DNA from: Bacteroidales bacterium
GTDB taxonomy: Bacteria; Bacteroidota; Bacteroidia; Bacteroidales; CAIWKO01
Length of the DNA: 64,000 nucleotides
Assembly: GCA_035389045.1 (NCBI GenBank)
Contig: DAOORA010000016.1
Coordinates: 1-64,000, forward strand
Reading direction: 5' to 3'
Within the stretch, counting starts at the first letter, position 1. The number at the start of each line of letters is the position of its first letter. This document shows positions 1 to 64,000 of the stretch, in pieces. The notes beneath the pieces were generated by a model. It saw only the letters and a list, made by a program, of their open reading frames with translations. It was not told the DNA's origin and did no database searches. The position numbers were made by a program, and so were the translations under genes.

Positions 1-52
1 TGCTGAATAAGGGTTTCAGAGGGGTATGGGCGGTTCAAGTGTCAAACCCAGG
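1..52. mobile_element. Probable IS terminus (IS1634-like end) cut by the window edge
   Basis: Ends ...GTGTCAAACCCAGG exactly where the 607-bp duplicate begins (53). Resembles IS1634-type TGTCAAACYCAGG ends. Family assignment is from memory only. Confidence 0.3.
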
Positions 53-659
53 AGTCTCAAGCATATTATTTGACATTCTTTGTAAAGTAGTTGCAAACTA
101 CAATTTATCAAGTGCGAAGTTGCAAACTTCGCACAACTACTTTGAAACAGCCGATGTATTAATCTATTCCAAGTTCTTCAGATAAAGTTTTCAAATCCAG
201 CCCGTCAAAACTCCCCGAGCTCATCATCAACAGGTTTTTGCCTTTCCAGTCAAGGCTTTCGAGGTACTCAACAAGTTTGTCCTTATTTGTAAAGACCACA
301 ATATCGTCGCGGTCAAATGATTCTTTTACTTTATTTTCGTGCAATGGCGGCATCTTTTTAATCTCAAGTGCATGTGTACTGTAAAAAACAATGGCTTCAT
401 CGGCTTTTTGCATACAGCCCTTATATTGTTCAAGAAAATCGCAGTTCAGGCTGCTGTAGGTATGCAATTCCATACATGCAACAAGGCATCTTTCGGGGTA
501 TTGTTCTTTAGCAGCTTCGATAGTAGCTTTCAGCTTTGAGGGCGAATGGGCGAAATCTTTGTACAAAGCTGAATGATCATTTTTTGCCACCAGTTCTAAT
601 CGTTTCGCTGCCCCTTTAAATGTTGCAATAGCTTTCAGGAAATCTTCAGCAGATATCCC
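53..659. repeat. Direct repeat copy 1 (607 bp) of 5391-5997: mpl 3' end plus downstream REP-like region
   Basis: Aligned by eye at offset 5338. 53-199 and 444-659 are identical, with about 18 substitutions in 200-443 and no indels. Confidence 0.95.
159..659 (-). pseudogene. 5'-truncated duplicate of the Mur-ligase (mpl-like) C-terminus
   Basis: ORF 159..590 matches the C-terminal 143 aa of 5497..6855 with 8 aa differences. No N-terminal domain. Confidence 0.9.
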
Positions 660-981
660 TGTTGGAATAGATTTTCTTATAGGAAAAAAGAATCAGTTTT
701 TCTTTGGTTCTGGGATTTATGGACAATCACTTCTTTTTGAAACACCTGAATTTTATGATAATCATTTGCATTTTCAATTTGGTGCGTTTGCTGATATAGG
801 ATTTCGGTTTAGACTTAACGATACGTATTCTTTATTTTTTAAACTGCAATATGACAGAGATCTGACACCAATATACAAACTATTACATCGCTCTCCAGGT
901 GGAATTTTTTATTACGAACATGAATTTTTAAGCGATATGAGTATAAACATAGGTTTTAAATTTAAACTTAATAGTAAATAA
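660..981 (+). pseudogene. 5'-truncated outer-membrane beta-barrel (porin-like) gene fragment
   Basis: Frame is open from the junction at 660 (VGIDFLIGKKNQFFFGSG...) to the C-terminal strand INIGFKFKL. No start codon or signal peptide. Confidence 0.5.
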
Positions 982-1431
982 TAACCAGCTATGATCGGGT
1001 AGTTTGTCCCACCGATGATTAACCGTCGGGGAGCACCTCTCACAGTTCCGCTGAGTTTGTAGGAGCGCCGCTGTGTTCATGGTTCTCGTTCTGCCAAGGC
1101 GGACAGCGGGTTCCGCTAATTGGCGGATGGTGCAATTTCCGATATACTTCAAGCATAAATTCATTTTGAGAACCTGGTACTTCTTCCATAATAAACACAG
1201 CTGTTTCTTTAATTTTATAAAATAAATTTGTATTTTTGAAATTGCTTTAGAGTATCGGAACATCATTATCAACAGTCCGAGTCAAAAGAGACAGCATATC
1301 ATAACAATACCTAAAAAGAAAACCTGCCCGTATTTTTGAAGAAAATGGTTAAAGAAATTCCTGTATTAGAAGAAAAACAGCCACTTATTGGGGATGTAAA
1401 TTAAACTGCGAAAATGGGATAGGATGCGAAA

Positions 1432-3708
1432 GTGTTACAAAACATATGCTTTTGTATGAAAATGAAAATCCTTTTTCTGACACTGATTTTTATCAGCCTG
1501 AGCTGTCATATTGCAGCACAAAGTATTGAATATAGGAATGTAGTTATAAGTGGTCCTGTTTTTACTTTTAAAGCTGTAGGCAACACGCTTTATCTGGGTG
1601 CAGGGAGCGCCCTTGAAATATTTGACATAAGCAATATTGATAATATACAGTATGTAGGCAAACAACACTCAACTGATGTTGTTACTTCTGTTGCACAAAA
1701 AGGGAATACCGTTTATGCAGGGAATAATGGCATAGGCACTGCAGTTTTTGATGTCAGCCATCCTGCTGTACCGGTTTTTCACGGACTGCTTTATGATTCT
1801 CTGATCCCCGGTCACCAGCCGCCTGCCATTGATGGAAACACAGGCTTTTTCTCTTACGGTTCTTACGGCATCAAAGTGCTTGATTTAAGTAACACGCTGC
1901 AGCCTGTTGAGATTTGCGGTTGGCAAACACCCGATTTTATGCTTAGTATAGGTAAAAAAGGGGACACCATTTATGCTGCCGACCGTAACAACGGGATTTT
2001 CCTGCTGAATTACGAAAACAATCAACTGACGGTTTTTGATACAGTGAAACATCCTTCTATAACTTCCTGGCATCAGTTTCATATAGATACCCTGAACAAT
2101 TACTTTTGGCTGTACGGTTATGGAAGTGCAGTACCTTACAATGATTCGCTGGGGATAATCGTTTACGACCTGAATCCGCTTGCTTTTATGAATATTGTAA
2201 GCACATACAAAATTCTCTCAAGACCTGCCGCATCATTAACAGTAAAAAATGATACCGCTTACCTGGCTTGCTGGGAAGATGGTGTCAGGGTTGTTGATTT
2301 TTCGAATATGCTTAACCCACAGCAAGTTGCCATTATACCTTCTCCAAAATATTCACTTTGGGTTGATTTAATTAACGATTCAATTCTTGGCATTGCACAG
2401 TATGACTACGGGCTGGAAATGATAAATATCAACACACACAACCTTGACACATATCATGTTATTGACACTTATGGCGATGTTTCCGGTATAGCAGTAAGTG
2501 GAAATTATGTGTACACTATTGTGGATGGTGAAGGATTGGCTGTATGCAGTATCGAGCCTTCGGATACACTGAAGGAGATAACAATGCTCCCGCAATTTCC
2601 GAACCTGAAAGATGTCGCCGTAAAAAATAACTACCTTTTTGCTGCTTCTGATGCCAGTGGTGTATTAGTATTTGATATTACCAATAAAGAGCTACCTATA
2701 CTGATTGATTCTCTGAAAAAACCTAATAATAATGGAGCATTATCTTTACAAATTTCCGGTAATTATCTTTTTGCAGGAGAGTCGTATTATTTCTTTTTGA
2801 GCAGACCTGTTCTTCTCTCTTTGTGGGATATAAGCAACATCAGTGATCCTGTGTTTATAAGTGAAACAAATATTACAACACAGAACTTTCCCTACGACAG
2901 GCCATTGATATTCATGAGTGTCCGGGACAGCCTTCTGGTGATGAGTTGTTGGAACGACGCACTTGAAGGGAGTATGCATATTCTTGATGTCAGTAATAAA
3001 TCGCAACCCTCGATACTGGCTCAATTGCCTTCGCGGGCAGGACAACTTGAGATAACAACGCTGGATCAGCAGCCGGTTATTTTATGTGCATGGGGCACTT
3101 CGTCATTAGCACAGTTTAACGGACTTAAGATTTTCTCACTGGATGACCCCTCAGCCCCTGTTTTATCAGGTGAATACCAAACCGGCATTAATGGCAACCG
3201 TACCATAGGTCTGTCGGTTTCTGATAGTTATGTTTATCTGGCCGAAGGCTGTTTATCGGCTTTTGGACATATTACTGTCCTGGATTGCAGTAATCCGGCA
3301 CAACCCCTGTTTCATTCCCGCGTAAAAATCGGCAGCAATACCAATCACAGCCACCTGAAAATCACAGGTCATTACCTGCTGCATAGTTCCGGATCACCGG
3401 GGCTGATGCTTTTTAAGGTAAGCGGCAGCACACATATTGCTGAATCTGATAAAAAAACTTCTGCTGACATTTTGATTTATCCCAACCCCGCTTCCGGGAA
3501 GGTTTTTATCGAACTTGACCAGCCGTCATGCGCTGTCATTGATGTTTTCGACATCAGCGGCAGGCAAATACATGTTAATACCATGATAACTAACCATCAT
3601 GTCCAACTCGACCTTTCGCTCCTTGAAAGCGGGGTTTATTTAATTCGTATAATGACAGCTAATCAGGAATATATAGAGCGGATATTTTTTTTGAATAATA
3701 CCGAGTAA
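1432..3708 (+). CDS. LVIVD-repeat beta-propeller protein with T9SS C-terminal sorting domain (start probably 1456/1462)
   Basis: Signal peptide, repeated 'L.I.D.S.P..P' units, C-terminal IYPNP...G.Y.IRI motif. Confidence 0.85.
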   Translation: MLQNICFCMKMKILFLTLIFISLSCHIAAQSIEYRNVVISGPVFTFKAVGNTLYLGAGSALEIFDISNIDNIQYVGKQHSTDVVTSVAQKGNTVYAGNNGIGTAVFDVSHPAVPVFHGLLYDSLIPGHQPPAIDGNTGFFSYGSYGIKVLDLSNTLQPVEICGWQTPDFMLSIGKKGDTIYAADRNNGIFLLNYENNQLTVFDTVKHPSITSWHQFHIDTLNNYFWLYGYGSAVPYNDSLGIIVYDLNPLAFMNIVSTYKILSRPAASLTVKNDTAYLACWEDGVRVVDFSNMLNPQQVAIIPSPKYSLWVDLINDSILGIAQYDYGLEMININTHNLDTYHVIDTYGDVSGIAVSGNYVYTIVDGEGLAVCSIEPSDTLKEITMLPQFPNLKDVAVKNNYLFAASDASGVLVFDITNKELPILIDSLKKPNNNGALSLQISGNYLFAGESYYFFLSRPVLLSLWDISNISDPVFISETNITTQNFPYDRPLIFMSVRDSLLVMSCWNDALEGSMHILDVSNKSQPSILAQLPSRAGQLEITTLDQQPVILCAWGTSSLAQFNGLKIFSLDDPSAPVLSGEYQTGINGNRTIGLSVSDSYVYLAEGCLSAFGHITVLDCSNPAQPLFHSRVKIGSNTNHSHLKITGHYLLHSSGSPGLMLFKVSGSTHIAESDKKTSADILIYPNPASGKVFIELDQPSCAVIDVFDISGRQIHVNTMITNHHVQLDLSLLESGVYLIRIMTANQEYIERIFFLNNTE

Positions 3709-3842
3709 AAAAAGTAATTGAATTAGGCGCTTAGATAATAACCGAAAAAGGAGTCATATTGTGGAAAGTATACTAATGTTAAGTTAATTATAATATGACG
3801 TAATAAAAGAAATTTTCGTATCTTTGCAGAAAACCACTACAT

Positions 3843-4301
3843 ATGATACGATACACAATCAAATTGACAAAAGCCGAGGTTGAAGAATTACAAAAAATAA
3901 TAGACAAGGGTTCTCATACCTCGCAAACATTCCGGGCTGCGTATATTTTGCTTAATTGTGATAAAGGGAAATACGCAGATCCTGTTACAAATGAGCAAAT
4001 AGCTAAAGTGCTCAAAGTAGGAATGAGGACGATAGATCGGGTTAAGAAAAAGTTCTTTGAAGAAGGTATGGAAGCTGCTTTAGAGCGAAAGCTGACAAGC
4101 AGAGTATATGAGAAGAAGGTTGATGGAGATGTGGAGGCAAAATTAGTAACGCTATGTTGCAGTGATCCTCCTAAAGGCCGTGCCAGGTGGACCTTACGAC
4201 TGCTGGCCGACAAAATGGTGGAGTTAAAATATATAGAGAGCATTTCCCATGTGACAGTTAGATCGGTTTTAAAAAAAACGAACTTAAGCCTTGGAAAGTG
4301 A
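3843..4301 (+). CDS. IS630 transposase ORF A (HTH)
   Basis: HTH with RWTLRLLA motif. A-run near 4271 allows a -1 shift into ...KKNELKPW. Confidence 0.9.
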   Translation: MIRYTIKLTKAEVEELQKIIDKGSHTSQTFRAAYILLNCDKGKYADPVTNEQIAKVLKVGMRTIDRVKKKFFEEGMEAALERKLTSRVYEKKVDGDVEAKLVTLCCSDPPKGRARWTLRLLADKMVELKYIESISHVTVRSVLKKTNLSLGK

Positions 4302-4973
4302 AGGGCTGGGTAATTCCACCTGATGCGAATAGCGCATTTGTTGCAAATATGGAGCGGGTATTGGATGTTTATAAACGTCCGTATAATCCGGAAAATCCTG
4401 TAATCTGCATGGATGAATCGCCCAAACAACTAATATCCGAGGGGAAACCGAGCCAGAAGATGATACCTGGTCAAGAAGCTCGTGTCGATTATGAATATAT
4501 TCGTCATGGTGTTGTTAATATCTTTATGGCCAATGAACCCTTACGAGGAAAACGGTATACTCAGGTGACAGAATTCAAAACCATGAAAGATTGGGCTTTA
4601 TTTATAAAAATGATAGCAAGTAGGTATATTAAAGCAAAAAAAATAACTTTAGTCATGGATAATTTTAAAACTCATGTACCTGCGGCATTTTATGAAACCT
4701 TTGAGCCAAAAGAGGCAAAGCGATTGTGGGACAGATTTGAGTTCATATATACTCCAAAGCACGGAAGTTGGTTAAATATGGCAGAAATAGAACTTCATGT
4801 ATTGAACAGCCAGTGTCTAAACAGGCATATTGACAAAATAGAAACAGTTGATCAAGAAGTCAATGCCTGGCAATCAGAAAGAAACAATAAAAAAGTGTAA
4901 AATAAATTGGCAATTTACAACTAAAAATGCAAGAATAAAATTAAAACGTCTTTATCCGTCAATTCATAATTAA
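4298..4973 (+). pseudogene. IS630 transposase ORF B (DDE), frameshifted near the C-terminus
   Basis: Motifs CMDE, VMDN, TPKHGSWLNMAEIE. Stop at 4900, while the conserved tail KINWQFTTKNARIKLKRLYPSI continues in another frame to 4973. Confidence 0.8.
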
Positions 4974-5055
4974 CACAACACTAAAATATGTGGGGCAAAA
5001 GTTTAAGGGCTTTACGATATTAGAGTTTCAGCAAAAATTCCCAAACGTGTTCGTT

Positions 5056-5169
5056 AGCTCCGGAGGAGCTTAACGTTGGTAAAATTAACACATAGCACTA
5101 ACATCCCGCTCCTTAGGAGCGGAACTTTAAATGAATTATTTTTTTACCAACATTACATTCCTACGGAAT
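5056..5169. repeat. REP-like cluster inside the IS1595 remnant
   Basis: Short hairpins GCTCCGGAGGAGC, CGCTCCTTAGGAGCG and CATTCCTACGGAATG, plus paired GTTGGTAAAA/TTTTACCAAC. Confidence 0.6.
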
Positions 5170-5294
5170 GAAAAAATATTGTAAAAGCTCTAAAAACAAA
5201 GCTATTCAGCATATCACCACAAGCCTATAAAAATCTTATTGCTTAAGTGCCTAATTCAAAAAAGTAATTGCAGTACATGAACTCATCCCCCGTT

Positions 5295-5472
5295 GTGCGA
5301 AGTTTGCAACTTCGCACCAAATAAAAGTTAGTCTCTGACTAACAAAATATTATTTTTGAACTATGAGATTCAAATATAAAATTTACGATCAGTCTCAAGC
5401 ATATTATTTGACATTCTTTGTAAAGTAGTTGCAAACTACAATTTATCAAGTGCGAAGTTGCAAACTTCGCAC
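5295..5472. repeat. REP/BIME-like palindrome cluster downstream of mpl (partly duplicated at 84-134)
   Basis: Inverted pair GTGCGAAGTTTGCAACTTCGCAC / GTGCGAAGTTGCAAACTTCGCAC, plus GTTAGTCTCTGACTAAC and GTAGTTGCAAACTAC. Confidence 0.7.
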
Positions 5473-5997
5473 AACTACTTTGAAACAGCCGATGTATTAA
5501 TCTATTCCAAGTTCTTCAGATAAAGTTTTCAAATCCATCCCGTCAAAACTCCCTGAACTCATCATCAACAGGTTTTTACCTTTCCAGTCGAAACTTTCGA
5601 GGTATTCAACAAGTTTTTCTTTATTAGTAAAGACTAAAATATCGTCGCGGTCAAATGATTCTTTAACTTTTTTTTCGTGCAATGGCGGCATCTTTTTAAT
5701 CTCAAGTGCATGTGAACTGTAAAAAACAATGGCTTTATCGGCTTTTTGCATACAGCCCTTATATTGTTCAAGAAAATCGCTGTTCAGGCTGCTGTAGGTA
5801 TGCAATTCCATACATGCAACAAGGCATCTTTCGGGGTATTGTTCTTTAGCAGCTTCGATAGTAGCTTTCAGCTTTGAGGGCGAATGGGCGAAATCTTTGT
5901 ACAAAGCTGAATGATCATTTTTTGCCACCAGTTCTAATCGTTTCGCTGCCCCTTTAAATGTTGCAATAGCTTTCAGGAAATCTTCAGCAGATATCCC
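5391..5997. repeat. Direct repeat copy 2 of 53-659
   Basis: Same alignment as copy 1. Confidence 0.95.
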
Positions 5998-6855
5998 AAG
6001 GTTTTGACAAACCAACCGGGCGCCGTTAAGGTTCATCAGGTTGTGCCTGCCAAAAATGCGGATATCCGTATTTATATTCTCAATAATTACATTAGTGGTT
6101 CCGTTATTTATGCAATGTTGCGGAATTCCGTAAGGGAACAGGCTGATATCGTTCCGTGCTTCAGGACAAATGCGGCGGAGTTCCTCATCCTGCTCACAGT
6201 ACACCAGGCTTCCTCCGGGCTCTATGAGTTCTATAAACCTCCGGAACTGTTCAACATAAATCTCAAAAGTCGGGAATACATTGATATGGTCCCATGCCAC
6301 CCCGCTCAACAGGGCAATATCAGGTTTATAAAGATGAAACTTCGGACGTTTGTCGAGTGTGGAAGTCAGGTATTCATCACCTTCAAGGATAATGACCGGA
6401 GCATCAGAAATGCGGAACATAGTGTCAAAGCCCTCGAGCTGAGCTCCGACCATATAGTCAAAATCTTTTCCCAGGGTTTTCAGTACATGCATGATCATGG
6501 CGGTAATGGTAGTTTTGCCGTGGCTTCCGCCGATCACCACACGGATTTTATCTTTCGATTGCTCGTAAATATATTCTGGAAAAGAATATATTTTTAACCC
6601 CAGTTGTTTGGCTTTAACAAGTTCGGGATTGTCTTCACGCGCATGCATGCCAAGGATAACGGCATCGAGCTCATTATGGATCTTCTCAGGAAACCAGCCC
6701 TGTGCATCCGGCAAAATTCCTTTAGCCGCCAGCCGGCTTTTGGCAGGTTCAAAGATCTCATCGTCAGACCCGGTAACGTTATGCCCGTTCTGAACCATGG
6801 CCAGCGCCATATTATGCATGACACTACCGCCTATTGCAATAAAATGTATATTCAT
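5497..6855 (-). CDS. mpl: Mur-ligase family, UDP-MurNAc peptide ligase (Mpl/MurC-like)
   Basis: Motifs HFIAIGGS, GSHGKTT, EGDEY, WDH, DFAHSP. ATG at 6855. Confidence 0.8.
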   Translation of the reverse strand: MNIHFIAIGGSVMHNMALAMVQNGHNVTGSDDEIFEPAKSRLAAKGILPDAQGWFPEKIHNELDAVILGMHAREDNPELVKAKQLGLKIYSFPEYIYEQSKDKIRVVIGGSHGKTTITAMIMHVLKTLGKDFDYMVGAQLEGFDTMFRISDAPVIILEGDEYLTSTLDKRPKFHLYKPDIALLSGVAWDHINVFPTFEIYVEQFRRFIELIEPGGSLVYCEQDEELRRICPEARNDISLFPYGIPQHCINNGTTNVIIENINTDIRIFGRHNLMNLNGARLVCQNLGISAEDFLKAIATFKGAAKRLELVAKNDHSALYKDFAHSPSKLKATIEAAKEQYPERCLVACMELHTYSSLNSDFLEQYKGCMQKADKAIVFYSSHALEIKKMPPLHEKKVKESFDRDDILVFTNKEKLVEYLESFDWKGKNLLMMSSGSFDGMDLKTLSEELGID

Positions 6856-6930
6856 GAAAGCAAAATTACCGAAAAAAGTTTTTTCCATGATTTGCCGGTG
6901 TGCAAGTTTTCAACAGCCGGCAGGTAAAAG

Positions 6931-7635
6931 TTAAAGCAACCGCTTGCCCTTAAGAATCTGGATGATGGAGTCTGTGATCTCTTCTTCAGTCATGTATTTG
7001 CAATTATAAAAGATATCGAAATCATCTTCGTAATTTTCACTTTTTGTCTTGCTTTTTAAAAGAGCATTCCGTTTAAAGTCAATCTGGTTGGATAGTTTTT
7101 TTGCTTCCTCCATCGTTTTGCACAAGCCGGAGTTAAACAGGCGCTGAATTCTCCATTCCAAAGGTGCAAACAGGCGCACATGAATTCCCAGCGGAAGGTG
7201 GCGTGTCACAGCCATGCCCCCCCGGCCAATAATAACCACGTTACCATGCAGTGCAAAATCCAGAATGATTTTATCTAAGGTTTTCAAAATTTTCCGGTCG
7301 GAATAATAATACTTTTCTGAAAAAGCATTTAAAATCTCATCAATAACACCTCTTTTTTCATCGTTGAAAATTTTTCGTATCCTTTCCGGGTTCACATTAA
7401 GCTCTTCCGACGCTGTAAGAAGTATTTCCTTGCTTAATGCAGTCCACCTTTGTGCTTGTTTGTCCTTTTCATTTTCCCGGTTAAGCCGGTCTATCACTCT
7501 TCCGGCTATGTCTTTGGCAGGGCAGCCGTATTCCCTGGATATGGTGATAAAAGGCAGTTTCCTGTGCTCAGCTTTTTTACCTTCCAGTTCCCTGTTGAAC
7601 CGTTCAACCATATATTTATACAAAATATTATCCAT
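6931..7635 (-). CDS. Cytidylate kinase-like family protein
   Basis: Motifs ITISREYGC and VIIGRGG. Confidence 0.8.
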   Translation of the reverse strand: MDNILYKYMVERFNRELEGKKAEHRKLPFITISREYGCPAKDIAGRVIDRLNRENEKDKQAQRWTALSKEILLTASEELNVNPERIRKIFNDEKRGVIDEILNAFSEKYYYSDRKILKTLDKIILDFALHGNVVIIGRGGMAVTRHLPLGIHVRLFAPLEWRIQRLFNSGLCKTMEEAKKLSNQIDFKRNALLKSKTKSENYEDDFDIFYNCKYMTEEEITDSIIQILKGKRLL

Positions 7636-7888
7636 AACAGCCCTCCTTATTAAAGTTTGTCAATACATGCAATAAAAATACAAACATTTTATTCAAAATC
7701 CTATATTTTAACCATTTTTTTTCAGTTAATCAAGCTGATACGTTGGTTCAGCTTATATATCAGTGAAATATGATTTCTTTTAAATAAATAAATCATGGAC
7801 AAGGTAAGTTTTTGAAAAAAAATTTTTTAATGAGTGAAACTATTTCTACTTTTGACCACATTAAATTAAATGAAATAATAGATACTAT

Positions 7889-9271
7889 ATGGAACTTCCT
7901 TTCACCGAATCCTACAAAATAAAGATGGTCGAATCCATTCGCCGGAGCAGCAAAAAAGAACGGCTGAAATGGATAAAAGATGCTCACTACAATGTCTTCA
8001 ACCTTCGCAGTGAACAGGTTTTTATTGATCTGCTCACTGATTCGGGTACCGGTGCCATGAGTGATAAACAATGGTCGGCCCTTATGCTGGGCGACGAAAG
8101 TTACGCCGGTGCATCATCGTATTACAAACTCAAAGAAGCCATAAAAAACATCATGGGCTTTGAGTATTTTTTGCCTGTCCACCAGGGACGCGCCGCCGAG
8201 AATGTGCTTTTTTCAGTATTGGTCAAGGAAGGCGACCTGATACCTGGCAACTCCCATTTTGACACCACCAAAGGACATATAGAATTCCGTAAGGCAACAG
8301 CTGTGGACTGCACTATTGACGAAGCTTTTGACACCACGTTGATCCATCCTTTTAAGGGAAATGTCGATCTGAATAAGCTGGAAGATGTTCTGAAAAACAA
8401 CCCCAAAGAAAAGATTCCGTTCATTATTGTCACCATAACCTGTAACAGCTCAGGCGGACAGCCTGTTTCAATGGCCAATTTAAGGGATGTGCATGCCTTG
8501 GCTCAAAAATACGACATCCCTGTGGTTTTCGACTCGGCACGTTTTGCCGAAAATGCTTATTTCATTAAAATCCGTGAAAAAGGTTACGAAAATAAATCCG
8601 TCAAGAATATCGTAAAAGAAATGTACACCTATGCCGAAGCCGCTACGATGAGCAGCAAAAAAGATGCGATCGTGAACATGGGCGGGTTTATCGGCATGAA
8701 GAGTAAGGAATTGTTTCAAAAAGCCAGTTTTTTCAACATCATGTATGAAGGCTTTGTAACCTATGGTGGTATGTCCGGACGCGACATGAACGCCCTGGCA
8801 CAGGGACTGGACGAAGGGACCGAGTTTGACTACCTCGATACCCGTATCAAACAGATAGCTTACCTGGGACAGAAATTAAAGGATTACTGCGTACCCTTGC
8901 AGGAACCTTTTGGTGGCCACGCCATTTTTGTGGACGCAAAAAAATTCCTTTCGCATGTTCCCAAAGAAGAGTTCCAGGCACAAACGCTGGCCATTGAACT
9001 ATATATTGAGGGCGGTGTGCGTGGCGTGGAAATCGGCGCCATCATGACCGACCCCGACCCCATAACCCGCGAACCGCGTTTCCCAAAACTGGAACTATTG
9101 AGGCTGGCCGTACCCCGAAGGGTATATACCAACAACCATATGGATTATGTAGCGGCTGCCCTGGGTAACGTTTACGAAAGACGCATGGAAATCAGCCACG
9201 GCTACCGTATCACCTACGAATTACCAATTATGCGTCACTTTACCATAGGACTGGAAAAAATTGAAGGGTAA
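7889..9271 (+). CDS. tnaA: Tryptophanase (PLP beta-eliminating lyase)
   Basis: Motifs DLLTDSGT, HQGRAAE, MSSKKD (PLP lysine). C-terminal RHFT favours tryptophanase over tyrosine phenol-lyase (RFFT). Confidence 0.8.
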   Translation: MELPFTESYKIKMVESIRRSSKKERLKWIKDAHYNVFNLRSEQVFIDLLTDSGTGAMSDKQWSALMLGDESYAGASSYYKLKEAIKNIMGFEYFLPVHQGRAAENVLFSVLVKEGDLIPGNSHFDTTKGHIEFRKATAVDCTIDEAFDTTLIHPFKGNVDLNKLEDVLKNNPKEKIPFIIVTITCNSSGGQPVSMANLRDVHALAQKYDIPVVFDSARFAENAYFIKIREKGYENKSVKNIVKEMYTYAEAATMSSKKDAIVNMGGFIGMKSKELFQKASFFNIMYEGFVTYGGMSGRDMNALAQGLDEGTEFDYLDTRIKQIAYLGQKLKDYCVPLQEPFGGHAIFVDAKKFLSHVPKEEFQAQTLAIELYIEGGVRGVEIGAIMTDPDPITREPRFPKLELLRLAVPRRVYTNNHMDYVAAALGNVYERRMEISHGYRITYELPIMRHFTIGLEKIEG

Positions 9272-9293
9272 ACCCGAACCGATTTTAAGCAAT

Positions 9294-11036
9294 TTACAGT
9301 TTAATGATTGGTGTTATGCAGGAGTTTACTTCACCAGATCCAATTACTGCAAAATAATAACCGGGCTTTAGAGCAGAAAGATCTAATTCGACAGTGCACC
9401 TATGGACAGTAAGGTCAGAAAAACTATATGACTGTACCGTTCTTCCCGTGATGTCATTAATTTCTATCGTTGCTTTTCCTGAAGAGGAATTGTTCCAGCT
9501 CAAATTCAGTTTGGTTTTCACGGGATTGGGAAAAGCTGATATCTGCATTTCCGGTGCCGTTTCAGGCAGCCCGCTGATCATCTCTCCTGTGTTACCGGTC
9601 CGCCCGTTAGTTCCCTTATACGTTCCCCAGAGGACTTTTTCAGGGCTATAAGGAACATTTAATTCATACACATTGATGTAAACCGAATCGGTACTGCCTC
9701 CAAATGAGTTGGTGTATGACAAAACCACCAGTTCCATCATATTGTCACCGTCAACATCTCCGATATTGACACCGTTCATAAAAGTCCAGCCCCTTGGACG
9801 CAAAGGGAACCCGGCAAGCTGGTTCGGATTGGCGATACTATAGGCATGTACGAAACCGTAACCTGTTGAATCGAGCAGATTGGAGCCAAAGACAAGATCA
9901 AACCCATTATCATTGTTCACATCGGCAACCGAAATAAATCCTTCGAGCCCGCCCGGTTTAACAATGGGAAACCCGGCAAGCAGGCTGCCGCCGGCGACCC
10001 AACCGTACAGCATATCATCGGCATCGCTGCCAATGGGACGGCTCATAAAAATATTCCATGCACCGTTGATTTTTACAACTGCCGGCGGCGAATAAGTCCA
10101 GCTGCTGTCAGGCACACCGCAGGGCCATCCGGGATATGAGCCGGCATCATTATTCATCACATAAAACATCGGTGCATCACCGTGAGTAGAACCGACAATT
10201 TCCTTTTGACCGTTATTATCAATGTCGGCAATAACCGGTGATTGATAACTGTATTTCTGAAGCGGATCGGTGACATCGGGAAAACCGTTATGCGGCAAAC
10301 CATTAAGACCGAAAATATAACGTGTTTTGGTTGAATAAGCGACGATTTCTTTTTCACCATCATTATCCACATCGGCTACCGAAGGAGTAACCGCAGGGAT
10401 GCCGTCCAGGGTGACCGGCCAGGCCGTGCTGAACTCGGTTCCGTTGAGTTTCAGAATATGAACTTTCCCTGCAGGCGACATTCGTTCACAAACAACGATC
10501 TCCATGATACTGTCATTATCAAGATCGGCAAGCGCAGGAGCACATATTATCCAGTGGTTGTTGAAATTTACCGGCCAGCCGGTCAGGACATTTCCGTCTT
10601 TGTCAAATACATAAATATGTCCGTTATCGGGACTGCCACCGGTGACCTGAACCACTTCAGGATGTCCGTCGTTATTCATATCTGCGACAGAGGGGGGATA
10701 TATGGCCGTTCCTGATAACGGATGCTGCCATAAAAGCCCGGAATGGGAATAAACATAAAGGGTACTGTTTGCAGCAAAGACAATATCTGATGCGTTATCA
10801 TTATCGATATCGGCAAGCGCCAGTCCCCGCATATTTTTAAACACAGAATTTCCAACCACCGTCACGGGAAAACCCGGCATCTGACTGTACAAAGTCTTGT
10901 CATGTCCGTTTTGCGGCGATTTAACACGGCGTGCCGACATCACCTGGTTATCATTCATATAAGCCTGGTGCCAAGTCTGCGATACTGCAACAAAAGGCAT
11001 AACTGATACTATTAAAACAAAAAATAATGATCGCAT
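9294..11036 (-). CDS. FG-GAP/VCBS-repeat protein with T9SS CTD
   Basis: Repeated P..ADxxNDG..EIV and GWP/GFP units, C-terminal AFPNP. Confidence 0.85.
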   Translation of the reverse strand: MRSLFFVLIVSVMPFVAVSQTWHQAYMNDNQVMSARRVKSPQNGHDKTLYSQMPGFPVTVVGNSVFKNMRGLALADIDNDNASDIVFAANSTLYVYSHSGLLWQHPLSGTAIYPPSVADMNNDGHPEVVQVTGGSPDNGHIYVFDKDGNVLTGWPVNFNNHWIICAPALADLDNDSIMEIVVCERMSPAGKVHILKLNGTEFSTAWPVTLDGIPAVTPSVADVDNDGEKEIVAYSTKTRYIFGLNGLPHNGFPDVTDPLQKYSYQSPVIADIDNNGQKEIVGSTHGDAPMFYVMNNDAGSYPGWPCGVPDSSWTYSPPAVVKINGAWNIFMSRPIGSDADDMLYGWVAGGSLLAGFPIVKPGGLEGFISVADVNNDNGFDLVFGSNLLDSTGYGFVHAYSIANPNQLAGFPLRPRGWTFMNGVNIGDVDGDNMMELVVLSYTNSFGGSTDSVYINVYELNVPYSPEKVLWGTYKGTNGRTGNTGEMISGLPETAPEMQISAFPNPVKTKLNLSWNNSSSGKATIEINDITGRTVQSYSFSDLTVHRCTVELDLSALKPGYYFAVIGSGEVNSCITPIIKL

Positions 11037-11346
11037 GAATTATGTTTTTATAAATATAATAATAAACTTTTTAAATTTTTTCTGTCAGGAAAAAATTATA
11101 TTTCCCCGCACAGCCCGAGCTGTAACTCCTCAAACGTGATTGTAAAGAGTTTCGTGTCCCTGCCCGCCCTGAACGAGGACTGCACAGGCAGGCGGGGAAT
11201 CCGGCCGGATAAAGGAAAACCCATATCATACTTTTTAAATATAAGATATCTCCAACGTATAACAAATCAAACACAGTGATCACCGGAGATCACCAGCAAA
11301 TGATATCAAACGCACATACAGCAGATAAAGGGAAATATTGAAAGGA

Positions 11347-11793
11347 TCAACCGCCGAACATTCCTTTTAATTTATCTAATAAGCCCCCACCCTGCTTGCC
11401 ACCGGTCAACATACCCAGAATGCTCTCCAGATTGAAACTGCTGTCGTTGGGATCGTTGGTTTTGGTGACCAGTTTACCTAACACTATCGGGATCAATGAT
11501 TTTACAATAGTTCCAGCCACATTACCATCCAGGTTGAATTTTTTCATAAGGTCACCGGCAACCCCTGTCGATACAGAATTGACCACAGGATGGTTTTCCA
11601 CATCACCTCCCTTTTCAAAAAGGTTGAGAACACTATCCAGTCCATCCTTGTCAGCAATCCCCTGCAGTTTTTCCATTATCGAATTGGTAGCTGTTTCACA
11701 AACGGCATCATTATTTTCGTTCGGAACATCGGGATTGTTAATAATAGCATCGCCCGCATTTTCTTTTACTAATTTTAATAACTCTTCTAACAT
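11347..11793 (-). CDS. Conserved hypothetical protein (DUF937-like)
   Basis: Helical protein ending GGGLLDKLKGMFG. Confidence 0.6.
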   Translation of the reverse strand: MLEELLKLVKENAGDAIINNPDVPNENNDAVCETATNSIMEKLQGIADKDGLDSVLNLFEKGGDVENHPVVNSVSTGVAGDLMKKFNLDGNVAGTIVKSLIPIVLGKLVTKTNDPNDSSFNLESILGMLTGGKQGGGLLDKLKGMFGG

Positions 11794-11937
11794 AAAAATT
11801 ATTTTTTGGGGTTAATCACACAAATATAACAACAAAAATATGATAAAAAAAATATTTTCGCTTTATTTATTGATTTTTGTAAGAAACCGGTAAAGTTTTA
11901 CTCCGCAGCTTGTGGATAATTTATAGTTTTGCAGAAA

Positions 11938-12495
11938 ATGGGAATCCCTGAGATCATATTAATCGGTGTCGGACTGGCAATGGATTGTTTTGCCGTCTCG
12001 GTTTCATGCAGCCTGGGAAAAAACAAGATCACATCACTACTTGCCTTAAAGATTGCCTTTTCTTTCGGATTTTTCCAGGCACTGATGCCTGTTATTGGTT
12101 GGCTGCTGGGGCTTTCATTCAAAGATATGATAACTGGGTTTGACCACTGGATTGCTTTCGGATTGTTGTGTATCATTGGAATTAAAATGCTGATCGAAGC
12201 TTTCAGAGATGAAGAAAAAAAAGACCTTCAGGTCACCCGGCTGATAGTGCTTCTGAGCTTATCGGTGGCCACCAGCATCGATGCCATGATCGTCGGGATC
12301 AGTTTTGCTGTCCTCGAATTAAATATTTTAGTCACGGTTGGCATTATCGGAATCGTAACCTTTCTGATCTCCCTTGCCGGCATTTATATCGGTAAAAGAT
12401 TTACCTTTATCAGCGCCGGAAAAGCAGAAATAATCGGCGGCATTGTGCTGATAGGAATAGGCTTAAAAATATTGATCGAACATTTGAATCCATAA
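11938..12495 (+). CDS. mntP: Manganese efflux pump MntP
   Basis: Motifs GLAMDCFAVS and ATSIDA. Hydrophobic. Confidence 0.85.
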   Translation: MGIPEIILIGVGLAMDCFAVSVSCSLGKNKITSLLALKIAFSFGFFQALMPVIGWLLGLSFKDMITGFDHWIAFGLLCIIGIKMLIEAFRDEEKKDLQVTRLIVLLSLSVATSIDAMIVGISFAVLELNILVTVGIIGIVTFLISLAGIYIGKRFTFISAGKAEIIGGIVLIGIGLKILIEHLNP

Positions 12496-12497
12496 CT

Positions 12498-12944
12498 ATG
12501 TCAAAAATCAGGCTTACCAAAGAATTCAAGTTTGAAATGGCGCATGCCCTGCTGGGCTATGAGGGCCCCTGCCGTCATATTCACGGGCACTCCTATTATC
12601 TCTATGTAACGGTCACCGGCAGTCCTGTCAGTGATGATCATTCTCCCATAAACGGCATGGTGATGGATTTCGGCGAACTGAAACAACTCGTCAGGGAAGA
12701 AATCGTTGATCAACTCGACCACGCCCTGGTGCTTTATGACAAAACTCCGGAAACCCTGCTTCAATCGTTAAAAGAAATGAACAACCTGGTGCTGATGCCT
12801 TACCAGCCCACCTGCGAGAACATGCTGGAGGACTTTGCTGCACGTCTTCAGAAAAAATTGCCTCCAAATCTGAAACTTTTCAGTCTGAAGTTATGCGAAA
12901 CTGTTACTTCATCGGCTGAATGGTATGCAGAAGATAACGCTTAG
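12498..12944 (+). CDS. queD: 6-carboxytetrahydropterin synthase
   Basis: Motifs FEMAH, C..IHGHSY, MDF, PTCEN. Confidence 0.9.
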   Translation: MSKIRLTKEFKFEMAHALLGYEGPCRHIHGHSYYLYVTVTGSPVSDDHSPINGMVMDFGELKQLVREEIVDQLDHALVLYDKTPETLLQSLKEMNNLVLMPYQPTCENMLEDFAARLQKKLPPNLKLFSLKLCETVTSSAEWYAEDNA

Positions 12945-13210
12945 TATTAAACCGTACCACAAAATATCTATACCACCCGATCAACATTCTTTGATTTTGC
13001 ATCCTTACTGACTTTCAGACCTGACTGGCGCCTTTTGTATGCAATAAAAACCCTGCTCTAACAAGAACCAAACATTAAGGCTTGAATATAGATAGACAGC
13101 TTTTTATTCTATGGATTCCTCATCCCGTTAAACCTTTTACTTTTTTACGAAAAATAGAAATTTTTTAAAAAATATATTATCTTTGAGAAGAGAAATCTTA
13201 TAAAAAAATT

Positions 13211-13912
13211 ATGAGAAATAATATAATATGTTACGGCAACCTTGTCAAGGTTGAAAATCTTTGGTGCCTCAGCGAACTTGGCATACCGCAAACCTGCCTG
13301 CTCGAGTCACTCGACGCTTTTCCCGGATATTATGGAGATGCGCCGAAAATAAATGTCCCGAAGTTTGTTTATATTATGCTGGGTGAAAAATACTCATTAG
13401 AGCAAATAACAAGGGTTTCACAAAAAGTCAAAGAAAGCTACACACATGATTTTGATGCCGCCTTTTGCGAGATTTCAATGCGGACACAAACCTGCTGTGC
13501 TATCCGCATTTCAAATATTAATGATTATTCCCTGATAAAATCGTTGCAGGAAACATACAGGGATAACGGAATGGTGCTAAAGAAAAAAATCAAAAACATT
13601 GAAAACAAACCGGCACTGATAAATATCCGAAAGTTTTTCAGGCTGCAACCATTTCCGGGCGGTGTATATATCGACACAGAACGTCCGGATATTTCCTATT
13701 TCGCCATCCCCGCGGAAATAAGCTGGGACGAATTGAAACAACATATTGACCTGCTCAGGAATAACTGGAACGGAAAAAGTTTTGATGCCGCCAAGGCATT
13801 CATATACAAGGATACCGGCATTACCGACCTGATCAGAATCTTCAGCAAAGAAAACAATGAATCCTTTACCCGCAGCATTCGTGACAAATACTACGAATTA
13901 ATAAAGGTTTAA
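13211..13912 (+). CDS. Hypothetical protein
   Basis: 233-aa ORF with an upstream TATCTTTG promoter-like box. Confidence 0.7.
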   Translation: MRNNIICYGNLVKVENLWCLSELGIPQTCLLESLDAFPGYYGDAPKINVPKFVYIMLGEKYSLEQITRVSQKVKESYTHDFDAAFCEISMRTQTCCAIRISNINDYSLIKSLQETYRDNGMVLKKKIKNIENKPALINIRKFFRLQPFPGGVYIDTERPDISYFAIPAEISWDELKQHIDLLRNNWNGKSFDAAKAFIYKDTGITDLIRIFSKENNESFTRSIRDKYYELIKV

Positions 13913-14104
13913 CGGCATTCCGCATAAAAACTGCGGCTTTGTTTAAGAAATTGTTTTGATTTTATCTTTTCATATCTTTATGCGTCTTTTTGGCTGCAAC
14001 TTCGTTAGATTTTTCGACATAGGATAAACTATGTCTGCAAAATCTGCCTCGTTTCGCTAAAAAATCCATCATAAATCTTATGTAACATAAAATCAAAACA
14101 GTTT

Positions 14105-15775
14105 CTAAGACAATCCAACAATATTGCCGTTGTCGTCAATATCAATATTTTCTGCCGAGGGTATTTCCGGCAGCCCGGGCATACGCATTATTTCCCCGGT
14201 AATAGGAATAATAAATCCGGCGCCTGCCGCCATCTCAATCTCCCTTACTGTAACCACAAAATCCTTTGGCCTTCCGAGCAGATCCGGATTATCCGATAAT
14301 GATTTCTGCGTTTTGGCAATACAGACCGCCAATTTATCCAGGCCAAGGCTGTATACTTTCTCCAGGTCTTTTTTGGCTTTTGGGGTATAGTCAACATGTT
14401 CGGCGCCATAGATCTTTTTACATATCGTTTCAATCTTTTTTTCAACCGACCAGTCAAGTTCATATAACGGCTTATACTTTGCTGTACACATATCCGCTAC
14501 TCTGGCCACTGTTTCAGCCAGTACGGTGGCTCCCGCCCCTCCTTCACCCCATACATTTACCACACAGGCCGGGACACCCAGTTCTTCACAGCGTTTTTTC
14601 ACGATATCTATCTCCTCATCCGTATCGCTTGCAAACCTGTTAATAGCAATAACAGGGCACAGGTTGAACAGCTTCATATTTTCGACATGCTTCTCCAGGT
14701 TGGGCAAACCTTTTTGTACAAGGCCGGTATCGGGTTCTTTTAATTTTTTAAGGTCGCCACCACCATGATATTTCAGTGCGCGGATGGTAGCCACCAATAC
14801 GACAGCTTCCGGATCCAGGCCTGAATAGCGGCATTTGATATCCAGAAATTTTTCGGCTCCGAGGTCAAATCCAAAACCAGCTTCGGTAACCACATAATCC
14901 GACAACGATAATCCCATACGTGTGGCAATTACTGAATTGGTCCCCTGGGCAATATTGGCAAAAGGCCCGCCGTGGATGATGGCAGGTGTGTTTTCAATAG
15001 TCTGCACCAGGTTGGGAAGTATGGCATCTTTGAGCAGGGCGGCCATAGCGCCGTTGGCTTTCAGATCGCGGGCATAAACAGGTTTTTTGTCGTAGGTATA
15101 TCCCACAAAAATGTTCCCCATTTTTTCTTTACAATGCAGCAAATTATCCGAAAGGCACAGTATCGCCATTATTTCGGATGCGGCGGTAATATCAACGCCT
15201 GTTTCACGGGGCACACCGGACATGGTGCCTCCCAGGCCCACAATGATCTTTCGCAACGAACGGTCGTTCATATCCATCACGCGCTTCCATAAAACGGTTC
15301 GCGGGTCAATAAAAAGGTTATTCCTTTTATTTTGTATATTATTGTCGATAATAGCCGCAAGCAGATTATGTGCCTTTTCAATAGCACCGAAATCGCCCGT
15401 AAAATGCAGGTTGATATCTTCCATAGGAAGCACCTGCGAATACCCCCCTCCGGCAGCACCTCCCTTTACGCCGAATACCGGCCCCATAGAAGGCTCACGC
15501 AACACCACCGTGGTTTTTCTACCGATACGGTTCAACCCCTGTGCCAGACCGATAGAAACCGTGGTCTTCCCCTCACCGGCAGGCGTCGGAGATATGGCTG
15601 AAACCAGGATCAGCTTACTGCTTTTGACTTTTTGGGGATTAATATATTTCAGCGGTAGTTTCGCTTTATATTTTCCATAATATTGAAGATCGTCTTCTGC
15701 GATCCCAAGCTGTGATGCAATCTCACGGATATGCAGCATTTTGGCTTCGTGGGCAATTTCGATGTCGGATTTCAT
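14105..15775 (-). CDS. fhs: Formate--tetrahydrofolate ligase
   Basis: Motifs PTPAGEGKTT, KGGAAGGG, HGGPFANIA, MPGLP. Confidence 0.97.
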   Translation of the reverse strand: MKSDIEIAHEAKMLHIREIASQLGIAEDDLQYYGKYKAKLPLKYINPQKVKSSKLILVSAISPTPAGEGKTTVSIGLAQGLNRIGRKTTVVLREPSMGPVFGVKGGAAGGGYSQVLPMEDINLHFTGDFGAIEKAHNLLAAIIDNNIQNKRNNLFIDPRTVLWKRVMDMNDRSLRKIIVGLGGTMSGVPRETGVDITAASEIMAILCLSDNLLHCKEKMGNIFVGYTYDKKPVYARDLKANGAMAALLKDAILPNLVQTIENTPAIIHGGPFANIAQGTNSVIATRMGLSLSDYVVTEAGFGFDLGAEKFLDIKCRYSGLDPEAVVLVATIRALKYHGGGDLKKLKEPDTGLVQKGLPNLEKHVENMKLFNLCPVIAINRFASDTDEEIDIVKKRCEELGVPACVVNVWGEGGAGATVLAETVARVADMCTAKYKPLYELDWSVEKKIETICKKIYGAEHVDYTPKAKKDLEKVYSLGLDKLAVCIAKTQKSLSDNPDLLGRPKDFVVTVREIEMAAGAGFIIPITGEIMRMPGLPEIPSAENIDIDDNGNIVGLS

Positions 15776-16368
15776 AATGTGTGTGTTTTATACCGGATAA
15801 AATTAGTCATTTTTTATATATGAAAAGTTTTAAAAGTAAGCCAGGTGATTTCTTTTTTGGAGGTGTTATTAGAAAAAATGGAGGGGGATGAGTCAAGAAA
15901 AATAACAGCGTTTTATTCAATCACACCATGGGAAATAATTGTCAAAAGGGGCTGCGCACCGAAATATTTGTAAGCAAAGTTACACCTTAAAAAAGCAAGG
16001 TGCACCGCACCGTAACATAGTTTTTATTCCACTCCCACAATTATAAATGTTCAGACTTGGCCCAAATGTTAATAATCGGAATGACATAGGGTTTGTTATT
16101 GGGGAGGGAGGAATCTTTTTTAATTCATGAGACAAAATAAAACATTCTGAATAATAAGTATATAACAACCGCATACAATTTATTTATGATATTTACTATG
16201 GGGTAAATAGTTACAAAATATCAAATCACTCTGCTTTTCAAAAGAATTGCATAGAATTTTGATTTTACACTTAAACGAAACACCTCAAAAAATGATTTAG
16301 CCTTATATCACAGCCGGAGTGAATTAAAAAATATTATGTAGGTTTGCACTAAAATACCTCGACACCCC

Positions 16369-17241
16369 ATGAAAGTCAGCGGATTTACTTTTATTAAAAA
16401 TGCCCTGATCTACGATTACCCGGTGGTAGAAGCCATTCGCTCCGTGTTGCCTTTATGCGATGTTTTTGTAGTGGCGGTCGGTAAATCTGATGACAACACC
16501 TGTCAACTGATCAACAATATTGATAAAAGCAAAATAAAAATAATTGAAACCGTTTGGGACGAAACCCTGCGTGAAGGCGGCAAAGTACTTGCCCGTGAAA
16601 CCGACAAAGCTTTTGCAGAAATACCAGGCGATTCGGACTGGGCTTTCTATATCCAGGGAGATGAAGTGATCCATGAAAAATACTATGATATGATCCGTCA
16701 GGGTTTACAGAAATATAAAGATCAGCAGCAAGTGGACGGACTATTGTTTAAATACAAACATTTTTATGGTTCATACGATTATGTGGGAGCTTCGCCAAGG
16801 TGGTACCGTAACGAAGTGCGCATTATCAGAAACGACAGAACGATATATTCGTTCCGAGACGCCCAGGGATTTCGCAAAGGCGACAACCAGTTGCTGCGGG
16901 TAAAGCCCCTGGACGCATATATCTATCATTACGGCTGGGTAAAAGAGCCTGTGGCCATGCAGCGCAAACAGGAAAACTTCAATAAACTATGGCACGACGA
17001 TAACTGGATAGAACGTCATATTGAAAAAACAGAAAAATTCGATTATTCGAAAAACCCTGATTATCTGGTTCCCTTTACAGAAACCCATCCCCGGGTGATG
17101 GAAGACCGGATCAATGCAAAAAACTGGAAATTTGAGTACGATCCAGCTTATGACCACCGCACATTCAAAAGTAAGGTGAAAGACATGCTTGAAAAGTATC
17201 TCGGCCTTGATTTCAGTTATAAGAATTATCGAATAATATAG
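16369..17241 (+). CDS. Glycosyltransferase family 2 protein
   Basis: Motifs YDYPVVEAIRS, QGDE, YHYGWV. Confidence 0.8.
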   Translation: MKVSGFTFIKNALIYDYPVVEAIRSVLPLCDVFVVAVGKSDDNTCQLINNIDKSKIKIIETVWDETLREGGKVLARETDKAFAEIPGDSDWAFYIQGDEVIHEKYYDMIRQGLQKYKDQQQVDGLLFKYKHFYGSYDYVGASPRWYRNEVRIIRNDRTIYSFRDAQGFRKGDNQLLRVKPLDAYIYHYGWVKEPVAMQRKQENFNKLWHDDNWIERHIEKTEKFDYSKNPDYLVPFTETHPRVMEDRINAKNWKFEYDPAYDHRTFKSKVKDMLEKYLGLDFSYKNYRII

Positions 17242-17311
17242 ACCGGTATTCTACGGGATGTCAACAAAATAAATCCTGCTCAGGTCAATATCATCAAAGG
17301 CACCCTGAATC

Positions 17312-18586
17312 TCAAATGATCATCCCCGCCCCAACCGTTTCGTTAGTCAATTCATCAATCAGAATAATACTGCCGGTAATCCGGTTATTTTGGAACTTAT
17401 CAAAAACCAGGGGCTGTGTGGCGCTTAATGCCACCCTTGCAATATCATTCTGCCCTGCTTCGGTAATCCCTGCAATCGGACTGAGGGTGTTTACATCAAC
17501 TTTATACCTTATTTCTTTCACATAACACTGGGTTTCGCAGGTAGTGTGTTTTATAATATATTTATTGTCCGGAAGCAGTTTTTTACTGTTTAACCAACAG
17601 AGCATCACATCAAAGTCCCGGCTGATGAAGGGCAGGTTGTCTTCACCAGCAATCATATCACCCCTGCATATTTCAACATCATCAGTAAAAATAATCCGGA
17701 CCGACATAGGTGGGAAAGCCTGCTCAACAGGCCCGTCAAATGAATCGATCGACATGATGGTTGTGTGCAGTTGCGCAGGTAGAATAACCACGTGATCTCC
17801 AGGCTTGAAAATACCGCCAGCAACGGTACCTGCACATCCCATATTAGACGTATGACCGGTTTCAGTGTCCTGAACCACATGCTGAACAGGAAACCGCTGG
17901 TCGTTCAGGTTCTCATCTCCGGATAGAGGAATCGTTTCCAGTAAATTCAACAGTGTCAATCCTTTGTACCACGGCATTTTGCCGGAACGCCTGACCACAT
18001 TGTCGCCATAAAGGGCACATACCGGTATGAACAATACATCCGTATAATCAAGTTTGAATAAAAAGTTATTAAAATTTGATTTTATCAGTTCAAAAATATC
18101 TTCACGGTAATCCACCAGGTCCATCTTGTTGACACAAACCACCAAATGCTTTATTCCCAACAGGGATGAAATATAAGTATGCCGGTGTGTTTGCTCGACA
18201 ACCCCTTTTCGGGCATCAATCAGTATCAGTACAAAATCGGCATTGGATGCTCCTGTAATCATATTGCGGGTATACTGAATATGTCCGGGGGTGTCAGCAA
18301 TAATAAATTTTCGCTTTGCAGTAAGAAAATAACGATAAGCAACATCGATCGTTATACCCTGCTCACGTTCGGCACGCAAACTATCAGTGAGCAGGGATAA
18401 GTTTATCTGGTCATCTCCAGGCGTTTCACCCGGGCTGCTGATGGCTTCCAGCTGTTCCTCATATACCGAACCTGAATCATATAATAAGCGGCCGATCAGG
18501 GTGCTTTTCCCGTCATCAACACTGCCGACAGCGGCAAACCTGAGAAGCTCCCTGCCCAAATAATTATCAGTTGTTTTCGCAGCCAT
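17312..18586 (-). CDS. cysN: Sulfate adenylyltransferase subunit 1 (no fused APS kinase)
   Basis: Motifs GSVDDGKST, REQGITID, DTPGH, NKMD, TVGAGMI. Confidence 0.95.
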   Translation of the reverse strand: MAAKTTDNYLGRELLRFAAVGSVDDGKSTLIGRLLYDSGSVYEEQLEAISSPGETPGDDQINLSLLTDSLRAEREQGITIDVAYRYFLTAKRKFIIADTPGHIQYTRNMITGASNADFVLILIDARKGVVEQTHRHTYISSLLGIKHLVVCVNKMDLVDYREDIFELIKSNFNNFLFKLDYTDVLFIPVCALYGDNVVRRSGKMPWYKGLTLLNLLETIPLSGDENLNDQRFPVQHVVQDTETGHTSNMGCAGTVAGGIFKPGDHVVILPAQLHTTIMSIDSFDGPVEQAFPPMSVRIIFTDDVEICRGDMIAGEDNLPFISRDFDVMLCWLNSKKLLPDNKYIIKHTTCETQCYVKEIRYKVDVNTLSPIAGITEAGQNDIARVALSATQPLVFDKFQNNRITGSIILIDELTNETVGAGMII

Positions 18587-18597
18587 TACATAATTTT

Positions 18598-19500
18598 TTA
18601 AAAGTATCCTGTAGTTTTCCGTTCTTCCATAGAGGTGTCCGAACGTCTGTCATCCAGGCGGCTGCTTCGTTCTGCTTTTTGAGAAACAGCCATTTCATCA
18701 ATTATTTCTTTTACCGTGCCGGCAGTAGATAGCATTGCCCCGCTGCATGTCATATCGCCGAAAGTGCGAAAACGCACTCTTAAATTCTGGACTTTTTCCC
18801 CTGTTTTCAATTTAATAAAATCTGAATAGGTATAAATCATCCCGTTACGGATAAAACAATCGCGGTTGTGCGAAAAGTATAAAGGCGATATCTCAAGATT
18901 TTCGAGTAAAATATAATGCCAGATATCCATTTCTGTCCAGTTGTTCAATGGAAACACCCTGAAGTGTTCGCCCGGTTTTTTCCGGCCATTATAAATACGC
19001 CATAATTCCGGCCGCTGATTTCTGGGATCCCAACGTCCGGCTTTATCACGAAACGAAAAAAACCTCTCTTTGGCCCGCGACTTGTCTTCGTCACGGCGTG
19101 CTCCTCCTATGGCTGCATCAATGCTATTTTTCGTGATGGCATCCATCAGCGTAACACTCTGAAGAACATTCCGGCTGGCACAATAACCCGATTCTTCAAG
19201 CGCCCTGCCTGAATCTATACTTTCCTGAACATAAGCTACCATGAGCTTTAATTCCAGTTTTTTCATCATCGCATCACGGAATGCGTTGGTTTCCGGAAAA
19301 TTATGACCGGTATCAATATGAAGCAGGGTAAAAGGAATTTTTTCCGGCCAGAAAGCTTTTCGCGCAAGATGCAACAAAACCACGGAATCTTTTCCGCCTG
19401 AAAAAAGCACAACAGCATTAATAAACTGGGCAGCAGCCTCACGGATCACATATACAGATTCGGATTCAAGCAGTTTTATATGGTTCAGATGATGTTGCAT
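18598..19500 (-). CDS. cysD: Sulfate adenylyltransferase subunit 2
   Basis: Motifs FSGGKDS, GARRDE, NQRPELW, C-terminal GYF. Confidence 0.95.
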   Translation of the reverse strand: MQHHLNHIKLLESESVYVIREAAAQFINAVVLFSGGKDSVVLLHLARKAFWPEKIPFTLLHIDTGHNFPETNAFRDAMMKKLELKLMVAYVQESIDSGRALEESGYCASRNVLQSVTLMDAITKNSIDAAIGGARRDEDKSRAKERFFSFRDKAGRWDPRNQRPELWRIYNGRKKPGEHFRVFPLNNWTEMDIWHYILLENLEISPLYFSHNRDCFIRNGMIYTYSDFIKLKTGEKVQNLRVRFRTFGDMTCSGAMLSTAGTVKEIIDEMAVSQKAERSSRLDDRRSDTSMEERKTTGYF

Positions 19501-19669
19501 TTTGAATGATAACAGATAAATACTCCGAAATCTCAGGGCGCCGGTTCTTGTATTATTTTTTACGCCTGTTTTTTATGAAAAATTGTTCATTAACCAAACT
19601 TCAAAGGTAATATTTTTTTAATTTTGCATGTTTAATTTAATGTTGAAAACTTAAGAATACTCAGAATTA

Positions 19670-20203
19670 ATGAAACTGCGGCAAATAATTAATCTTTCCC
19701 TATTAATTTATTTTACTCTTTTTATCTTTTCATGCGATATGGCAAAAAAACGGAAAACCGGTAAGACCAAAGAAGATATTGCAAATAATGCTGTTTCGGG
19801 CGATCAGCAGATGCTTCCCGGTCCGCCCATAATTATTTATAAAACGACAAAGGATTACTTCAAAAATGTTCCGGTGACTTTATCCGGCGACAAAACACTG
19901 ATCGTATCGTATCCAGATAAAAAAGATGTCTATTACGAGGGGGAGCTTGCCTATCCTACCCTGCTCTATGGCGGGTATCTTCTGGATAACCGAGGCATTG
20001 GCCCGAATTCAGCATTCTTAAAATTCACCTATGAAGAGTACAGCCGGCTGAATGAGACGCCGTCGACGGATGTGTTGATCGAATTAGTACAAGACAAGGA
20101 TCCTTTTATTGAAATGTATCTATTATCCTGTAAAAGAGATACTTCGGATATCAACAGCCTGATAAAATCGGGATTGAAAAAAAATTGTAAAAAAATAAAA
20201 TAA
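19670..20203 (+). CDS. Hypothetical lipoprotein
   Basis: Lipobox-like IFSC and GYLLDNRGI motif. Confidence 0.65.
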   Translation: MKLRQIINLSLLIYFTLFIFSCDMAKKRKTGKTKEDIANNAVSGDQQMLPGPPIIIYKTTKDYFKNVPVTLSGDKTLIVSYPDKKDVYYEGELAYPTLLYGGYLLDNRGIGPNSAFLKFTYEEYSRLNETPSTDVLIELVQDKDPFIEMYLLSCKRDTSDINSLIKSGLKKNCKKIK

Positions 20204-20259
20204 ACCCAATACTCATCCGTTATATATCGTATTTTTGCAAAGTTTAAAACTAAAATCAA

Positions 20260-21372
20260 ATGAAAAAGTTACTTTATTTCAGTTCAATACTTGCATTTTT
20301 ATGTGCAGGTAACATATATGCGCAGAAAAAAGCTGCCATTAAATTTGACAAAACAGAACTTGATTTTGGAACCGTAAAAGAAGAAGGCGGTAAGGTAAAA
20401 GGCAGGTACACCTTTACAAATGTGGGTGATGATACCCTGAAAATTATTAATGTAAAACCCACATGCGGATGTACAGCCGTTGAATGGACGAAAACCGGAG
20501 TTCTACCCAAAAAGTCCGGTTATGTGGATGTCGAATTTGATCCCGTTCAGCGTCCAGGAGTATTCAATAAAGGCATTGCTGTTACCACCAACGACCCCTC
20601 ACAGCAGATGATCAACCTGATCGTCAAAGGCAATGTGACTCCGAAACCCAAAAGCGTGACCGACCTTTATCCGGTTGTTCTCGGCAACCTTCGGATGGAA
20701 TCTTCACAATTTAATTTCGGAAACACCAAAAATACCGAGGTCCGTACCGATACCATAAAAGTTCTTAATATCTGGAATAAAAATATAACCCTCGGGTTCA
20801 AGGATGTACCGGTATACATCAATGTAAAAGCAATTCCCGAAACACTCAAACCCAACAAGGACGGCATGATCATTCTCAGTTATGATGTTACCAAAAGAGA
20901 TGAATTCGGTTATGTTTTCGACAGATTGCTGATGACCACCAATGACAGTATTCAACCCGAAAAATCCATCAACATTACCCAGAGTATCAATGAAGATTTT
21001 TCAAAGATGACACCCGAAGAACTTGCCAAAGCCCCGAAAATTAAATTCGATAACACCACTTTCGATTTCGGCACAGCAAAACAGGGTGATAAAGTGGAAT
21101 GTACCTTTACCTTCAAAAACGAGGGAGAAAACGATCTGGTCATACGTAAGGTTAAAGCCAGTTGCGGATGTACTGCAACCAACCCGGAAAAAACCCTCCT
21201 GAAAAAAGGCGAAGAAAGCAAAATTACGGCCACTTTCAATACTTCAGGCAGAGAAGGCAAGCAATATAAAACCGTTACCGTGATCACCAACGACCCTTCA
21301 AATTCTACCATTACACTGAATCTGCAGGGCAACGTTGAAAAACAAACTGCTCCTCAGGAACCACAGAAATAA
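20260..21372 (+). CDS. DUF1573 (Ig-like) domain protein
   Basis: Two DFG...F.N.G...CGCT domains and a signal peptide. Confidence 0.85.
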   Translation: MKKLLYFSSILAFLCAGNIYAQKKAAIKFDKTELDFGTVKEEGGKVKGRYTFTNVGDDTLKIINVKPTCGCTAVEWTKTGVLPKKSGYVDVEFDPVQRPGVFNKGIAVTTNDPSQQMINLIVKGNVTPKPKSVTDLYPVVLGNLRMESSQFNFGNTKNTEVRTDTIKVLNIWNKNITLGFKDVPVYINVKAIPETLKPNKDGMIILSYDVTKRDEFGYVFDRLLMTTNDSIQPEKSINITQSINEDFSKMTPEELAKAPKIKFDNTTFDFGTAKQGDKVECTFTFKNEGENDLVIRKVKASCGCTATNPEKTLLKKGEESKITATFNTSGREGKQYKTVTVITNDPSNSTITLNLQGNVEKQTAPQEPQK

Positions 21373-21390
21373 CGTAATAAATCCTTTAAC

Positions 21391-21428
21391 AAAAAATCCT
21401 GCCCGTTTTAAAAGCAGGATTTTTTTTT
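21391..21428 (+). terminator. Intrinsic terminator
   Basis: AAAAAATCCTGC-loop-GCAGGATTTTTTTT directly after the stop codon. Confidence 0.8.
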
Positions 21429-21540
21429 ACCTGAAAAATTAAATATTATCGATGCGGTTTTTTAAAACCCTGGGTTTTATACTATTTTTGTCTTTTAAAT
21501 GGCGCTGTATTAATCACCCGGATCATTATGTAATCAACCT

Positions 21541-23340
21541 ATGAAAGGCAGGAATCTATTTAATACTGAACTAACATTGAAAGATATCATACAAAAATCG
21601 TTTCAATGGATTTCTTTTTTAGTCAGTTTATCCGCTGTCCTGCTCATCATTTACGAAATAGGCTTTTCCACACCGCAGCACCATATTTCCGACATAAAAT
21701 TTTATTATCGCACCGCTTTATTTATTCTGTTATTTTTCAGCCTTGTACGCTATTTGTTTTTCTTTCCCAAAAGACAACCTTTGATGTTGTGGGGGTTCGA
21801 CATGATGTTTGTTTGCTCCATCATTGTTTTAATAATTGCAAGAATATACTTCCCCGGTTCAACCAACTATTTCTGGCACTTTGTTGATTATAAACCCTGG
21901 CTTTTCATTTTACTCTTTTTTTCATTATTCAAAGACGCTACCCTTGTTGGCTTCAGCTTATTCAGCAGGCAGTTCAACCCCGCCCTGATCTTTGTAGTCA
22001 GTTTCCTGATTTTGATCGTGAGCGGCATGTTGCTTTTAATTTTACCCAATGCCACTGCAAACGGCATCAGCGTGATGAACGCCTTATTTACATCAACCAG
22101 CGCCGTATGCGTTACCGGGCTGACTGTGGTGGATACGGCCACCTGTTTCACCCTCACGGGGAAAATTATCATTCTGTGTCTTATTCAGGCCGGAGGACTT
22201 GGGATAATGACCTTTACCAGCTATTTTACCTTTCTGTTCAAAGGAAAGCCTACTTTTCACAGCCAGCTCATGCTCAGCGATATGGCTAATTCCGAATCAC
22301 TGGGGGAGTTGTTTGTTATATTAAGAAGGATAATCCTTGTTACCTTTATCATTGAAGCCGTCGGGGCCTTACTGATTTTTTTCTATATTCCCGCTGAGGT
22401 GTTCACGGATACCGGAGAAATGATCTTTTTTTCAATTTTTCATTCGGTATCAGCTTTTTGCAATGCCGGATTTTCCACTTTATCCGACAATTTCAATGAT
22501 ATAAACTTCAGATTTAACTACCCTGTCCACCTGGTCATCTCTTTTCTGATAATTTTTGGCGGCCTCGGTTTCCCGATCATTTTCAATTTTTTTAAGTACC
22601 TTCGTCATTTACTTGTCAACCGCATATTTCGCCTTAACAAGCGCAGGGAGTTTATTCATAAAGCCTGGGTCATCAATATCAATACGAGGATAGTGACGGT
22701 GACCACTTTCGTACTGCTGGTGGCGGGCACCCTGATATTTTTCATTCTGGAATACCATAATACCCTTAGTGAACATCAGGGAATGGGAAAAGTGGTGACG
22801 TCTTTTTTCAGTATCGTTTCGCCCAGAACGGCAGGATTTAATTCGATAAATTACGGATTACTTCATGTCTCCACCATACTTTTCATCATTTTCCTGATGT
22901 GGATAGGCGCTTCACCATCTTCAACCGGCGGTGGTATTAAAACCACAACCTTCGCTTTAAGCATACTGAATGTCATCAGCCTGAGTAAAGGAAAAGACCG
23001 TGTGGAACTTTATCGCCGGCAGGTATCCGATTCGTCGCTGCGAAGGACATCAGCCATTATATTTCTGTCGTTTATTGTGCTCGGAACATCTATATTTTTT
23101 GTTTCGTTCTTTGACCCGGAGAAAAACCTGCTCGATATCGCCTTCGAATGTTTTTCGGCATTCGGCACGGTAGGTTTATCGCTCGGTATCACCCCTCATC
23201 TTTCGGAGCCGGCAAAGTTTGTCATCATTGTTACCATGTTTCTGGGCAGGATAGGTACACTCACCATTTTTATTGCATTCTTCAAAAAGATCCTGCATGT
23301 CAAATACCATTATCCGGTTGAGAACATTTTGATAAACTAA
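21541..23340 (+). CDS. ktrB: Trk/Ktr K+ uptake membrane subunit
   Basis: Motifs SAVCVTGL, SAFCNAGF, RTAGF, SAFGTVGLS. Confidence 0.9.
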   Translation: MKGRNLFNTELTLKDIIQKSFQWISFLVSLSAVLLIIYEIGFSTPQHHISDIKFYYRTALFILLFFSLVRYLFFFPKRQPLMLWGFDMMFVCSIIVLIIARIYFPGSTNYFWHFVDYKPWLFILLFFSLFKDATLVGFSLFSRQFNPALIFVVSFLILIVSGMLLLILPNATANGISVMNALFTSTSAVCVTGLTVVDTATCFTLTGKIIILCLIQAGGLGIMTFTSYFTFLFKGKPTFHSQLMLSDMANSESLGELFVILRRIILVTFIIEAVGALLIFFYIPAEVFTDTGEMIFFSIFHSVSAFCNAGFSTLSDNFNDINFRFNYPVHLVISFLIIFGGLGFPIIFNFFKYLRHLLVNRIFRLNKRREFIHKAWVININTRIVTVTTFVLLVAGTLIFFILEYHNTLSEHQGMGKVVTSFFSIVSPRTAGFNSINYGLLHVSTILFIIFLMWIGASPSSTGGGIKTTTFALSILNVISLSKGKDRVELYRRQVSDSSLRRTSAIIFLSFIVLGTSIFFVSFFDPEKNLLDIAFECFSAFGTVGLSLGITPHLSEPAKFVIIVTMFLGRIGTLTIFIAFFKKILHVKYHYPVENILIN

Positions 23341-23428
23341 ACTATACAGAAATATATAACATAGAAACCACATAAACTAAAGTCTACCAACCATATATGA
23401 TACAAATAACAAGCAAAAAATTATACAC

Positions 23429-24118
23429 ATGAAAATAGTTGTGATCGGACTTGGAAATTTTGGTTCCACACTTGCCATCAGGCTCACGCAGATGGGCCAC
23501 GAAGTCATCGGAGTAGACAAAGACATGGGTAAAATACAGATGATCAAAGACGACATCACACATGCCATATGTATTGACAGCACTGAAGTCAACGGAGTAA
23601 ACGCCCTGCCGCTCAAAGATGCAGACGTTGTCGTAGTGGCCGTGGGTGAAGACGTCGGCGCCTCCATTATGACCACAGCCCTGATGAAACAACTGAAAGT
23701 CAAACGCCTGATAAGCCGTGCCATTTCACCCTTACATGCTGCGGTGCTGGATGCTATGGAAATTGAAGAAATTATGCACCCCGAACAGGAAACCGCCATA
23801 AGGCTGGCAAAAAAACTGAATCTTCCGGGTTATGTGGATTCATTCGAAGTTACCAGCGACCATAATGTGATTGAAATTGTCGCACCACAATCCTATGTCG
23901 GAAAAAAACTTTCAGAACTGAATCTCACCAAAAAATACAACATTCTGGTGCTTACCACCATAAAAACAAGAAATGCTGTGAACATGTTAGGACTGAAAAG
24001 CAAAAAAAGAGTGGTCAATGATGTGGCGACTTCCGAAACGGTCATTTATGAAGGGGATATCATGCTGATTTACGGCTCTGTGAATGATATCAGGCGTATG
24101 CTGAAAGACGAAGAATAA
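23429..24118 (+). CDS. ktrA: Trk/Ktr NAD-binding RCK subunit
   Basis: VIGLGNFG Rossmann motif and HPE. Confidence 0.9.
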   Translation: MKIVVIGLGNFGSTLAIRLTQMGHEVIGVDKDMGKIQMIKDDITHAICIDSTEVNGVNALPLKDADVVVVAVGEDVGASIMTTALMKQLKVKRLISRAISPLHAAVLDAMEIEEIMHPEQETAIRLAKKLNLPGYVDSFEVTSDHNVIEIVAPQSYVGKKLSELNLTKKYNILVLTTIKTRNAVNMLGLKSKKRVVNDVATSETVIYEGDIMLIYGSVNDIRRMLKDEE

Positions 24119-24364
24119 ATTCGCACGGTTAGAATCTGCTGGGAATTTGAATAATAAATTCATTATAGTATTGATTTTCTTTGTACTATGTATAATTTAC
24201 AAAAAACCATTTATTGAGTCCACCCCAAAAAGAATGATTTCTGAAGGAAACAGGGTTTTCGGAGTGGCCTTCTTATTAAATTCAAAACAGTTTCTTATTC
24301 ATTTTGATTTTGCGGGCACACCATATTAGTGGCAATTTTTATATACTTTTGCATATCTTTTTTT

Positions 24365-24952
24365 ATGGATTTCAACAAAATCAAATCAATATTAGAAACC
24401 AAAACTGTCGGTATTGCCGGCTGTGGCGGGCTTGGTTCCAATTGCGCCGTTGCCCTGGCACGCGCAGGTACCGGAAAACTCATTATATGTGATTTCGATA
24501 TCATTGCCGAAAGCAACCTCAACCGTCAGTACTTTTTCTACGACCAGATCGGTATGAAAAAAGCAGGCGCGTTAAAAGAAAATATCACCCGTATCAACCC
24601 TCGCATTATTATTGAAGCCCATGATGTAAAAATAGATCCTGAAAATACTGTGGAGTTGTTTAAGCCCTGCGATGTTATTGTTGAAGCCTTCGACCATGCT
24701 GAAATGAAAAAAATGCTTATCGAAACGGTGCTGGAAAAAATACCGGGCATACCGTTGATCACCGGCGTCGGAATAGCCGGCTGGGGCAACAGCAATAGCA
24801 TCCGTGTAATACAAATTGGCAATTTATATATCTGTGGTGATGGCATCAGCGAGGTTGATGAAGATCATCCGCCCCTAGCGCCACGCGTTGGAATAGCTGC
24901 AAACATGCAGGCCAACACAGTGCTTGAAATACTTTTAAATAATACTGTTTAA
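24365..24952 (+). CDS. thiF: ThiS adenylyltransferase ThiF
   Basis: Motifs GCGGLGS, SNLNRQ, EAFD, APRV. ATG at 24365. Confidence 0.88.
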   Translation: MDFNKIKSILETKTVGIAGCGGLGSNCAVALARAGTGKLIICDFDIIAESNLNRQYFFYDQIGMKKAGALKENITRINPRIIIEAHDVKIDPENTVELFKPCDVIVEAFDHAEMKKMLIETVLEKIPGIPLITGVGIAGWGNSNSIRVIQIGNLYICGDGISEVDEDHPPLAPRVGIAANMQANTVLEILLNNTV

Positions 24953-24956
24953 ATCC

Positions 24957-25160
24957 ATGAATATTACTTTAAACAACAATAAGGAAGTCATCGATGAAGA
25001 GAAGCTCACCGTTGCAGAACTGCTCCGGTTAAAGAACTTCACGTTCAGGATGCTTATTGTCAAAATCAACGGCAAGGTGGTGAAACAAGCAGATTATGCC
25101 GGCGCCGAAATTAACGATGGCGATGATGTTATGGTTTTACATTTGATCAGCGGGGGATGA
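24957..25160 (+). CDS. thiS: Sulfur carrier protein ThiS
   Basis: 67-aa ubiquitin-like protein ending in GG. Confidence 0.9.
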   Translation: MNITLNNNKEVIDEEKLTVAELLRLKNFTFRMLIVKINGKVVKQADYAGAEINDGDDVMVLHLISGG

Positions 25161-25894
25161 AAAACACTGTTAAAGTAATCTTACAGAAACTTCTGGGATT
25201 TGAAAATTATCTTTATCTGTTTGCCCTTTATATTATCCGTACCCTGAAATGGAATAAAAATGAAGGTGATTTTATTTTTTTCAGGAATATGATCCCTGAT
25301 GAAGGGTTGATACTGGATATCGGCGCCAATATCGGTGTGATGTCTGTTCACCTGGCACGGACACATAAAAAAGCTGAGATATGTGCTTTTGAACCGATAC
25401 CATACAATATCAACACCCTGAAAAAAATTATCAGTAAATACAGGGTTCATAATATTACCATTACAGAAAGTGCGCTCGGTGATAAAACAGGAACCATCGA
25501 AATGGTCATGCCGGTGCAGCGATCAGCAAGATTACACGGCTTGAGCCATGTTTTGCACCAAAGCATCAGCGAAAACAATACCGGTGAAAAATTTGTAACA
25601 CCGGTCACCACACTTGACGAATTTTTGAGTGAAAATTTCCCTGACAAAGCGGTAACCGCCATAAAAATTGATGTCGAGAATTATGAATATTATGTGTTAA
25701 CAGGGGCTACAGAAACCATCAAAAAATACAAACCCTTCATTTACTGTGAATTGTGGGAAAACCAGAACCGCCAGGCTTGTTTCACACTACTGACAACCCT
25801 CGGATATGAAATAAAAATACTTAGCGAAAAAAAACTTTGCACGTACGATGGTTCTGTGCATAAAACTCAGAATTTTTTCTTCACACCGAGATAA
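25157..25894 (+). CDS. FkbM family methyltransferase
   Basis: Motifs DIGANIG, FEP, KIDVE. ATGA overlap with thiS. Confidence 0.88.
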   Translation: MKNTVKVILQKLLGFENYLYLFALYIIRTLKWNKNEGDFIFFRNMIPDEGLILDIGANIGVMSVHLARTHKKAEICAFEPIPYNINTLKKIISKYRVHNITITESALGDKTGTIEMVMPVQRSARLHGLSHVLHQSISENNTGEKFVTPVTTLDEFLSENFPDKAVTAIKIDVENYEYYVLTGATETIKKYKPFIYCELWENQNRQACFTLLTTLGYEIKILSEKKLCTYDGSVHKTQNFFFTPR

Positions 25895-25912
25895 AGGGCA
25901 AAAAATCCAAGG

Positions 25913-27406
25913 ATGAACCGGAAATTTATTACAAACCTGATCATACTGCTGTTCCTGAACCTGCTCATCAAGCCGTTCTGGATACTCGGCATTGACCGGG
26001 GTGTGCAAAATGCTGTGGGTGCCGGAGAATACGGATTTTATTTTGCTTTGTTCAATTTCACTTTTCTGTTCAACATCCTGCTTGATATGGGGATTACCAA
26101 TTTCAACAACAGGAACATTGCACAGAACCATCACCTGCTCAACAAGTATTTTTCGAGTATTGTGATTTTAAAATTTCTTTTAGCCTTACTATATGCCGTT
26201 ATTACCTTATCAGCGGGACTGATCATCGGCTATAATGCCGACCAGATGCTGATGTTAGCTGTTTTATGTTTCAACCAGTTTCTTATTTCGTTCATCCTGT
26301 ACCTGCGTTCCAATATCTCAGGCCTTCACTTTTTCAAAACAGACAGTATAATTTCGGTACTCGACCGTTTTATCATGATCGTAATTTGCGGAATTCTGCT
26401 TTGGGGAAATGTAACACAACAGCCCTTTAAAATTGAGTGGTTTATACTGGCCCAGACAGGTTCTTATATAATAACGACGCTGATCGCTCTGGCCATTGTG
26501 ATCAGGAAAGCTCATTTCAACCATCTGAAATGGAATTTCCCGTTTTTTATTGTCATCATAAAACAAAGTTTTCCGTTTGCTATCCTCGTTCTGCTGATGG
26601 CTTTTTACAACCGTATCGATTCTGTGATGATTGAACGTATTTTGCCCGACCAGGTCGGGGAACAGCAGTCGGGCCTGTATGCCTCGGCATACCGTCTGCT
26701 TGATGCCACCAACATGATCGCTTTTTTGTTTTCTGTGATACTGCTTCCCATGTTTGCCCGGATGATCAAATTCAAAGATAATATCGAAAAACTCACCCAG
26801 CTGGCTTTTACACTGGTGTTTCTGCTTGCTGTGACCGTTGCTGTAAGTTCGTTTTTCTATAGAACTGAGATCATGACGATGCTTTATCCCATGCACATCA
26901 GTGAATCGGTGGCTGAATATACCAACCGTATAGAACAAACATCATGGATATTTGGAATGCTGATGTTTGGATTTATTCCGATTTCTACTACCTATATCTT
27001 CGGTACCTTATTAACGGCTAACGGCAACCTGAAATACCTTAATATCATGGCTGCCTGCGGTATGGTGCTGAATCTGAGCCTGAATTTCCTCCTCATACCT
27101 GTACATCAGGCCATTGGATCATCGTATGCCAGTCTTTCCACCCAGGCGTTGACAGCACTCTGCCAGGTGATTCTGGCCGTCAGGGTTTTTAAATTCAAAC
27201 TGAATACACCTTACCTCCTGCGTCTTGCCGCCTTCGTCCTTCTTGTGATACTGTTCAATTATCTCACCCATACCATTTCATCCGAAAAATACATGGATTG
27301 GAAAATGTCGTTCCTGATCATGCTGATGCTGACCATCCTGGCCGCAGGCTTTAGTAAACTGTTGAACATCAAAGCATTTATACAGATTCTACTTAAAAAA
27401 CAGTAA
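25913..27406 (+). CDS. Oligosaccharide flippase (Wzx/MATE-like)
   Basis: Multi-TM protein with DMGIT, RIDSVM and GLYASAYR motifs. Confidence 0.8.
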   Translation: MNRKFITNLIILLFLNLLIKPFWILGIDRGVQNAVGAGEYGFYFALFNFTFLFNILLDMGITNFNNRNIAQNHHLLNKYFSSIVILKFLLALLYAVITLSAGLIIGYNADQMLMLAVLCFNQFLISFILYLRSNISGLHFFKTDSIISVLDRFIMIVICGILLWGNVTQQPFKIEWFILAQTGSYIITTLIALAIVIRKAHFNHLKWNFPFFIVIIKQSFPFAILVLLMAFYNRIDSVMIERILPDQVGEQQSGLYASAYRLLDATNMIAFLFSVILLPMFARMIKFKDNIEKLTQLAFTLVFLLAVTVAVSSFFYRTEIMTMLYPMHISESVAEYTNRIEQTSWIFGMLMFGFIPISTTYIFGTLLTANGNLKYLNIMAACGMVLNLSLNFLLIPVHQAIGSSYASLSTQALTALCQVILAVRVFKFKLNTPYLLRLAAFVLLVILFNYLTHTISSEKYMDWKMSFLIMLMLTILAAGFSKLLNIKAFIQILLKKQ

Positions 27407-27516
27407 ATGCAGTTGCCTTGTTCCTAAGCTAAACCCGTTCTCTCAAAAAAAATTATTATTGATTAATAAAAAAAAATTACTTTTGCTTAATTTTCATACA
27501 GGATAGCTATCGGTTT

Positions 27517-28566
27517 ATGACGGAACAGGAATCAAAACAAGCAAGTTTTAATACGACCAATTTTTTTATTTTTCTTTATAAATGGAGAAAGCCATTGATA
27601 ATCGTCTGTCTGGCCACAGCAATTATTTCAGCAGCGGTGTCTTTTTTGATCGCTCCCAAATATAAATCAACGGTCATCTTATTTCCTACCTCCACCAATG
27701 CCATTTCTAAAGCGCTGCTGGCCGATAATTACGGCGGAAAACTCGACATCCTGGAGTTTGGCGAAGAAGCCCAGACTGAACAGCTGTTGCAGATCTTAAA
27801 TTCGAATGAGATCAGGTCGCGGGTAATAAAAAAATTCGACCTGATGAAGCATTACGAAATCGATGAAAATGCCAAGTACAAGATGACAAGGCTGTTCGAA
27901 GAATATAACGGCAATATTACTTACCGGCGTACCGAATACATGGCTGTGGAGATCACGGTACTGGATAAAGACCCGCAGATTGCTGCCGATATCGCCAACT
28001 ACATTTCTGACCAGCTCGACTCTGTCAAAAACAAAATGCAGAAAGAACGTGCTATAAAGGCATTTGCTATTGTTGAAACTGAGTATAAAAAACTGGTCAA
28101 TGACATAAAATTTCTGGAAGATTCCCTGACCGTTCTCAGAAAATTAGGCATCAACGATTACGAGACACAGGCAGAGGCCTATAATACCCAGCTGGCCATT
28201 GCATTATCCAAAAACAACACGGCCGCCGTCCGTGCTATTGAAGAAAGGCTCCAACTGCTGGGCGATTATGGCAGCGCCTATGTGTCATTGCGTGACGAAC
28301 TGGAACTTGAAAAAAAACAGCTGAGCGCTATCAAAGCCAAATATGAAGAAGCAAAAGTGGACGCCAACGAAGAACTGCCGGCTAAATTTGTTGTCGACAA
28401 AGCATACAAAGCAGAACGCAAGTCGGTTCCTGTACGATGGCTTATCGTGGTGATAGCCACTATTTCAGCCTTTTTGCTTTTTGTGATGACGCTGATCGTC
28501 TTTGAAAATTTTTCAAAAAAAAAATTTCCGACGCACAGCAAGATGAATACGCCAGATTTAACTTAA
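27517..28566 (+). CDS. Polysaccharide co-polymerase (Wzz-like)
   Basis: N-terminal TM with PKYKS, coiled coil, C-terminal P.R TM. Confidence 0.75.
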   Translation: MTEQESKQASFNTTNFFIFLYKWRKPLIIVCLATAIISAAVSFLIAPKYKSTVILFPTSTNAISKALLADNYGGKLDILEFGEEAQTEQLLQILNSNEIRSRVIKKFDLMKHYEIDENAKYKMTRLFEEYNGNITYRRTEYMAVEITVLDKDPQIAADIANYISDQLDSVKNKMQKERAIKAFAIVETEYKKLVNDIKFLEDSLTVLRKLGINDYETQAEAYNTQLAIALSKNNTAAVRAIEERLQLLGDYGSAYVSLRDELELEKKQLSAIKAKYEEAKVDANEELPAKFVVDKAYKAERKSVPVRWLIVVIATISAFLLFVMTLIVFENFSKKKFPTHSKMNTPDLT

Positions 28567-28685
28567 CCCTTGACATTGATGATGTAAAAATACAGCCACT
28601 TTTTGCAGCAAAAGATAAACGTTATGAAACAGTTTTCATCCCTGAAGCACAAGAATACCCGCTAATTGATTATATTGAAGAAAAC

Positions 28686-29645
28686 ATGAACAATTTTTTT
28701 AAAAGCACCTTTATCATCAAGCTTATCCTGAAATGGAAATGGCACCTGATGATAATTGCTGTTTTGGCTGTTGCATTGTCTGCCATATTTTCAGGACCTG
28801 CTTTTATCAAACCAAAATACAGGTCATACGCGGTGATATATCCGGCAAACATCTCCCCCTACTCTACCGAAACCAATACAGAGCAGATGCTTCAGTTACT
28901 GAAATCCGAAGATATCCTGTTTGATATTGTCAAACGCTTTGATCTTTATAAAGAATACAAAATTGACACCACGGTAAAATATTATAAAAATAAGATTATC
29001 AAGGCATTGGAAGATAATGTGAATATCAAAAGAACAGAATATGAATCCGTGATCATTGAAGTATACGACCACGATCCCCGGCAGGCCTGCGACATGGTCA
29101 ATGAATTTATCAACCTGATGAATGCCAAGGCACGCTATCTCCAGCGCAACAAAACAGCCGAGATCGCCTCTATGTATTACAACCAGATGACCGATAAAAA
29201 AACAGAAATTGACAGCATTGAAAAACGGCTGCAGTTTCTTCGCAATGAATATAATATTCTCGATTATAATATCCAGGTTAAAGAATACAGCAAAGGCTAT
29301 GTCAGAAACATCAACAACGGAAGGGCAAACCAAAAAGACGACATTGCCGTCACGCTGAACAACCTGAAACAATATGGAGGGGAATACCGACAACTGGATG
29401 CCAGCCTCTGGGGCCTCCTCGAAACTTACATTGCCCTGAAAAAAGAATATGACAACTCTCTGGCCGACCTGAAAAAGGAGCTTACCTATGCAAACGTGGT
29501 CACCAGCCCTGAACCTGCCGATAAAAAATCATATCCCATACGCTGGCTCGTGGTTTGTATTTCAACACTTTCTGCCTTATTACTATCACTGTTGATTTTT
29601 TCAATAATTGGTGGTGTAAAAAAATCAGAAAAAACTGCTCAATAA
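28686..29645 (+). CDS. Second Wzz-like co-polymerase
   Basis: Same architecture, with PKYRS and PADKKSYPIRW. Confidence 0.75.
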   Translation: MNNFFKSTFIIKLILKWKWHLMIIAVLAVALSAIFSGPAFIKPKYRSYAVIYPANISPYSTETNTEQMLQLLKSEDILFDIVKRFDLYKEYKIDTTVKYYKNKIIKALEDNVNIKRTEYESVIIEVYDHDPRQACDMVNEFINLMNAKARYLQRNKTAEIASMYYNQMTDKKTEIDSIEKRLQFLRNEYNILDYNIQVKEYSKGYVRNINNGRANQKDDIAVTLNNLKQYGGEYRQLDASLWGLLETYIALKKEYDNSLADLKKELTYANVVTSPEPADKKSYPIRWLVVCISTLSALLLSLLIFSIIGGVKKSEKTAQ

Positions 29646-31105
29646 TTCTCAACTTGACTGACAAATCAAAACTAATATGGGTTTATGTTATTAGTGCAAT
29701 TTTTATTGCCCTGAACATATTCTTCATCGCCCGGGAGTTTTATTGGTTTTCGCTGGTACCGGTTGCCCTGATCATTCTTCTGCTCTTTTTCTTTGCCCTC
29801 GACAAAGTGATTTATCTGATTGTTTTTTGTACGCCACTGGCCATCAATATCATGAATGTTGACGACAGGATATCCCTGTCACTACCCACAGAACCCTTAC
29901 TGCTCGGCGTGCTTCTGATGTTTTTTATTAAACTGCTTTTTGAACGTACCTATGATTTTAAAGTACTCAAACATCCTGTGACTATTTTAATTCTTATTAA
30001 TTTGTGCTGGATGTTTGTTACATCGCTCACCAGCGAAATGCCCCTGGTGTCCTTCAAGTTCCTGATCGCACGGCTGTGGTTTGTTATCCCCTTTTATTTT
30101 GCTGCCGTCATCCTGTTTAAAAATATTAAAAACATTAAGACTATCAGCTGGCTATATGTTATACCGTTGGCAGCAGTTATCATTTTTTCAACCTATAACC
30201 TGGTTTTATGGGGTTTTGATGAACAGGCAGCCCACTGGGTTATGTCCCCTTTCTTCAATGACCATACCGCCTATGGCGCTGCCATATCTTTTTTTGTACC
30301 TGTTTTTACCGGATTTGTCATCAACAAACAAAACAACCGTACCAACAGACTATATGCCGGTATCTTATTGTTATTTCTTCTCACCGGGCTGTACTGCTCT
30401 TACAGCAGGGCCGCATGGATCAGCGTACTTACTGCATTGGTTGTCGCGATATTGATTTTTTTGAAAATTAAATTCAGATGGGTTTTTTTGATAAGTGCAA
30501 TTCTCCTTTCAGTATTTTTCTATTTCCAGAACGATATTTTATTAAAACTGGAAAAAAACAAACAGGATTCTTCTGCAGATTTCGTAGAACATGTGCAGTC
30601 TATTTCAAATATCTCATCCGATGCTTCCAATCTTGAACGTATAAACCGCTGGCAATCTGCACTTAAAATGTTCAAAGAACGACCGGTATTCGGCTGGGGT
30701 CCCGGAACATACCAGTTTGTTTACGCACCTTTTCAGAGAACAAGGGATAAAACCATCATCAGCACCAATGCCGGCAACAAAGGGACCGCTCACAGCGAAT
30801 ATATTGGTCCGTTATCGGAATCCGGGTTGCCTGGAATGATCAGTATACTTGCCCTGGTAATCGCAATTAGTATTACAGCCATTCGCCTGTATCACAAGAC
30901 AAAAAAACCGGAAATAAAACTTTTGACCCTGGTGTATTTTCTGGGACTTGTCACCTATTTTGTTCATGGAATATTGAACAATTTCTTAGATACCGATAAA
31001 TCATCGGTGCCCTTCTGGGCATTCACAGCTGCTATCGTAGCGCTCGATATTTACCATAGCAAAGAGGAAAAGGATGCGGAGGCTCCGGCTGATCCAAAAC
31101 AATAA
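29555..31105 (+). CDS. O-antigen ligase/polymerase family protein (start probably downstream, about 29654)
   Basis: Motifs SYSRAAW, ERINRW, FGWGPG, AHSEY. Confidence 0.85.
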   Translation: MYFNTFCLITITVDFFNNWWCKKIRKNCSIILNLTDKSKLIWVYVISAIFIALNIFFIAREFYWFSLVPVALIILLLFFFALDKVIYLIVFCTPLAINIMNVDDRISLSLPTEPLLLGVLLMFFIKLLFERTYDFKVLKHPVTILILINLCWMFVTSLTSEMPLVSFKFLIARLWFVIPFYFAAVILFKNIKNIKTISWLYVIPLAAVIIFSTYNLVLWGFDEQAAHWVMSPFFNDHTAYGAAISFFVPVFTGFVINKQNNRTNRLYAGILLLFLLTGLYCSYSRAAWISVLTALVVAILIFLKIKFRWVFLISAILLSVFFYFQNDILLKLEKNKQDSSADFVEHVQSISNISSDASNLERINRWQSALKMFKERPVFGWGPGTYQFVYAPFQRTRDKTIISTNAGNKGTAHSEYIGPLSESGLPGMISILALVIAISITAIRLYHKTKKPEIKLLTLVYFLGLVTYFVHGILNNFLDTDKSSVPFWAFTAAIVALDIYHSKEEKDAEAPADPKQ

Positions 31106-31202
31106 CAACCCCTTATCTGACTTCCTGAACATATAAAATGGCAGCAAAATGACGTAAGCCTGCTCTTTTACAATTTCTATTTAGTGTTTGAGCGAAAACC
31201 CA

Positions 31203-31473
31203 GTGTCTGAATCGAAAAGTTCAGTTTCGAGGCCTGTCTGACTGGCCTGCCAGGCAGGCTTGCGAAGCGACAAAAAGCGGAGTTTACTGGGGTAAATGCG
31301 CCGTGCTGAGTTTATCGAAGCAAGCATTTTTGGAGCAAGCGTAACCCTGCCCGACTGCGGCAGCGATTTTTTATAGGAGATAATCTCACAGAAATATTTT
31401 AATCAGTAACGGGAATTTGTAAGATGATCCTATGCTATAAAATCGCTGTCCGGTCAGGCGGGCTTTCCGACAC
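31203..31473. repeat. MITE-like scaffold carrying nested palindromic inserts
   Basis: Ends GTGTCTGAA / TTCCGACAC. Inserts CCTGTCTGAC..CAGGCAGG, GCCGTGCTGAGTTTATCGAAG and CCTGCCCGAC..GTCAGGCGGG. Confidence 0.55.
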
Positions 31474-31625
31474 AAAGTAATCTGCTGTTGTTAATTTTTT
31501 CTATTTATTATGTTGTCTAAATATGTATAATCTTTCCTGCTTAAATGTCATGTCTATTATTATGATAATATCGTAACAATAAGCAGTTAAATTAGCATTT
31601 AAATATCATAATTGGGTAGCATTTG

Positions 31626-32063
31626 TCACCAATAGATTACTTTTGAATTAGTGATTGAATTAGAGTTCTCATAAAAATCAATTTTGCATTTCCCATTGTT
31701 CCCTTCAAATGTCATGTCCAAATCAATTGAACCTGATTTATTAGAAATGAATTCTTGTTGATCACTGCTATAGTCACTTACACTCCATCCGTTGCCTTCT
31801 GCATAAAACCATGTACTTGATGGTCCAACTCCAGCCTGGCCTGATAAATTTGTCAATATAATCTTTAAATCAGCCTTTTTTCCTAGTTCTGCAGCAAAGG
31901 AATAATCTGTTGAGCTGGTAATTGTATCAGAGTCCTGAAGTGAAAGAATATTTACTCCATAAAATCCAGATGAAGGATACTCGATTTTTTGTTTCTCTTC
32001 TTTATCGCATCCGTATAAAAATGCTGAAGTAATTAAGATAATGTAAAAAGATAGTTGTCTCAT
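31626..32063 (-). CDS. Hypothetical lipoprotein (last gene of the array)
   Basis: Lipobox LYGC. AT-rich. Confidence 0.75.
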   Translation of the reverse strand: MRQLSFYIILITSAFLYGCDKEEKQKIEYPSSGFYGVNILSLQDSDTITSSTDYSFAAELGKKADLKIILTNLSGQAGVGPSSTWFYAEGNGWSVSDYSSDQQEFISNKSGSIDLDMTFEGNNGKCKIDFYENSNSITNSKVIYW

Positions 32064-32106
32064 GATATATTTTTATTGTGATTTACTATTGACTACCTAC
32101 AATTGC

Positions 32107-32250
32107 AGATAACGAGCCCGTCTGGGATCCGCCACGGCGGACGGCGTCGTTTTAAAAGCCGTTTCCTGTCCTAATAACACCGCCGCTTGATAAAAGAACT
32201 GCACTGTCCTAAAACCCCGCTGCCCCTCTGATAGCAAGCCTTTGTAAGCA
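32107..32250 (-). other. attC-like site (degenerate, with palindromic insert)
   Basis: On the minus strand, TGCTTAC lies 4 bp after the upstream stop and the element ends CTCGTTATCT. Confidence 0.55.
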
Positions 32251-32254
32251 ATTG

Positions 32255-32731
32255 TTAATTGTGTTTTTCCACCATATTAATAAGTGTTGTGTCCCAGGAT
32301 TTTTGTTCCGTATATTTCTTATAAGGTTCGACATATTTTTTTGCCATTTCATGCTGCTGATTTAAAAAATAAATGAGGCAAAGATGATAATAAGATTCAC
32401 CATTATTTTTGTCGATGGTCACGCACTTATTATAACATGAAATGGCTAAATCGTTATAAGCTTTTTGTCCGTCGTCTATCGCAGCCATACCTTGATAAGT
32501 CATGCCCAAGTCATTATAATATAAATAAAGTCCATTTGAAATTCTTGCCGTGTCAATTTCTAATAAGTTTTTCAGAGTCGAGTTTACAGTTGATGAGTCA
32601 AATTGTGCACAAGAAAATTTGAGGATTTCTGGTCTTATTTTTTCATAGTCAATGTCATTTTTACATGCGGTCAATAAAACTATGATAAGGATGCAAAAAG
32701 TCGTTGAATATTTTTTATGTAATGATTCCAT
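32255..32731 (-). CDS. TPR-like lipoprotein
   Basis: Lipobox LTAC, with helical YNDLG...A...Y.K and YY.L..IY repeats. Confidence 0.7.
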   Translation of the reverse strand: MESLHKKYSTTFCILIIVLLTACKNDIDYEKIRPEILKFSCAQFDSSTVNSTLKNLLEIDTARISNGLYLYYNDLGMTYQGMAAIDDGQKAYNDLAISCYNKCVTIDKNNGESYYHLCLIYFLNQQHEMAKKYVEPYKKYTEQKSWDTTLINMVEKHN

Positions 32732-32749
32732 TTTTTTATTTAAATAAAT

Positions 32750-32877
32750 GCATAACGGTCGAGGCTATATGCAGTGAGGGATTGCGAGCTGTTTTCCTGT
32801 CTGCAGACACCGAAATTTGAGCGGGGCAGAATGCTTGAATTACTACTGAAATCCTTATTGCATATAGCCTTTAGGGG
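32750..32877 (-). other. attC-like site
   Basis: Arms AGGCTATATGCAGTGAGGGATT / AATCCTTATTGCATATAGCCT. R' GTTATGC, R'' CCCCTAA(A). Confidence 0.75.
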
Positions 32878-32929
32878 TTCGGTGTTTGTTGTGATATCTT
32901 TCAATTTAGTTGTGTCTTTAATTTCGAGT

Positions 32930-33997
32930 TCAGAACTTATTTTTCTTCATATCTTTTTTGTAGTTTTTAATCACTTTCCCAAACTCTTTATCTTTTTTTC
33001 GTCTCTCTTCAATTGTTGATTCAAAATGTGCTTTTTCCCGCTCCATTTTCAGATAGTTTTCAAAGGATTTTTTGTCAATTTCTCCATTTTTAACTGCTTC
33101 AATTACGGAACAACCGACTTCATTTATATGTGTACAATCCTTAAATTTGCAATTTAGAGAAAGACGGATAATTCTGTCATAAGTAGTTTCTAATCCGCTT
33201 GAAGTATCTGCAATTCCGACTTCTCTCATTCCCGGATTGTCAACAAGAATTCCACCACTTTCAAGAATAATTAATTCCCTATGACTTGTTATGTGTCTTC
33301 CTTTATTTGTGCTTTGGCTTATTGAATCCGTTCTCATTAAAGTTTTCCCTGAGAGATTGTTCAATAATGTTGACTTCCCCACTCCTGAAGAACCAAGCAT
33401 ACAATAGGTTTTACCTTTCTCAATATTCATTTTAAGTATACCGTATCCATCCTGAGTTTCGTTACTAATTGCATAAACTACAATGTTTTTTATTCGTTGT
33501 TTAATACTGTCAGAAATTTCAGTAACCTTTTGTTCATTTATTAAATCAGTTTTTGTCAATACAATTATTGGTTTTACTTTAGATGAATAACAAATTGTCA
33601 GGTATCTCTCAAGTCTGTTGATATTGAAGTCTCTGTCAATAGCTTGAATCAGAAATGCATAATCAATATTTGTTGCTATTATTTGTATCTCTCCGAATTG
33701 ACCAACGGCTTGTCTTGTAATCATTGATAGTCGCGGAAGTGTTTGATGGATTACCGAAAATCCAGCATCATACGTTGTCAATGCAACCCAATCGCCAACC
33801 GCAGGGAAATCTATACGGCTTTTTGCTGAAAACCGTAAATTTCCTGTTATTTCGGCTTCATATTCACCGTTTTCGGTTTTTACAATATATCTTTCCTTAT
33901 GTTCCGCAACGACTCTTCCAATCTCAAAGTCAGAAAGGTTATTCTCAACTCTTAATTTTTGGAGTTCGTCATTGTATCCAAAATCTTCTAATTTCAT
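32930..33997 (-). CDS. rsgA: Ribosome small subunit-dependent GTPase RsgA (long paralog type)
   Basis: Motifs AVGDWV, TKTD, GSSGVGKST, GRHIT, DNPG, C.F.DC.H..E.GC. Confidence 0.92.
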   Translation of the reverse strand: MKLEDFGYNDELQKLRVENNLSDFEIGRVVAEHKERYIVKTENGEYEAEITGNLRFSAKSRIDFPAVGDWVALTTYDAGFSVIHQTLPRLSMITRQAVGQFGEIQIIATNIDYAFLIQAIDRDFNINRLERYLTICYSSKVKPIIVLTKTDLINEQKVTEISDSIKQRIKNIVVYAISNETQDGYGILKMNIEKGKTYCMLGSSGVGKSTLLNNLSGKTLMRTDSISQSTNKGRHITSHRELIILESGGILVDNPGMREVGIADTSSGLETTYDRIIRLSLNCKFKDCTHINEVGCSVIEAVKNGEIDKKSFENYLKMEREKAHFESTIEERRKKDKEFGKVIKNYKKDMKKNKF

Positions 33998-34054
33998 AAC
34001 TTCTGCAATGTTTTTCTTTTTTCACACTGACCGCTAAAGGATTGGCTCTTTAAA

Positions 34055-34173
34055 TATTTCAAAATTACAAATTTATTTTATAGAAGCAAATAAGCGGGTG
34101 TAATTTTTCCAGCGGGTGAAAGTCCCTTCCTTAGGCTCTCACTAAAGGCTTAGCCGGTAGGGCAGCCTGCTCG
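34055..34173 (-). promoter_or_regulatory. Repeated promoter module, copy A
   Basis: 34055-34123 matches 36068-36136 (about 62/69) and 34156-34173 equals 36248-36265. Contains a TAATTTTG (-7) box facing rsgA. Confidence 0.6.
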
Positions 34174-34221
34174 TTTATGCGTTTGTGCTACTTAATTGTT
34201 CACCCTATCACAAGCTACCTT

Positions 34222-36000
34222 CTACAGTTTAATCAATTTTAATGGAGGCTGTTCATTATTTTTTAGCCGAATAAAGTACAGCCCATTTGGTAAATCCGCA
34301 ACACTAAGGCTTGTTGCTCCTGATACATCCATTACTTTTGTTAAACATCCGGTTGCGCTATAAATTTGAATTTCTTCCTGTACAGGGTATTTCGCAAATA
34401 TAATAGTAATAGTTTCCGATGCAGGGTTTGGAAATATACTCCAGAATAATTCCTGATCTCTTACCTCAATACCAACAACTCCACAATCATATTGCAGAAC
34501 GTAAGAAGTAGTGTCTAAAGGACAATTAGAGTTGGGGTTAATGACTTTACATTCGTATTTTCCTTCTGTAGATATAAACAATGTGTCTTCATTGGTCATA
34601 AATGATAAAAGCGTATCATTTTTAAACCATAGAATATTTTCTGAACCGGATAAGAAACCGTTTATATGTAATACGGCAAATGGCACAGTATCACCTATGC
34701 AAGGGTCACCCAATGCATCAAAGTAATAACCGGGCCATACAGCACTTTCTGTATATAATTCTGATAATTCAGAACAACCATTAACGGTAGAAATAACGGA
34801 AAATCCCGAAATATTATATTGAAAATAATCTGGTAAATATTGATTGGTTTCAGGTAAAGGAACGCCATAAGCAAACCATTGATAGGAATCTGCTGCTTGT
34901 GTCCAAAGTGTATCATAATTGCACAACCAGGGAAGTGTTGTATAAATGGTTGGTGAATGGCTGCAGAATTGAATAATAGTATCCGCAAGGCTGGTGTGCA
35001 ACCCTTGCAAATCGCAATTTGTTGTCGTTAATGAAACCGTGTATGTTCCGTTCGTTACATAGGAATGAGTTGGATTTGTTGTGGAAGAAGTATTGCCATC
35101 TCCAAAATCCCAAAAATATGTTTGCAGAACGCCTTGGTTCATTGGGCTAAAAATTACTTCATTAATACCAGAACCTATCTGATAGCTAAAGTTAGCTATG
35201 GGTAGTCTCTTAAAATCCCATAATTGTAAACTGTCGAACACTTGTGTTTTTACTGCATTTTTTATAATGGAAGCATCGCTTGCATTTAATCCGAAATTAT
35301 AAGTAATCAATGTGGGGTCTTTTTTAAAAAGGGTTGCATAAAAGCAACATGCAGCAGCATAAGAACCCGCTACTGAAGGGTGACTTTCGTCTGCCTGGTA
35401 CAATTCAATGCTGGGATAATTTTGTCGCAGGTAATTCCACACAACTGAAACAGGAGATACTTCTCCATTAATAAAAGCCGTGAGGTTTAAATACCGGTTC
35501 CTTATGGTCGTGTCCATACCTTGATAAGTACACATTACGGGGAAGGTAGCGCAATTTGATGCATCTCCGTTTTTTCTTCCCCAGGTCATATAGGGCATTG
35601 TTACTGCACATGGATTATATTGTTTTATCAGGTTATTTAAAGCGGAGCCACCACTGTTAAATTGACTGTAAAACGTAATAGGCTCCTGGCTTTGTCCCTG
35701 AATAACTGCATAATCCCAACCACCAGTCATTATTTTAGTTTGACTGGTAACATCAAGGCTATGATCTATTAATTGATATCCTCCGGGAGTATAACTATCA
35801 AAAACCAACGTATCTCCGGCTGACAAGGCAACGTCATGCACAATTTGCGGTAAATTATTAACCCCGGTATAACTGTTCCCAAGGAACAGCACTTTATAAC
35901 TGAGTTGAGCTTTTAATTCATATCCTGAAATACAGAAGAATGAATTAAACAAAACGATAATTAAATGATTTATTTTATTGATGGTTGAATATTTTCGCAT
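34222..36000 (-). CDS. SGNH-like (DUF4886-like) + PKD domain protein with T9SS CTD
   Basis: Motifs FLGNSYT, D.SHPS..GSY, WDFGDG..S...NP.H.Y, IFPNP. Confidence 0.85.
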   Translation of the reverse strand: MRKYSTINKINHLIIVLFNSFFCISGYELKAQLSYKVLFLGNSYTGVNNLPQIVHDVALSAGDTLVFDSYTPGGYQLIDHSLDVTSQTKIMTGGWDYAVIQGQSQEPITFYSQFNSGGSALNNLIKQYNPCAVTMPYMTWGRKNGDASNCATFPVMCTYQGMDTTIRNRYLNLTAFINGEVSPVSVVWNYLRQNYPSIELYQADESHPSVAGSYAAACCFYATLFKKDPTLITYNFGLNASDASIIKNAVKTQVFDSLQLWDFKRLPIANFSYQIGSGINEVIFSPMNQGVLQTYFWDFGDGNTSSTTNPTHSYVTNGTYTVSLTTTNCDLQGLHTSLADTIIQFCSHSPTIYTTLPWLCNYDTLWTQAADSYQWFAYGVPLPETNQYLPDYFQYNISGFSVISTVNGCSELSELYTESAVWPGYYFDALGDPCIGDTVPFAVLHINGFLSGSENILWFKNDTLLSFMTNEDTLFISTEGKYECKVINPNSNCPLDTTSYVLQYDCGVVGIEVRDQELFWSIFPNPASETITIIFAKYPVQEEIQIYSATGCLTKVMDVSGATSLSVADLPNGLYFIRLKNNEQPPLKLIKL

Positions 36001-36067
36001 TTGAAGGTTTCTAAGAATTTATCACGTATATGAATTACCGATTGCGATCCGGCTGCTGCGCTATAAG

Positions 36068-36265
36068 TATTTCAAAATTACGAATTTATTTTATAGAAAC
36101 AAACAATCCGGTGTGATTTTTCCAGAGGGTGAAAGTTATGCCCTTCGACTGTTATAGTTATAGAAGCTCTAAGGCGGGATGCTGATTACGGGGAAATTGC
36201 TCCATTTGCCAGTGGGCGGAAACTGCTGTCTGCTGAAGCGGATTGCTGGTAGGGCAGCCTGCTCG
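36068..36265 (-). promoter_or_regulatory. Repeated promoter module, copy B
   Basis: Same module as copy A. TAATTTTG at 36073-36080 faces the 34222..36000 gene. Confidence 0.6.
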
Positions 36266-36338
36266 ATGATTGGCTGGCATTATTTTATTCTCTTTCCGAT
36301 ATAAAACATATAGCCATAGTACGCTTTGTATTTGTTAT

Positions 36339-36509
36339 GGGCACCTCTAAAAACTTCAAATTTCTTTGTTCGTCTTCGTTCTTCAAATCCTTGCGTCCGG
36401 CAGGCTCAGCACAGGCATATACGCTATGTACACTGCGGTTTTCAGAACTTCGACTGCCTCGAACTTTTTTGTTTCTATAGGCGTCCGATCCAGGTTTTTA
36501 GAGATGCCC
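36339..36509. mobile_element. MITE with 16-bp terminal inverted repeats
   Basis: GGGCACCTCTAAAAAC ... GTTTTTAGAGATGCCC (1 mismatch). Contains a GGCAGGCTCAGCACAGGC REP-like insert. Confidence 0.75.
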
Positions 36510-36664
36510 TTATATAATTCTGCTTCATATCGCTGGTATCGATTGTTACTATAGCCTATCGAATTGGCGGTTGCTCTTCGGTGGCGCTTATACTATTATA
36601 CTTCCTACGAAGAACAAAGGTTTCAATATGCTCGACACTGTCATAAAAAGCACTGTACTGCAAC

Positions 36665-36775
36665 TGACAGCAACCGCCTGATAGACCAAAAAGCCCGATA
36701 AACATTAGGATTTATCGGGCTTTTTGCTCCGCCGCGGCGGAAGGGCTTTTCGGCTATCACTCTATGTGTTTAAAT
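36665..36775 (-). other. attC-like site, paralog of 41046-41162 (degenerate right end)
   Basis: Shares AACACATAGAGTGATAGCCGAAAAGCCC...CAAAAAGCCCGATAAATCCTAATGTTTATCGGGCTTTTTGGTCTAT with 41081-41158. Starts just after the ATPase stop. Confidence 0.6.
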
Positions 36776-36778
36776 TTA

Positions 36779-38011
36779 TCATCCTACTTTTTCTAGCAGC
36801 CATTCAAATACATTTTTATGAATTATTCCTGCTCTGTTTTGAGTAAAAGACTCAGTCGAAAGCAAATATTTCGGATAATTGTCTTTTACTTTTTCTAAGG
36901 GTGCAAATTCACGTTTTTCGGTTTCAGGATTTGAAATCTCCCAAGCAACTTGATAATATTCAATGTCTCCATTACGATTCTTTACAATAAAATCAATTTC
37001 TGCATCTCTAAGTGTTCCTGTCCAAATTTTATATCCTCTCCTTAGAAGTTCAAGATATACTACATTTTCAAGAATATGACCTCTGTTTGATATTCTTTCT
37101 CGTCCGACAAGTACATTCAGCAATCCTAAATCTACGAGATAATATTTTTCTTGAGTGGCAAGTTGTTTTTTCCCTTTTATATCAAAACGATGCACACAAT
37201 AGAAAACAAAACTTTCAACTAAATAAAGTATAAATTTATCTACCGTTGCATGATGAACACTCTGTCCGTCAACTTTTAAAGCTTTTGATATACTACTAGG
37301 TGACATTTGGCTACCGATATTCGATGCGACAAATTTTATAACGTTATTAAATGCTCGTTTATCATTTATTTTATTTCTTTGCATAATATCTTTTTCAATA
37401 ATTGTCGCATATAAAGCTTCAAGATATTCGTAAATTTTATCAAAACCGTCTTCACGTAGTTCAACTCCTTTGGGTAAAGATGTTTCATTTACAAAATCGT
37501 AAAATAATGCGTCATAATTTAGGTATTTATTATTATAATCAATACCTCTAAATTTCAGATATTCAGCAAATGAAAATGGTAAAATAGAAATATCAATATA
37601 TCTACCACTCAGCAAAGTAGCCAATTCACTCGATAAAAGGTTGGCATTTGAACCTGTGATATAAACATCAATATTTTCTGTGGCATAAAGCCCATCAACT
37701 AATTTCTCAAAATCCGGAATATTCTGAATTTCATCAAGAAATATATAGTTTTCTTTTTCTATAACTATTTTTGATTTTATCTCAAAATAGATGTCATCCC
37801 ACTTTTTATTTAGATAATTCTCAGGTAATTCATAATTATATAACTGAGTCTGTTCGGGTTTTACACCATTAGAAATCAAACGATTTTTGAACATCGTTAA
37901 TAGTGTGGATTTTCCTGAACGGCGTAATCCAGTCACTACTTTGATAATGTCTTTATCCTTGTACGATAATAATTTATCTATATATTCTTTTCTTTCTATT
38001 AAATCTTTCAT
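36779..38011 (-). CDS. AAA_14 ATPase with DUF4143 domain
   Basis: Motifs GLRRSGKS, FLDEIQ, TGSN, LSGR, LENVV..EL, EIDF. Has its own TATCTTTG box upstream. Confidence 0.9.
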   Translation of the reverse strand: MKDLIERKEYIDKLLSYKDKDIIKVVTGLRRSGKSTLLTMFKNRLISNGVKPEQTQLYNYELPENYLNKKWDDIYFEIKSKIVIEKENYIFLDEIQNIPDFEKLVDGLYATENIDVYITGSNANLLSSELATLLSGRYIDISILPFSFAEYLKFRGIDYNNKYLNYDALFYDFVNETSLPKGVELREDGFDKIYEYLEALYATIIEKDIMQRNKINDKRAFNNVIKFVASNIGSQMSPSSISKALKVDGQSVHHATVDKFILYLVESFVFYCVHRFDIKGKKQLATQEKYYLVDLGLLNVLVGRERISNRGHILENVVYLELLRRGYKIWTGTLRDAEIDFIVKNRNGDIEYYQVAWEISNPETEKREFAPLEKVKDNYPKYLLSTESFTQNRAGIIHKNVFEWLLEKVG

Positions 38012-38077
38012 AGTACAAAGATAATTAAATTATCAAAACCATCAAAAATTGCAAGTTTTGATAATATATGACACTTT

Positions 38078-38187
38078 GTCGGGTAACTCAGGCTGATTAC
38101 TCCGCCCTTGTCCCCTAAGAACCGTACTTGAACCTTTCAATTCATACGGCTCAGGCTCTCTATAGGCGGATTAAACCACCCGGCAAT
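38078..38187 (-). ncRNA. Group II intron 3' fragment (end of DIV, DV, DVI), copy 1
   Basis: Minus strand reads GAGCCGTATGAATTGAAAGGTTCAAGTACGGTTC (DV, 38119-38152) then TTAGGGGAC...TTACCCGAC. Confidence 0.85.
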
Positions 38188-38320
38188 ATACAAAAAAATT
38201 CAGTGAATACGTCAGCGGTATTTTCTTTTTAAGAAATAAGCAACACCCGCCAAACGTAAAAATCCCGTTCTACATCCGGTTTCTTGAAAAGTTTGGTGTG
38301 GACATAATGCTGTGCCCCGC

Positions 38321-38416
38321 TTGTAACGATCAGGTGCTGCTGCATGGCGGGATATCTTTGATGACACGCTGAATGTCGCAATACAGTCTCCCGCTTGTAG
38401 CAGCACAAAGTTATGC
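38321..38416 (-). other. attC-like site
   Basis: R'' GCATAAC 7 bp after the stop. Arms GTGCTGCTACAAGCGGGA / TCCCGCCATGCAGCAGCAC. R' GTTACAA. Confidence 0.8.
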
Positions 38417-38423
38417 ACTGCGT

Positions 38424-40451
38424 TCATTGTTTTATAAATTTAATCACTTCAATTCTTTTATCGGTTTTAACTTTCACAAAATATATTCCGTTGGCTAAAT
38501 CACCAATATTTACAAGTGTTTTTTTATTATTTACTTTTTGTTTTAAAATTTTCTGTCCGTTTATATTATATATATTTAGCTCACTGTAGCCTAAACTTGA
38601 AGGTTTTTCTATGATTATATAAGAAGAGGATGGATTGGGATAAATAGAAATATCGCCTTTTTCAATTATTTCCTGCATACCTGTAATTAGAGATAATGGA
38701 CGCTTCCAGATGCTACTACCGTGAGTACCGCAATACATTACACTATCTGTTGCAGCCAAACAGATAATACTCTTATTTAATAAGCCGTCATTAAAATCGC
38801 ACCATGTCTCTCCATAATCCGTTGTTGAATAAATACCGCCATATCGCGCGGCTGTATAAATTACATTATTATATCTGACAAAAGTAGCAAAATGCAATCC
38901 CAACAGTCCATTGTCTTTAAGGAGCCATGTTTCGCCATTATCCGATGAAACGTAGACGTGACCTGTACAATATATACCTGTAAATAAATGTTCATCATAT
39001 TTTTTAATGGTGAGCACATTGGTACTGCTTAACCCATTATTTTTTTGCGACCAATTTAAGCAAAAATCATCGGAACGGTAGATTCCATTATCCGTTGCTA
39101 CATAAACAAATGGGCTGTCAATTTCAATGGCTTTAATATTCGTGGTTGTGACAAATTGATCAAAATCCGACAAATTCCATTGCAAGCAATTATCATTGGA
39201 TATGAATATTTTGCCTGAGGAAGTACCTGCAAAAAAAATGTTTCCATAATTTGCCAGTGACAAAATATTAAAATCATACATATTAGTTATGCCATTATTC
39301 AAGGGAATCCAGTTGCCCGAACCGGAACTTTTATAGAATATGCCAGTATTGGTACCTGCATACAAACCTGAATTTTTCATTAAATAACAATTAATATTTG
39401 TAAAGATTCCTGAGGAAATCATTGTCCATGTATTTCCATTATTGTTTGTTAATAAAACATGTCCGTTGATGTCGTTGGCATATATACTGTCTGCAGCTGA
39501 TATGACAGAGTTAATATAGGAAGATTTCAGCCCATTATTTGCCTGATGCCAGATATATGTATTGGTATCGGCTTTATAAACACCGCTTTTAACAGTACCT
39601 AATAATACATCGTTACCAAGAATAATCATGCTGTAGATATCAAAGTCTCCAAGCCCGGTGTTGTGAGAAGTCCATGTTATACCATTGTCAGTTGTCACGC
39701 TGAAACCCTGTGTAGTAGCAACAAAGATTTTTGAACCAATTAATCCAATTGAAGTAACAGGAAGGTTGATGCCGGTTAAAGATGTCCAAATGTTTCCACC
39801 GTCATGTGAAGTGTAAATACCACTATTCAAACCGGCGTATATAGTAGAATCCTTTCCAATAACACAACCTACATTTTGCCCGGCAAATCCGCAGGATGTC
39901 CATAACAAATTATTTGTTTCTGTCTTACATACTCCTCCTCCTATAGTTCCTGCGAATATTGTATTATTTAAAATCCAGAGGGAATAGACATATAGATTTG
40001 TTAAACCAGTTGATGATTCATTCCAGTTTGTTCCGTCATTATAGGAAACAAAGAACCCACCCTCAGTTCCGGCATATATACAAGTGTCATTTGTAGCCAG
40101 GCAGTTTACTTTAAGATTTGACAGACCGGTATTGACAGTAGTCCATGTTATTCCGTAATCCGAAGATCTTAAAATCCCGCCTTCATAGGTTCCTGCAAAC
40201 AAAATATTATTCCTGATTGTTAAAGTTGTGATGTAGGGAAAATTCATATTCCCATTTATGGATTGCCAGTGTTCACCATTATCGGCTGATTTATATACAC
40301 CTCCGCCAAAAGTACCTGCAAAAATCAAAGAGTCATTTGATGCAAAACTGATAAATCTGCCACCTTCAGGACCATTTGTTTGCTGCCATTGGGCATTTGT
40401 ATTGAAAACAATACAAATAATTCCAATTAAAAGAAAAATTTGTTTTTTCAT
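38424..40451 (-). CDS. BNR/Asp-box beta-propeller protein with T9SS CTD
   Basis: Many AGT.GG..S.D.G..W...N.GL repeats and IYPNP. Confidence 0.88.
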   Translation of the reverse strand: MKKQIFLLIGIICIVFNTNAQWQQTNGPEGGRFISFASNDSLIFAGTFGGGVYKSADNGEHWQSINGNMNFPYITTLTIRNNILFAGTYEGGILRSSDYGITWTTVNTGLSNLKVNCLATNDTCIYAGTEGGFFVSYNDGTNWNESSTGLTNLYVYSLWILNNTIFAGTIGGGVCKTETNNLLWTSCGFAGQNVGCVIGKDSTIYAGLNSGIYTSHDGGNIWTSLTGINLPVTSIGLIGSKIFVATTQGFSVTTDNGITWTSHNTGLGDFDIYSMIILGNDVLLGTVKSGVYKADTNTYIWHQANNGLKSSYINSVISAADSIYANDINGHVLLTNNNGNTWTMISSGIFTNINCYLMKNSGLYAGTNTGIFYKSSGSGNWIPLNNGITNMYDFNILSLANYGNIFFAGTSSGKIFISNDNCLQWNLSDFDQFVTTTNIKAIEIDSPFVYVATDNGIYRSDDFCLNWSQKNNGLSSTNVLTIKKYDEHLFTGIYCTGHVYVSSDNGETWLLKDNGLLGLHFATFVRYNNVIYTAARYGGIYSTTDYGETWCDFNDGLLNKSIICLAATDSVMYCGTHGSSIWKRPLSLITGMQEIIEKGDISIYPNPSSSYIIIEKPSSLGYSELNIYNINGQKILKQKVNNKKTLVNIGDLANGIYFVKVKTDKRIEVIKFIKQ

Positions 40452-40495
40452 ATCTCCTTTTATGTAATGGTTAATATTTGCAGTATCATTTTTCT

Positions 40496-40605
40496 GTCGG
40501 GTAACTCAGGCTGATTACTCCGCCCTTGTCCCCTAAGAACCGTACTTGAACCTTTCAATTCATACGGCTCAGGCTCTCTATAGGCGGATTAAACCACCCG
40601 GCAAT
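40496..40605 (-). ncRNA. Group II intron 3' fragment, copy 2
   Basis: Identical to copy 1 at offset 2418. Confidence 0.85.
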
Positions 40606-40655
40606 ATACAAAAAAATTCAGTGAATACGTCAGCGGTATTTTCTTTTTAAGAAAT

Positions 40656-41035
40656 AAGCAACACCCGCCAAACGTAAAAATCCCTTTCTACATCCGGTTT
40701 CTTGAAAAGTTTGGTGTGGACATTATGCTGTGCCCTGCTTGCAAGAAAGCTAAGTTACAGCTTGTCGGGGCGGTGTTCCCCAACATCAGGGGAAACCCGA
40801 AAATTAAACGCTTTGAAGCTTTATGATAATAATGTGCTTTGCTCCTTTGGAGCGAAACGCTATCATATTGCCCTCTCCCGCCAAATTGACCTTAAATCCC
40901 AAAAACATTAATATTTCACCAACAATAAAATCGTGCTCCAATGAAAAAGCAACACATAATTTTAGCAAAACGGAATTTTTATATGTATCTCTGTATAGCC
41001 CAAATCTCAAAAACATCGCTACTTTTTCCCCTAAG
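40656..41035 (+). pseudogene. C-terminal remnant of an IS91-family (Y2) transposase plus downstream element end
   Basis: Frame 40656-40826 reads KQHPPNVKIPFYIRFLEKFGVDIMLCPACKKAKLQLVGAVFPNIRGNPKIKRFEAL*. CPxC...RGxP is typical of these tails. Partial copy at 38238-38326. Confidence 0.55.
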
Positions 41036-41045
41036 GTGAAAGTTC

Positions 41046-41162
41046 TGCTAACGGTGTCGCTGAATCCGCCAGTTGGCGGAATAGACCAAAAAGCCCGATA
41101 AACATTAGGATTTATCGGGCTTTTTGTTTGGGGCTTTTCGGCTATCACTCTATGTGTTATGC
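41046..41162 (-). other. attC-like site
   Basis: R'' GCATAAC, long internal hairpin, R' GTTAGCA. Contains a TCCGCCAGTTGGCGGA insert. Confidence 0.8.
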
Positions 41163-41187
41163 ATTCGTGCTTTCTTTCGTGCCATTT

Positions 41188-42189
41188 CTATTTCAACTTG
41201 ATAACTACTTTCCCTTTTGAACGTCCTGCTTCCACATAAGCTAATGCTTCGTTTGTTTGTTCAAATGAAAACACTCTGTCCATTACAGGTTTTATGACAC
41301 CATCATTTATAAGTGTAGTAATTTCTGTCAACTGATTTCCATTTGCTCTCATAAAAAGAAATGAATAGTTTACTCCAAGTCTTCTTGCATTATTTTTAAT
41401 TCCGAAACTTAACATTTTCATAATTAGTTTCACAAACCAAGGTAAACCAATGTCATTTGCAAAGTCTGTATCCGGTGGACCAGAAATAGAAATAACTTTT
41501 CCATTTGGTTTTAATATTCGTAGCGACTTTTCAAGTGTCTTACCATCCTGACTGTTTAACACCAGATCGTAATCTTTTAGTATAGTTTCAAAATCTTCAT
41601 TTTTATAGTCAATCACAATGTCTGCCCCCAAACTTTTTACTAATTCAATGTTTGTTGAACTTACCGTTGTTGCTACTGTCGCACCCAAATGTTTCGCCAA
41701 CTGAATTGCAAATGTACCTACACCTCCAGAACCTGCCTGAATTAAAATCTTTTGTCCTTTCTTCAGATGTGCCGTTTCTATCAGTGCTTGCCAAGCTGTC
41801 AAACCAACTAATGGAATAGAGGCTGCTTCTTCCATTGATAGATTTTTTGGTTTAAGTGCTGCATCATTCTCATTTATTGAAATGTATTCTGCAAAAGTTC
41901 CTATTCTGTGGTCAGCAGGTCTTGCATAAATTTCATCTCCAACTTTAAATTTGCTAACTTGTGAACCTACTTTTGTTATAACACCTGCAACATCGTGTCC
42001 CAAAGTAAATGGTGTTTTGTATGGCAGAAAGATTTTAAATTCTCCATTTCTGATTTTTGCATCAAGAAGATTTACGCCTGTCGCATAAACTTGAACCAAA
42101 ACATCATTTTCTTTCACAATTGGTTCTGCTGTTTCTGAAAGATGCAATCTCTCTTTTTTACCGTATCGTTTAACTGTAAATGATTTCAT
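41188..42189 (-). CDS. NADP-dependent oxidoreductase (MDR/quinone reductase-like)
   Basis: Motifs GHDVAG, AGSGGVG, GRSKGKVV. True ATG at 42189; the longer ORF call runs through the attC-like site. Confidence 0.9.
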   Translation of the reverse strand: MKSFTVKRYGKKERLHLSETAEPIVKENDVLVQVYATGVNLLDAKIRNGEFKIFLPYKTPFTLGHDVAGVITKVGSQVSKFKVGDEIYARPADHRIGTFAEYISINENDAALKPKNLSMEEAASIPLVGLTAWQALIETAHLKKGQKILIQAGSGGVGTFAIQLAKHLGATVATTVSSTNIELVKSLGADIVIDYKNEDFETILKDYDLVLNSQDGKTLEKSLRILKPNGKVISISGPPDTDFANDIGLPWFVKLIMKMLSFGIKNNARRLGVNYSFLFMRANGNQLTEITTLINDGVIKPVMDRVFSFEQTNEALAYVEAGRSKGKVVIKLK

Positions 42190-42237
42190 ATTTAATTTTT
42201 TAAGTCGGTTTGAAGTTCGTGGTTTCTCCAGCATGAC

Positions 42238-42359
42238 GCATAACGGTCGGGGCTTTCTGCTGTGCGCTTCCCTGCATTGTCTTAAAAGCCGAACTTTTTC
42301 TGTCCACAACTTACATGTCTACGAAGCCAGATGCGCATTGCAGAAAACCCTTAGGCACA
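42238..42359 (-). other. attC-like site
   Basis: R'' TGTGCCTAA(G) 4 bp after the stop. Arms GGGTTTTCTGCAATGCGC / GCGCACAGCAGAAAGCCC. R' GTTATGC. Confidence 0.8.
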
Positions 42360-42363
42360 GGTT

Positions 42364-42897
42364 CTATTTTCTTATCATAACAACTATTTTTTGTCTTTGT
42401 TGCCCGCAGGTTATGTGAAATTTATAGTGTCCACTACTTGGAGGCATTGTTTTACTTACAAAATAAAACTCAAACTCTGTCCGGTCCGCAAGATAATTGT
42501 ATTTTGTTGATGTCCTTGGTAGCTTGGATTTTTCTATTGTGTCTATAGTTGGGATAATGTTAATGCTAATTTTATGTTTGTAATATACAATTTTCTCATT
42601 ACATATTAGCTTGTCAATATAGTCAATTGCCTTTGAAATAGTATCTTTTATTGATTTGTCAATGTGTCCTTTTATCGTAATTCCAATTAAAGGATTTTCG
42701 TTAAATAGATTCAATGCCGTGTCAATATTTACAGTTTTTATGGAGTCAATGTGAACTCTTTTGTCAATTATGCATTTTTTATGAGTTTGAATTTCCTTAG
42801 AGTCATTTCTATGATTTGTCATTGTTGTCTGTTTATAACAACCTGTCAAGGACGCTAAAAATAGAATGGTCAATATTTGTATTGTCGATATTTTCAT
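42364..42897 (-). CDS. Hypothetical lipoprotein (first cassette)
   Basis: Lipobox LTGC. ATG lies 14 bp after G|TTAGGCACA. Confidence 0.75.
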   Translation of the reverse strand: MKISTIQILTILFLASLTGCYKQTTMTNHRNDSKEIQTHKKCIIDKRVHIDSIKTVNIDTALNLFNENPLIGITIKGHIDKSIKDTISKAIDYIDKLICNEKIVYYKHKISINIIPTIDTIEKSKLPRTSTKYNYLADRTEFEFYFVSKTMPPSSGHYKFHITCGQQRQKIVVMIRK

Positions 42898-42900
42898 AAA

Positions 42901-42940
42901 CTTGTGCCTAACAATTGTGATATTACATTCCGTTTATTTT
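42901..42940 (-). other. attI-like simple site at the head of the array
   Basis: Reads AAATAAACGGAATGTAATATCACAATTG|TTAGGCACAAG, with no hairpin upstream. Confidence 0.55.
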
Positions 42941-42945
42941 AGCTT

Positions 42946-43084
42946 TATCTTTGTAATTATTATTATCTCTCTTTGCATTTATAATTATTTGTAGATTAGT
43001 GTTTTATTCATATTAAAGCCGTTTATAATCGTTTATAAACGATTGTATATAAATAAATTTTTTTTAATGATTCGCACAAATATA
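42946..43084. promoter_or_regulatory. Opposed Bacteroidota -7 boxes and an 18-bp palindrome
   Basis: TATCTTTG (+, 42946-42953), TATATTTG (-, 43077-43084, facing the array), AATCGTTTATAAACGATT (43027-43044). Confidence 0.45.
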
Positions 43085-43166
43085 TAAATAAATAAATGAA
43101 AAATAAAGTTTTTAAACATATTTTTGGGGTTGTTGTTCAGCATTTTGTTTCAGCCTTAAAAACATC

Positions 43167-43200
43167 AAACCCCGCCTGACTATACAGCCAGACAGGGTTT
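43167..43200 (-). terminator. Hairpin after the large T9SS gene (terminator and/or CCTG..CAGG repeat member)
   Basis: AAACCCCGCCTGAC..GCCAGACAGGGTTT. Confidence 0.5.
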
Positions 43201-43245
43201 GAACTATAAACGCACAAGGCGCTTTTTAATACAGGTTAATGGAAA

Positions 43246-46200
43246 CTACCGCTTCAGTATCATCTTCCCGGTGTATACGCCATCGTCGGTGACCATCCGG
43301 TAAAAATACACGCCTGATGAAAGAGATTGCCCGTCAAATTCAGATTTGTACTCCTGATTTTTCCTGGCTTCTCCATCAAACAATGTGGTGATCACTTTAC
43401 CCGAAAGATCATAAACATCAAGTACCACCTTGCTGTCTTCCGGCAGGGTGAACACAATATGGGTCGCGCCGCTGAAGGGGTTCGGATAATTCCGGACCAT
43501 AACATCTGACAAGGGTTCCTCCGCCCCTGCCAATGATTTCAGGCCAGGGCAGGTACCGCAATTCGTATTCAAAGCCCAGTAATTGTTCTTTCCGGATTTT
43601 ATCTGTTTGGCAAAAAACATACCTGCAAACAATCCTGCATCGTCCCGGTTAGGACGTGAATCATCAACAGTCAATGTAAAGTCCAGGTCGGTTCCTTTGG
43701 TGTTGAACAGGCAGACGATACCATTGACCACGTTACTGGCTCTGAAATGCACGTCTTTCTGAACATAAAACCATAAAGGAACATTGTCCGGGTTGATTTT
43801 GACCTTTTTCTCGGTTTCCAGCCCCTCTTTGATCCTGACTTTTGTGCAGGGTGCAAATTTTATGGTGGAACCTTCTTTAAAAACAACCTTCCTGACAATG
43901 TCGATCTCCGTCTGGGTAAAGGTAACAGTTGCTCTCTTGCCAACGATCACTTCTTTATAAGATGATCCCGTCAGGGTGACTTTGGCGTTATCCGGTACAT
44001 GAACCGTGATTGTTCCCGTACTCTGGAGCAGTTCAAAAGCGGGCAGCGCCGCGGTAGCCGGATCATAAATACGGTTGGTTACCGCGCTTGTTCCATCAAC
44101 CGTGATGATGTCGCTTTTGGCAAATGTACCCGGCGCCGTTACAGAGGAATGATCCTTCACTTCAATCTTGCCGCCGACTTTCCTTACTCCTGCGCCACCA
44201 CTGGTTAACGTTGTTGCTTTCATCTGTACAAGATCTTTGGCGAGCATCACATAACCTGCAGCTACGGTGATTGTCTGAACCTGGTCTGGAGCTGCATTGC
44301 CGCAGTAATCTTCCAGATGCCATGTCCGTTCAATGACCGTGGCGCCATAGCACGAGCCCGAAACAATATTATCCACATAAGCAGCCTCGATTCCTGGTGA
44401 ACAGTTGTCGTACTCATCCGTAACATCGCCGGTATTGGCAACCGATACATCGTAAGTATCATAGTCGTCGGCGGTGTACGTGAAATCAGGCGGGGCTGTG
44501 AAAACCGGCGCCATATGATCAAGTACCGTGATGGTCTGTAACTGGTCAACCGCCTGGTTGCCGTTTACATCAACCAGCGACCAGGTACGTAAAATAACGT
44601 AGGAACCCGCACATGGCCCGGCTACAGGCATATCAGCGTAAGTTGCCTGTGGAATCTGGCAATTATCCCATTCATCCGTCACGTCACCGGTATTTCCAAC
44701 CGAGATATCATACTGGCATAATGAATCTGTATAAATGGTGATGTCTGCGGGGGCCGTAAATACAGGGGGAATATTGTCAACAACTGTAACAACAGCAATA
44801 CATTGCGATTCATTATTATGAATGTCTGTTATGGTAAGTGTTACCGGATTGTCCCCGACATTAGTGCAATCAAAGGTATTGGGGAAAACCGTCATACTTT
44901 CTATGCCACAGTTATCCCAGGAATCAAAGTCAACATCAGCGGGGGCTATCGAAGCATTACCCGTCGAATCAAGCTGAACAGTGATATTCCTGCATACCGC
45001 ATTAGGAGGTTCATTGTCATTTACTGTTACTACAAAGCTGCACGTTTCGATTTCGCAGTCGTTTGCCGCTGTGACATATACGGTAGTGGAACCTACCGGA
45101 AAAAAGTAGGGAGAACTGACAGGGTTCATTTCTGCCATGTAGGTCACATCAGGCTCCGGAGTGCCCTCAACGGTAGCAGCAAAACTGACCAGGGCCCCGC
45201 AAACACCCGGGGCATTGTCTTCTTCAATAGCATCAGGACAGGTCAGAACCAAATCGGACTGTACGGTCAGCACAAAAATGGCCTGGTCACCCATCACATC
45301 ACCGGCATCAGGAATACCGTTAACATTTACGTCATAGTAAGGTGTTGCAGTAACCGAGACCGTTTGTGCCATACCGGTATGGTTCTCGAGCATGATGGTC
45401 TGTGATCCGATTAATTGTGCCTGGGCAAAAGGAACATCGGTAACGCCTGTCGGAATACCCGGTAGAGAAGAAACGCATACCCCATGAATCATCAGCGGGC
45501 CGCAGGCGCCGGCCGGAGCGGATAGTAAAACCGGATTACTGCCGGTCAACCACTGCCCGCTGCAGATGGTCAGCTCATATTGCGGGTCTCCGCTAGTTAT
45601 CAGCTGACTGTATCCAAAAGTAGACACGGTACCGGCAACCACAGGCACAGGGCAAACCGTCAGCACAAAGGTTACCGGATCGCCGGCCACATCACCGGCG
45701 TCAAAAATTCCGTTTACATTAACATCATAATAAGGAGTTGCAGTAAACGTAATAGTCTGCAACAAGCCCGTATGGTTTTCCGGTGTGATGGTCTGTGGAC
45801 CGGCTGACTGGGCATAGGCAAATGGAACATCAACAACACCCGAGGGAATGTTGGGCAGGGTTGAGGTACAAACCCCATGCAGCATCAGCGGGCCGCAGAC
45901 GCCGGCCGGGGCGGAAAGTAATACCGGATTACTGCCGGTTAACCACTGTCCGCTACAGATGGTCAGGTTATATTGCGGGTCACCGGTGGTCACCAACTGA
46001 CTGTAACCCAAAGCCGTCAGGGTAGCAGCAACCACAGGAACCGGGCCGACCGTCAGCACAAAGGTAGCCGGATCACCGGCCAGATCGCCGGCATCAAGAA
46101 TTCCGTTCACATTGGCATCATAATAAGGAGTAGCTGTAAAAGTAAGAGTCTGCAATAAGCCGGTATGGTTTTCAGGAGTGATAGTCTGCGGACCGGCTGA

Positions 46201-46671
46201 CAGGGCATAAGCAAAAGGAACATCAACAACACCCGATGGAATGTTGGGCAGTGTTGAGGTACAAACGCCATGAAGCATCAGCGGGCCGTACAAGGTTTCC
46301 GGCGGTGATATCAATGCAGGGACACCGCAGGTCACCGCCTGTCCGCTGCAGATGGAATGATGATAAGGCGGAGCGCCGGAGGTCATCACCTGGCTGTATC
46401 CATAAGCTGTCACAGTTGCCTGAACAACAGGCTTTGCCTGCATCATTAAAGCAATACCGAAACTTTCGCCAGGGGTATAGGAAGATGACAAGGTAAACAA
46501 TTCAGCACCGGAAACCGGCGCAATTGTTTTGGTGGTTGAATTGGTATTTATACTATAAAGCATAAAAACCATTAAAAGAAGTACCATGCTAAAATACTTC
46601 CTCATGTTCAAGAGTTTTTTTTCTTTCATAATTATAAATTTTAGTGAATACGGAAAATGGGACAACATCAT
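43246..46671 (-). CDS. Large T9SS surface protein: three 131-aa repeats, HYR-like domains, beta-rich region, CTD (start probably 46629 or 46605)
   Basis: 393-bp periodicity, D..PP...C / DNC motifs, NYPNPF...SGVYFY. Confidence 0.85.
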   Translation of the reverse strand: MMLSHFPYSLKFIIMKEKKLLNMRKYFSMVLLLMVFMLYSINTNSTTKTIAPVSGAELFTLSSSYTPGESFGIALMMQAKPVVQATVTAYGYSQVMTSGAPPYHHSICSGQAVTCGVPALISPPETLYGPLMLHGVCTSTLPNIPSGVVDVPFAYALSAGPQTITPENHTGLLQTLTFTATPYYDANVNGILDAGDLAGDPATFVLTVGPVPVVAATLTALGYSQLVTTGDPQYNLTICSGQWLTGSNPVLLSAPAGVCGPLMLHGVCTSTLPNIPSGVVDVPFAYAQSAGPQTITPENHTGLLQTITFTATPYYDVNVNGIFDAGDVAGDPVTFVLTVCPVPVVAGTVSTFGYSQLITSGDPQYELTICSGQWLTGSNPVLLSAPAGACGPLMIHGVCVSSLPGIPTGVTDVPFAQAQLIGSQTIMLENHTGMAQTVSVTATPYYDVNVNGIPDAGDVMGDQAIFVLTVQSDLVLTCPDAIEEDNAPGVCGALVSFAATVEGTPEPDVTYMAEMNPVSSPYFFPVGSTTVYVTAANDCEIETCSFVVTVNDNEPPNAVCRNITVQLDSTGNASIAPADVDFDSWDNCGIESMTVFPNTFDCTNVGDNPVTLTITDIHNNESQCIAVVTVVDNIPPVFTAPADITIYTDSLCQYDISVGNTGDVTDEWDNCQIPQATYADMPVAGPCAGSYVILRTWSLVDVNGNQAVDQLQTITVLDHMAPVFTAPPDFTYTADDYDTYDVSVANTGDVTDEYDNCSPGIEAAYVDNIVSGSCYGATVIERTWHLEDYCGNAAPDQVQTITVAAGYVMLAKDLVQMKATTLTSGGAGVRKVGGKIEVKDHSSVTAPGTFAKSDIITVDGTSAVTNRIYDPATAALPAFELLQSTGTITVHVPDNAKVTLTGSSYKEVIVGKRATVTFTQTEIDIVRKVVFKEGSTIKFAPCTKVRIKEGLETEKKVKINPDNVPLWFYVQKDVHFRASNVVNGIVCLFNTKGTDLDFTLTVDDSRPNRDDAGLFAGMFFAKQIKSGKNNYWALNTNCGTCPGLKSLAGAEEPLSDVMVRNYPNPFSGATHIVFTLPEDSKVVLDVYDLSGKVITTLFDGEARKNQEYKSEFDGQSLSSGVYFYRMVTDDGVYTGKMILKR

Positions 46672-47102
46672 TATTTTATAATATTTTATAATCGTTTATT
46701 TACAATAAATTGTATTTTAACTGTTTGAATATATTTTAAGATTAAAATATATAAAGATATAACAATGAAGTGAAAAAGTCAAACATTTTAACATTTTTTA
46801 CAACATGTGCATATATGGTTTAAACTATTTATAATATGGCATTTATGTATGTTTTTTGTAGTAAGTAATACTTCTGTGATAAATTGACGCAATAACAGCA
46901 TCTATGCTGTTTACACATCAGGATTGATGTCCGTTGAAAACAGATGGAAATTTGGAAAGCTATAAACAAACCTTATTGCATAAATAAAGCGTACCCAAAA
47001 ACAATACGATTACTGTATAACTTTTCGGGAGTAACGTAGTAATTTCCTCAGTCCGCCATGGCGGAACGCAGATTAACGAAGATTATGCAAGCCCCCCCCC
47101 TA

Positions 47103-47948
47103 TCATAAGGTCAGCAAATGATCTTTTACATCCTGTATCAGCCACAAGGGCGTGGATGTGGCGCCGCAGATACCCACCGTCTGATTTGTGCCAAACCATT
47201 CCTTCCTAATTTCCTGAACAGCGCTGATGAAATGGATATTTGAATTTTCCTGGGCACAGATTTCGTAAAGCTGTTTCCCATTTGAAGAGTTGGCTCCTGC
47301 GACAAACAATATACCATCAAAACGCCTGCAAAACTCACGCAGCTCCTGTTCGCGGTTCGAAACCTGCCTGCAGATGGAATCTTCCACTTTTACATCAATC
47401 CCGTGTTCTTTCAGGCGTTCAATTATGTTGTAAAATTGCTTCAGACTTTTGGTGGTCTGGCTATACAAGGTAATTTTCCCCGGAATTTTTTCCAGGTACA
47501 GATCTTCATATTTTTCAAAAACCACTGCCGAATTTTTTATTTTTCCGTTCAGTCCGATAATTTCCGGGTGGTTGGGAAGTCCGAAAATATATATGACCTC
47601 ATGGTTCAGATAGGATCTGAAAATCTTCTCCTGAAGTTTCAAAATGATCGGACACGAAGCATCAATGACACTGAGGTTATTTCTTACGGCTGTCGCATAG
47701 CTTTCAGGGGGTTCGCCATGGGCTCTGAATAAAACGGTTTTATTCTTTAATGTGTCAAATTCCTCATGATTGATGATTTTCATCCCCCGGCCAACCAGTC
47801 GCTGAATTTCCTGATCGTTGTGTACAATCTCGCCGAGACAAAACAATTCATCGCCACTTTCGAGAACTTCCTCGGCTTTTTTTATGGCATTTTTTACACC
47901 GAAGCAAAAACCGGAATTAGGCTCAATTTCAACGTGCAGATTCAACAT
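47103..47948 (-). CDS. ispH: 4-hydroxy-3-methylbut-2-enyl diphosphate reductase
   Basis: Motifs GFCFGV, RAHG, DASCP, SQTT, SSN, GATSTP. Confidence 0.95.
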   Translation of the reverse strand: MLNLHVEIEPNSGFCFGVKNAIKKAEEVLESGDELFCLGEIVHNDQEIQRLVGRGMKIINHEEFDTLKNKTVLFRAHGEPPESYATAVRNNLSVIDASCPIILKLQEKIFRSYLNHEVIYIFGLPNHPEIIGLNGKIKNSAVVFEKYEDLYLEKIPGKITLYSQTTKSLKQFYNIIERLKEHGIDVKVEDSICRQVSNREQELREFCRRFDGILFVAGANSSNGKQLYEICAQENSNIHFISAVQEIRKEWFGTNQTVGICGATSTPLWLIQDVKDHLLTL

Positions 47949-48247
47949 AGCTCTTTGAGTTACCTCACAAAGGTAAAACTATTTAAATTAAGGCAATCAG
48001 AACCTATACTCTTTGTCAACGGTTATAGATAAAAATAAATTGATAATTATCATCCCGTTATCGCCACAATAGCTATACCCGTAAACAAATGAATCAAATT
48101 CAGACAACCTTAATCCTTTGGCTGCCGGTGGAAATATGCTTATAAAACGATAATGAAAATATTCTCGCCGGGATTTCGGTATTATTGTCAGTTTTTATAT
48201 CTTGGTACAAAAATTGAAAAACCTGTTTCTGCAGAAAAAAACTGTCA

Positions 48248-49171
48248 ATGGATTACAAAGATTATTATAAGGTTTTAGGAGTCAGCAAAACGGCTACACA
48301 GGATGAGATCAAAAAGGCGTACCGTAAACTTGCCGTAAAATATCATCCCGACAAAAACAAAGGCAACAAACAGGCTGAAGAAAAGTTTAAAGAAGTTGCC
48401 GAAGCCAATGACGTGCTCGGTGATCCCGAAAAACGCAGAAAATACGATGAGCTGGGCAGCAACTGGAAGCAATACCAGAATCAGAATTATTCGCAACAAC
48501 ATCCCGGAGGCTATTCTAAAACCTATTACAACAGAGGAGGTGACGGGCAGGGATTTTCAGGCGACTTCAGCGACCTGTTCGGACAAGGAGGCGGTTTTTC
48601 CGACTTTTTCAATATGTTTTTCGGGAGACGTTCTGAAGAGGCATTTTCCGGACAGCCGCAAAAGGGCGCCAATTTGCAGACTCATTTGCCCCTGACACTG
48701 GAAGAAGCTTTCAGTGGAACCAGCAAAATCATTAACCTTGGGGATGAAAAAATTCGTCTGAAGATTAAGCCTGGCATAACCGACGGGCAGAAACTGAAAA
48801 TCTCAGGAAAAGGCAAAAAAGGCCAGCGCAATGCTGCGCCCGGCGATTTGTATGTGATCATTGCATTGGATCCCCACCCTGTTTTTACACTTAAAGGAAA
48901 CGACCTGCATTGCAGTATGCCGCTGAGTATCAGCACGGCTGTTCTGGGAGGAACATTGGAAGTTCCTGCGCTGAAAGGCCCTGTAAAAATGACCATACCT
49001 CCCGAAACAGAGAACGGTAAAACGTTCCGGCTGAAAGGTATGGGCATGCCCGATTATGACCATCCAGCAGTAAAAGGCGACCTGTATGTCACCGTTTACA
49101 TTGCGGTACCCAAAAATGCATCCGCTGAAGAAAAGGAGTTGTATAAGAAACTGGCTGCGCTGAGAAAATAA
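48248..49171 (+). CDS. DnaJ-class (CbpA-like) chaperone without zinc finger
   Basis: HPD J-domain, G/F region, GDLYV. Confidence 0.9.
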
Positions 49172-49225
49172 TTCCGGAAGATAATTACGTTGGAAAACCT
49201 CAAAAAATAATGGGAATAATTTTCA

Positions 49226-49912
49226 TTAATTGGTTAAAACAATTTCCCATTCACCGGGCTCATTAATAATTACCTCCAGAACCGGGTTTATATCCGCAGT
49301 TTTCAGTTTGTTTTTGGCTGTATAACTGATCTTTATTAATACAGGAAAAATGACCTGAGAATACACAAAGGTATTTCCGATGGCTTGGTATGAGCCATTA
49401 TCGGCATGAAAAGTAATTTCGGAAATGTCTGAATTTGTCATACCCATTTGCTGCAATTTCAAGGATACTTTATTGCCATCCCGCGCCCTTGTGATAGAAT
49501 ACTTATCCAGGTCCCGGGCAATATAAACTTTGTATGGATAAGGATTGATCTTTTTAATAAATTTATCATTTTCCCAAATTCCGGTTAACACACTGTCAGC
49601 GCCATTTTTTTTAAATTTATAAGTACCCTCGCCGTTTTTCATGCCATTACTCCAATAGCCATTGTATGTGTCACCGTTCGCCCAGGTATACATTCCGTTT
49701 CCATTCGGAAAACCGTTTTTAAAACGGCCTTCATATTTATCAATACCCTGCGCAATACCCTTTCCGTTAGCTAAGCCATTTTTACATTTGCCCTGATATT
49801 TCCCTGAAATATCAGGTTTCAGGACTTTACAACTATCTTGTGAATATGATTTAACTATACCTGATAAAAAAAGTATGATTAATAGCGGGGCAAGTTTGTT
49901 TTTAATAACCAT
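49226..49912 (-). CDS. MORN-repeat protein
   Basis: Y.G..KNG..NG.G repeats and a signal peptide. Confidence 0.8.
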   Translation of the reverse strand: MVIKNKLAPLLIILFLSGIVKSYSQDSCKVLKPDISGKYQGKCKNGLANGKGIAQGIDKYEGRFKNGFPNGNGMYTWANGDTYNGYWSNGMKNGEGTYKFKKNGADSVLTGIWENDKFIKKINPYPYKVYIARDLDKYSITRARDGNKVSLKLQQMGMTNSDISEITFHADNGSYQAIGNTFVYSQVIFPVLIKISYTAKNKLKTADINPVLEVIINEPGEWEIVLTN

Positions 49913-50334
49913 CTGTTTTTAGTTTTCAGTAAAAAAGCCTGGCCGTCTGATAAAAAACCATCTTTCTTATTCAAAGATACAGATTTTCAGCCTCGGATAC
50001 ATCATCCGACTTCAATTTTTTTACTGGATTTCATGTATTTGCGATTTCGTTTCACAAATGAAAACTGTGAGATAAGAATTAATAGCTCACAATTATACAA
50101 TGGCGCCAGATTCCAGACAACAAATTGATATTTGTTTATGTCAGGTATATTACTACAACTATTAAATTACATCTATACACGTAATTTCCCGATCTCCATT
50201 TCTTTGTATTACCCACCTATTCAAGTTTTTACGCTATATCTTTTTTGCATTTTTCGCATTTTATAAATTAATTAACTACAAAATCTAAATATAATTTGAA
50301 ATTAAATATTAATTAGTATCTGTCTATAAAGTCA

Positions 50335-50515
50335 GCGTTTGAACCAGAATATTCGGGTTCGAGGCCTGTCTGACTGGCTCAGCCAGGCAGGCTTTCGTAG
50401 TCTTGAAAATCAAGGAGTACGCCAACTGGCGGACGACTGTTTTCAAGACAAGAGTAACCCTTCCTGACTGGCGTCATTCAGGAAGGGAAGAAATCGGACC
50501 TTATAGACGAACTCC
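50335..50515. repeat. MITE-like scaffold with nested palindromic inserts, related to 31203-31473
   Basis: Reads TTCGAGG-CCTGTCTGACTGG..CAGGCAGG-C, CGCCAACTGGCGGA, GTAAC-CCTTCCTGAC..CAGGAAGGG. Confidence 0.55.
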
Positions 50516-50778
50516 AATTAATGAAAAACAATTTTCTTCTATTTGTATTATGACCCGTTTGAGAATAAATTGCTGATTAAAGGATATATTTTTTAGTATT
50601 TTTGCCTGTAAAAAAACTGTTTCTCACAGACCAGAAGTTGCATAGATTTACAATGATACACCTCTTCGGCTCAGGTTTCTGCCCAAGCAGTAACTATTAC
50701 TGCAAGCTTAGCCTGCTTTTATAAACTGGCGGATGCAAAACCTCCGTACAACAAGGAGAAAACTAAAGTCTGCAATCG

Positions 50779-51432
50779 TTACTTTAATTTATAACCGAAT
50801 AAAAATCCTATAGTACAATAGCCAACACTTATTTTATCAGTTAGACCTTCTATAAATGGAGATGGAAAGGAAACAAGTTTATTGAATACATGATTGTATT
50901 CAATCTCAACACCTAATTGAAAATTTTTTATACTGTAATGAGTTCCGGCCACTAAATCCAGGCCGTAAAGAGATTTATTTAATCCTTCCTTTAAGGGATA
51001 AATAAGTTGTTGATCGTCCCTATAATGTATCAAATAATCTAATCTTGGACCGATACCAATAAAAGGTGAAATTTTCTTACTGTCAATAAATTTAAAATAA
51101 AACCTTGAGTTCAATGTTAAATAGTTTAAGGATGTTTTTGTATATACTCGTAATACGTGACCATCAAAATTAGTATTTATATATCCTTTACCTCCAATAT
51201 TAATAAAGCCAAAATTTGAACTCAAATAAAAAAATTTTTTCTGTAAGTAATCTATCTTAAAAGATGCTGCTATCCCGGTATAAATTTCATCAAAATTTAT
51301 TTGCCTATTATAATTTGCTGAAAAGTGCATTTTGGAAAATGCAGGTCCGATTTTAATATTAAGAGTTTGCGCATTTAATGTGTTTATTCCCAAAAAAAAT
51401 AGTATCAAAACTTTATTTTTCATAATCCTCAA
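50779..51432 (-). CDS. Outer-membrane beta-barrel (PorT-like) protein
   Basis: Signal peptide, L.YL, GIGPR.DYL, C-terminal FGYKL. Confidence 0.7.
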   Translation of the reverse strand: MRIMKNKVLILFFLGINTLNAQTLNIKIGPAFSKMHFSANYNRQINFDEIYTGIAASFKIDYLQKKFFYLSSNFGFINIGGKGYINTNFDGHVLRVYTKTSLNYLTLNSRFYFKFIDSKKISPFIGIGPRLDYLIHYRDDQQLIYPLKEGLNKSLYGLDLVAGTHYSIKNFQLGVEIEYNHVFNKLVSFPSPFIEGLTDKISVGYCTIGFLFGYKLK

Positions 51433-51627
51433 TTATTGCTATTTGATATCTTACCATAAACCTATTTACAATAACTCACAAACATCTAAACCGTTGTTGA
51501 TACTTCAGCAAATATAAAAATTATCAACGAACAAAATTCTAATAAACTTATAAATCATCTGCATAATTTGAATTGTGCAACTTTACTTTTTTCTTAAATT
51601 TGCATAAATAATAACAACAAAACAAGC

Positions 51628-52380
51628 ATGAAAATAGCTATCATCGGCGGATCCGGGCTTGAAAAACTCGACATTTTTAAAAACCCTGTGGAACATGATA
51701 TCCAGACCCCTTATGGAACTCATAGCTCCCCGCTGGTTGAAGGAACCATCGGCGATGTGCCGGTTGTATTTTTATCGAGGCATGGCAAGGAACACACCAT
51801 CCCCCCCACCCACGTGAACAACCGGGCCAACATACACGCCCTTAAACATCTTGGCTGTACCCACATCCTTGCCACCACAGCCTGCGGCAGCCTGCGCCAG
51901 GAAATCGGAAGGGGCGACATGGTGGTGCTTGACCAGTTCATTGACTTTACGCGTTTTCGTAAAAATACTTTTTATGAAACCTTTGACCCCCATACACCCG
52001 TCCATACCGGCATGGCTCAACCTTTTTCGGAAGAGCTCCGGAAAATAATAATTGATGAAGCTGATTCGCTAAAACTTGGTTTTCATAAAAAAGGCACGGT
52101 AATTACCATAGAAGGCCCGCGTTTTTCTACCAGGGCCGAATCGAACATGTTCCGTTTGTGGGGCGCCGATGTGATCAATATGAGTACAGCGCCTGAATGT
52201 ATGCTCGCCAACGAAGCCGGGATACCTTATGCCGCCATAGCCCTCAGCACCGATTACGATTGCTGGAAAACCGACGAAGAACCCGTTTCCTGGGAAGCCG
52301 TGCTGCAGGTGTTCCAAAAAAATATTGAAAATGTAACACGGCTGCTGATCAATGTTATCCGGGCAATTAAAGATAAATAG
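51628..52380 (+). CDS. mtnP: S-methyl-5'-thioadenosine phosphorylase
   Basis: Motifs IIGGSG, RHG..H, EGPRFST.AES, TDYDCW. Confidence 0.92.
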   Translation: MKIAIIGGSGLEKLDIFKNPVEHDIQTPYGTHSSPLVEGTIGDVPVVFLSRHGKEHTIPPTHVNNRANIHALKHLGCTHILATTACGSLRQEIGRGDMVVLDQFIDFTRFRKNTFYETFDPHTPVHTGMAQPFSEELRKIIIDEADSLKLGFHKKGTVITIEGPRFSTRAESNMFRLWGADVINMSTAPECMLANEAGIPYAAIALSTDYDCWKTDEEPVSWEAVLQVFQKNIENVTRLLINVIRAIKDK

Positions 52381-52493
52381 CAGAAACCTCCGGTTGATTC
52401 ACAATGTGAGGATATACTAACATTTGTATTCCTTCCGGTGATTGACTATTTTTGTAAAACAAACACAGATTACTCTTTTGAAATAACCCGTAT

Positions 52494-52901
52494 ATGGCAA
52501 AAATGAATTTAAAAATTAAAATACTACACTGGCTGCCCCGTATTTTATGTATCGTAGCTATTATCTTCATCAGTCTCTTTGCTGCGGATACTTTTTCGTC
52601 CGACCATACCTTCTGGCAAAAGATCATAAACTTTCTTATTCATTTGATACCGTCCTTTGTCATGCTGATCATGCTGATCATCGCATGGAAAAGAGACCTT
52701 TTTGGAGGCATTGCCTTTATCCTGGCCGGTCTTGTTTTCATTCCCATAGTTTTCAGCATGAACCGTAACGCTGATCAGTCGGTCGCCTCCGGACTCTTTG
52801 CCGTTGCCGGTGTTGCCCTGCCTTTTGTCCTTGTAGGGGTACTGTTTCTGATAAGCTATTCTCAAAAAAGAACTGCTAAAACAAAGCAGGAATTAAAATA
52901 A
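52494..52901 (+). CDS. Small integral membrane protein
   Basis: W.PRIL...FISLFA.D motif and about four TM segments. Confidence 0.7.
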   Translation: MAKMNLKIKILHWLPRILCIVAIIFISLFAADTFSSDHTFWQKIINFLIHLIPSFVMLIMLIIAWKRDLFGGIAFILAGLVFIPIVFSMNRNADQSVASGLFAVAGVALPFVLVGVLFLISYSQKRTAKTKQELK

Positions 52902-53100
52902 ACCTGCGGTTTGAACTGAGGTACCCCACACAACTGTTTCTCAAAGTCAAAATTTTTTAGCGGATTTTATCATTGAGTGAAAATTTTTGTCGCAGAAAAT
53001 CACTTATTTATGTGGTGATAACCTAAATTTATCGAAAAAACTCTTGATTTGAGCATCGTATTGTTGTATCTTAGCAGATATTAATTAAAAATTTACATCT

Positions 53101-55026
53101 ATGAAAAAACTATTTATGCTTATCATTCTGGTTGCTGTGGTCGTAAGCTATACTACCACAGTCAATGCGCAACGCAAATGCGGAACTATGGAATATCTCA
53201 CTCAGCAAAAAGCTGATAATCCTGCACTGGAATTACAAATGCAGAATTATGAACAGGCTTTGCAGAAATGGATTGAAAACAATCAGGAGTATATCAATAA
53301 TTCCAAAGCGACCATAACCGTTCCGGTGGTAGTGCATATCGTTTATAATACATCGGCTCAAAACATCAGTGATACAAGAGTTCAGGAACAAATAGATGTA
53401 CTGAACAGGGATTATGCAGGATTAAACACCCATTCGATGCAGGCTTTTTCGTCTGCTTTAAAAATCAATACCGAACTGCAATTCTGCCTTGCCCAGCGGA
53501 CACCCGCAGGGGCTGCCACCACGGGTATTGAAAGAAGGCAAACCTCGACGACATCATTTTCTTATTATAATGACGGAGTAAAATATTACTCCAGTGGCGG
53601 ATTGAATGCCTGGGATCCAACAAAGTATATGAATATCTGGGTTTGCAACCTGAGCGGAGGATTATGCGGTTATGCACAATTCCCCACCACCGGTGTTAAC
53701 AGCACATTCGGAGTAGTGATCCATTACGCATACTTCGGTGTTACCGGTGCAACTGCCCCATACAATTTAGGAGGGACAACCACGCATGAAATTGGCCACT
53801 GCTTTAATCTTTATCATATCTGGGGTGATGATAACGGATCGTGTACCGGAAGTGACTATTGCGCCGACATTCCCAACCAGGCCAATTATACCTACGGAGC
53901 GCATTCCGGAGTTTTGACTGATGCCTGCACCTCTACCTCACCGGGTATCATGTATATGAACTTCATGGATTACAGCGATGATATTTCGTATACCAACTTC
54001 ACCCCGAACCAAAAATCACGCATCACTGCCCTCTTTGTACCGGGCGGCTTGCTGTACTCTTTATCCACATCTGATGGTTGTGTGCCTCCTTCTGCCGGTT
54101 CGTGCGGCACACCGACAGGCCTGGCAGCATCATCAATCACCACAACCTCGGCAACTCTAAGCTGGACTGCCGTTACCGGAGCCACAAGCTATACTATACA
54201 GTACCGTCAGTCAGGGACAACTACGTTTACAAGCACAACATCAACAACGAATTCAAAAACACTTACTGGTTTAACCGCAGCCACAACGTATGAATTTCAG
54301 GTACAGGCCGTTTGTACTGAAACAAGTGCGTTTTCCGGCCTGACTACATTCAGCACCCTCACAGGAGCCGGATGCACCGATAACTATGAAGTGAACAACA
54401 CGGCTGCAACGGCAAAAGCAATTACGGTGAACACGAATATTAATGCACTGATCGGAACTTCTACCGATGTGGATTACTTCAAGTTTTCAAGCACAAAAGC
54501 CCTAAAGAACATAAAGGTTACCCTCACCAATTTGCCTGCTGATTATGATTTACAATTATACAAATCAAACGGCACCACGCTGATCGCTACGTCGCAAAAC
54601 TCAGGTACAACCAGTGAAAGCATCACCTACAATAACGCGAAAGCAGGAACCTATATTATCAAAGTTTATGGTTATAACGGTGCATACTCGGCAAGCAGTT
54701 GTTACACACTCAATGCAACCATCAGCAAAAGCGCCTTTAAGGGTTTTGAGGAAGATGTTGAAACAGATACTCCTGCCGGCATGATCCTGTTCCCGAATCC
54801 TGCAAACAGCAACCTCAATATCGCTTTCAACTCCGACAATAATGATGAAGTATTGATCAATGTATATGACCTGACAGGTCGCATCGTGAGCACGGTTAAA
54901 TTCCCGTCGGTGAAAGGACAGAATACATATCTGATGAATGTTTCAGATCTTTCTGAAGGCGTATACGTCATCACATTAAAAAATGCCGGAACATTACTGA
55001 ATCAGAAACTGATCATTGACAAATAA
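53101..55026 (+). CDS. M43 (pappalysin-like) zinc metalloprotease with Fn3, PPC and T9SS CTD
   Basis: Motifs RKCGT, HEIGHCFNLYH, MNFMDY, DVDYF/DYDLQLY, LFPNP. Confidence 0.92.
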   Translation: MKKLFMLIILVAVVVSYTTTVNAQRKCGTMEYLTQQKADNPALELQMQNYEQALQKWIENNQEYINNSKATITVPVVVHIVYNTSAQNISDTRVQEQIDVLNRDYAGLNTHSMQAFSSALKINTELQFCLAQRTPAGAATTGIERRQTSTTSFSYYNDGVKYYSSGGLNAWDPTKYMNIWVCNLSGGLCGYAQFPTTGVNSTFGVVIHYAYFGVTGATAPYNLGGTTTHEIGHCFNLYHIWGDDNGSCTGSDYCADIPNQANYTYGAHSGVLTDACTSTSPGIMYMNFMDYSDDISYTNFTPNQKSRITALFVPGGLLYSLSTSDGCVPPSAGSCGTPTGLAASSITTTSATLSWTAVTGATSYTIQYRQSGTTTFTSTTSTTNSKTLTGLTAATTYEFQVQAVCTETSAFSGLTTFSTLTGAGCTDNYEVNNTAATAKAITVNTNINALIGTSTDVDYFKFSSTKALKNIKVTLTNLPADYDLQLYKSNGTTLIATSQNSGTTSESITYNNAKAGTYIIKVYGYNGAYSASSCYTLNATISKSAFKGFEEDVETDTPAGMILFPNPANSNLNIAFNSDNNDEVLINVYDLTGRIVSTVKFPSVKGQNTYLMNVSDLSEGVYVITLKNAGTLLNQKLIIDK

Positions 55027-55041
55027 TGGTTGGTTGTAAAT

Positions 55042-55074
55042 AAAAAAAGCCTCCTCTCAGGGGGCTTTTTTTTT
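55042..55074. terminator. Bidirectional intrinsic terminator
   Basis: AAAAAAAGCCTCC..GGGGGCTTTTTTTT between convergent genes. Confidence 0.8.
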
Positions 55075-55134
55075 GAAATCCAGAAGATGGTGACAGATTC
55101 TGGCAGTGGGTTAAAACTATGCTGGTTTTTGTCA

Positions 55135-56475
<1,341 letters not shown>

Positions 56476-56503
56476 TTATCCTAATTTGATTAATGATTAA
56501 AAG

Positions 56504-57139
56504 TTATTCTTTTGTTGTTTCGGATTCTTCACTGCCTTCAGTGGTATCATTTTTTTCTTCTCCTTCTGCCTTTGCTTCATCATCAATTTCCGGGATACTT
56601 TCTTCTTCAGCAGCTTTTTTTCCGGTCTTTTTCACGGTTTGTTCGGTTTCTTCTTCCGGTTTAGATTTTTTTGATGTTTCTTTTTTTTCTGCTTTTGGCT
56701 CAGCAGCAGCTTTTTTACCGGTACCTCTGCGGCTTCTTCCTTTTTTAGCAGCTTTGGCTTCTTTTTCACCTGTCATCAGTTCATTATAATCAACCAGCTC
56801 AATGATGCACATTTCGGCCTGGTCTCCGAGTCTGGTTCCGGTCTTTAAGATACGCGTATATCCGCCCGGACGATCAGCAATTTTCTGAGCAACATCGCGG
56901 AACAGTTCCTTTGCGGCATCTTTGTTACCAAGATAACTGAAAACTGTTCTTCTGGAATGTACGGAATCCGTTTTTGATTTGGTGAGCAAAGGCTCGATAT
57001 AGCTTCTCAGGGCTTTGGCTTTGGCCAAAGTTGTAGATATGCGTTTATGTAGTATGAGTGAAGAAGCCATATTAGCCATCATAGCGCGTCTGTGCGCAGC
57101 TGTTCTTCCTAAATGATTGATTGTTCTGTTGTGTCTCAT
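56504..57139 (-). CDS. rplQ: 50S ribosomal protein L17 with charged C-terminal extension
   Basis: Motifs MRH...LGR and RPGGYTRI. Confidence 0.97.
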
Positions 57140-57144
57140 CTCTG

Positions 57145-58137
57145 TTAATCCTTATCTAATTTATATTTGGTAATATTCATACCGAACTGCAGACTTTTTG
57201 CCTTCACAAGTTCTTCTAATTCAGTGAGCGATTTTTTACCAAAGTTTCTGAATTTTAGCAAATCATTTTTGTTGAATGAAACCAGATCGCCAAGTGTTTC
57301 AACATCAGCGGCTTTGAGGCAGTTGAGCGCGCGGACGGAGAGATCCAGATCTACGAGTTTGGTTTTCAGCAACTGACGCATATGCAGCGAGGTTTCATCA
57401 AATTCTTCTACTACCGCTTTTTCTTCGGTGTCAACCGTAATTTTTTCATCAGAAAACAGCATAAAATGATGAATAAGAATTTTTGCTGCTTCTTTCAAAG
57501 CATCTTTTGGATGAATCGACCCGTTGGTAGTGATATCAAAAACCAGCTTTTCATAGTCGGTTTTTTGTTCTACGCGGTAATTTTCAACCACATATTTCAC
57601 ATTTCTGATCGGCGTATAAATAGAGTCGATAGCGATCATTCCGATAGGAGCATTTGGAATCTTATTTTCCTCGGCCGGGACATAGCCCCTGCCTTTATCA
57701 ATAGTCAACTCTATGACCAACTTTACGTTGGGTTCCATATGGCAGATCACTTCATCAGTATTCAACACCTGAAATCCGGAAAGGAATGCATTGATTTCAC
57801 CGGCTTTGAAAACTTCCTTTCCTGTTATGGTGACTATGACTTTTTCATTAGTAAACGATTCGATCTGTCTTTTAAAACATATTCTTTTCAGATTCAGGAT
57901 GATTTCGGGAACATCTTCGAGGACACCCTTTATTGATGAAAATTCCTGATCCACGCTGTCAATTTTGATATTGGTGATCGCAAAACCTTCAAGCGATGAA
58001 AGAAGTATCCTTCTCAATGCATTGCCTATCGTAGTACCGTATCCTGGTTCGAGCGGACGAAATTCAAACCTGCCGAAATACTCATCCGATTCCAACATGA
58101 TAACTTTATCCGGTTTTTGGAAAGCTAATATTGCCAT
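57145..58137 (-). CDS. rpoA: RNA polymerase alpha subunit
   Basis: Motifs [15 protein letters not shown] and LSVRALNCL. Confidence 0.98.
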
Positions 58138-58160
58138 TTTGTTATCTTATTAATTATTTT

Positions 58161-58766
58161 TTATTTTGAATACAACTCAACGATCAGCTGTTCATTGATA
58201 TTTTCAGGTATCTGGTCGCGTTCAGGATAACTCATAAATTTCCCGATCATTTTTTCCTGATCCCATTCCAGCCAGTTGTAACGGTTTGAATGGTGAACCA
58301 GCGCGTCCACGATAACTTCAAGCGATTTTGATTTTTCCCTGACATTGACGATATCGTTCGGTTTCAGGCTATATGACGGCACATTGACCACGGTTCCGTT
58401 TACTTCGATATGCCCGTGTGAAACAAGCTGACGGGCTCCGTTACGCGTAGGTGAAATACCAAGGCGGTAAACCACATTATCGAGGCGTGCCTCAATAAGT
58501 TGCAGTAATATTTCACCTGTGATACCTTTTTTGCGTGAAGCTTTCTCGAAGGTATTTTTAAATTGTTTTTCAAGAATTCCGTAAGTATATTTTGCTTTTT
58601 GCTTTTCCTGAAGCTGTACTCCGTATTCTGATTGTTTTTTACGTTTCTTTGCCTGTCCATGCTGTCCGGGAGGATAGTTCTTTTTTTCATATGATCTATC
58701 GGGACCATAAATAGGATCTTTAAATTTTCTTGCAATCTTTGTTTTCGGACCAATGTATCTTGCCAT
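58161..58766 (-). CDS. rpsD: 30S ribosomal protein S4
   Basis: MARYIGP start at 58766, [10 protein letters not shown]. Confidence 0.97.
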
Positions 58767-58789
58767 ATCTGAAAAAATATTAAATGAAA

Positions 58790-59182
58790 TTAAACTCTTC
58801 TTCTTTTGGGTGGCCTGCAACCATTATGGGGTAATGGCGTCACGTCAATAATTTCTGTAACTTCAATACCGGCAGCGCTTATCGACCTTATAGATGATTC
58901 TCTTCCGGCACCCGGGCCTTTTACATAAACCTTTACTTTTCTCAACCCGAGATCATAGGCTTGTTTTGCACAATCGGTGGCAGCCATCTGGCCTGCATAC
59001 GGGGTGTTCTTTTTAGAACCTTTGAATCCCATTTTTCCGGCCGAGGACCAGGAAACCACCTGACCATTGGTATTGGTCAATGAAATAATAATGTTATTGA
59101 ATGAAGCAAAGACGTAAGCTCTACCGATAGGGTCAACTTTTACAATTCTTTTCTTGGTTGTCTTAGCGGGTGTTTTGGCCAT
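58790..59182 (-). CDS. rpsK: 30S ribosomal protein S11
   Basis: Motifs ASFNN and HNGCRPPK. Confidence 0.98.
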
Positions 59183-59222
59183 AATATATGTATAGTTTTC
59201 TGTTAATAAAAAACATTAATTC

Positions 59223-59603
59223 TTATCCTTTGGTTGCTTTTTTCTTGTTGGCAACAGTTTTTCTCTTTCCCTTACGTGTACGGGCATTGTTTTTTGTGCT
59301 TTGCCCCCTTACCGGCAATCCCGAACGGTGCCTTATGCCCCGGTATGAGCCAATATCCATCAGACGCTTGATGTTCATCTGTACTTCAGAACGCAGCGTT
59401 CCTTCCACTTTCACTTTTTCGGTAATAATGTTACGGATTTGGGTCTGTTCGGCATCGGTCCAGTCGGAAACCTTTTTATCGTGGTCAATTCCGGCTTCAC
59501 TCAAAATCATTTGCGCTGTACTTTTTCCTATCCCGAAAATGTATGTCAGCCCGATTACTCCTCTTTTGTTTTTTGGTAAATCAATACCTGCAATTCTTGC
59601 CAT
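59223..59603 (-). CDS. rpsM: 30S ribosomal protein S13
   Basis: Motifs MARIAG and LPVRGQ.TKNNAR. Confidence 0.98.
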
Positions 59604-59633
59604 ATTTTGTTCTGTTAATATTTATTACAATTC

Positions 59634-59750
59634 TCAACCCTGTCTTTGTTTGTACTTGGGATTCTTTTTATTGATCACATAAACCACTCCGTTACGGCGG
59701 ATGATTTTACAGTCAGGGGTTCTTTTTCTGATGGATACTCGTACTTTCAT
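59634..59750 (-). CDS. rpmJ: 50S ribosomal protein L36 (not in ORF track)
   Basis: Translates as [38 protein letters not shown]. Confidence 0.95.
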
Positions 59751-59757
59751 TGTTTTG

Positions 59758-59976
59758 CTATTTATATCTGAATGTTATTCTTCCTTTTGTCAGGTCATAG
59801 GGTGAAATCTCAACCCGAACCTTATCTCCGGGTAATATCTTAATATAATGCATACGCATTTTCCCCGAGATATGAGCGATGATCACATGGCCATTTTCCA
59901 ACTCAACACGAAACATCGCATTTCCCAGCGATTCTAAAACTGTTCCGTCCTGCTGAATTGAACTTTGTTTTGACAT
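59758..59976 (-). CDS. infA: Translation initiation factor IF-1
   Basis: Motif [16 protein letters not shown]. Confidence 0.98.
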
Positions 59977-59986
59977 CTTTAGCTGT

Positions 59987-60778
59987 TTAATTAATAGTTT
60001 TTAAATTATCGTTTTTAATATTTTCAATAAATTCAAATGTTGATAAAACTTCACCTTTGTTCTTTCGGACAGCCACCACATGTTCATAATGTGCTGATGG
60101 TTTAGCATCTCTGGTTCTGATGGTCCATCCGTCACGTTCCTGGATTATCTCTTTTTTGCCCAGATTGATCATAGGCTCGATACATATAACCATGCCATCA
60201 CTGAGTTTCGCTCCTGATCCGCGCTTTCCATAATTGGGAACCTGAGGTTCCTCATGAAGGTGTCTGCCAAGGCCATGCCCGACAAGTTCGCGTACCACGG
60301 AATATCCAAAACTTTCGACATATTTCTGAACTGCATAACCAATATCGCCAACCCTGTTTCCGGCCACTGCCTCATCAATACCTTTATAAAGTGATTCCAG
60401 AGTTCTTTTCAACAATGCCATTATTTCGGGTTTCACATCTCCCACAGCAAAGGTATAGGCAGAATCTCCGTTATATCTGTTCAAAATCACACCACAATCA
60501 ACCGATACTATGTCTCCGTCCATAATTTCTTTTGTTCCGGGTATCCCATGTACTATCTGATCGTTGACCGAAATACACAAGGTTGCAGGATAACCCCGGT
60601 AATTTTTAAATCCGGGGATTCCTCCGTTATCTCTGATAAAATCTTCTGCAATTTTATCAATAAAAGAGGTCTGAACGCCGGGTTTCAAATATCGGGCTAT
60701 TTCAGCTAAAGTTTTACCAACAAGCAAAGAACTGTTTCTTATTAATTCTATTTCCTCTTCGGATTTTAAAATAATCAT
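59987..60778 (-). CDS. map: Methionine aminopeptidase type I
   Basis: Motifs HGIP, GHG.G..LHE.P, EPM, SAHYEH. Confidence 0.96.
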
Positions 60779-60789
60779 CCGTTCATTTT

Positions 60790-62157
60790 TTACATCGATG
60801 CCTGCCCATACCCTAACGATGAGCGGCCTTTGATACGGCCGGATTTGGTCAGACCATCATAATGCCGCATTAACAGGTAACTTTCAATTTGTTGCAAGGT
60901 GTCTAACACCACTCCTACTAAAATCAAAAGTGATGTACCTCCAAAAAACTGGGCAAACTGGGTATTAACACCCATTAACCTCACCAGTGCCGGCATCACA
61001 GCCACAAAAGCCAGAAATATAGATCCGGGCAGGGTAATTTTAGACATTACATTATCAATAAATTCGGCTGTTTTTTTACCCGGTTTTATTCCGGGAATAA
61101 AACCGCCGTTTTTCTTCATATCTTCGGCCATCTGGTTAGGATTAATGGTAATGGCCGTATAAAAATAAGTGAATGCGATGATAAACAGCGCAAAAGTAAA
61201 ATTGTACCAGAATCCGTTGAAATCAGAGAATGTACGTGCAAAACCCGATAATGCTTCAATGTTTGCAAAACCGGCTATCGTCAGGGGTATAAACATGATC
61301 GCCTGTGCAAAGATAATGGGCATAACTCCTGCCGCATTTACTTTTAAGGGTATATATTGGCGGACACCGCCGTACTGTTTGTTACCGACTATCCGTTTTG
61401 CATACTGAACGGGGATTCGTCGTGTACCCTGAACCAGCAAAATACAGGTCAGGATCACCAGAACCAATATAACAAGTTCTACAACGAAGATAATCAGTCC
61501 TCCACCCTGTTCTTCCATACGCGAAATAAACTCACCAACCAGTGCAAAAGGCAAACGTGCGATGATACCTATCATGATGATCAGGGAAATACCGTTGCCG
61601 ATACCTTTATCTGTAATACGTTCACCGAGCCACATTACAAACATGGTTCCCGAAACAAGAATTATTACGGATGACACCCAGAAAAAAGCCGTCGGCGGAG
61701 TTTCAGGCATAAAAGGATAAATGGCTTCCCTGGGCAGCTGGCTGATAATGTTTCCGATATAGGCAGGAGCCTGAGCGGCTGTGATGATAACTGTGAGAAA
61801 ACGAGTGATCTGGTTGATCTTTTTCCTGCCCGATTCGCCTTCTTTCTGAAGTTTCTGAAAATAGGGTATTGCCATTCCTAACAACTGCACCACGATAGAC
61901 GCAGAAATATAGGGCATAATCCCCAGTGCAAAAATAGATGCATTGGAAAAGGCGCCACCGGAGAACATGTTCAGCAAACCGAGCAAACCATCATCGGTTT
62001 GCCTTTGCAAAGCGTCGAGCATGTTGGGATCAACACCAGGCAAAACAACAAAAGAGCCCAGCCGATAAATCAAAATTATACCCAGCGTAAAGATGATCCT
62101 CTTTCGAAGATCTTCAATCCTGTATATGTTTTTTATGGTTTCAATCAGTCGTTTCAT
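60790..62157 (-). CDS. secY: Preprotein translocase SecY
   Basis: Motifs LGIMPYI, GIGNGISL, GVMPIIFA, GGTSLLI. Confidence 0.98.
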   Translation of the reverse strand: MKRLIETIKNIYRIEDLRKRIIFTLGIILIYRLGSFVVLPGVDPNMLDALQRQTDDGLLGLLNMFSGGAFSNASIFALGIMPYISASIVVQLLGMAIPYFQKLQKEGESGRKKINQITRFLTVIITAAQAPAYIGNIISQLPREAIYPFMPETPPTAFFWVSSVIILVSGTMFVMWLGERITDKGIGNGISLIIMIGIIARLPFALVGEFISRMEEQGGGLIIFVVELVILVLVILTCILLVQGTRRIPVQYAKRIVGNKQYGGVRQYIPLKVNAAGVMPIIFAQAIMFIPLTIAGFANIEALSGFARTFSDFNGFWYNFTFALFIIAFTYFYTAITINPNQMAEDMKKNGGFIPGIKPGKKTAEFIDNVMSKITLPGSIFLAFVAVMPALVRLMGVNTQFAQFFGGTSLLILVGVVLDTLQQIESYLLMRHYDGLTKSGRIKGRSSLGYGQASM

Positions 62158-62160
62158 TCA

Positions 62161-62607
62161 TTATATTTTTGTTGCTGTTCCACCTTGAGCTTCAATAATT
62201 TTTATGGCTGTCGCCGAAAAAGCATGTGCAGTAACATCAAGTTTCATTTTAAGCTCGCCTCTGCCCAGGATTTTAACAAGTTCATTTTTTGATGCCAGTC
62301 CGTTGCTTATCAGGGTATTAACATCAATAGCTGTAAGGTTTTTCTTTTCGGCTAGTTTTTGCAGGGTATCAATATTAATTCCGCTGTACGCTACCCTGTT
62401 GAAGTTTTTAAAACCAAATTTGGGAATTCTTCTTATCAAAGGCATCTGACCGCCTTCGAAGGCCAGTTTTTTATGATAACCCGATCTTGCCTGAGCTCCT
62501 TTATTTCCTCTTGTAGAGGTTCCACCTCTTCCCGATCCCTGACCTCTTCCAAGACGTTTGGAACTTTTTATCGAACCTTTTGCCGGTTTCAGATTACTTA
62601 AATCCAT
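62161..62607 (-). CDS. rplO: 50S ribosomal protein L15
   Basis: Motifs GRG.GSG and FEGGQMPL.RR.PK.GF. Confidence 0.98.
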   Translation of the reverse strand: MDLSNLKPAKGSIKSSKRLGRGQGSGRGGTSTRGNKGAQARSGYHKKLAFEGGQMPLIRRIPKFGFKNFNRVAYSGINIDTLQKLAEKKNLTAIDVNTLISNGLASKNELVKILGRGELKMKLDVTAHAFSATAIKIIEAQGGTATKI

Positions 62608-62635
62608 GGTATAAAAAAATTATAAATATTTTTAA

Positions 62636-62815
62636 TTAAATTTCTTCTCTGGTTACTAAATGTTTCACTTTTCTGACCATTCCTTCAATCTGCGGTGTAG
62701 CTTCCAGTTCAACAGACTGATGCATTTTTTTTATGCCTAATGCCAACAATGTCCTTTTTTGAACAGCAGGCCTGTCAATCCCGCTTTTTATCTGTGTTAC
62801 TCTGATCTTTTTCAT
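62636..62815 (-). CDS. rpmD: 50S ribosomal protein L30 (not in ORF track)
   Basis: Translates as MKKIRVTQIKSGIDRP...GMVRKVKHLV. Confidence 0.95.
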   Translation of the reverse strand: MKKIRVTQIKSGIDRPAVQKRTLLALGIKKMHQSVELEATPQIEGMVRKVKHLVTREEI

Positions 62816-62840
62816 ATATATTTAATTTATAAGCAAGCTA

Positions 62841-63359
62841 TTAACCATTAAATACCTGGCTCAGTGGAATACCTCTTAACTGTGACACGGTATATGGATC
62901 TTTCATATTTATCAAAGCGTCCATCGTTGCTTTCACCACACTGTGCGGATTGGATGAGCCTTTGGATTTTGCCAGAACGTTTTTTACGCCGACGCTTTCC
63001 AGTACTGCACGCATAGCGCCACCGGCGATAACTCCGGTACCGGGCGAAGCAGGCTTCAGAAAAACGTAAGCGCCACTAAATTTGCCATACTGTTCGTGAG
63101 GTACGGTACCATTAAAGACGGGCACTTTAATAAGGTTTTTCTTGGCATCATCAATACCCTTGGCAATAGCTGCGGTAACTTCCTTGGCTTTTCCGAGGCC
63201 ATAACCCACAACACCATTCTCATTGCCGACAACAACTATAGCCGAAAAGCTAAAAGTTCTGCCGCCCTTTGTAACCTTTGTTACCCTCTGGATACTGACT
63301 AATCGGTCTTTGAATTCGATCTCGCTTGACTTAACTCTTTTGATGTTTGCGTTTGACAT
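62841..63359 (-). CDS. rpsE: 30S ribosomal protein S5
   Basis: Motifs [10 protein letters not shown] and PGTGVIAGG. Confidence 0.98.
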
Positions 63360-63365
63360 ATATTA

Positions 63366-63728
63366 TTAAAATTTTAAACCAGCTTCTCTTGCTGAATCAG
63401 CTAATGATTTTACTCTACCATGATATAAGTATCCGCCTCTGTCGAATACAACAGCGCTCAAGCCGGCTTCAATTGCTTTCTGGGCTATTGCTTTGCCAAC
63501 CATCTTTGCTTTTTCTTTTTTGTCGACCTTTGCAGCCTGTATTTCCGGATCAAGTGAAGAGGCGGCTGCCAGCGTTTTGCCCTGTGCATCATCGATCAGT
63601 TGCACATAAATGCTTGTATTGCTTCTGAATATGGACATCCTGGGGCGTTCTGCCGTACCCTGCACGATCTTTCTGATCCGCTGCCGTATTCTGAACCTTC
63701 TGTATTCTTTATGATTTTTAATAGCCAT
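63366..63728 (-). CDS. rplR: 50S ribosomal protein L18
   Basis: Motifs RPR.S.FRS and FDRGGY.YHGRV. Confidence 0.97.
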
Positions 63729-63754
63729 TACTCAATGAGTTTTAATGTTTTACA

Positions 63755-64000
63755 TTATTTTTGTACGGCTGACTTGCCGGCTTTCTTTCTTATTTCCTCA
63801 TTCTGGAACCGGATACCTTTTCCTTTGTAAGGTTCTGGTTTTCTCAGCGATCTGATCTTTGATGCCACCTGTCCAATCAATTGTTTATCAATAGATTCAA
63901 GTATGATCGTTGGGGGTTTCCCTCTTTCGTTGATGGTGGAAACTTTCACTTCGGGGGGCATCTGCAAGAATATGTTATGTGAATATCCCAAAGCGAGTTC
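63755..64000 (-). CDS. rplF: 50S ribosomal protein L6 (partial, runs off the window)
   Basis: Motif RKPEPYKGKGIR. Confidence 0.95.
   Translation of the reverse strand, partial: ELALGYSHNIFLQMPPEVKVSTINERGKPPTIILESIDKQLIGQVASKIRSLRKPEPYKGKGIRFQNEEIRKKAGKSAVQK

Follow-up and report, generated by a model that had tools for sequence, protein, structure and literature searches.

Sedentary chromosomal integrons and CALINs, such as the VCR array of Vibrio cholerae, are the closest described counterparts of the locus examined here. Their cassettes lie on one strand and mostly hold one gene, an imperfect palindrome with nnnTAAC and GTTRnnn cores and a crossover at G/TT closes each of them, the start of a cassette is complementary to the R'' of its own site, the sequences of site families are similar within a lineage, and defence and secreted proteins are frequent among their cargo; all of these features recur in the system described below. 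According to the part of PMC9024848 available to us, the CALIN definition fits an orphan array far from an integrase, and known integron hosts commonly carry CALINs with no IntI close by. In archaeal integrons, as far as the accessible text of PMC9668308 describes them, the integrase gene is directly followed by attI, the arrays are co-oriented, and the IntIs retain the IntI-specific additional domain. We found no publication on the present Bacteroidota cassette system in the literature.

The window, that is, the whole 64,000-nucleotide stretch of contig C16 that was analysed, had been predicted to contain an integron-like cassette array of eight AT-rich genes. We consider it about 75% probable that positions 31626-42912 hold a CALIN, an array of integron-type gene cassettes that is orphaned and decaying, within an approximately 16-kb genome-specific insertion, and, as part of the same joint estimate, that the array belongs to a lineage system served by a XerA-like recombinase. 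The likely enzyme for cassettes in this bacterial group would then be one without the segment thought to define integron enzymes. In the ORF list of the window, the eight ORFs span 31626-42897, every one on the minus strand as predicted, and the G+C content of 0.29-0.40 across the gene region stands against about 0.40-0.52 in the flanks. Window position ~31070 directly abuts ~47100 in all nine relatives examined (L028-L036; tblastx, with the junction sequences inspected), so the array is absent from this locus in all nine, and none of the genus genomes searched holds it. The gene-order comparison that had been proposed as a check thus found content that is not syntenic. A new covariance model, R1, was built from 12 sites, all from other genomes, and searched against the entire 64-kb window with its filters disabled. 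R1 recovered eight of eight held-out sites and gave five matches at E<0.05. Each of the five lies on the minus strand within the reported region, and the next-best match anywhere in the window has E 0.79. No integrase gene lies nearby, and a CALIN takes at least two attC sites. The features of the locus are as follows.

31100-47090, no strand: genome-specific insertion of ~16 kb, comprising the array, an AT-rich leader and a gene for a 1141-aa T9SS-tailed protein
42906-42912, minus: array 5' boundary core GTTAGGC in the attI-like context CACAATT/GTT, resembling the attI cores of relatives
42364-42897, minus: cassette 1 ORF, 177 aa, no Pfam family, lipoprotein-like N-terminus by eye
42238-42356, minus: attC-like site A (R1 50.9 bits, E 2.2e-10), R'' GCCTAAg, R' GTTATGC; related copy in G012 (L040, 85%)
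41188-42189, minus: cassette 2 ORF, zinc-type alcohol dehydrogenase/quinone oxidoreductase-like (Pfam ADH_zinc_N_2, ADH_N, ADH_zinc_N), ATG at 42189
41046-41162, minus: site B, atypical attC-like, arranged around a terminator-like hairpin, R'' GCATAAC, R' GTTAGCA; homologous copies in G016 and G002
40745-41051, minus: short segment resembling a cassette but lacking an ORF on the cassette strand, conserved in G016 and 81% identical over 520 nt to L038
40495-40744, minus: composite debris copy 2, in which an IS91-type end (~87 nt) is joined to domains V-VI from the 3' end of a group II intron (~163 nt)
38424-40451, minus: ORF of 675 aa, BNR-like repeats and a T9SS C-terminal sorting domain (Pfam Por_Secre_tail, DUF6242)
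38321-38416, minus: attC-like site C (R1 28.5 bits, E 7.7e-5), R'' GCATAAC, R' GTTACAA, a hairpin on folding
38077-38326, minus: composite debris copy 1, which shares 98% identity with copy 2 and begins at the TT after the G of the site C core
36779-38011, minus: ORF of 410 aa, AAA_14 and DUF4143 ATPase (Pfam)
36681-36770, minus: B-type terminator-like repeat, 83% identical to site B over 90 nt, the bulk of the site D predicted earlier
36554-36686, minus: attC-like site D' (R1 34.6 bits, E 2.3e-6), homologue at C29:48896-49028
36327-36530, no strand: dispersed MITE-like repeat of ~180 bp inserted in the array, with more than 25 copies in this genome and many in relatives
34222-36000, minus: ORF of 592 aa, DUF4886-like with PKD and a T9SS tail (Pfam), followed by no attC-like site in the R1 run over the window
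32930-33997, minus: ORF of 355 aa, RsgA-family GTPase (Pfam RsgA_GTPase 2.5e-47)
32750-32876, minus: attC-like site E (R1 17.2 bits, E 0.048), 12-bp outer stem, R' GTTATGC
32255-32731, minus: ORF of 158 aa, weak TPR matches, all below Pfam cut-offs
32107-32250, minus: attC-like site F (R1 55.9 bits, mostly from sequence, E 1.3e-11), a decayed copy of a genus-wide F-type site
31626-32063, minus: final ORF of the array, 145 aa, without a Pfam family or a following site

The original prediction named six hairpin sites, four of which (A, C, E and F) were found by R1 where they had been placed. Site B was not recognised despite its canonical cores, and site D (36665-36775) proved to be mostly the terminator-like repeat common to B, with the site recognised by R1, D', just downstream and overlapping it by ~20 nt. 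From the stop codon to R'' the distance is 7 nt for A and C, 4 nt for F, 25 nt for B and 53 nt for E; for D' it is 92 nt, with the B-type repeat between. For sites A, C and E, folding yields long imperfect hairpins whose outer stems measure 11-12 bp, in agreement with the prediction, but the fold energies are not clearly better than those of shuffled sequences (z -0.7 to -2.1). The folds of B and D are dominated by the common terminator-like hairpin (z -4.4 to -5.9), and the replacement of its 3' arm leaves site F with a fold no better than that of shuffled sequences (z -1.0 and +0.24). Both strands of the sites fold about equally well. The view that structure rather than sequence is conserved was half right, since site types F, E, B, A and D' are sequence families recurring across the genus.

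The cassette rule that we tested requires R' of one site and R'' of the following site to be reverse complements. At the start of the window array the boundary core is complementary to the R'' of site A at 6 of 7 positions, and the R' of A pairs with the R'' of B at 7 of 7; past the second junction only 3-4 of 7 positions match, which is the chance level, so that within the window discrete units bounded at G/TT are seen at two junctions only. Three of the five recognised sites have damaged cores or arms. The cores of D' are altered on both sides, with TATC and GATA replacing TAAC and GTTA; alignment with ten other copies shows the R'' of site F mutated to TTAC and its 3' arm replaced; and the C of AAC is missing from sites A and E alike, in E from R'', with related copies of E in six genus genomes. 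The reality of the array is partly confirmed and its interpretation supported, with the array itself largely decayed, and from its sequence it now looks largely inactive. It may derive from a recombinase platform of the kind described below or from insertion at a secondary site.

We give roughly even odds to the possibility that the window array is a dead relic, which once had its own platform, lost its recombinase gene or had it replaced, and is acted on by no enzyme now. Besides the decay of cores and arms and the break of the cassette rule at every junction after the second, this possibility agrees with the attI-like core CACAATT/GTTAGGC at the start of the array, which is close to the attI core of G057, and with the IS91, group II intron and MITE debris within it. 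Against it, neither of the first two junctions is damaged, the genome does carry a recombinase gene, and the array's 330-nt upstream stretch has no match anywhere in the genome, including the attI region on C124. A relic of this kind overlaps our preferred reading of an orphan, decaying array and does not exclude it.

The debris also bears comparison with the group IIC-attC introns and ISCR/IS91 elements found beside integrons, as an intron 3' end and an IS91-type end lie right after two site cores. Domains V-VI of a group II intron (Rfam RF00029) were detected at 40496-40572 with 58.8 bits, and the repeat that contains them, D1, occurs twice in the array. The first part of the unit continues into a Y2_Tnp/Zn_Tnp_IS91 ORF in L038. 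A full group II intron was rejected, since only domains V-VI are present in a unit of 250 nt whose 5' part is an IS91-type end; no full-length copy of the fragment exists in the genome, and judging from these sequences the pieces are fragments, not introns. Unlike IIC-attC introns, which in the available portion of PMC7923331 are inserted opposite to the cassettes at TTGT/T in R'', the fragment is co-oriented with the cassettes, measures only 163 nt and is joined to an IS end. Among the spacer elements, one of 180 bp, another of 290 nt and the terminator-like hairpin of the B type are dispersed repeats.

The predicted lack of an integrase in the window was borne out, as none of the nine tyrosine-recombinase matches of the genome lies on C16, and the accompanying suggestion of a tyrosine recombinase encoded elsewhere gained support from a candidate on contig C124, followed there by an attI-like site. 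This XerA-like tyrosine recombinase carries its N-terminal module in duplicate and has no IntI insert. XerA and XerC/D dimer resolvases (NF040815; PDB 5HXY, 4A8E) are the best sequence relatives of its catalytic half, which matches 5HXY with an E-value of 5.9e-41; the whole-protein score of 223.8 bits for NF040815 just passes the cut-off of 220 and is not informative on a role in dimer resolution. Unlike those resolvases, the recombinase has an N-terminal extension of ~125-265 aa and is not universal, being found in 38 of 121 genomes of the order, and separate XerC/D-like genes lie on C12 and C24 of this genome. Its identity as a classical IntI was rejected because the IntI-specific additional domain near patch III is missing: only 14 residues stand in place of residues 181-237 of VchIntIA, model positions 181-237 of TIGR02249 are unmatched, and the score of 219.7 falls below the cut-off of 265. 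The lack of this domain also separates it from the archaeal integrases, as these are described in the accessible text of PMC9668308, although the attI position and the co-oriented arrays are alike.

Recombinase, attI and array are physically linked. Wherever the contig allows, the recombinase gene adjoins an attI-like core and cassettes; same-strand attC-like sites follow it 1.5-5 kb downstream in L019, L020, L021 and L023, and the same layout recurs in L042, L043 and L044 from three other genera. In this genome the attI-like site beside the recombinase is on C124 and not in the window. Direct repeats lie upstream of the attI-like core, which matches the R'' of the first attC exactly in seven of eight genomes (G027 fails), and contigs C124 and G002:C125 end exactly at ...AAACGTT(AT) of this site. 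Unlike in chromosomal integrons, the recombinase gene is co-oriented with the cassettes and attI lies past its 3' end, the cassettes often hold two genes, sites reach 185 nt, and the enzyme lacks the IntI insert and carries the doubled module. Cassettes of this lineage are units of one or two genes, each ending in an imperfect hairpin site of 60-185 nt with the layout R''(nnnTAAC) - L'' ... L' - spacer - R'(GTTRnnn), which would be inserted and excised by site-specific recombination at G/TT. The enzyme would most likely be not a classical IntI but the XerA-like recombinase of 390-590 aa, and we infer that it catalyses the reaction. The platform runs in one direction from the recombinase gene through the attI-like site to the cassettes, in this genome on C124, and by analogy with integrons the reaction may proceed through folded single strands.

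An unlikely alternative is a classical integron whose canonical IntI, with the additional domain, is missing from the assemblies or acts in trans from a different organism or element, the Xer-like recombinase being a bystander or serving another function. The cores are canonical (nnnTAAC and GTTRnnn), the genome is 96.3% complete in 135 contigs so that an IntI could sit in the unassembled part, and the frequent CALINs without a nearby IntI in the consulted part of PMC9024848 fit as well. Across 41 genomes of the order, however, no match passes the TIGR02249 cut-off, and a bystander role would not explain the attI-like core matching the first cassette R'' in seven of eight genomes; the break of two contigs exactly at that core also argues against it. 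Co-occurrence of the N-terminal module with attC sites agrees moderately with the preferred XerA-like recombinase (19 of 38 attC-positive against 19 of 83 attC-negative genomes in the order-wide sample; odds ratio 3.4, for genomes that are kin and not independent), and G017 has 17 attC matches with no recombinase match.

In the genus, the sites make up clean arrays. They are imperfect palindromes that carry AAC/GTT cores and lie at the 3' ends of cassettes, the alignments show TAAC and CGTTA to be invariant, and the sites follow stop codons on one strand only, as expected of hairpins not dispersed independently of stops. The cassette rule is exact in 15 of 19 adjacent pairs from seven arrays, compared with 32 of 631 non-adjacent pairs (5%) and 0 of 26 same-site pairs. 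The predicted gain and loss boundaries at GTT cores were seen in relatives: a unit of ~600 bp, gene plus site, is 100% identical between two species, G004 and G012, with the identity beginning at the upstream GTTAGCA and stopping 4 nt short of the next GTTA, while the neighbouring cassettes differ and the housekeeping flanks of both match the window at ~69%. This strongly argues for exchange between species at the level of the cassette. That the hairpins are self-spreading REP/MITE-like repeats or terminators among horizontally acquired genes is very improbable, even though several spacer elements are truly dispersed repeats, sites A, C and E have weak fold z-scores and a loose pattern scan did not discriminate (it gave 220 matches in the genome and 304 in its reversed control), because such repeats would not yield the R'/R'' chain, the core-bounded identical unit or the strict post-stop placement on a single strand. 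A gene 84% identical to that of the last, 145-aa ORF occurs in an unrelated context in G011, with the similarity bounded by the ORF and not by cores.

The N-terminal part of the recombinase consists of two beta-beta-alpha modules, or three in one relative. Two stretches match HARP (PF07443) weakly, at 21.7 bits for a Pfam cut-off of 25, and Foldseek returned no match to the module at E<=0.001 (XPB 5tnu, E 0.058; SMARCAL1 HARP 4o66, E 0.18). Structural comparison of the module gave Z 7.8 for eIF1 (rmsd 3.2, 72 aligned), 7.4 for the N-terminal domain of UvsW (rmsd 2.2, 62 aligned) and 6.9 for the XPB DRD (rmsd 1.8, 56 aligned). With structural Z of 6-8, the HARP-like reading of the modules is weak, and the modules may bind structured DNA.

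The window holds eight ORFs running in the same direction on the minus strand, from 42897 down to 31626 (ORF calling on the window), in an array whose G+C content is 0.29-0.40 against about 0.40-0.52 in the flanks. These ORFs, in array order, and the repeats and debris at the locus are as follows:

ORF 1, minus strand: 177 aa, no Pfam family
ORF 2, minus strand: zinc-type dehydrogenase (Pfam)
ORF 3, minus strand: 675 aa, BNR-like, T9SS-tailed (Pfam)
ORF 4, minus strand: AAA_14/DUF4143 ATPase (Pfam)
ORF 5, minus strand: 592 aa, PKD, T9SS-tailed (Pfam)
ORF 6, 32930-33997, minus strand: RsgA-family GTPase (Pfam)
ORF 7, minus strand: small protein, weak TPR matches (Pfam)
ORF 8, minus strand: 145 aa, no Pfam family
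38077-38326 and 40495-40744: composite debris, two units of 250 nt, 98% identical, each directly past a site core
Within the array: dispersed repeat of 180 bp
34045-34197 and 36058-36289: promoter-like repeat, upstream of two array ORFs
31173-31462: dispersed, modular repeat (about 290 nt) located between Wzy and the array end

The RsgA-family ribosome-biogenesis GTPase (32930-33997) is odd cargo for a cassette; a gene 70% identical to it in genome G009 (C5:90716-91759) is possibly a housekeeping copy. Scanning the window with the covariance model described below gave no site between the 592-aa gene and the RsgA gene, and core-bounded similarity was not found for the 145-aa cassette gene common to the array and genome G011.

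The original prediction placed six attC-like sites, A to F, in this array. We folded them as single-stranded DNA and compared the energies with those of shuffled sequences. The predicted long imperfect hairpins were found for A (42238-42356), C (38321-38416) and E (32750-32876), with an outer stem of 11-12 bp adjoining the GTTA core, but with z of only -0.7 to -2.1. The folds of B (41046-41162) and D were governed by a terminator-like hairpin common to both, and F (32107-32250) folded no better than shuffled sequence. Because the fold energies are mixed, energy alone cannot carry the claim of sites. Of two hand-made pattern scans, both too noisy to stand alone, one gave 200 matches and the other did no better than its control (220 matches in the real against 304 in the reversed genome). 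Rfam returned nothing for the sites themselves, the matches at E<=5 being only intron domains and chance ones on the terminator-like hairpin.

The evidence from relatives was decisive. A covariance model was built from 12 sites of relatives' arrays, with the window sites left out. Its structure was set by hand on the 12-site alignment, since the Nussinov-type consensus of a first 20-site alignment, in which the arms were out of register, was nonsense and unusable. The model finds eight of the eight sites withheld from building. Run with filters off on the 64-kb window, it gives five matches at E<0.05, namely F, A, D' (36554-36686, beside D), C and E, every one of them on the minus strand and within the reported region; the next match has an E of 0.79. 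Four of the six predicted sites (A, C, E and F) thus stand, whereas B has no match in the whole-window scan and D is mainly the terminator-like repeat, with D' adjoining it. At E<=0.01 the own genome has eight matches, three in the window, three on contig C29 and single ones on C43 and C93. In D', both cores are altered in matching fashion (TATC ... GATA for TAAC ... GTTA), and the 5' outer core (R'') is the final 7 nt of the adjoining B-type repeat; D' may have arisen by fusion of two sites, or it may be a compensated pair.

A DNA search of 18 genomes of the genus revealed dispersed repeats across the genus that correspond to parts of F, E, B, D' and A. The alignment of F-type copies (11 copies from five genomes) yields a clean consensus in the textbook attC layout, in the order nnATAAC, AAA, arm, variable middle, complementary arm, TCGACC and GTTAnnn, and the likeness among copies stops directly past GTTA. 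The window copy of F has lost the 3' arm and carries TTAC in place of TAAC. The loci in G004, G006, G012 and G017 hold arrays on a single strand whose units mostly have one ORF each, and the sites in them begin 0-60 nt past the stop codon.

The first bases of an integron cassette (TTnnnn) derive from its own site, so that reverse-complementing the 3' outer core (R') of a site must yield the R'' of the following one. Of 19 adjacent pairs taken from seven arrays, 15 obey this cassette rule exactly, at 7/7 positions, compared with 32 of 631 non-adjacent pairs and 0 of 26 same-site pairs in the controls. A unit of about 600 bp, comprising a 155-aa ORF and its site, is 100% identical in G004 and G012, and the cassettes upstream of it differ. 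The identity begins at the upstream GTTAGCA and stops 4 nt short of the next GTTA; the housekeeping flanks of these genomes stand at about 69% against the window. The unit represents a cassette-level exchange with its bounds at the cores. The relatives' cassettes bear restriction-modification, SIR2, nuclease and secreted proteins. At two loci, L019 (G006:C28) and L023 (G004:C5), the cassettes closest to the recombinase are often two-gene, for example a DNA methylase with an unnamed partner, or a 328-aa and 298-aa pair present in both loci; such cassettes look like restriction-modification pairs borne as single cassettes.

A profile search of the genome's contigs gave no tyrosine-recombinase match on the contig of the window. 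Among the genome's proteins, the one that best fits the integron-integrase model has 500 aa and is encoded on another contig (C124, 3968 bp); it scores 219.7 bits with TIGR02249 (cut-off 265) and 223.8 bits with the XerA model NF040815 (cut-off 220). Residues 181-237 of VchIntIA (2A3V), the stretch bearing the integron-specific insert, align with only 14 residues of this protein, which archaeal XerA fits as well as VchIntIA does. Among 41 genomes of the order there was no match above the IntI cut-off (TIGR02249). Where the contig allows, attC-like sites lie 1.5-5 kb downstream of the recombinase gene on the same strand, in four genus relatives and three other genera, and an attI-like site is located 20-280 nt past the recombinase stop codon. 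In the genus relatives, two direct repeats precede the attI-like site, which ends in cores resembling ...ACAAAC followed by GTTAT. In seven of eight genomes (loci L019, L020, L021, L023, L042, L043 and L044; L045 fails), the 7-mer at the attI-like core and the R'' of the first downstream attC are exact reverse complements of each other. The predicted integron-like cassette system served by a tyrosine recombinase encoded elsewhere is supported by the cassette rule and the core-bounded exchange, with the C124 protein as the candidate recombinase. The observation on the window is real once two sites are corrected.

C124 of the own genome and C125 of G002 terminate exactly at the GTT of the attI-like core, as expected if the sequence beyond varies within the sampled population. 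At the end of C121 and the start of C124 in the own genome, the contigs likewise stop exactly at a GTTAT core (...GAGCCGTTATT and ...AAACGTTAT). Contig breaks at recombination cores could help find variable arrays in metagenome-assembled genomes.

The N-terminal extension of the recombinase consists of two copies (three in one relative) of a module of about 65 aa with a disordered linker between them. The Pfam HARP match on the extension is sub-threshold (21.7 bits, cut-off 25), and structure comparison gives middling matches to the T4 UvsW N-terminal domain (Z 7.4), the XPB damage-recognition domain (Z 6.9, rmsd 1.8) and eIF1 (Z 7.8). With Foldseek, the N-terminal model matches SMARCAL1 HARP at E 0.18 and nothing in the PDB at E<=0.001; the ESM Atlas gave for the N-terminal part one unnamed cluster at 0.78, under the level counted as a lead. 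We take it as a lead that the modules may bind structured DNA.

In an even sample of the order (121 genomes), attC matches occur in 38 genomes and the N-terminal module in 38, with both in 19 (odds ratio 3.4, one-sided p 0.003, for genomes that are kin and non-independent), a co-occurrence of moderate strength. G017 has 17 site matches and no recombinase match, which speaks against strict dependence of the sites on the recombinase or else mirrors unassembled DNA. The recombinase family reaches Chitinophagaceae, Cytophagaceae, Rufibacter, Arcicella and Nibribacter; its members are mostly annotated as XerD or 'tyrosine recombinase/integron integrase' and often lie on very short contigs. For a 10-kb stretch, the word share was 0.96 in a public run from activated sludge, 0.57 in one from an anaerobic digester and 0.24 in a third, which says nothing on variants or habitat.

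The sites, cassette rule and cargo are like those of sedentary chromosomal integrons, and the window array is by definition a CALIN, an attC array without a nearby integrase. Unlike in the classical integron, the enzyme lacks the IntI insert and has an added N-terminal module. The gene order of recombinase, attI and cassettes in one direction also differs from known sedentary integrons; the same order is reported for archaeal integrons, yet their integrases retain the insert, according to an excerpt of PMC9668308. Passages of that paper (citing Messier and Roy 2001) and of PMC8138268 hold the IntI-specific insert necessary for integron recombination. Complete-genome surveys found in Bacteroidetes only In0 elements and one complete integron, in Salinibacter ruber (PMC9024848, section 3.1); the pertinent passage of a review names Bacteroidota among the phyla with integrons, with no detail (PMC8618304), and a preprint counts Bacteroidota among clades formerly found without integrons (10.1101/2024.07.02.601686). 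Our literature search of main texts returned no description of attC arrays served by a recombinase of such a type. Standard integron finders would miss the system because they require the IntI insert, and surveys with this requirement report almost no integrons in Bacteroidota.

We consider it probable, at roughly 0.7, that Bacteroidota have a second, IntI-independent integron class, in which a Xer-like recombinase, with the insert swapped for a doubled N-terminal module possibly binding structured DNA, captures attC cassettes at an attI past its own gene. The class would be widespread (attC matches in 38 of the 121 order genomes; the recombinase family from Bacteroidales to Cytophagales and Chitinophagales), and the window would illustrate the fate of an orphaned array, in which the cores decay and debris of IS91, introns and MITEs settles. 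If canonical-core cassettes are moved by a recombinase lacking the insert, the accepted insert requirement would not hold generally, and the mobile cassettes of sludge, digester and gut-type Bacteroidota would form a large uncounted reservoir. The window alone has a smaller value as one decayed orphan array, mainly an example of array degradation.

The gene-order comparison between relatives, proposed in the original prediction, bore it out: the region at about 31100-47090 is an insertion absent in 9/9 relatives, in all of which a gap of only about 10-25 nt separates Wzy from the convergent gene (window 47103). Of the 17 other genus genomes, 15 retain the left flank (Wzz/Wzy) as far as about window 31075, and the DNA search located the array in none of the 17. 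The array starts at GTTAGGC (42912-42906), in a context (CACAATT followed by GTT) that resembles the relatives' attI cores, and the gene upstream of it is a T9SS-tailed one rather than a recombinase gene. The cassette rule is followed at the first two window junctions only (start core to A, 6/7; A to B, 7/7), the later ones agreeing at 3-4/7. The array is best read as a decaying orphan and, with recombination deduced from sequence, would be a decayed member of the variant integron system.

Each composite unit joins about 87 nt of an IS91-type end to a group II intron 3' end, domains V-VI (RF00029, 58.8 bits), and the genome has only these two copies of the 250-nt composite. The same 87 nt continue in G016 into a Y2_Tnp/Zn_Tnp_IS91 gene, and the IS91 reading follows from the absence of intron domains in G016 (L038) at the place where the window carries them. 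We dropped the reading of this repeat as a miniature or 5'-truncated IIC-attC intron: the fragment shares the orientation of the cassettes, unlike group IIC-attC introns, which are reported to lie opposite to them (PMC7923331, in excerpt), its intron part measures 163 nt only, and an IS end is joined to it. Copy 1 begins exactly at the TT past the G of the site C core, as if it had been placed by cassette recombination itself.

The promoter-like repeat is also present at window 1190-1242 and at C43:1211-1304, on C43 directly past an attC-like site. The repeat includes TTTG ... TAATTTTG, a sequence resembling the Bacteroidota promoter consensus; if the repeat is a promoter, some cassettes may carry their own. 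Parts of the modular repeat of about 290 nt occur on at least 15 own-genome contigs, often at contig ends, and in other genus genomes, and a partial copy of the junction of Wzy with the convergent gene lies just before it. In a relative (L026, G004:C63), Rfam DUF805/DUF805b cis-regulatory RNA motifs at 361-429, 793-860 and 2431-2463 (80.4, 72.9 and 41.4 bits) precede ORFs within and just upstream of the cassette array.

Follow-up and report, generated by a model that had tools for sequence, protein, structure and literature searches.

The ~12 kb between 31.1 and 43.2 kb of the window (the whole 64,000-nt stretch analyzed here, from an uncultured Bacteroidales genome) form an integron-like cassette array which, judged from its sequence, is probably (roughly three chances in four) of the rAID-1 kind and detached from its recombinase gene. 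The rAID-1 are recombinase-associated acquired interbacterial defence clusters of Bacteroidales (10.1101/471110; PMC12247911), called "reminiscent of integrons" and found in about half of the Bacteroidales (226 of 423 genomes) by Ross et al. 2019 (bioRxiv 10.1101/471110). The criteria given there are a XerD-like recombinase at the 5' end that is at least 44% identical to BF9343_RS08045, at least two co-directional genes directly downstream, a skewed GC content of at most 41%, repetitive intergenic motifs and orphan immunity cargo. The window array is skewed to 35.6% GC (31000-43200), below both the genome (40.9%) and its two flanks (40.9% and 41.7%), and repetitive intergenic motifs occur both in this array and in related ones. 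The gene order is seen in relatives, where at least two co-directional genes lie directly 3' of the recombinase gene (L045-L048 and L160-L163); the window array retains an attI-like remnant only, and C124, the contig of this genome that carries such a recombinase gene, ends at an attI-like site. It is in architecture that the arrays match rAID-1. The window array differs from rAID-1 in having no adjoining recombinase gene, in its environmental host, and in its general cargo of dehydrogenase, GTPase, ATPase and T9SS-secreted proteins. Pfam recognized no immunity family among the window ORFs, nor in 52 ORFs of relatives, where the cargo includes R-M, GNAT and SIR2-like genes. The words hairpin, attC, palindrome, stem and excision are absent from the accessible text of the 2019 preprint, the motifs of its figure S4 aside, and no description of the site anatomy and circle signature set out below was found in the literature that could be searched.

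Each cassette consists of an ORF, sometimes two, and a 3' imperfect hairpin site of 97-140 nt, in which a 9-nt outer box ending in TAAC is followed by 1-3 unpaired nucleotides, a stem-loop-stem, an unpaired spacer of 5-6 nt and G|TTA-NNN-GC. Such attC-type hairpins, bounded by an AAC-ending inverse core and a GTT core, are formed by sites A, C and d of the window (Table 1) and by 32 sites in relatives. In sequence, the outer box is reverse-complementary to the first nine nucleotides of its own cassette, not to the adjoining box, the arrangement expected when a circular cassette undergoes crossover beside G|TT; the hairpin moves together with the ORF upstream of it. Among 22 sites, 1-3 nt are left unpaired on the 5' side, where the site detector allowed at most 3 nt and the stems nonetheless start, and 5-6 nt on the 3' side (8 nt in one). 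Folding makes the bottom strand the more stable in 21 of these 22 sites, and from one site family to the next the sequences of outer boxes and stems change pairwise, as covarying partners. Since pairing covaries despite differing sequence and the bottom strand is more stable, we infer that the sites would recombine as folded single strands.

Table 1. Features of the cassette array and its edges, in window coordinates.
Feature	Position	Strand	Description
Diverged attI-like remnant	42913..42957	-	directly upstream of first G|TT
Cassette 1	42244..42911	-	ORF 42364-42897 (177 aa) and own recombination site
Site A, attC-like	42244..42359	-	9-nt boundary box, 11-bp stem (42350 / 42250), ~80-nt loop
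Cassette 2	41052..42243	-	zinc-type alcohol dehydrogenase / quinone oxidoreductase-like ORF (41188 to ~42189) and atypical site B
Site B	41052..41170	-	box 41156-41170, repeated element, then G 41052 | TT
Group II intron 3' end (domains V-VI), copy 1	40495..40744	-	250 nt; strand that of the cassette genes
Site C, attC-like	38327..38420	-	3' of 675-aa T9SS ORF (38424-40451)
Group II intron 3' end, copy 2	38077..38326	-	Rfam RF00029, 58.8 bits at 38078-38154
AAA_14 / DUF4143 ATPase ORF, cargo	36779..38011	-	Pfam
MITE-like dispersed repeat inserted in array	36335..36513	-	inverted ends ~16 nt (36508 / 36340)
592-aa PKD / T9SS-sorted ORF, cargo	34222..36000	-	Pfam
RsgA-like GTPase ORF, cargo	32930..33997	-	Pfam RsgA_GTPase, 161 bits
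Site d, attC-like	32756..32884	-	11-bp perfect stem (32871 / 32761), G 32756 | TT
32255 cassette	32113..32755	-	158-aa TPR-like ORF (32255-32731); G at 32113
Last ORF, 145 aa, lipoprotein-like	31626..32063	-	no recognizable site after it
Dispersed repeat, ~290 nt, distal end of island	31173..31462	-	>20 partial or whole copies in genome

The first-pass annotation had proposed four examples of this complementarity in the window, with the downstream box (R'') pairing better with its own cassette's start than with its neighbour in three of them and a poorer fit in the 32255 cassette. For cassette 1 this is borne out in full. Its first nine nucleotides on the minus strand (42911-42903, after the G at 42912) have a perfect reverse complement at 42359-42351, which abuts the 5' arm of a long hairpin (42350-42250) with a one-sided 5-nt spacer (42249-42245) before G 42244 | TT. 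In anchored pairing the own start matches at nine of ten positions and the in-array neighbour at five, and the reconstituted site gains 7.4 kcal/mol over the in-array one (-26.0 versus -18.6), an energy that none of 200 shuffled own starts attained (-19.2 +/- 1.1; z = -6.3). Its 177-aa product belongs to no Pfam family, and a related copy of the 3' part of site A lies at 32750-32776 (85% identity). Cassette 2, whose ORF carries Pfam ADH_N and ADH_zinc_N_2, agrees at the level of sequence, where its own start pairs at 8/10 positions (7 contiguous) and its neighbour at 4/10, but not in folding (-26.5 reconstituted versus -25.5 in-array; z = +0.4; 124 of 200 shuffles equally good), because site B is without its long-range stem. 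This stem has decayed, while the homologous site in G016 (locus L027) retains one of 8 bp. The repeated element of site B, with its inner terminator-like hairpin (41081-41158), has a second copy at 36681-36770.

The remaining two examples fare worse. The rsgA unit finds no convincing confirmation: its proposed start at 34037 has no G before TT and hence no G|TT junction, a hand count with correct anchoring gives 7/10 for its own start and 6/10 for its neighbour, and its folding gain (-20.4 reconstituted versus -15.4 in-array) is due to a local hairpin formed inside the joined 3' end rather than to pairing with R''. The 32255 cassette does fit less well, as had been cautioned, with 6/10 versus 4/10 and no gain in folding. 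Folding of the circularized cassettes, the check proposed at the time, bears out cassette 1, gives no support to cassette 2 and does not convince for the other two; the signal within the window is carried by just one or two of the four proposed examples. Elsewhere in the window, neither the last ORF nor site C (-19.5 kcal/mol; stem 38406 / 38334), whose box matches none of the starts upstream, follows the own-start rule.

The array has picked up other elements and appears worn. Both group II intron 3' ends score 58.8 bits against Rfam RF00029 (gathering score 40; copy 1 at 40496-40572) and are 98% identical, the second one starting directly after the G|TT of site C. About 28 more copies of the MITE-like repeat occur in the genome, and many in congeners, while a paired repeat lies on either side of the 592-aa ORF (36058-36289 and 34045-34197). 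Site d shares its 5-nt spacer with site A, and 80-86% identical copies of it are found in five congeners. At the site of the 32255 cassette, the 5' half (32156-32251) is still that of a common site family, with many copies of this half in congeners, but the 3' arm has been replaced. The last ORF has a homolog in G011 with 84% DNA identity over the ORF only, the flanks being unshared. At the other end, no recombinase gene adjoins the array; the next gene upstream encodes a 1141-aa T9SS protein (43246-46671). Compared without gaps and anchored at the G, the attI-like remnant there shares 27 of 45 positions with the attI-like site downstream of the G006 recombinase gene; of 4612 composition-matched GTTA sites in the genome, just 0.022% do as well. 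The array starts at this diverged attI-like copy. Given the missing recombinase gene, the intron fragments and the MITE-like repeats, it looks orphaned and partly decayed, and any recombinase still acting on it would do so in trans. The island sits beside a Wzy gene, next to which it is not conserved in the 17 congeners compared; like its low GC, this speaks for mobility. The stretch was found in three metagenome runs from three studies, of activated sludge and anaerobic digester, one of which is possibly its source.

The proposal that cassettes insert as circles by crossover at G|TT draws its support mainly from arrays outside the window. Among 18 consecutive site pairs in relatives, the box is the exact reverse complement (at least 9 nt) of its own cassette's start in 13 and of the neighbouring start in one, with a background of 2/537; none of 20000 permutations reached 13 (maximum 6). 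A second hairpin finder, used without any 5'-flank condition, found the rule followed in 22 of 31 pairs; in the 22 informative pairs the own start matched in 13 and the neighbour in none (background 1/938). The rule fails in 5/18 pairs of the first test and in 9/22 informative pairs of the second. Some of these failures are due to missed or decayed sites. Reconstituted sites are more stable than in-array ones in 14 of 19 pairs, equal in five and less stable in none (mean difference -3.86 kcal/mol; Wilcoxon p = 0.0008). Moreover, the suggested search for the same boundaries in other genomes returned one cassette that is 100% identical in two species (G012 and G004) amid differing neighbours, with the identity starting at the G|TT box. 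Two mismatches in its 3' spacer are the exception, and are not predicted by a crossover strictly at G|TT.

So which enzyme would move these cassettes? In relatives, a co-directional gene for a XerD/IntI-like recombinase of 450-500 aa lies 100-250 nt upstream of the array start, and C124 carries a gene of the same type (502 aa). Because this gene lies directly 5' of such arrays in relatives and in the same direction, the C124 product is the candidate enzyme. The gene is followed by two direct repeats, a palindrome and an attI-like site (...ACACAAAC G|TTA), and the recombinase contigs of this genome (C124; G000) and of G002 end exactly at the attI-like G|TT. Recombinase gene, attI-like site and a rule-obeying first cassette follow one another in G015 (10/10), G006 (9/9; its second cassette again 9/9) and G010 (9/9), and the recombinase-adjoining arrays L160-L163, from complete or other genomes of the order, also follow the rule. 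Homologs at E <= 1e-60 occur in 121 of 301 genomes of the order, and at E <= 1e-40 there are at least 7994 relatives, Cytophagales and Chitinophagales among them. The genome also has separate 312-313-aa Xer-like genes (C12 and C24).

The recombinase scores 223.8 bits against NF040815 (cut-off 220), 219.7 against TIGR02249 (cut-off 265) and 162.7 against PRK15417 (cut-off 435). It is missing the IntI insertion: model positions 180-238 are unmatched, and ~40 residues of true IntI have no counterpart. The solved structures nearest to its catalytic fold are VchIntIA and then XerA. Its N-terminal extension of ~230 aa is predicted to form two modules (pLDDT ~90) resembling the HARP or substrate-recognition-domain fold that is common to SMARCAL1 HARP, the XPB DRD and the T4 UvsW N-domain. 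A module reaches 21.7 bits against Pfam HARP (E = 1.5e-4), below the cut-off of 25, and PF07443 is annotated on two of the 120 homologs among the matches listed. Foldseek ranks XPB first, at E = 0.045, and has no match at E <= 0.001, and VIA-align gives Z 7.4 for UvsW (rmsd 2.1, 62 aligned), 6.9 and 6.4 for XPB and 4.6 for HARP (rmsd 1.8, 49 aligned), but eIF1 also reaches Z 7.4.

Could this be the remnant of a classical IntI integron (a CALIN), with ordinary attC sites and a canonical integrase missing from the drafts or residing on another replicon? Much is shared: an ORF with a 3' imperfect hairpin and TAAC / GTTA boxes that fit RYYYAAC / GTTRRRY, crossover beside G|TT, the own-start rule, which is the classical attC signature, and an attI-like site by the recombinase gene. 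With sedentary chromosomal integrons in particular, it shares species-typical site families, empty and duplicated cassettes, and group II intron and MITE insertions. Like a CALIN, it is a recombination-site array with no integrase gene near, read as degraded or orphaned, although CALINs are defined via the IntegronFinder attC covariance model and the window sites were recognized by folds and boxes. Published accounts of attC, as far as accessible, likewise have the bottom strand more stable, but give both arms a central spacer of 5-6 unpaired nt, where here it is one-sided; furthermore, no extrahelical-base pattern was seen by eye in the folded sites, and the boxes are of 9 nt. A true IntI above cut-off (325.8 bits), together with the canonical attC pattern, does occur in the order, in G046, yet this is the only one among 61 genomes searched, and at E <= 1e-40 neither this genome (96% complete) nor any of 17 congeners yielded one. 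For Bacteroidetes, one of the IntegronFinder papers (PMC9024848) reports only In0 elements and one complete integron (Salinibacter). At least five genomes have arrays right after the gene of a different recombinase with its own attI-like site; this enzyme falls below the IntI cut-offs and has the HARP/XPB-DRD-like extension in addition to lacking the insertion. Its gene is co-directional with the array, whereas the integrase of classical integrons is divergent from it. Integrons with intI in the same direction as the array do exist. On balance we consider a classical remnant very unlikely; the array is not a classical integron but is of rAID type and has another recombinase.

The same cassettes and recombinase might instead operate by double-strand, Xer-like recombination, with the palindromes as protein-binding or cruciform sites and the 5-6-nt spacer as the exchanged overlap. 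The recombinase is as near to XerA / XerD as to IntI, NF040815 being its best family match, the attI-like site contains a perfect palindrome, and a heteroduplex overlap resolved either way would allow the spacer to differ in otherwise identical cassettes. However, covariation of boxes and stems across site families fits base pairing rather than a fixed protein-binding sequence, the asymmetry between strands is systematic, and the stem arm and G|TT box are, by eye, not mutual inverted repeats, unlike the arms of Xer cores, so that this mode appears unlikely. Archaeal XerA and bacterial XerC/XerD differ from the recombinase in having one dif site as their substrate and in lacking N-terminal modules of the HARP type. 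Non-mobile structural repeats (terminators or REP-like) with short inverted flanks by chance, already disfavoured in the first-pass annotation, are scarcely credible. While the sites lie 3' of ORFs, some with a terminator-like hairpin and T run (site B), while their families are scattered over several contigs and genomes, and while a naive hairpin-plus-GTT scan returns 2106 places genome-wide, chiefly by chance, such repeats would not explain why complementarity is specific to the own cassette's start, why an identical cassette stands in different contexts, why tandem ORF-less copies (L162) each follow the rule, or why arrays are anchored to a recombinase gene.

Returning to a rAID-type array with its own recombinase, we tentatively entertain a wider reading: a second integron lineage, independent of IntI and spread through the Bacteroidota, of which rAID arrays would be no more than the gut-facing tip, with the two HARP/XPB-DRD-like domains in place of the IntI insertion, the part that reads extrahelical bases. 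If true, these two N-terminal domains, as structure-binding modules, would read the one-sided 5-6-nt bulge of folded single-stranded sites. The platform would then face the same way as its array and store up accessory genes of every sort, beyond those for immunity.

The cassette starts and R'' sites of the array lie exactly where the first-pass annotation had placed them, and three of its hairpin sites, A, C and d, share one anatomy. Read in gene direction, a box ending in TAAC (or in TAA plus another base) comes first, a long imperfect hairpin begins 0-3 nt after it, and a 5-nt unpaired spacer, present on the 3' side only, leads to G|TTA. It had further been claimed that the box pairs with the first bases of its own cassette rather than with the start that now stands beside it, which we refer to as the own-start rule. 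The four cassettes named in support were circularised in silico at G|TT, and pairing and folding of the reconstituted sites were compared with those of the in-array sites and of shuffled sequences. The effect is well pronounced for cassette 1, which pairs with its own start at 9/10 anchored positions versus 5/10 with the in-array neighbour, and folds at -26.0 when reconstituted versus -18.6 in the array (z = -6.3; none of 200 shuffles folds as well). Cassette 2 follows in pairing, with 7 contiguous and 8/10 matches to its own start versus 4/10 to the neighbour, but not in folding, where no gain over shuffles is seen because its site, B, no longer has the outer stem and contains a repeated element that resembles a terminator. 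For the rsgA unit the claim did not hold: with correct anchoring, a hand count gives 7/10 for its own start versus 6/10 for the neighbour, the folding gain comes from a local hairpin only, and the proposed 'start' has no G before TT. The 32255 cassette had already been said to fit less well, and indeed reaches 6/10 versus 4/10 with no gain over shuffles; its site retains only the 5' half of the common site family. The boundaries of the last cassette in the window gained no support from its homolog in the related genome G011, which shares the ORF alone and has unrelated flanks. Since only cassette 1 and, in part, cassette 2 pass these checks, the window provides one clear and one partial case of own-start pairing, but in the arrays of related genomes the signal is strong.

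Parts of the intergenic sites of the island are found again, at 75-99% identity, in congeners and on two other contigs of the window's own genome (G000), C29 and C93; ten loci with such pieces were fetched and their arrays read. A first automated test accepted stems of at least 8 bp that had an AA-containing box 0-3 nt before them and a GTT 3-9 nt after them, leaving out sites with their midpoint in an ORF of at least 110 aa and pairs more than 6 kb apart. In the resulting 32 sites and 18 consecutive pairs, the box was the exact reverse complement of its own start over at least 9 nt in 13/18 pairs, and over at least 7 nt in 15/18. The in-array neighbour was matched once in 18, in a pair where both starts are identical. 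Unrelated starts reached 9 nt in 2 of 537 comparisons, and none of 20000 permutations reached 13 (maximum 6). When the 5'-flank condition was dropped, a second test on 15 arrays, with 44 sites and 31 pairs, found the rule obeyed in 22/31 over a background of 1/938; for the 22 pairs in which the two starts are not the same, the cassette's own was matched in 13 and the neighbouring one in 0. Some of the failures in these tests, all kept in the counts, are missed or decayed sites. Folding points the same way: of 19 pairs, 14 have a more stable reconstituted site, 5 show no difference, and in none is the in-array site the more stable (mean difference -3.86 kcal/mol, p = 0.0008). A naive hairpin-plus-GTT scan returned 2106 matches, too noisy to be counted as evidence, and genome-wide scans with short 3'-end motifs were likewise too noisy. 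A second array of G000, on C29, runs into the contig end; three of its cassettes obey the rule and one does not. Some cassettes of related genomes contain DUF805 or DUF805b RNA motifs upstream of small ORFs and, because these lie inside the cassettes, candidate cis-regulatory RNAs travel with them.

Direct evidence on the cassette boundaries comes from one cassette of which two species of the genus, G012 and G004, carry letter-for-letter identical copies some 600 nt long, with differing neighbours on both sides. The identity begins at the conserved C-G-TTA and takes in the ORF, its box and all of the downstream hairpin, with two positions of the 5-nt 3' spacer differing between the copies (L023 ~2840, L026 ~1890). 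These limits assign the hairpin to the ORF that precedes it, and show that the exchange adjoins G|TT, as the first-pass annotation had assumed. Also considered was an arrangement in which the sites have the opposite orientation to the genes and the crossover falls at the ORF-proximal box; it is rejected since the identical pair shares its downstream and not its upstream hairpin. As such, the earlier proposal that these are cassettes integrated from circles, and not simple terminators or REPs, is supported, mainly by the arrays of related genomes: cassettes would be inserted as circles, with the crossover at G|TT.

Integrons are the textbook system for the capture of genes as circles. The window array is not of the classical type: no match in G000 or in 17 congeners exceeds the cut-off of the IntI model, and of 61 genomes searched in the order only one has such a match (G046, 325.8 bits). 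That genome carries a canonical integron, with intI divergent from two cassettes, one of which encodes, by our reading of the sequence, a RelA/SpoT-like protein. Inspected by eye, its attC sites show a spacer of 4-6 nt on either arm, with bulged bases in addition on the 5' one, and this integron also obeys the own-start rule. In the 22 sites compared here the unpaired spacer reaches 5-6 nt on one arm only, the opposite arm having 1-3 nt, whereas attC sites have 5-6 nt on each arm according to the accessible text of Nivina et al. 2016 (PMC5027507), which also gives their bottom strand as more stable by 2.12 kcal/mol. In this latter respect the two are alike, with the bottom strand folding more stably in 21/22 reconstituted sites (mean 2.65 kcal/mol), 8 of the 22 being near-duplicates from one array. 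In surveys, integrons are nearly absent from Bacteroidetes, and the accessible text of IntegronFinder 2.0 (PMC9024848) lists for them a single complete integron and otherwise only In0 elements. Smyshlyaev et al. 2021 (PMC8138268) describe the IntI insertion, in the portion available, as 'not fully conserved' in their integron-like subgroup.

The best IntI-like match in G000, a protein of 502 aa, is encoded on contig C124 (3968 bp). It scores 223.8 against NF040815 ('tyrosine recombinase/integron integrase', cut-off 220), 219.7 against the IntI model (cut-off 265) and 190.9 against the XerD model (cut-off 329.6), and is 33% identical to the true IntI of G046, about 40 residues of which have no counterpart. 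Among solved structures, VchIntIA (2a3v, E = 7.7e-17) comes closest to its catalytic part, followed by archaeal XerA. Homologs at E <= 1e-30 occur in 15/18 genomes of the genus, six of which, besides G000, carry one at 63-90% identity. In G015, G006 and G010 the gene is followed, co-directionally, by two direct repeats, a palindrome and an attI-like G|TTA, and the box of the first cassette matches its own start at 10/10, 9/9 and 9/9 positions, respectively. An array comes after the gene in G004 as well. C124 itself ends 246 nt after the recombinase stop codon, exactly at the motif ...ACACAAAC G|TTA that also precedes the first cassette in G012, where the recombinase gene is cut off by the contig end; the G002 contig ends at G|TT, as in G000. 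Order-wide, 121/301 genomes have a homolog at E <= 1e-60, and in about 29 of 150 matches listed (counted by eye) less than 600 nt separate the 3' end from a contig start, which looks as though the assemblies break at the onset of the variable array. The rule is also obeyed in gene-adjacent arrays of further genomes, closed ones included. In one closed genome of the same family, runs of a near-identical, ORF-less cassette of about 440 nt lie directly 3' of the recombinase gene (L162), and every copy obeys the rule. None of the 52 ORFs inside the fetched arrays is a recombinase gene. At E <= 1e-40 the recombinase family comprises at least 7994 proteins and extends to Cytophagales and Chitinophagales. 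The window array begins at a diverged attI-like copy that is identical to the G006 site at 27/45 positions; of 4612 matched control sites, 0.022% score as high. The gene upstream of this copy is not a recombinase, and the array is therefore orphaned; the recombinase serving it is likely encoded elsewhere in the genome. Another attI-like motif, at C4:39338, falls within a formate-dehydrogenase-like coding region and was dismissed as chance.

So what could take the place of the IntI insertion? In the predicted structure, residues 1-70 and 135-204 of the recombinase each fold into a beta-beta-alpha-beta-beta-alpha-beta module (pLDDT ~90), and the linker between the two copies is disordered. The Pfam HARP match of this N-terminal part is below threshold, and 2 of 120 listed recombinase homologs have a precomputed HARP match. 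Structure searches with the model returned the T4 UvsW N-domain (Z 7.4), the archaeal XPB damage-recognition domain (Z 6.9 and 6.4; Foldseek E = 0.045) and SMARCAL1 HARP (Z 4.6); eIF1 also scores 7.4, a Z under 8 being middling, and Foldseek against the PDB gave no match at E <= 0.001. The UvsW N-domain, the XPB damage-recognition domain and HARP are reportedly, after work by Mason and colleagues in 2014, one family of structure-specific DNA binders. We infer that the N-terminal modules could stand in for the IntI insertion in recognising the bulged, folded site.

The array occupies an island of about 12 kb between a Wzy-type gene and the gene of a T9SS-sorted protein, on contig C16 of a 4.46-Mb draft genome (135 contigs, 96% complete). 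Its GC content is 35.6%, versus 40.9% for the genome, and every island gene lies on the minus strand. The gene set adjoining Wzy is not conserved in congeners, and no arrays were found beside the Wzy homologs of 11 of them. Contigs covering at least half of window positions 41000-43200 occur in activated sludge and anaerobic digester metagenomes (3 runs from 3 studies), one of which may be the source sample of the window DNA. Several repeats lie within the island. Two group II intron 3' ends, on the same strand as the cassette genes, lack domains I-IV and an ORF; their truncation point is identical, and they are therefore probably duplicates of a single truncated insertion. Copy 2 begins directly after the G|TT of site C. 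A MITE-like repeat has about 28 more copies in G000 and many in congeners, and gave no Rfam match at E <= 1. A dispersed repeat at the distal end is found again more than 20 times, complete or in part, on other contigs, and several of these copies lie at a contig end. The 592-aa ORF and the rsgA-like ORF are both preceded by a paired repeat; it contains a motif of the TAnnTTTG type, the Bacteroidetes -7 promoter consensus, and may be a promoter module carried by cassettes.

Features of the island, of other arrays and of the recombinase; positions without a contig or locus are those of the window
Feature	Position	Strand	Details
Wzy-type gene	29555-31105	+	island border
T9SS-sorted protein gene	43246-46671	-	1141 aa; other island border
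Site A	42244-42359
Site C	38327-38420
Site d	32756-32884
Group II intron 3' ends (domains V-VI)	38077-38326; 40495-40744	-	250 nt each, 98% identical; Rfam RF00029, 58.8 bits
MITE-like repeat	36335-36513		~180 nt; inverted ends ~16 nt
Dispersed repeat	31173-31462		~290 nt
Paired repeat	34045-34197 / 36058-36289
Cargo: 177-aa protein			no family (Pfam)
Cargo: zinc-type dehydrogenase			Pfam
Cargo: two T9SS-sorted proteins			675 aa and 592 aa (Pfam)
Cargo: AAA_14/DUF4143 ATPase			Pfam
Cargo: RsgA-like GTPase			Pfam
Cargo: TPR-like protein			Pfam
Cargo: 145-aa protein			no family (Pfam)
Second array of G000	C29:42165-49250	-
Recombinase gene of G000	C124:247-1755 (L001)
Canonical integron of G046	L010 (G046:C35) 10900-13900
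ORF-less cassette runs	L162 (G018:C1) ~2450-5100 and 8270-10470	reverse
DUF805 / DUF805b RNA motifs	L025 361-429, 793-860, 2431-2463; L045 2356-2424		Rfam RF03081, 73-80 bits; RF02914, 41 bits

Judged from its sequence, the system in the window is best filed as a rAID-type, integron-like array, orphaned and partly decayed here. Such arrays were defined, as rAID-1, in Bacteroidales by Ross et al. 2019 (bioRxiv 10.1101/471110), who found them in 226/423 genomes and called them only 'reminiscent of integrons'; in the accessible part of that preprint's text the words hairpin, palindrome, attC, stem and excision are absent. A 2025 preprint (PMC12247911), in the part available, still defines rAID by the recombinase, co-oriented genes and conserved intergenic motifs. 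In the literature accessible to our search, which for Ross et al. comprised the main text of the preprint, no paper was found that describes the site anatomy or the own-start signature of these arrays. The resemblance to integrons is thus already in print, and detailed evidence at the level of mechanism was not found in the literature searched. Taken with the attI-like site and the architecture of the recombinase, the own-start signature and the site anatomy turn this resemblance into a testable mechanism, which specifies the bases exchanged, the strand likely used, and the parts of the protein that could read the folded site. Furthermore, these findings suggest that assemblies systematically break at these platforms, and that standard integron finders, keyed on the IntI insertion, overlook a large reservoir of cassettes.

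Follow-up and report, generated by a model that had tools for sequence, protein, structure and literature searches.

A duplicated intron–IS91 chimera around a T9SS cassette in an uncultured Bacteroidales bacterium: a probable composite scar of two attC-boundary mobile elements

How does a single gene come to lie between two long direct copies of a group II intron 3′ end fused to transposase sequence? The question is raised by the window, a 64,000-nt stretch of DNA from an uncultured Bacteroidales bacterium that was analysed as a whole, in which a direct repeat brackets a gene for a T9SS-sorted protein and reaches an attC-like site. Leon and Roy reportedly proposed, in the IIC-attC model, that group II introns form cassettes, and a sequence-only reading of the locus suggested that the repeat may record such cassette genesis. 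We consider it probable that the repeat is instead a composite scar of two attC-boundary mobile elements, left in a decayed, integrase-less array.

Extent and composition of the direct repeat

Copy 1 of the repeat (38077–38326) has the attC-like site of the T9SS cassette on one side and the leader of an ATPase gene on the other, and copy 2 (40495–40744) runs on at its high-coordinate side into the rest of an IS91-type remnant. Both copies are read on the minus strand, are 250 nt long and have a spacing of 2418 nt. They are 98% identical (246/250), and the roughly four mismatches counted in the sequence-only reading proved to be exactly four, at positions 3, 9, 21 and 60 as numbered from the high-coordinate end. 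Genome-wide, the repeat occurs in these two copies only. As a MAG built from short reads, typically shorter than the repeat, the genome could in principle contain two strain variants with a common 250-nt element stitched into one contig. However, the copies were resolved separately at the four differing positions, and an independent JGI metagenome contig of 104 kb has the same two-copy structure, in the same order and at 99.9–100% identity, with small differences of its own in copy 2. The repeat is therefore not an artefact of one assembly, and we regard such stitching as very improbable.

The repeat is a chimera of 162 nt of intron and 87 nt of the 3′ end of an IS91-family transposase gene, the latter being antisense to the intron. 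That one third of it is IS91 transposase sequence was missed in the sequence-only reading. All four mismatches are located in the 87-nt transposase part, at third codon positions, and all are synonymous (the chance probability is ~0.015 for the location and ~0.002 for the synonymy). Because all four are synonymous in the transposase frame, they point to recombination with live IS copies. No full-length IS91 copy was found in the assembly of the window, so these live copies are a postulate; repeats are often absent from MAGs.

The transposase/intron junction was considered as a homing or IS-end junction and rejected, since it lies inside both genes, at codon ~316 of 361 in the transposase and 8 codons short of the stop in the gene for the intron-encoded protein. 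The junction 20-mer gave 0 matches in genome_contigs, and the junction pattern was found at four loci in JGI metagenome contigs, two of them from the same organism and two being chance matches. A Bacteroidetes-type promoter in the repeat was also rejected: the one motif there, TACGTTTG, lacks a −33 partner. A TATCTTTG box in the ATPase leader itself makes a promoter in the repeat unnecessary for the ATPase gene.

Two elements at neighbouring cassette boundaries

The intron part (38078–38239 in copy 1 and 40496–40657 in copy 2, minus strand) was delimited by Rfam and by homology to full-length introns, and its 162 nt are identical in the two copies. A covariance-model search, the check proposed in the sequence-only reading, matched RF00029 (Intron_gpII, DV-DVI) on the minus strand at 38078–38154 and 40496–40572, in both copies over the full model (1–77) and at 58.8 bits (gathering score 40, E 5.5e-9). 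The fragment includes the last 8 codons of the intron-encoded protein (YFLKRKYR*), the 3′ side of DIV and DV-DVI. Its 3′ end lies 66 nt ahead of the ATPase ATG (38011) and 44 nt ahead of the T9SS ATG (40451), the same distances as had been read from the letters. The earlier observation that no reverse transcriptase gene and no intron 5′ end are visible also stood: no 5′ part adjoins either copy, no D1–D4 match was found in the window, and PF00078 gave 0 matches in the 96.3%-complete genome. The full-length parent intron and its reverse transcriptase, which the same reading had proposed to look for in the genome, are not in the assembly.

Full-length relatives exist in other genomes and encode RVT_N+RVT_1+GIIM proteins of 492 aa without an HNH domain; their homology to the window begins 5 nt from the transposase/intron junction. 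Compared with these relatives, which have D1–D4 and RVT_1, the 162 nt of the window are not a complete mobile group II intron. The best solved match for the intron-encoded protein of a relative was 6me0 (E 2.9e-154), which we take to be a IIB intron RNP, versus ~1e-29 for the IIC proteins 6ar1 and 7uim. The 34-nt DV has an AGC triad. Judged by sequence, the intron is IIB-like and not class C, and the 6me0 match and the AGC triad bear out the same assignment in the sequence-only reading. Furthermore, the fragments and all full relatives examined are located on the gene strand (sense), unlike IIC-attC introns.

The position of the intron was compared with empty sites. Five of the seven full intron 5′ junctions had C-GTT-RNNN at −17 to −11 and a sixth had ATTATGT there, and the intron started 17 nt past the G of the GTT core in 5/7 full copies. 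An empty ATPase boundary was found in 5 of the 71 loci examined, all among the closest relatives (L084, L085, L086, L088 and L115). It reads GTTATGC[AG]TCACTCAAA|AAAC..., followed by the same conserved ATPase leader as in the window. In the window, the AAA_14/DUF4143 ATPase cassette gene (36779–38011, minus strand) is preceded by this leader, the 3′ exon of the intron (38012–38077, minus strand), whose palindromic conserved part begins 8–12 nt past the intron end. The 3′ exon aligns to a point 17 (±1) nt after the G in the empty ATPase sites. Several intron-free ATPase loci carry a canonical attC behind the gene. Since ATPase cassettes of the closest relatives are intron-free, the intron invaded a pre-existing cassette boundary. 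The earlier placement of the intron where an attC R′ would be expected was right. For this Bacteroidales intron lineage, the empty sites support a homing position 17 nt past the G in the GTT core.

Both copies of the repeat stop at the 3′ splice site and have different gene leaders beyond it, for which two homing events, one into each leader, are the likeliest reason. No close relative of the T9SS gene was found (the best had 31% identity in 17 genus genomes, and there was one distant match in genome_contigs), so a homing event on the T9SS side is proposed by analogy with the ATPase side. Under the 17-nt rule, an empty site ahead of T9SS genes would read GTT-N14|AGAAAAATG.

The second component of the repeat belongs to an IS91-type element on the plus strand. 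In copy 1, the transposase 3′ end (38240–38326) comprises 28 codons (QHPPNV...CPAC), and its frame runs into the attC-like site. In copy 2, it comprises 55 codons up to the natural stop (40658–40826) and is followed by the non-coding 3′ region and the right end of the element (40827–41155), with a terminal hairpin at 41084–41126 and the end ...CTCTATGT. A truncated second right end (36681–36767, plus strand) is located directly behind the ATPase stop and reads ...AAAC|ACATAGAG in the gene direction. An element in G014 is 81% identical to the window over 40658–41177 (520 nt), and G084 shows partial homology to the non-coding 3′ region. The intact transposase homologue of G014 (361 aa) has the Y2 HUH transposase domain (Y2_Tnp, 7.4e-54) and the N-terminal zinc-binding domain (Zn_Tnp_IS91, 5.6e-24) that define the IS91 family; its gene is preceded by a tyrosine recombinase with a Phage_int_SAM_4 domain. 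The transposase fragment is 92% identical to this homologue over 25 aa, and the window retains only the last 28 or 55 transposase codons and the right end. Neither the intron nor the IS fragment is able to splice or transpose on its own.

The IS right end abuts GCATAAC (41156–41162, minus strand), the inverse core (R″) of the attC of a zinc-type alcohol dehydrogenase (ADH) cassette, whose gene is located upstream of the IS remnant (41188–42309, minus strand); the remainder of this attC is missing. The GCATAAC core also opens the attC of ATPase cassettes in other loci, and in G014 the IS91-type element splits it from the L″-L′-GTTATTT remainder of an attC-like hairpin. The window thus shows an IS91-type element joined directly to the inverse core of an attC, a kind of targeting by the IS91 family that none of the literature titles listed was seen to describe. 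An attempt to derive a target rule for the right end from 11 other IS91 loci failed because these loci are not uniformly oriented. The hairpin region at 41045–41154 was considered as an attC and rejected: it is where the IS91-type element terminates, with a terminator-like hairpin and a small GC hairpin.

The attC-like site of the T9SS cassette (38327–38416, minus strand) begins 7 nt past the stop codon of the T9SS gene (38424–40451, minus strand; 675 aa, Por_Secre_tail), and reads GCATAAC-TTT-GTGCTGCT...AGCAGCAC-CTGATC-G(TTACAA). With its inverse cores and an imperfect hairpin of 90 nt just after the cassette ORF, it has the architecture and the length (57–141 nt) of attC sites. Compared with RYYYAAC/GTTRRRY, GCATAAC shows one deviation and GTTACAA two; the L boxes pair at 8–9 bp, and the R boxes at only 4/7. 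Based on the fold z values (−2.65 and −3.04) and the architecture scan, the site named in the sequence-only reading is a genuine attC-like hairpin. It has family members in G002 and G003, and a covariance model of the family (R1) gave 13 matches in 7/18 genus genomes, dispersed at 1–5 per genome, which shows a sequence family and not an array.

A strict scan of the window for canonical attC sites (7-nt R boxes) gave 6 and 8 per strand versus 4–10 in shuffles and did not pick up 38327–38416; a relaxed scan gave only two convincing sites, ~5.4 kb apart. No integron integrase exceeded the TIGR02249 cut-off in the family genomes (0/23), where the best matches skip model positions 180–238, and no Phage_integrase or tyrosine recombinase is present on the contig of the window. 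Standard criteria do not make the window a clear array. In addition, no close orthologue of the T9SS or the ADH gene was found in the 17 genus genomes, which thus offer no orthologous ancestral locus.

Formation of the repeat and alternative explanations

The low-coordinate copy had been described as stopping precisely at the G|TT of the attC-like site. Its last matching base, 38326, indeed abuts the G of ...CGTTACAA (38327). With a mismatch already at 38324, however, the break may fall anywhere in 38324–38327, at the G|TT or no more than 3 nt from it, without being fixed to that point. The partner site in the transposase gene is C|TTGCAAG, with T or C at −1 in G014 and G084 too. The microhomology at the left edge is 2–3 nt (TT/TTA) and explains this edge equally well as a site-specific event, from which microhomology joining is here indistinguishable. 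It should be noted that a purely illegitimate join leaves the coincidence of the edge with G|TT unexplained, except through these 2–3 nt.

We suggest the following history of the locus. The first element would be a sense, endonuclease-less, IIB-like intron whose homing point, 17 nt beyond the G of the GTT core, falls in the short leader that separates an attC from the following cassette gene. The second would be an IS91-family element that encodes a rolling-circle transposase and a tyrosine recombinase and attaches by its right end to the GCATAAC inverse core. The leaders of two adjacent cassettes, T9SS and ATPase, may each have received an intron copy by homing, and an IS91-type element would then have entered at the inverse core behind the ADH gene. 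A single deletion could have joined transposase codon ~316 to intron position −162, creating the junction. Subsequently, the junction would have passed to the second intron copy by recombination anchored in the common intron 3′ end and closed at, or at most 3 nt from, the GTT core of the T9SS attC-like site. Finally, recombination with live IS copies may have given the four synonymous differences in the transposase part.

Among the alternatives, the crossing of the T9SS attC-like site with a secondary site in the transposase fragment by an integron-type recombinase takes the abutting of the last matching base on the G of CGTTACAA, the canonical crossover point, at face value. A circle with the transposase fragment, the intron fragment, the T9SS gene and the attC would have been excised and have re-entered at the attC of the sister chromosome, after which homologous recombination between the intron fragment and the full intron before the ATPase gene would have removed the surplus copy of the gene. 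In members of the attC-like family elsewhere, homology breaks off right after GTTA, and the IS91-type element encodes its own tyrosine recombinase (Phage_int_SAM_4). Integrases have also been reported to insert cassettes at non-att genome sites, for which the available part of the preprint gives the consensus G|WT (bioRxiv 10.1101/2022.09.11.507474); the partner site here is C|TTGCAAG. Given this difference, the mismatch at repeat position 3, which leaves the break untied to G|TT, the lack of an integron integrase in the 23 family genomes and of a tyrosine recombinase on the contig, and the three steps required, we regard this route, the second option raised in the sequence-only reading, as possible but rather doubtful. 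Still less likely in our view is a reading in which integrase-less Bacteroidales arrays use remnants of attC parasites as portable substrates for recombination, and in which copy 1 owes its left edge to a true tyrosine-recombinase crossover between an attC and the palindromic CTTGCAAG in the transposase gene. The recombinase would possibly be that of the IS91-type element itself, and the 250-nt repeats would then let the cassette move or amplify by homologous recombination alone.

A Campbell-type import would produce exactly two direct copies flanking an insert by single-crossover integration of a circle: if only one gene originally had the chimeric leader, circular or foreign DNA with the leader, the T9SS gene and the attC could have integrated within the 250 nt and duplicated the repeat. 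Both the T9SS gene and the ADH gene are accessory and strain-specific, and the allelic differences between the copies fit two sources. However, the same rare junction would be needed beforehand at a different gene elsewhere, which merely moves the problem, and in genome_contigs and the JGI metagenomes the junction 20-mer turned up in no further organism, apart from the two chance matches; such an import is improbable. As for cassette genesis, in which the intron would have joined genes to attC sites according to the IIC-attC model and the repeat would mark newly made cassettes, the intron 3′ ends just upstream of two cassette genes count in its favour. It is contradicted by the closest relatives, where the ATPase cassette is intron-free and has the same boundary and its own attC, and it does not fit an IIB-like intron running in the direction of the genes or a repeat that is one third IS91 sequence. 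We find this reading hardly credible.

Under the composite-scar history that we favour, the attractive picture of an intron caught making cassettes gives way to two attC-specialised parasites at neighbouring boundaries. Their debris, shuffled by recombination, would create long direct repeats able to drive integrase-independent loss and gain of cassettes. With a 250-nt direct repeat around it, the T9SS cassette is now open to loss or amplification by ordinary homologous recombination.

Comparison with known systems

Group IIC-attC introns (S.ma.I2 etc.) belong to class C, lie in antisense orientation relative to the cassettes and rely on the bottom strand of the attC for their hairpin motif. 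The present lineage likewise specialises on the attC sites of cassette arrays, but it is IIB-like, sense and located 17 nt after the core, with no sign of cassette formation. As in IS91/ISCR rolling-circle elements, both family domains are found in the intact homologue, and the right end with its terminal hairpin is kept in the window; unlike them, the element here encodes a tyrosine recombinase upstream of the transposase and adjoins the inverse core of an attC. In homology-facilitated illegitimate recombination (microhomology end joining), one end is a homologous anchor and the other is closed by microhomology. The junction sequences suggest a similar event here, with the 162-nt intron tail as the anchor and closure at 2–3 nt. 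The attG insertion described in the available part of 10.1101/2022.09.11.507474 offers a possible route by which an attC crossover is joined to non-att sequence, although the site here is C|TT versus the reported G|WT and no integrase was found.

The closest parallels are in the study of Sonbol and Siam (2021, Mob DNA 12:8, PMC7923331), whose available sections describe UHB.I2, a sense-oriented IIB intron with an endonuclease-less protein located just after an attC, and H.ha.F1 and H.ha.F2, 5′-truncated IIB fragments that keep DV-DVI and part of the protein gene in a CALIN. Like UHB.I2 as presented there, the lineage of the window is sense-oriented and lies directly downstream of the attC core; like H.ha.F1 and H.ha.F2, the window contains 5′-truncated fragments among attC-type sites without an integrase. 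The proteins of the full-length relatives, which have no HNH domain, may be of the CL1 class, as in UHB.I2-like introns. The hosts differ, being a hypersaline metagenome and Halorhodospira in those sections of PMC7923331 and an anaerobic-digester Bacteroidales here. Exon conservation is described there as poor, whereas here there is a fixed 17-nt distance from the GTT core together with an empty site. In contrast to UHB.I2 and the H.ha fragments as they are described in these sections, the fragment in the window is fused to IS91 sequence and duplicated.

Composition of the repeat and its gene setting

The 250-nt direct repeat (38077–38326 and 40495–40744, 98% identity, spacing 2418 nt) is inert debris from two attC-specialised parasites, a group II intron and an IS91-type element. 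Based on BLAST, the own genome contains these two copies only. Copy 1 lies ahead of an AAA_14/DUF4143 ATPase gene (36779–38011) and copy 2 ahead of a gene (38424–40451) whose 675-aa product has a T9SS sorting tail; farther upstream lies a zinc-type alcohol dehydrogenase (ADH) gene (41188–42309), and all genes around the repeat are on the minus strand. The Rfam model Intron_gpII (DV-DVI) matched the minus strand over its full length at 38078–38154 and 40496–40572 (58.8 bits in both copies vs a gathering score of 40; E 5.5e-9), and the intron end is 44 nt from the T9SS and 66 nt from the ATPase start codon. The repeat search and these matches bear out the sequence-only reading of a 250-bp repeat with an intron 3′ end around the T9SS gene, and four differences were counted between the copies, where about four had been estimated. 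As for a parent intron with a reverse transcriptase, RVT_1 had no match in the own genome, a MAG of 135 contigs and 96.3% completeness. A third, different and weaker DV-DVI (41.1 bits) was seen at the very end of another contig (G000:C26:52402–52470, L005). Since only 56 nt separate it from the contig end, at least one further intron is probably missing from the assembly.

Each copy combines an antisense IS91-family transposase tail (87 nt) with an intron tail (162 nt) and a single exon nucleotide. In a search of 23 family genomes, only the upper part of the repeat was matched (77 nt, 92% identity, genome G014). Its counterpart there is the 3′ end of a plus-strand ORF of 361 aa with Y2_Tnp (7.4e-54) and Zn_Tnp_IS91 (5.6e-24) domains, upstream of which lies a tyrosine recombinase (311 aa; domains Phage_integrase and Phage_int_SAM_4). 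The plus strand of both window copies encodes QHPPNVKIPFYIRFLEKFGVDIMLCPAC (92% identity over 25 aa, tblastn). In copy 2 the transposase frame extends to its natural stop and then into non-coding sequence 81% identical to G014, so that 40658–41177 aligns with the G014 element and its flank; a transposase of genome G084 (78% identical) has the first part of this tail in common. The transposase homology ends at 40657/40658 and 38239/38240. Past this junction, the minus strand matches full-length introns from other Bacteroidales families, the longest match (genome G299) beginning 5 nt from the junction, and the intron part opens with eight codons for the end of the intron-encoded protein, YFLKRKYR* (cf. 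...EYLFKRKFCRYAD* and relatives).

The stretch 41045–41154 was considered as another attC and rejected, as it forms the terminus of the IS91-type element. Behind the ADH gene, a GCATAAC (41156–41162, gene strand) directly adjoins the last bases of the element, ...CTCTATGT (41155). The G014 element has this end joined to a GCATAAC too, there following another gene, and the rest of the hairpin, L''-L'-GTTATTT, is found beyond the other end of the element. A second piece of this IS end (36681–36767, 87 nt) directly follows the ATPase stop codon. An apparently complete IS91-type element of 2.5 kb, with recombinase and transposase, occupies about 7655–10174 of G014:C97 (L052); it splits an attC-like hairpin, leaving the GCATAAC core on one side and the remainder on the other, and its transposase ends early relative to the window and G084 versions.

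Other repeats were also observed in the window. A MITE-like repeat of ~180 nt (36334–36519) has more than 30 copies (72–92% identity) across the contigs of the genome, and another dispersed family of ~290 nt (31175–31460) is often at contig ends in the assembly. Small intergenic GC hairpins, TCCGCC-N4-GGCGGA, occur at about 47051–47066, 32126–32142, 36727–36742 and 41064–41080; one falls within the right-end region of the IS. The motif ACTTTCACC-N5-GGAAAAA (36058–36141, 34045–34125, 41024–41048) is also present within the IS91-type tail; at two of these three sites, those upstream of a 592-aa T9SS gene and a GTPase gene, a promoter-like stretch common to both comes after the motif.

Cassette sites and the position of the intron

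The T9SS gene is followed, 7 nt past its stop codon, by an attC-like site (38327–38416) reading GCATAAC-TTT-GTGCTGCT ... AGCAGCAC-CTGATC-GTTACAA in the gene direction and folding into a long imperfect hairpin (z −2.65 on one strand, −3.04 on the other). Genomes G002 and G003 have close relatives of this site between genes of the same orientation, with similarity gone right after GTTA, and a model built from five family members gave 13 matches, spread over 7 of the 18 genus genomes. A strict attC scan of the window stayed at chance level; a relaxed architecture scan returned this site and a second good one, 32753–32879, with about 1 match per strand in shuffles. The second hairpin (10/10 L stem, GTTATGC core) is located behind an RsgA-type GTPase gene. 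Its core is ~18 nt ahead of the next ORF, and the following ORF is also preceded by a core, GTTATCT. None of the 23 family genomes reached the TIGR02249 cut-off for an integron integrase, the best matches skipping the integron-specific part of the model, and Phage_integrase had no match on the window's contig. The best integrase candidate in the own genome, Xer-like and 502 aa long, is encoded on a contig of 2.6 kb.

A query with the intron 5′ part was matched in 7 genomes out of 401 sampled from the order. The 5′ exon carries C-GTT-RNNN exactly at −17 to −11 in five of the seven copies (GTTATGC twice, GTTACCA, GTTGGCA twice), and a sixth has ATTATGT there; several 5′ exons also show an ...AAC-TTTTGT... 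box about 60–90 nt farther upstream. The 3′ end of these introns is 13 to about 100 nt ahead of the next ORF. One genome (G341:C17) has a complete intron on the gene strand, with RF02012 (D1–D4) and DV-DVI matches and a 492-aa protein containing RVT_N, RVT_1 and GIIM without HNH. An ORF-less copy of ~560 nt with both Rfam matches (G064:C151, L047, 4758–5316) is flanked by two T9SS-tail genes and begins 17 nt after a GTTATGC core. The best solved relative of the intron protein is 6me0 (E 2.9e-154), which we take to be a IIB intron particle; class C proteins are far weaker (about 1e-29).

Among 230 candidate stretches, 157 contained relatives of the ATPase, a strikingly common gene, and the best 80 of the 157 (66–92% protein identity, many phyla) were kept. 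These loci (L083–L162) come from Bacteroidota, Chlorobiota, Ignavibacteria, Cloacimonadota, Margulisiibacteriota and others. A palindromic leader of ~55 nt is conserved in 62 of these best 80 of 157 loci, and none of the 80 matched the intron, transposase, attC-like or window-downstream pieces. After dropping nine loci with short flanks or no N-terminal match, 71 with at least 120 nt upstream were analyzed. GTTA[TG]GC occurs within these 120 nt in 8 of the 71, and in five, all among the closest relatives (L084, L085, L086, L088, L115), GTTATGC[AG]TCACTCAAA directly precedes the leader. With the conserved ATTATCAAAAC as the anchor of the alignment, the distance to this block is 11 nt from the 17-mer in the empty sites and 12 nt from the intron end in the window, which on this alignment places the intron 17 (±1) nt past the G, the same position as in its relatives. 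Downstream of the ATPase gene, ...GCATAAC... is present in L083, L084, L088 and L092, and the L083 hairpin closes on GTTAGGC with paired R boxes. The intron-free boundary and these downstream sites indicate that the ATPase is an ordinary cassette that the intron invaded. Its occurrence without the intron in the closest relatives is the main argument against cassette genesis by the intron. That proposal of the sequence-only reading is not upheld; the intron stands, as do its location where a cassette begins and the attC-like site. An attC context was seen in only a few of the best 80 loci; in L113, L118 and L135 the palindrome is also on the opposite side of the gene, as if the ATPase gene were itself a mobile unit.

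Origin of the duplication

The junction 20-mer had no match in genome_contigs and, besides two chance matches, was found in JGI metagenomes on one 104-kb contig only. This contig carries both copies with the same spacing (99.9–100% identity), and its copy 2 differs by a substitution of its own and the loss of 2 nt.

In both copies, the intron 3′ splice site forms the right-hand boundary, and the leaders that come next are unrelated to each other; on the ATPase side, comparison of the loci verifies this boundary as a homing junction. On the simplest account, both the T9SS and the ATPase cassettes would once have carried the intron. The transposase/intron junction falls inside both genes and is thus a deletion scar made once. 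We suggest that an IS at the ADH core and an intron in the next leader were joined by a single deletion of about 4 kb. As the junction is present twice, it must have been transferred by recombination, presumably through the shared intron tail.

The opposite end of the transfer event lies at 38324–38327, so the lower copy stops no more than 3 nt from the G|TT of the attC-like site, as had been noticed, and the exact point claimed becomes a range. This left edge may be, as the sequence-only reading alternatively proposed, an integrase-type crossover between attC and a secondary site; however, the partner site would be C|TT, against the reported genome-site consensus G|WT. A TT/TTA microhomology closure following strand invasion in the intron tail accounts for the edge equally well.

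The four differences between the copies all fall within the 87 nt of transposase sequence (P about 0.015), and each is a synonymous change at a third codon position (P about 0.002; synonymous changes make up 21% of the possible substitutions there); the other 163 bases are identical. Since dead sequence would not be expected to differ in this way, we infer that the transposase part of at least one copy was exchanged with a functional IS allele, most easily that of copy 2 because about 500 nt of IS homology are retained there. The assembly contains no full IS copy.

The interest of the repeat lies in the empty-site support for the homing position of the intron and in the way it illustrates how such remnants remodel cassette arrays. 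An intron of this kind has already been reported once in print: PMC7923331 describes UHB.I2, a IIB intron in the cassette direction just past an attC, and 5′-truncated IIB fragments within a CALIN. UHB.I2, the sole published case found, agrees with the present intron lineage in both orientation and post-attC position.
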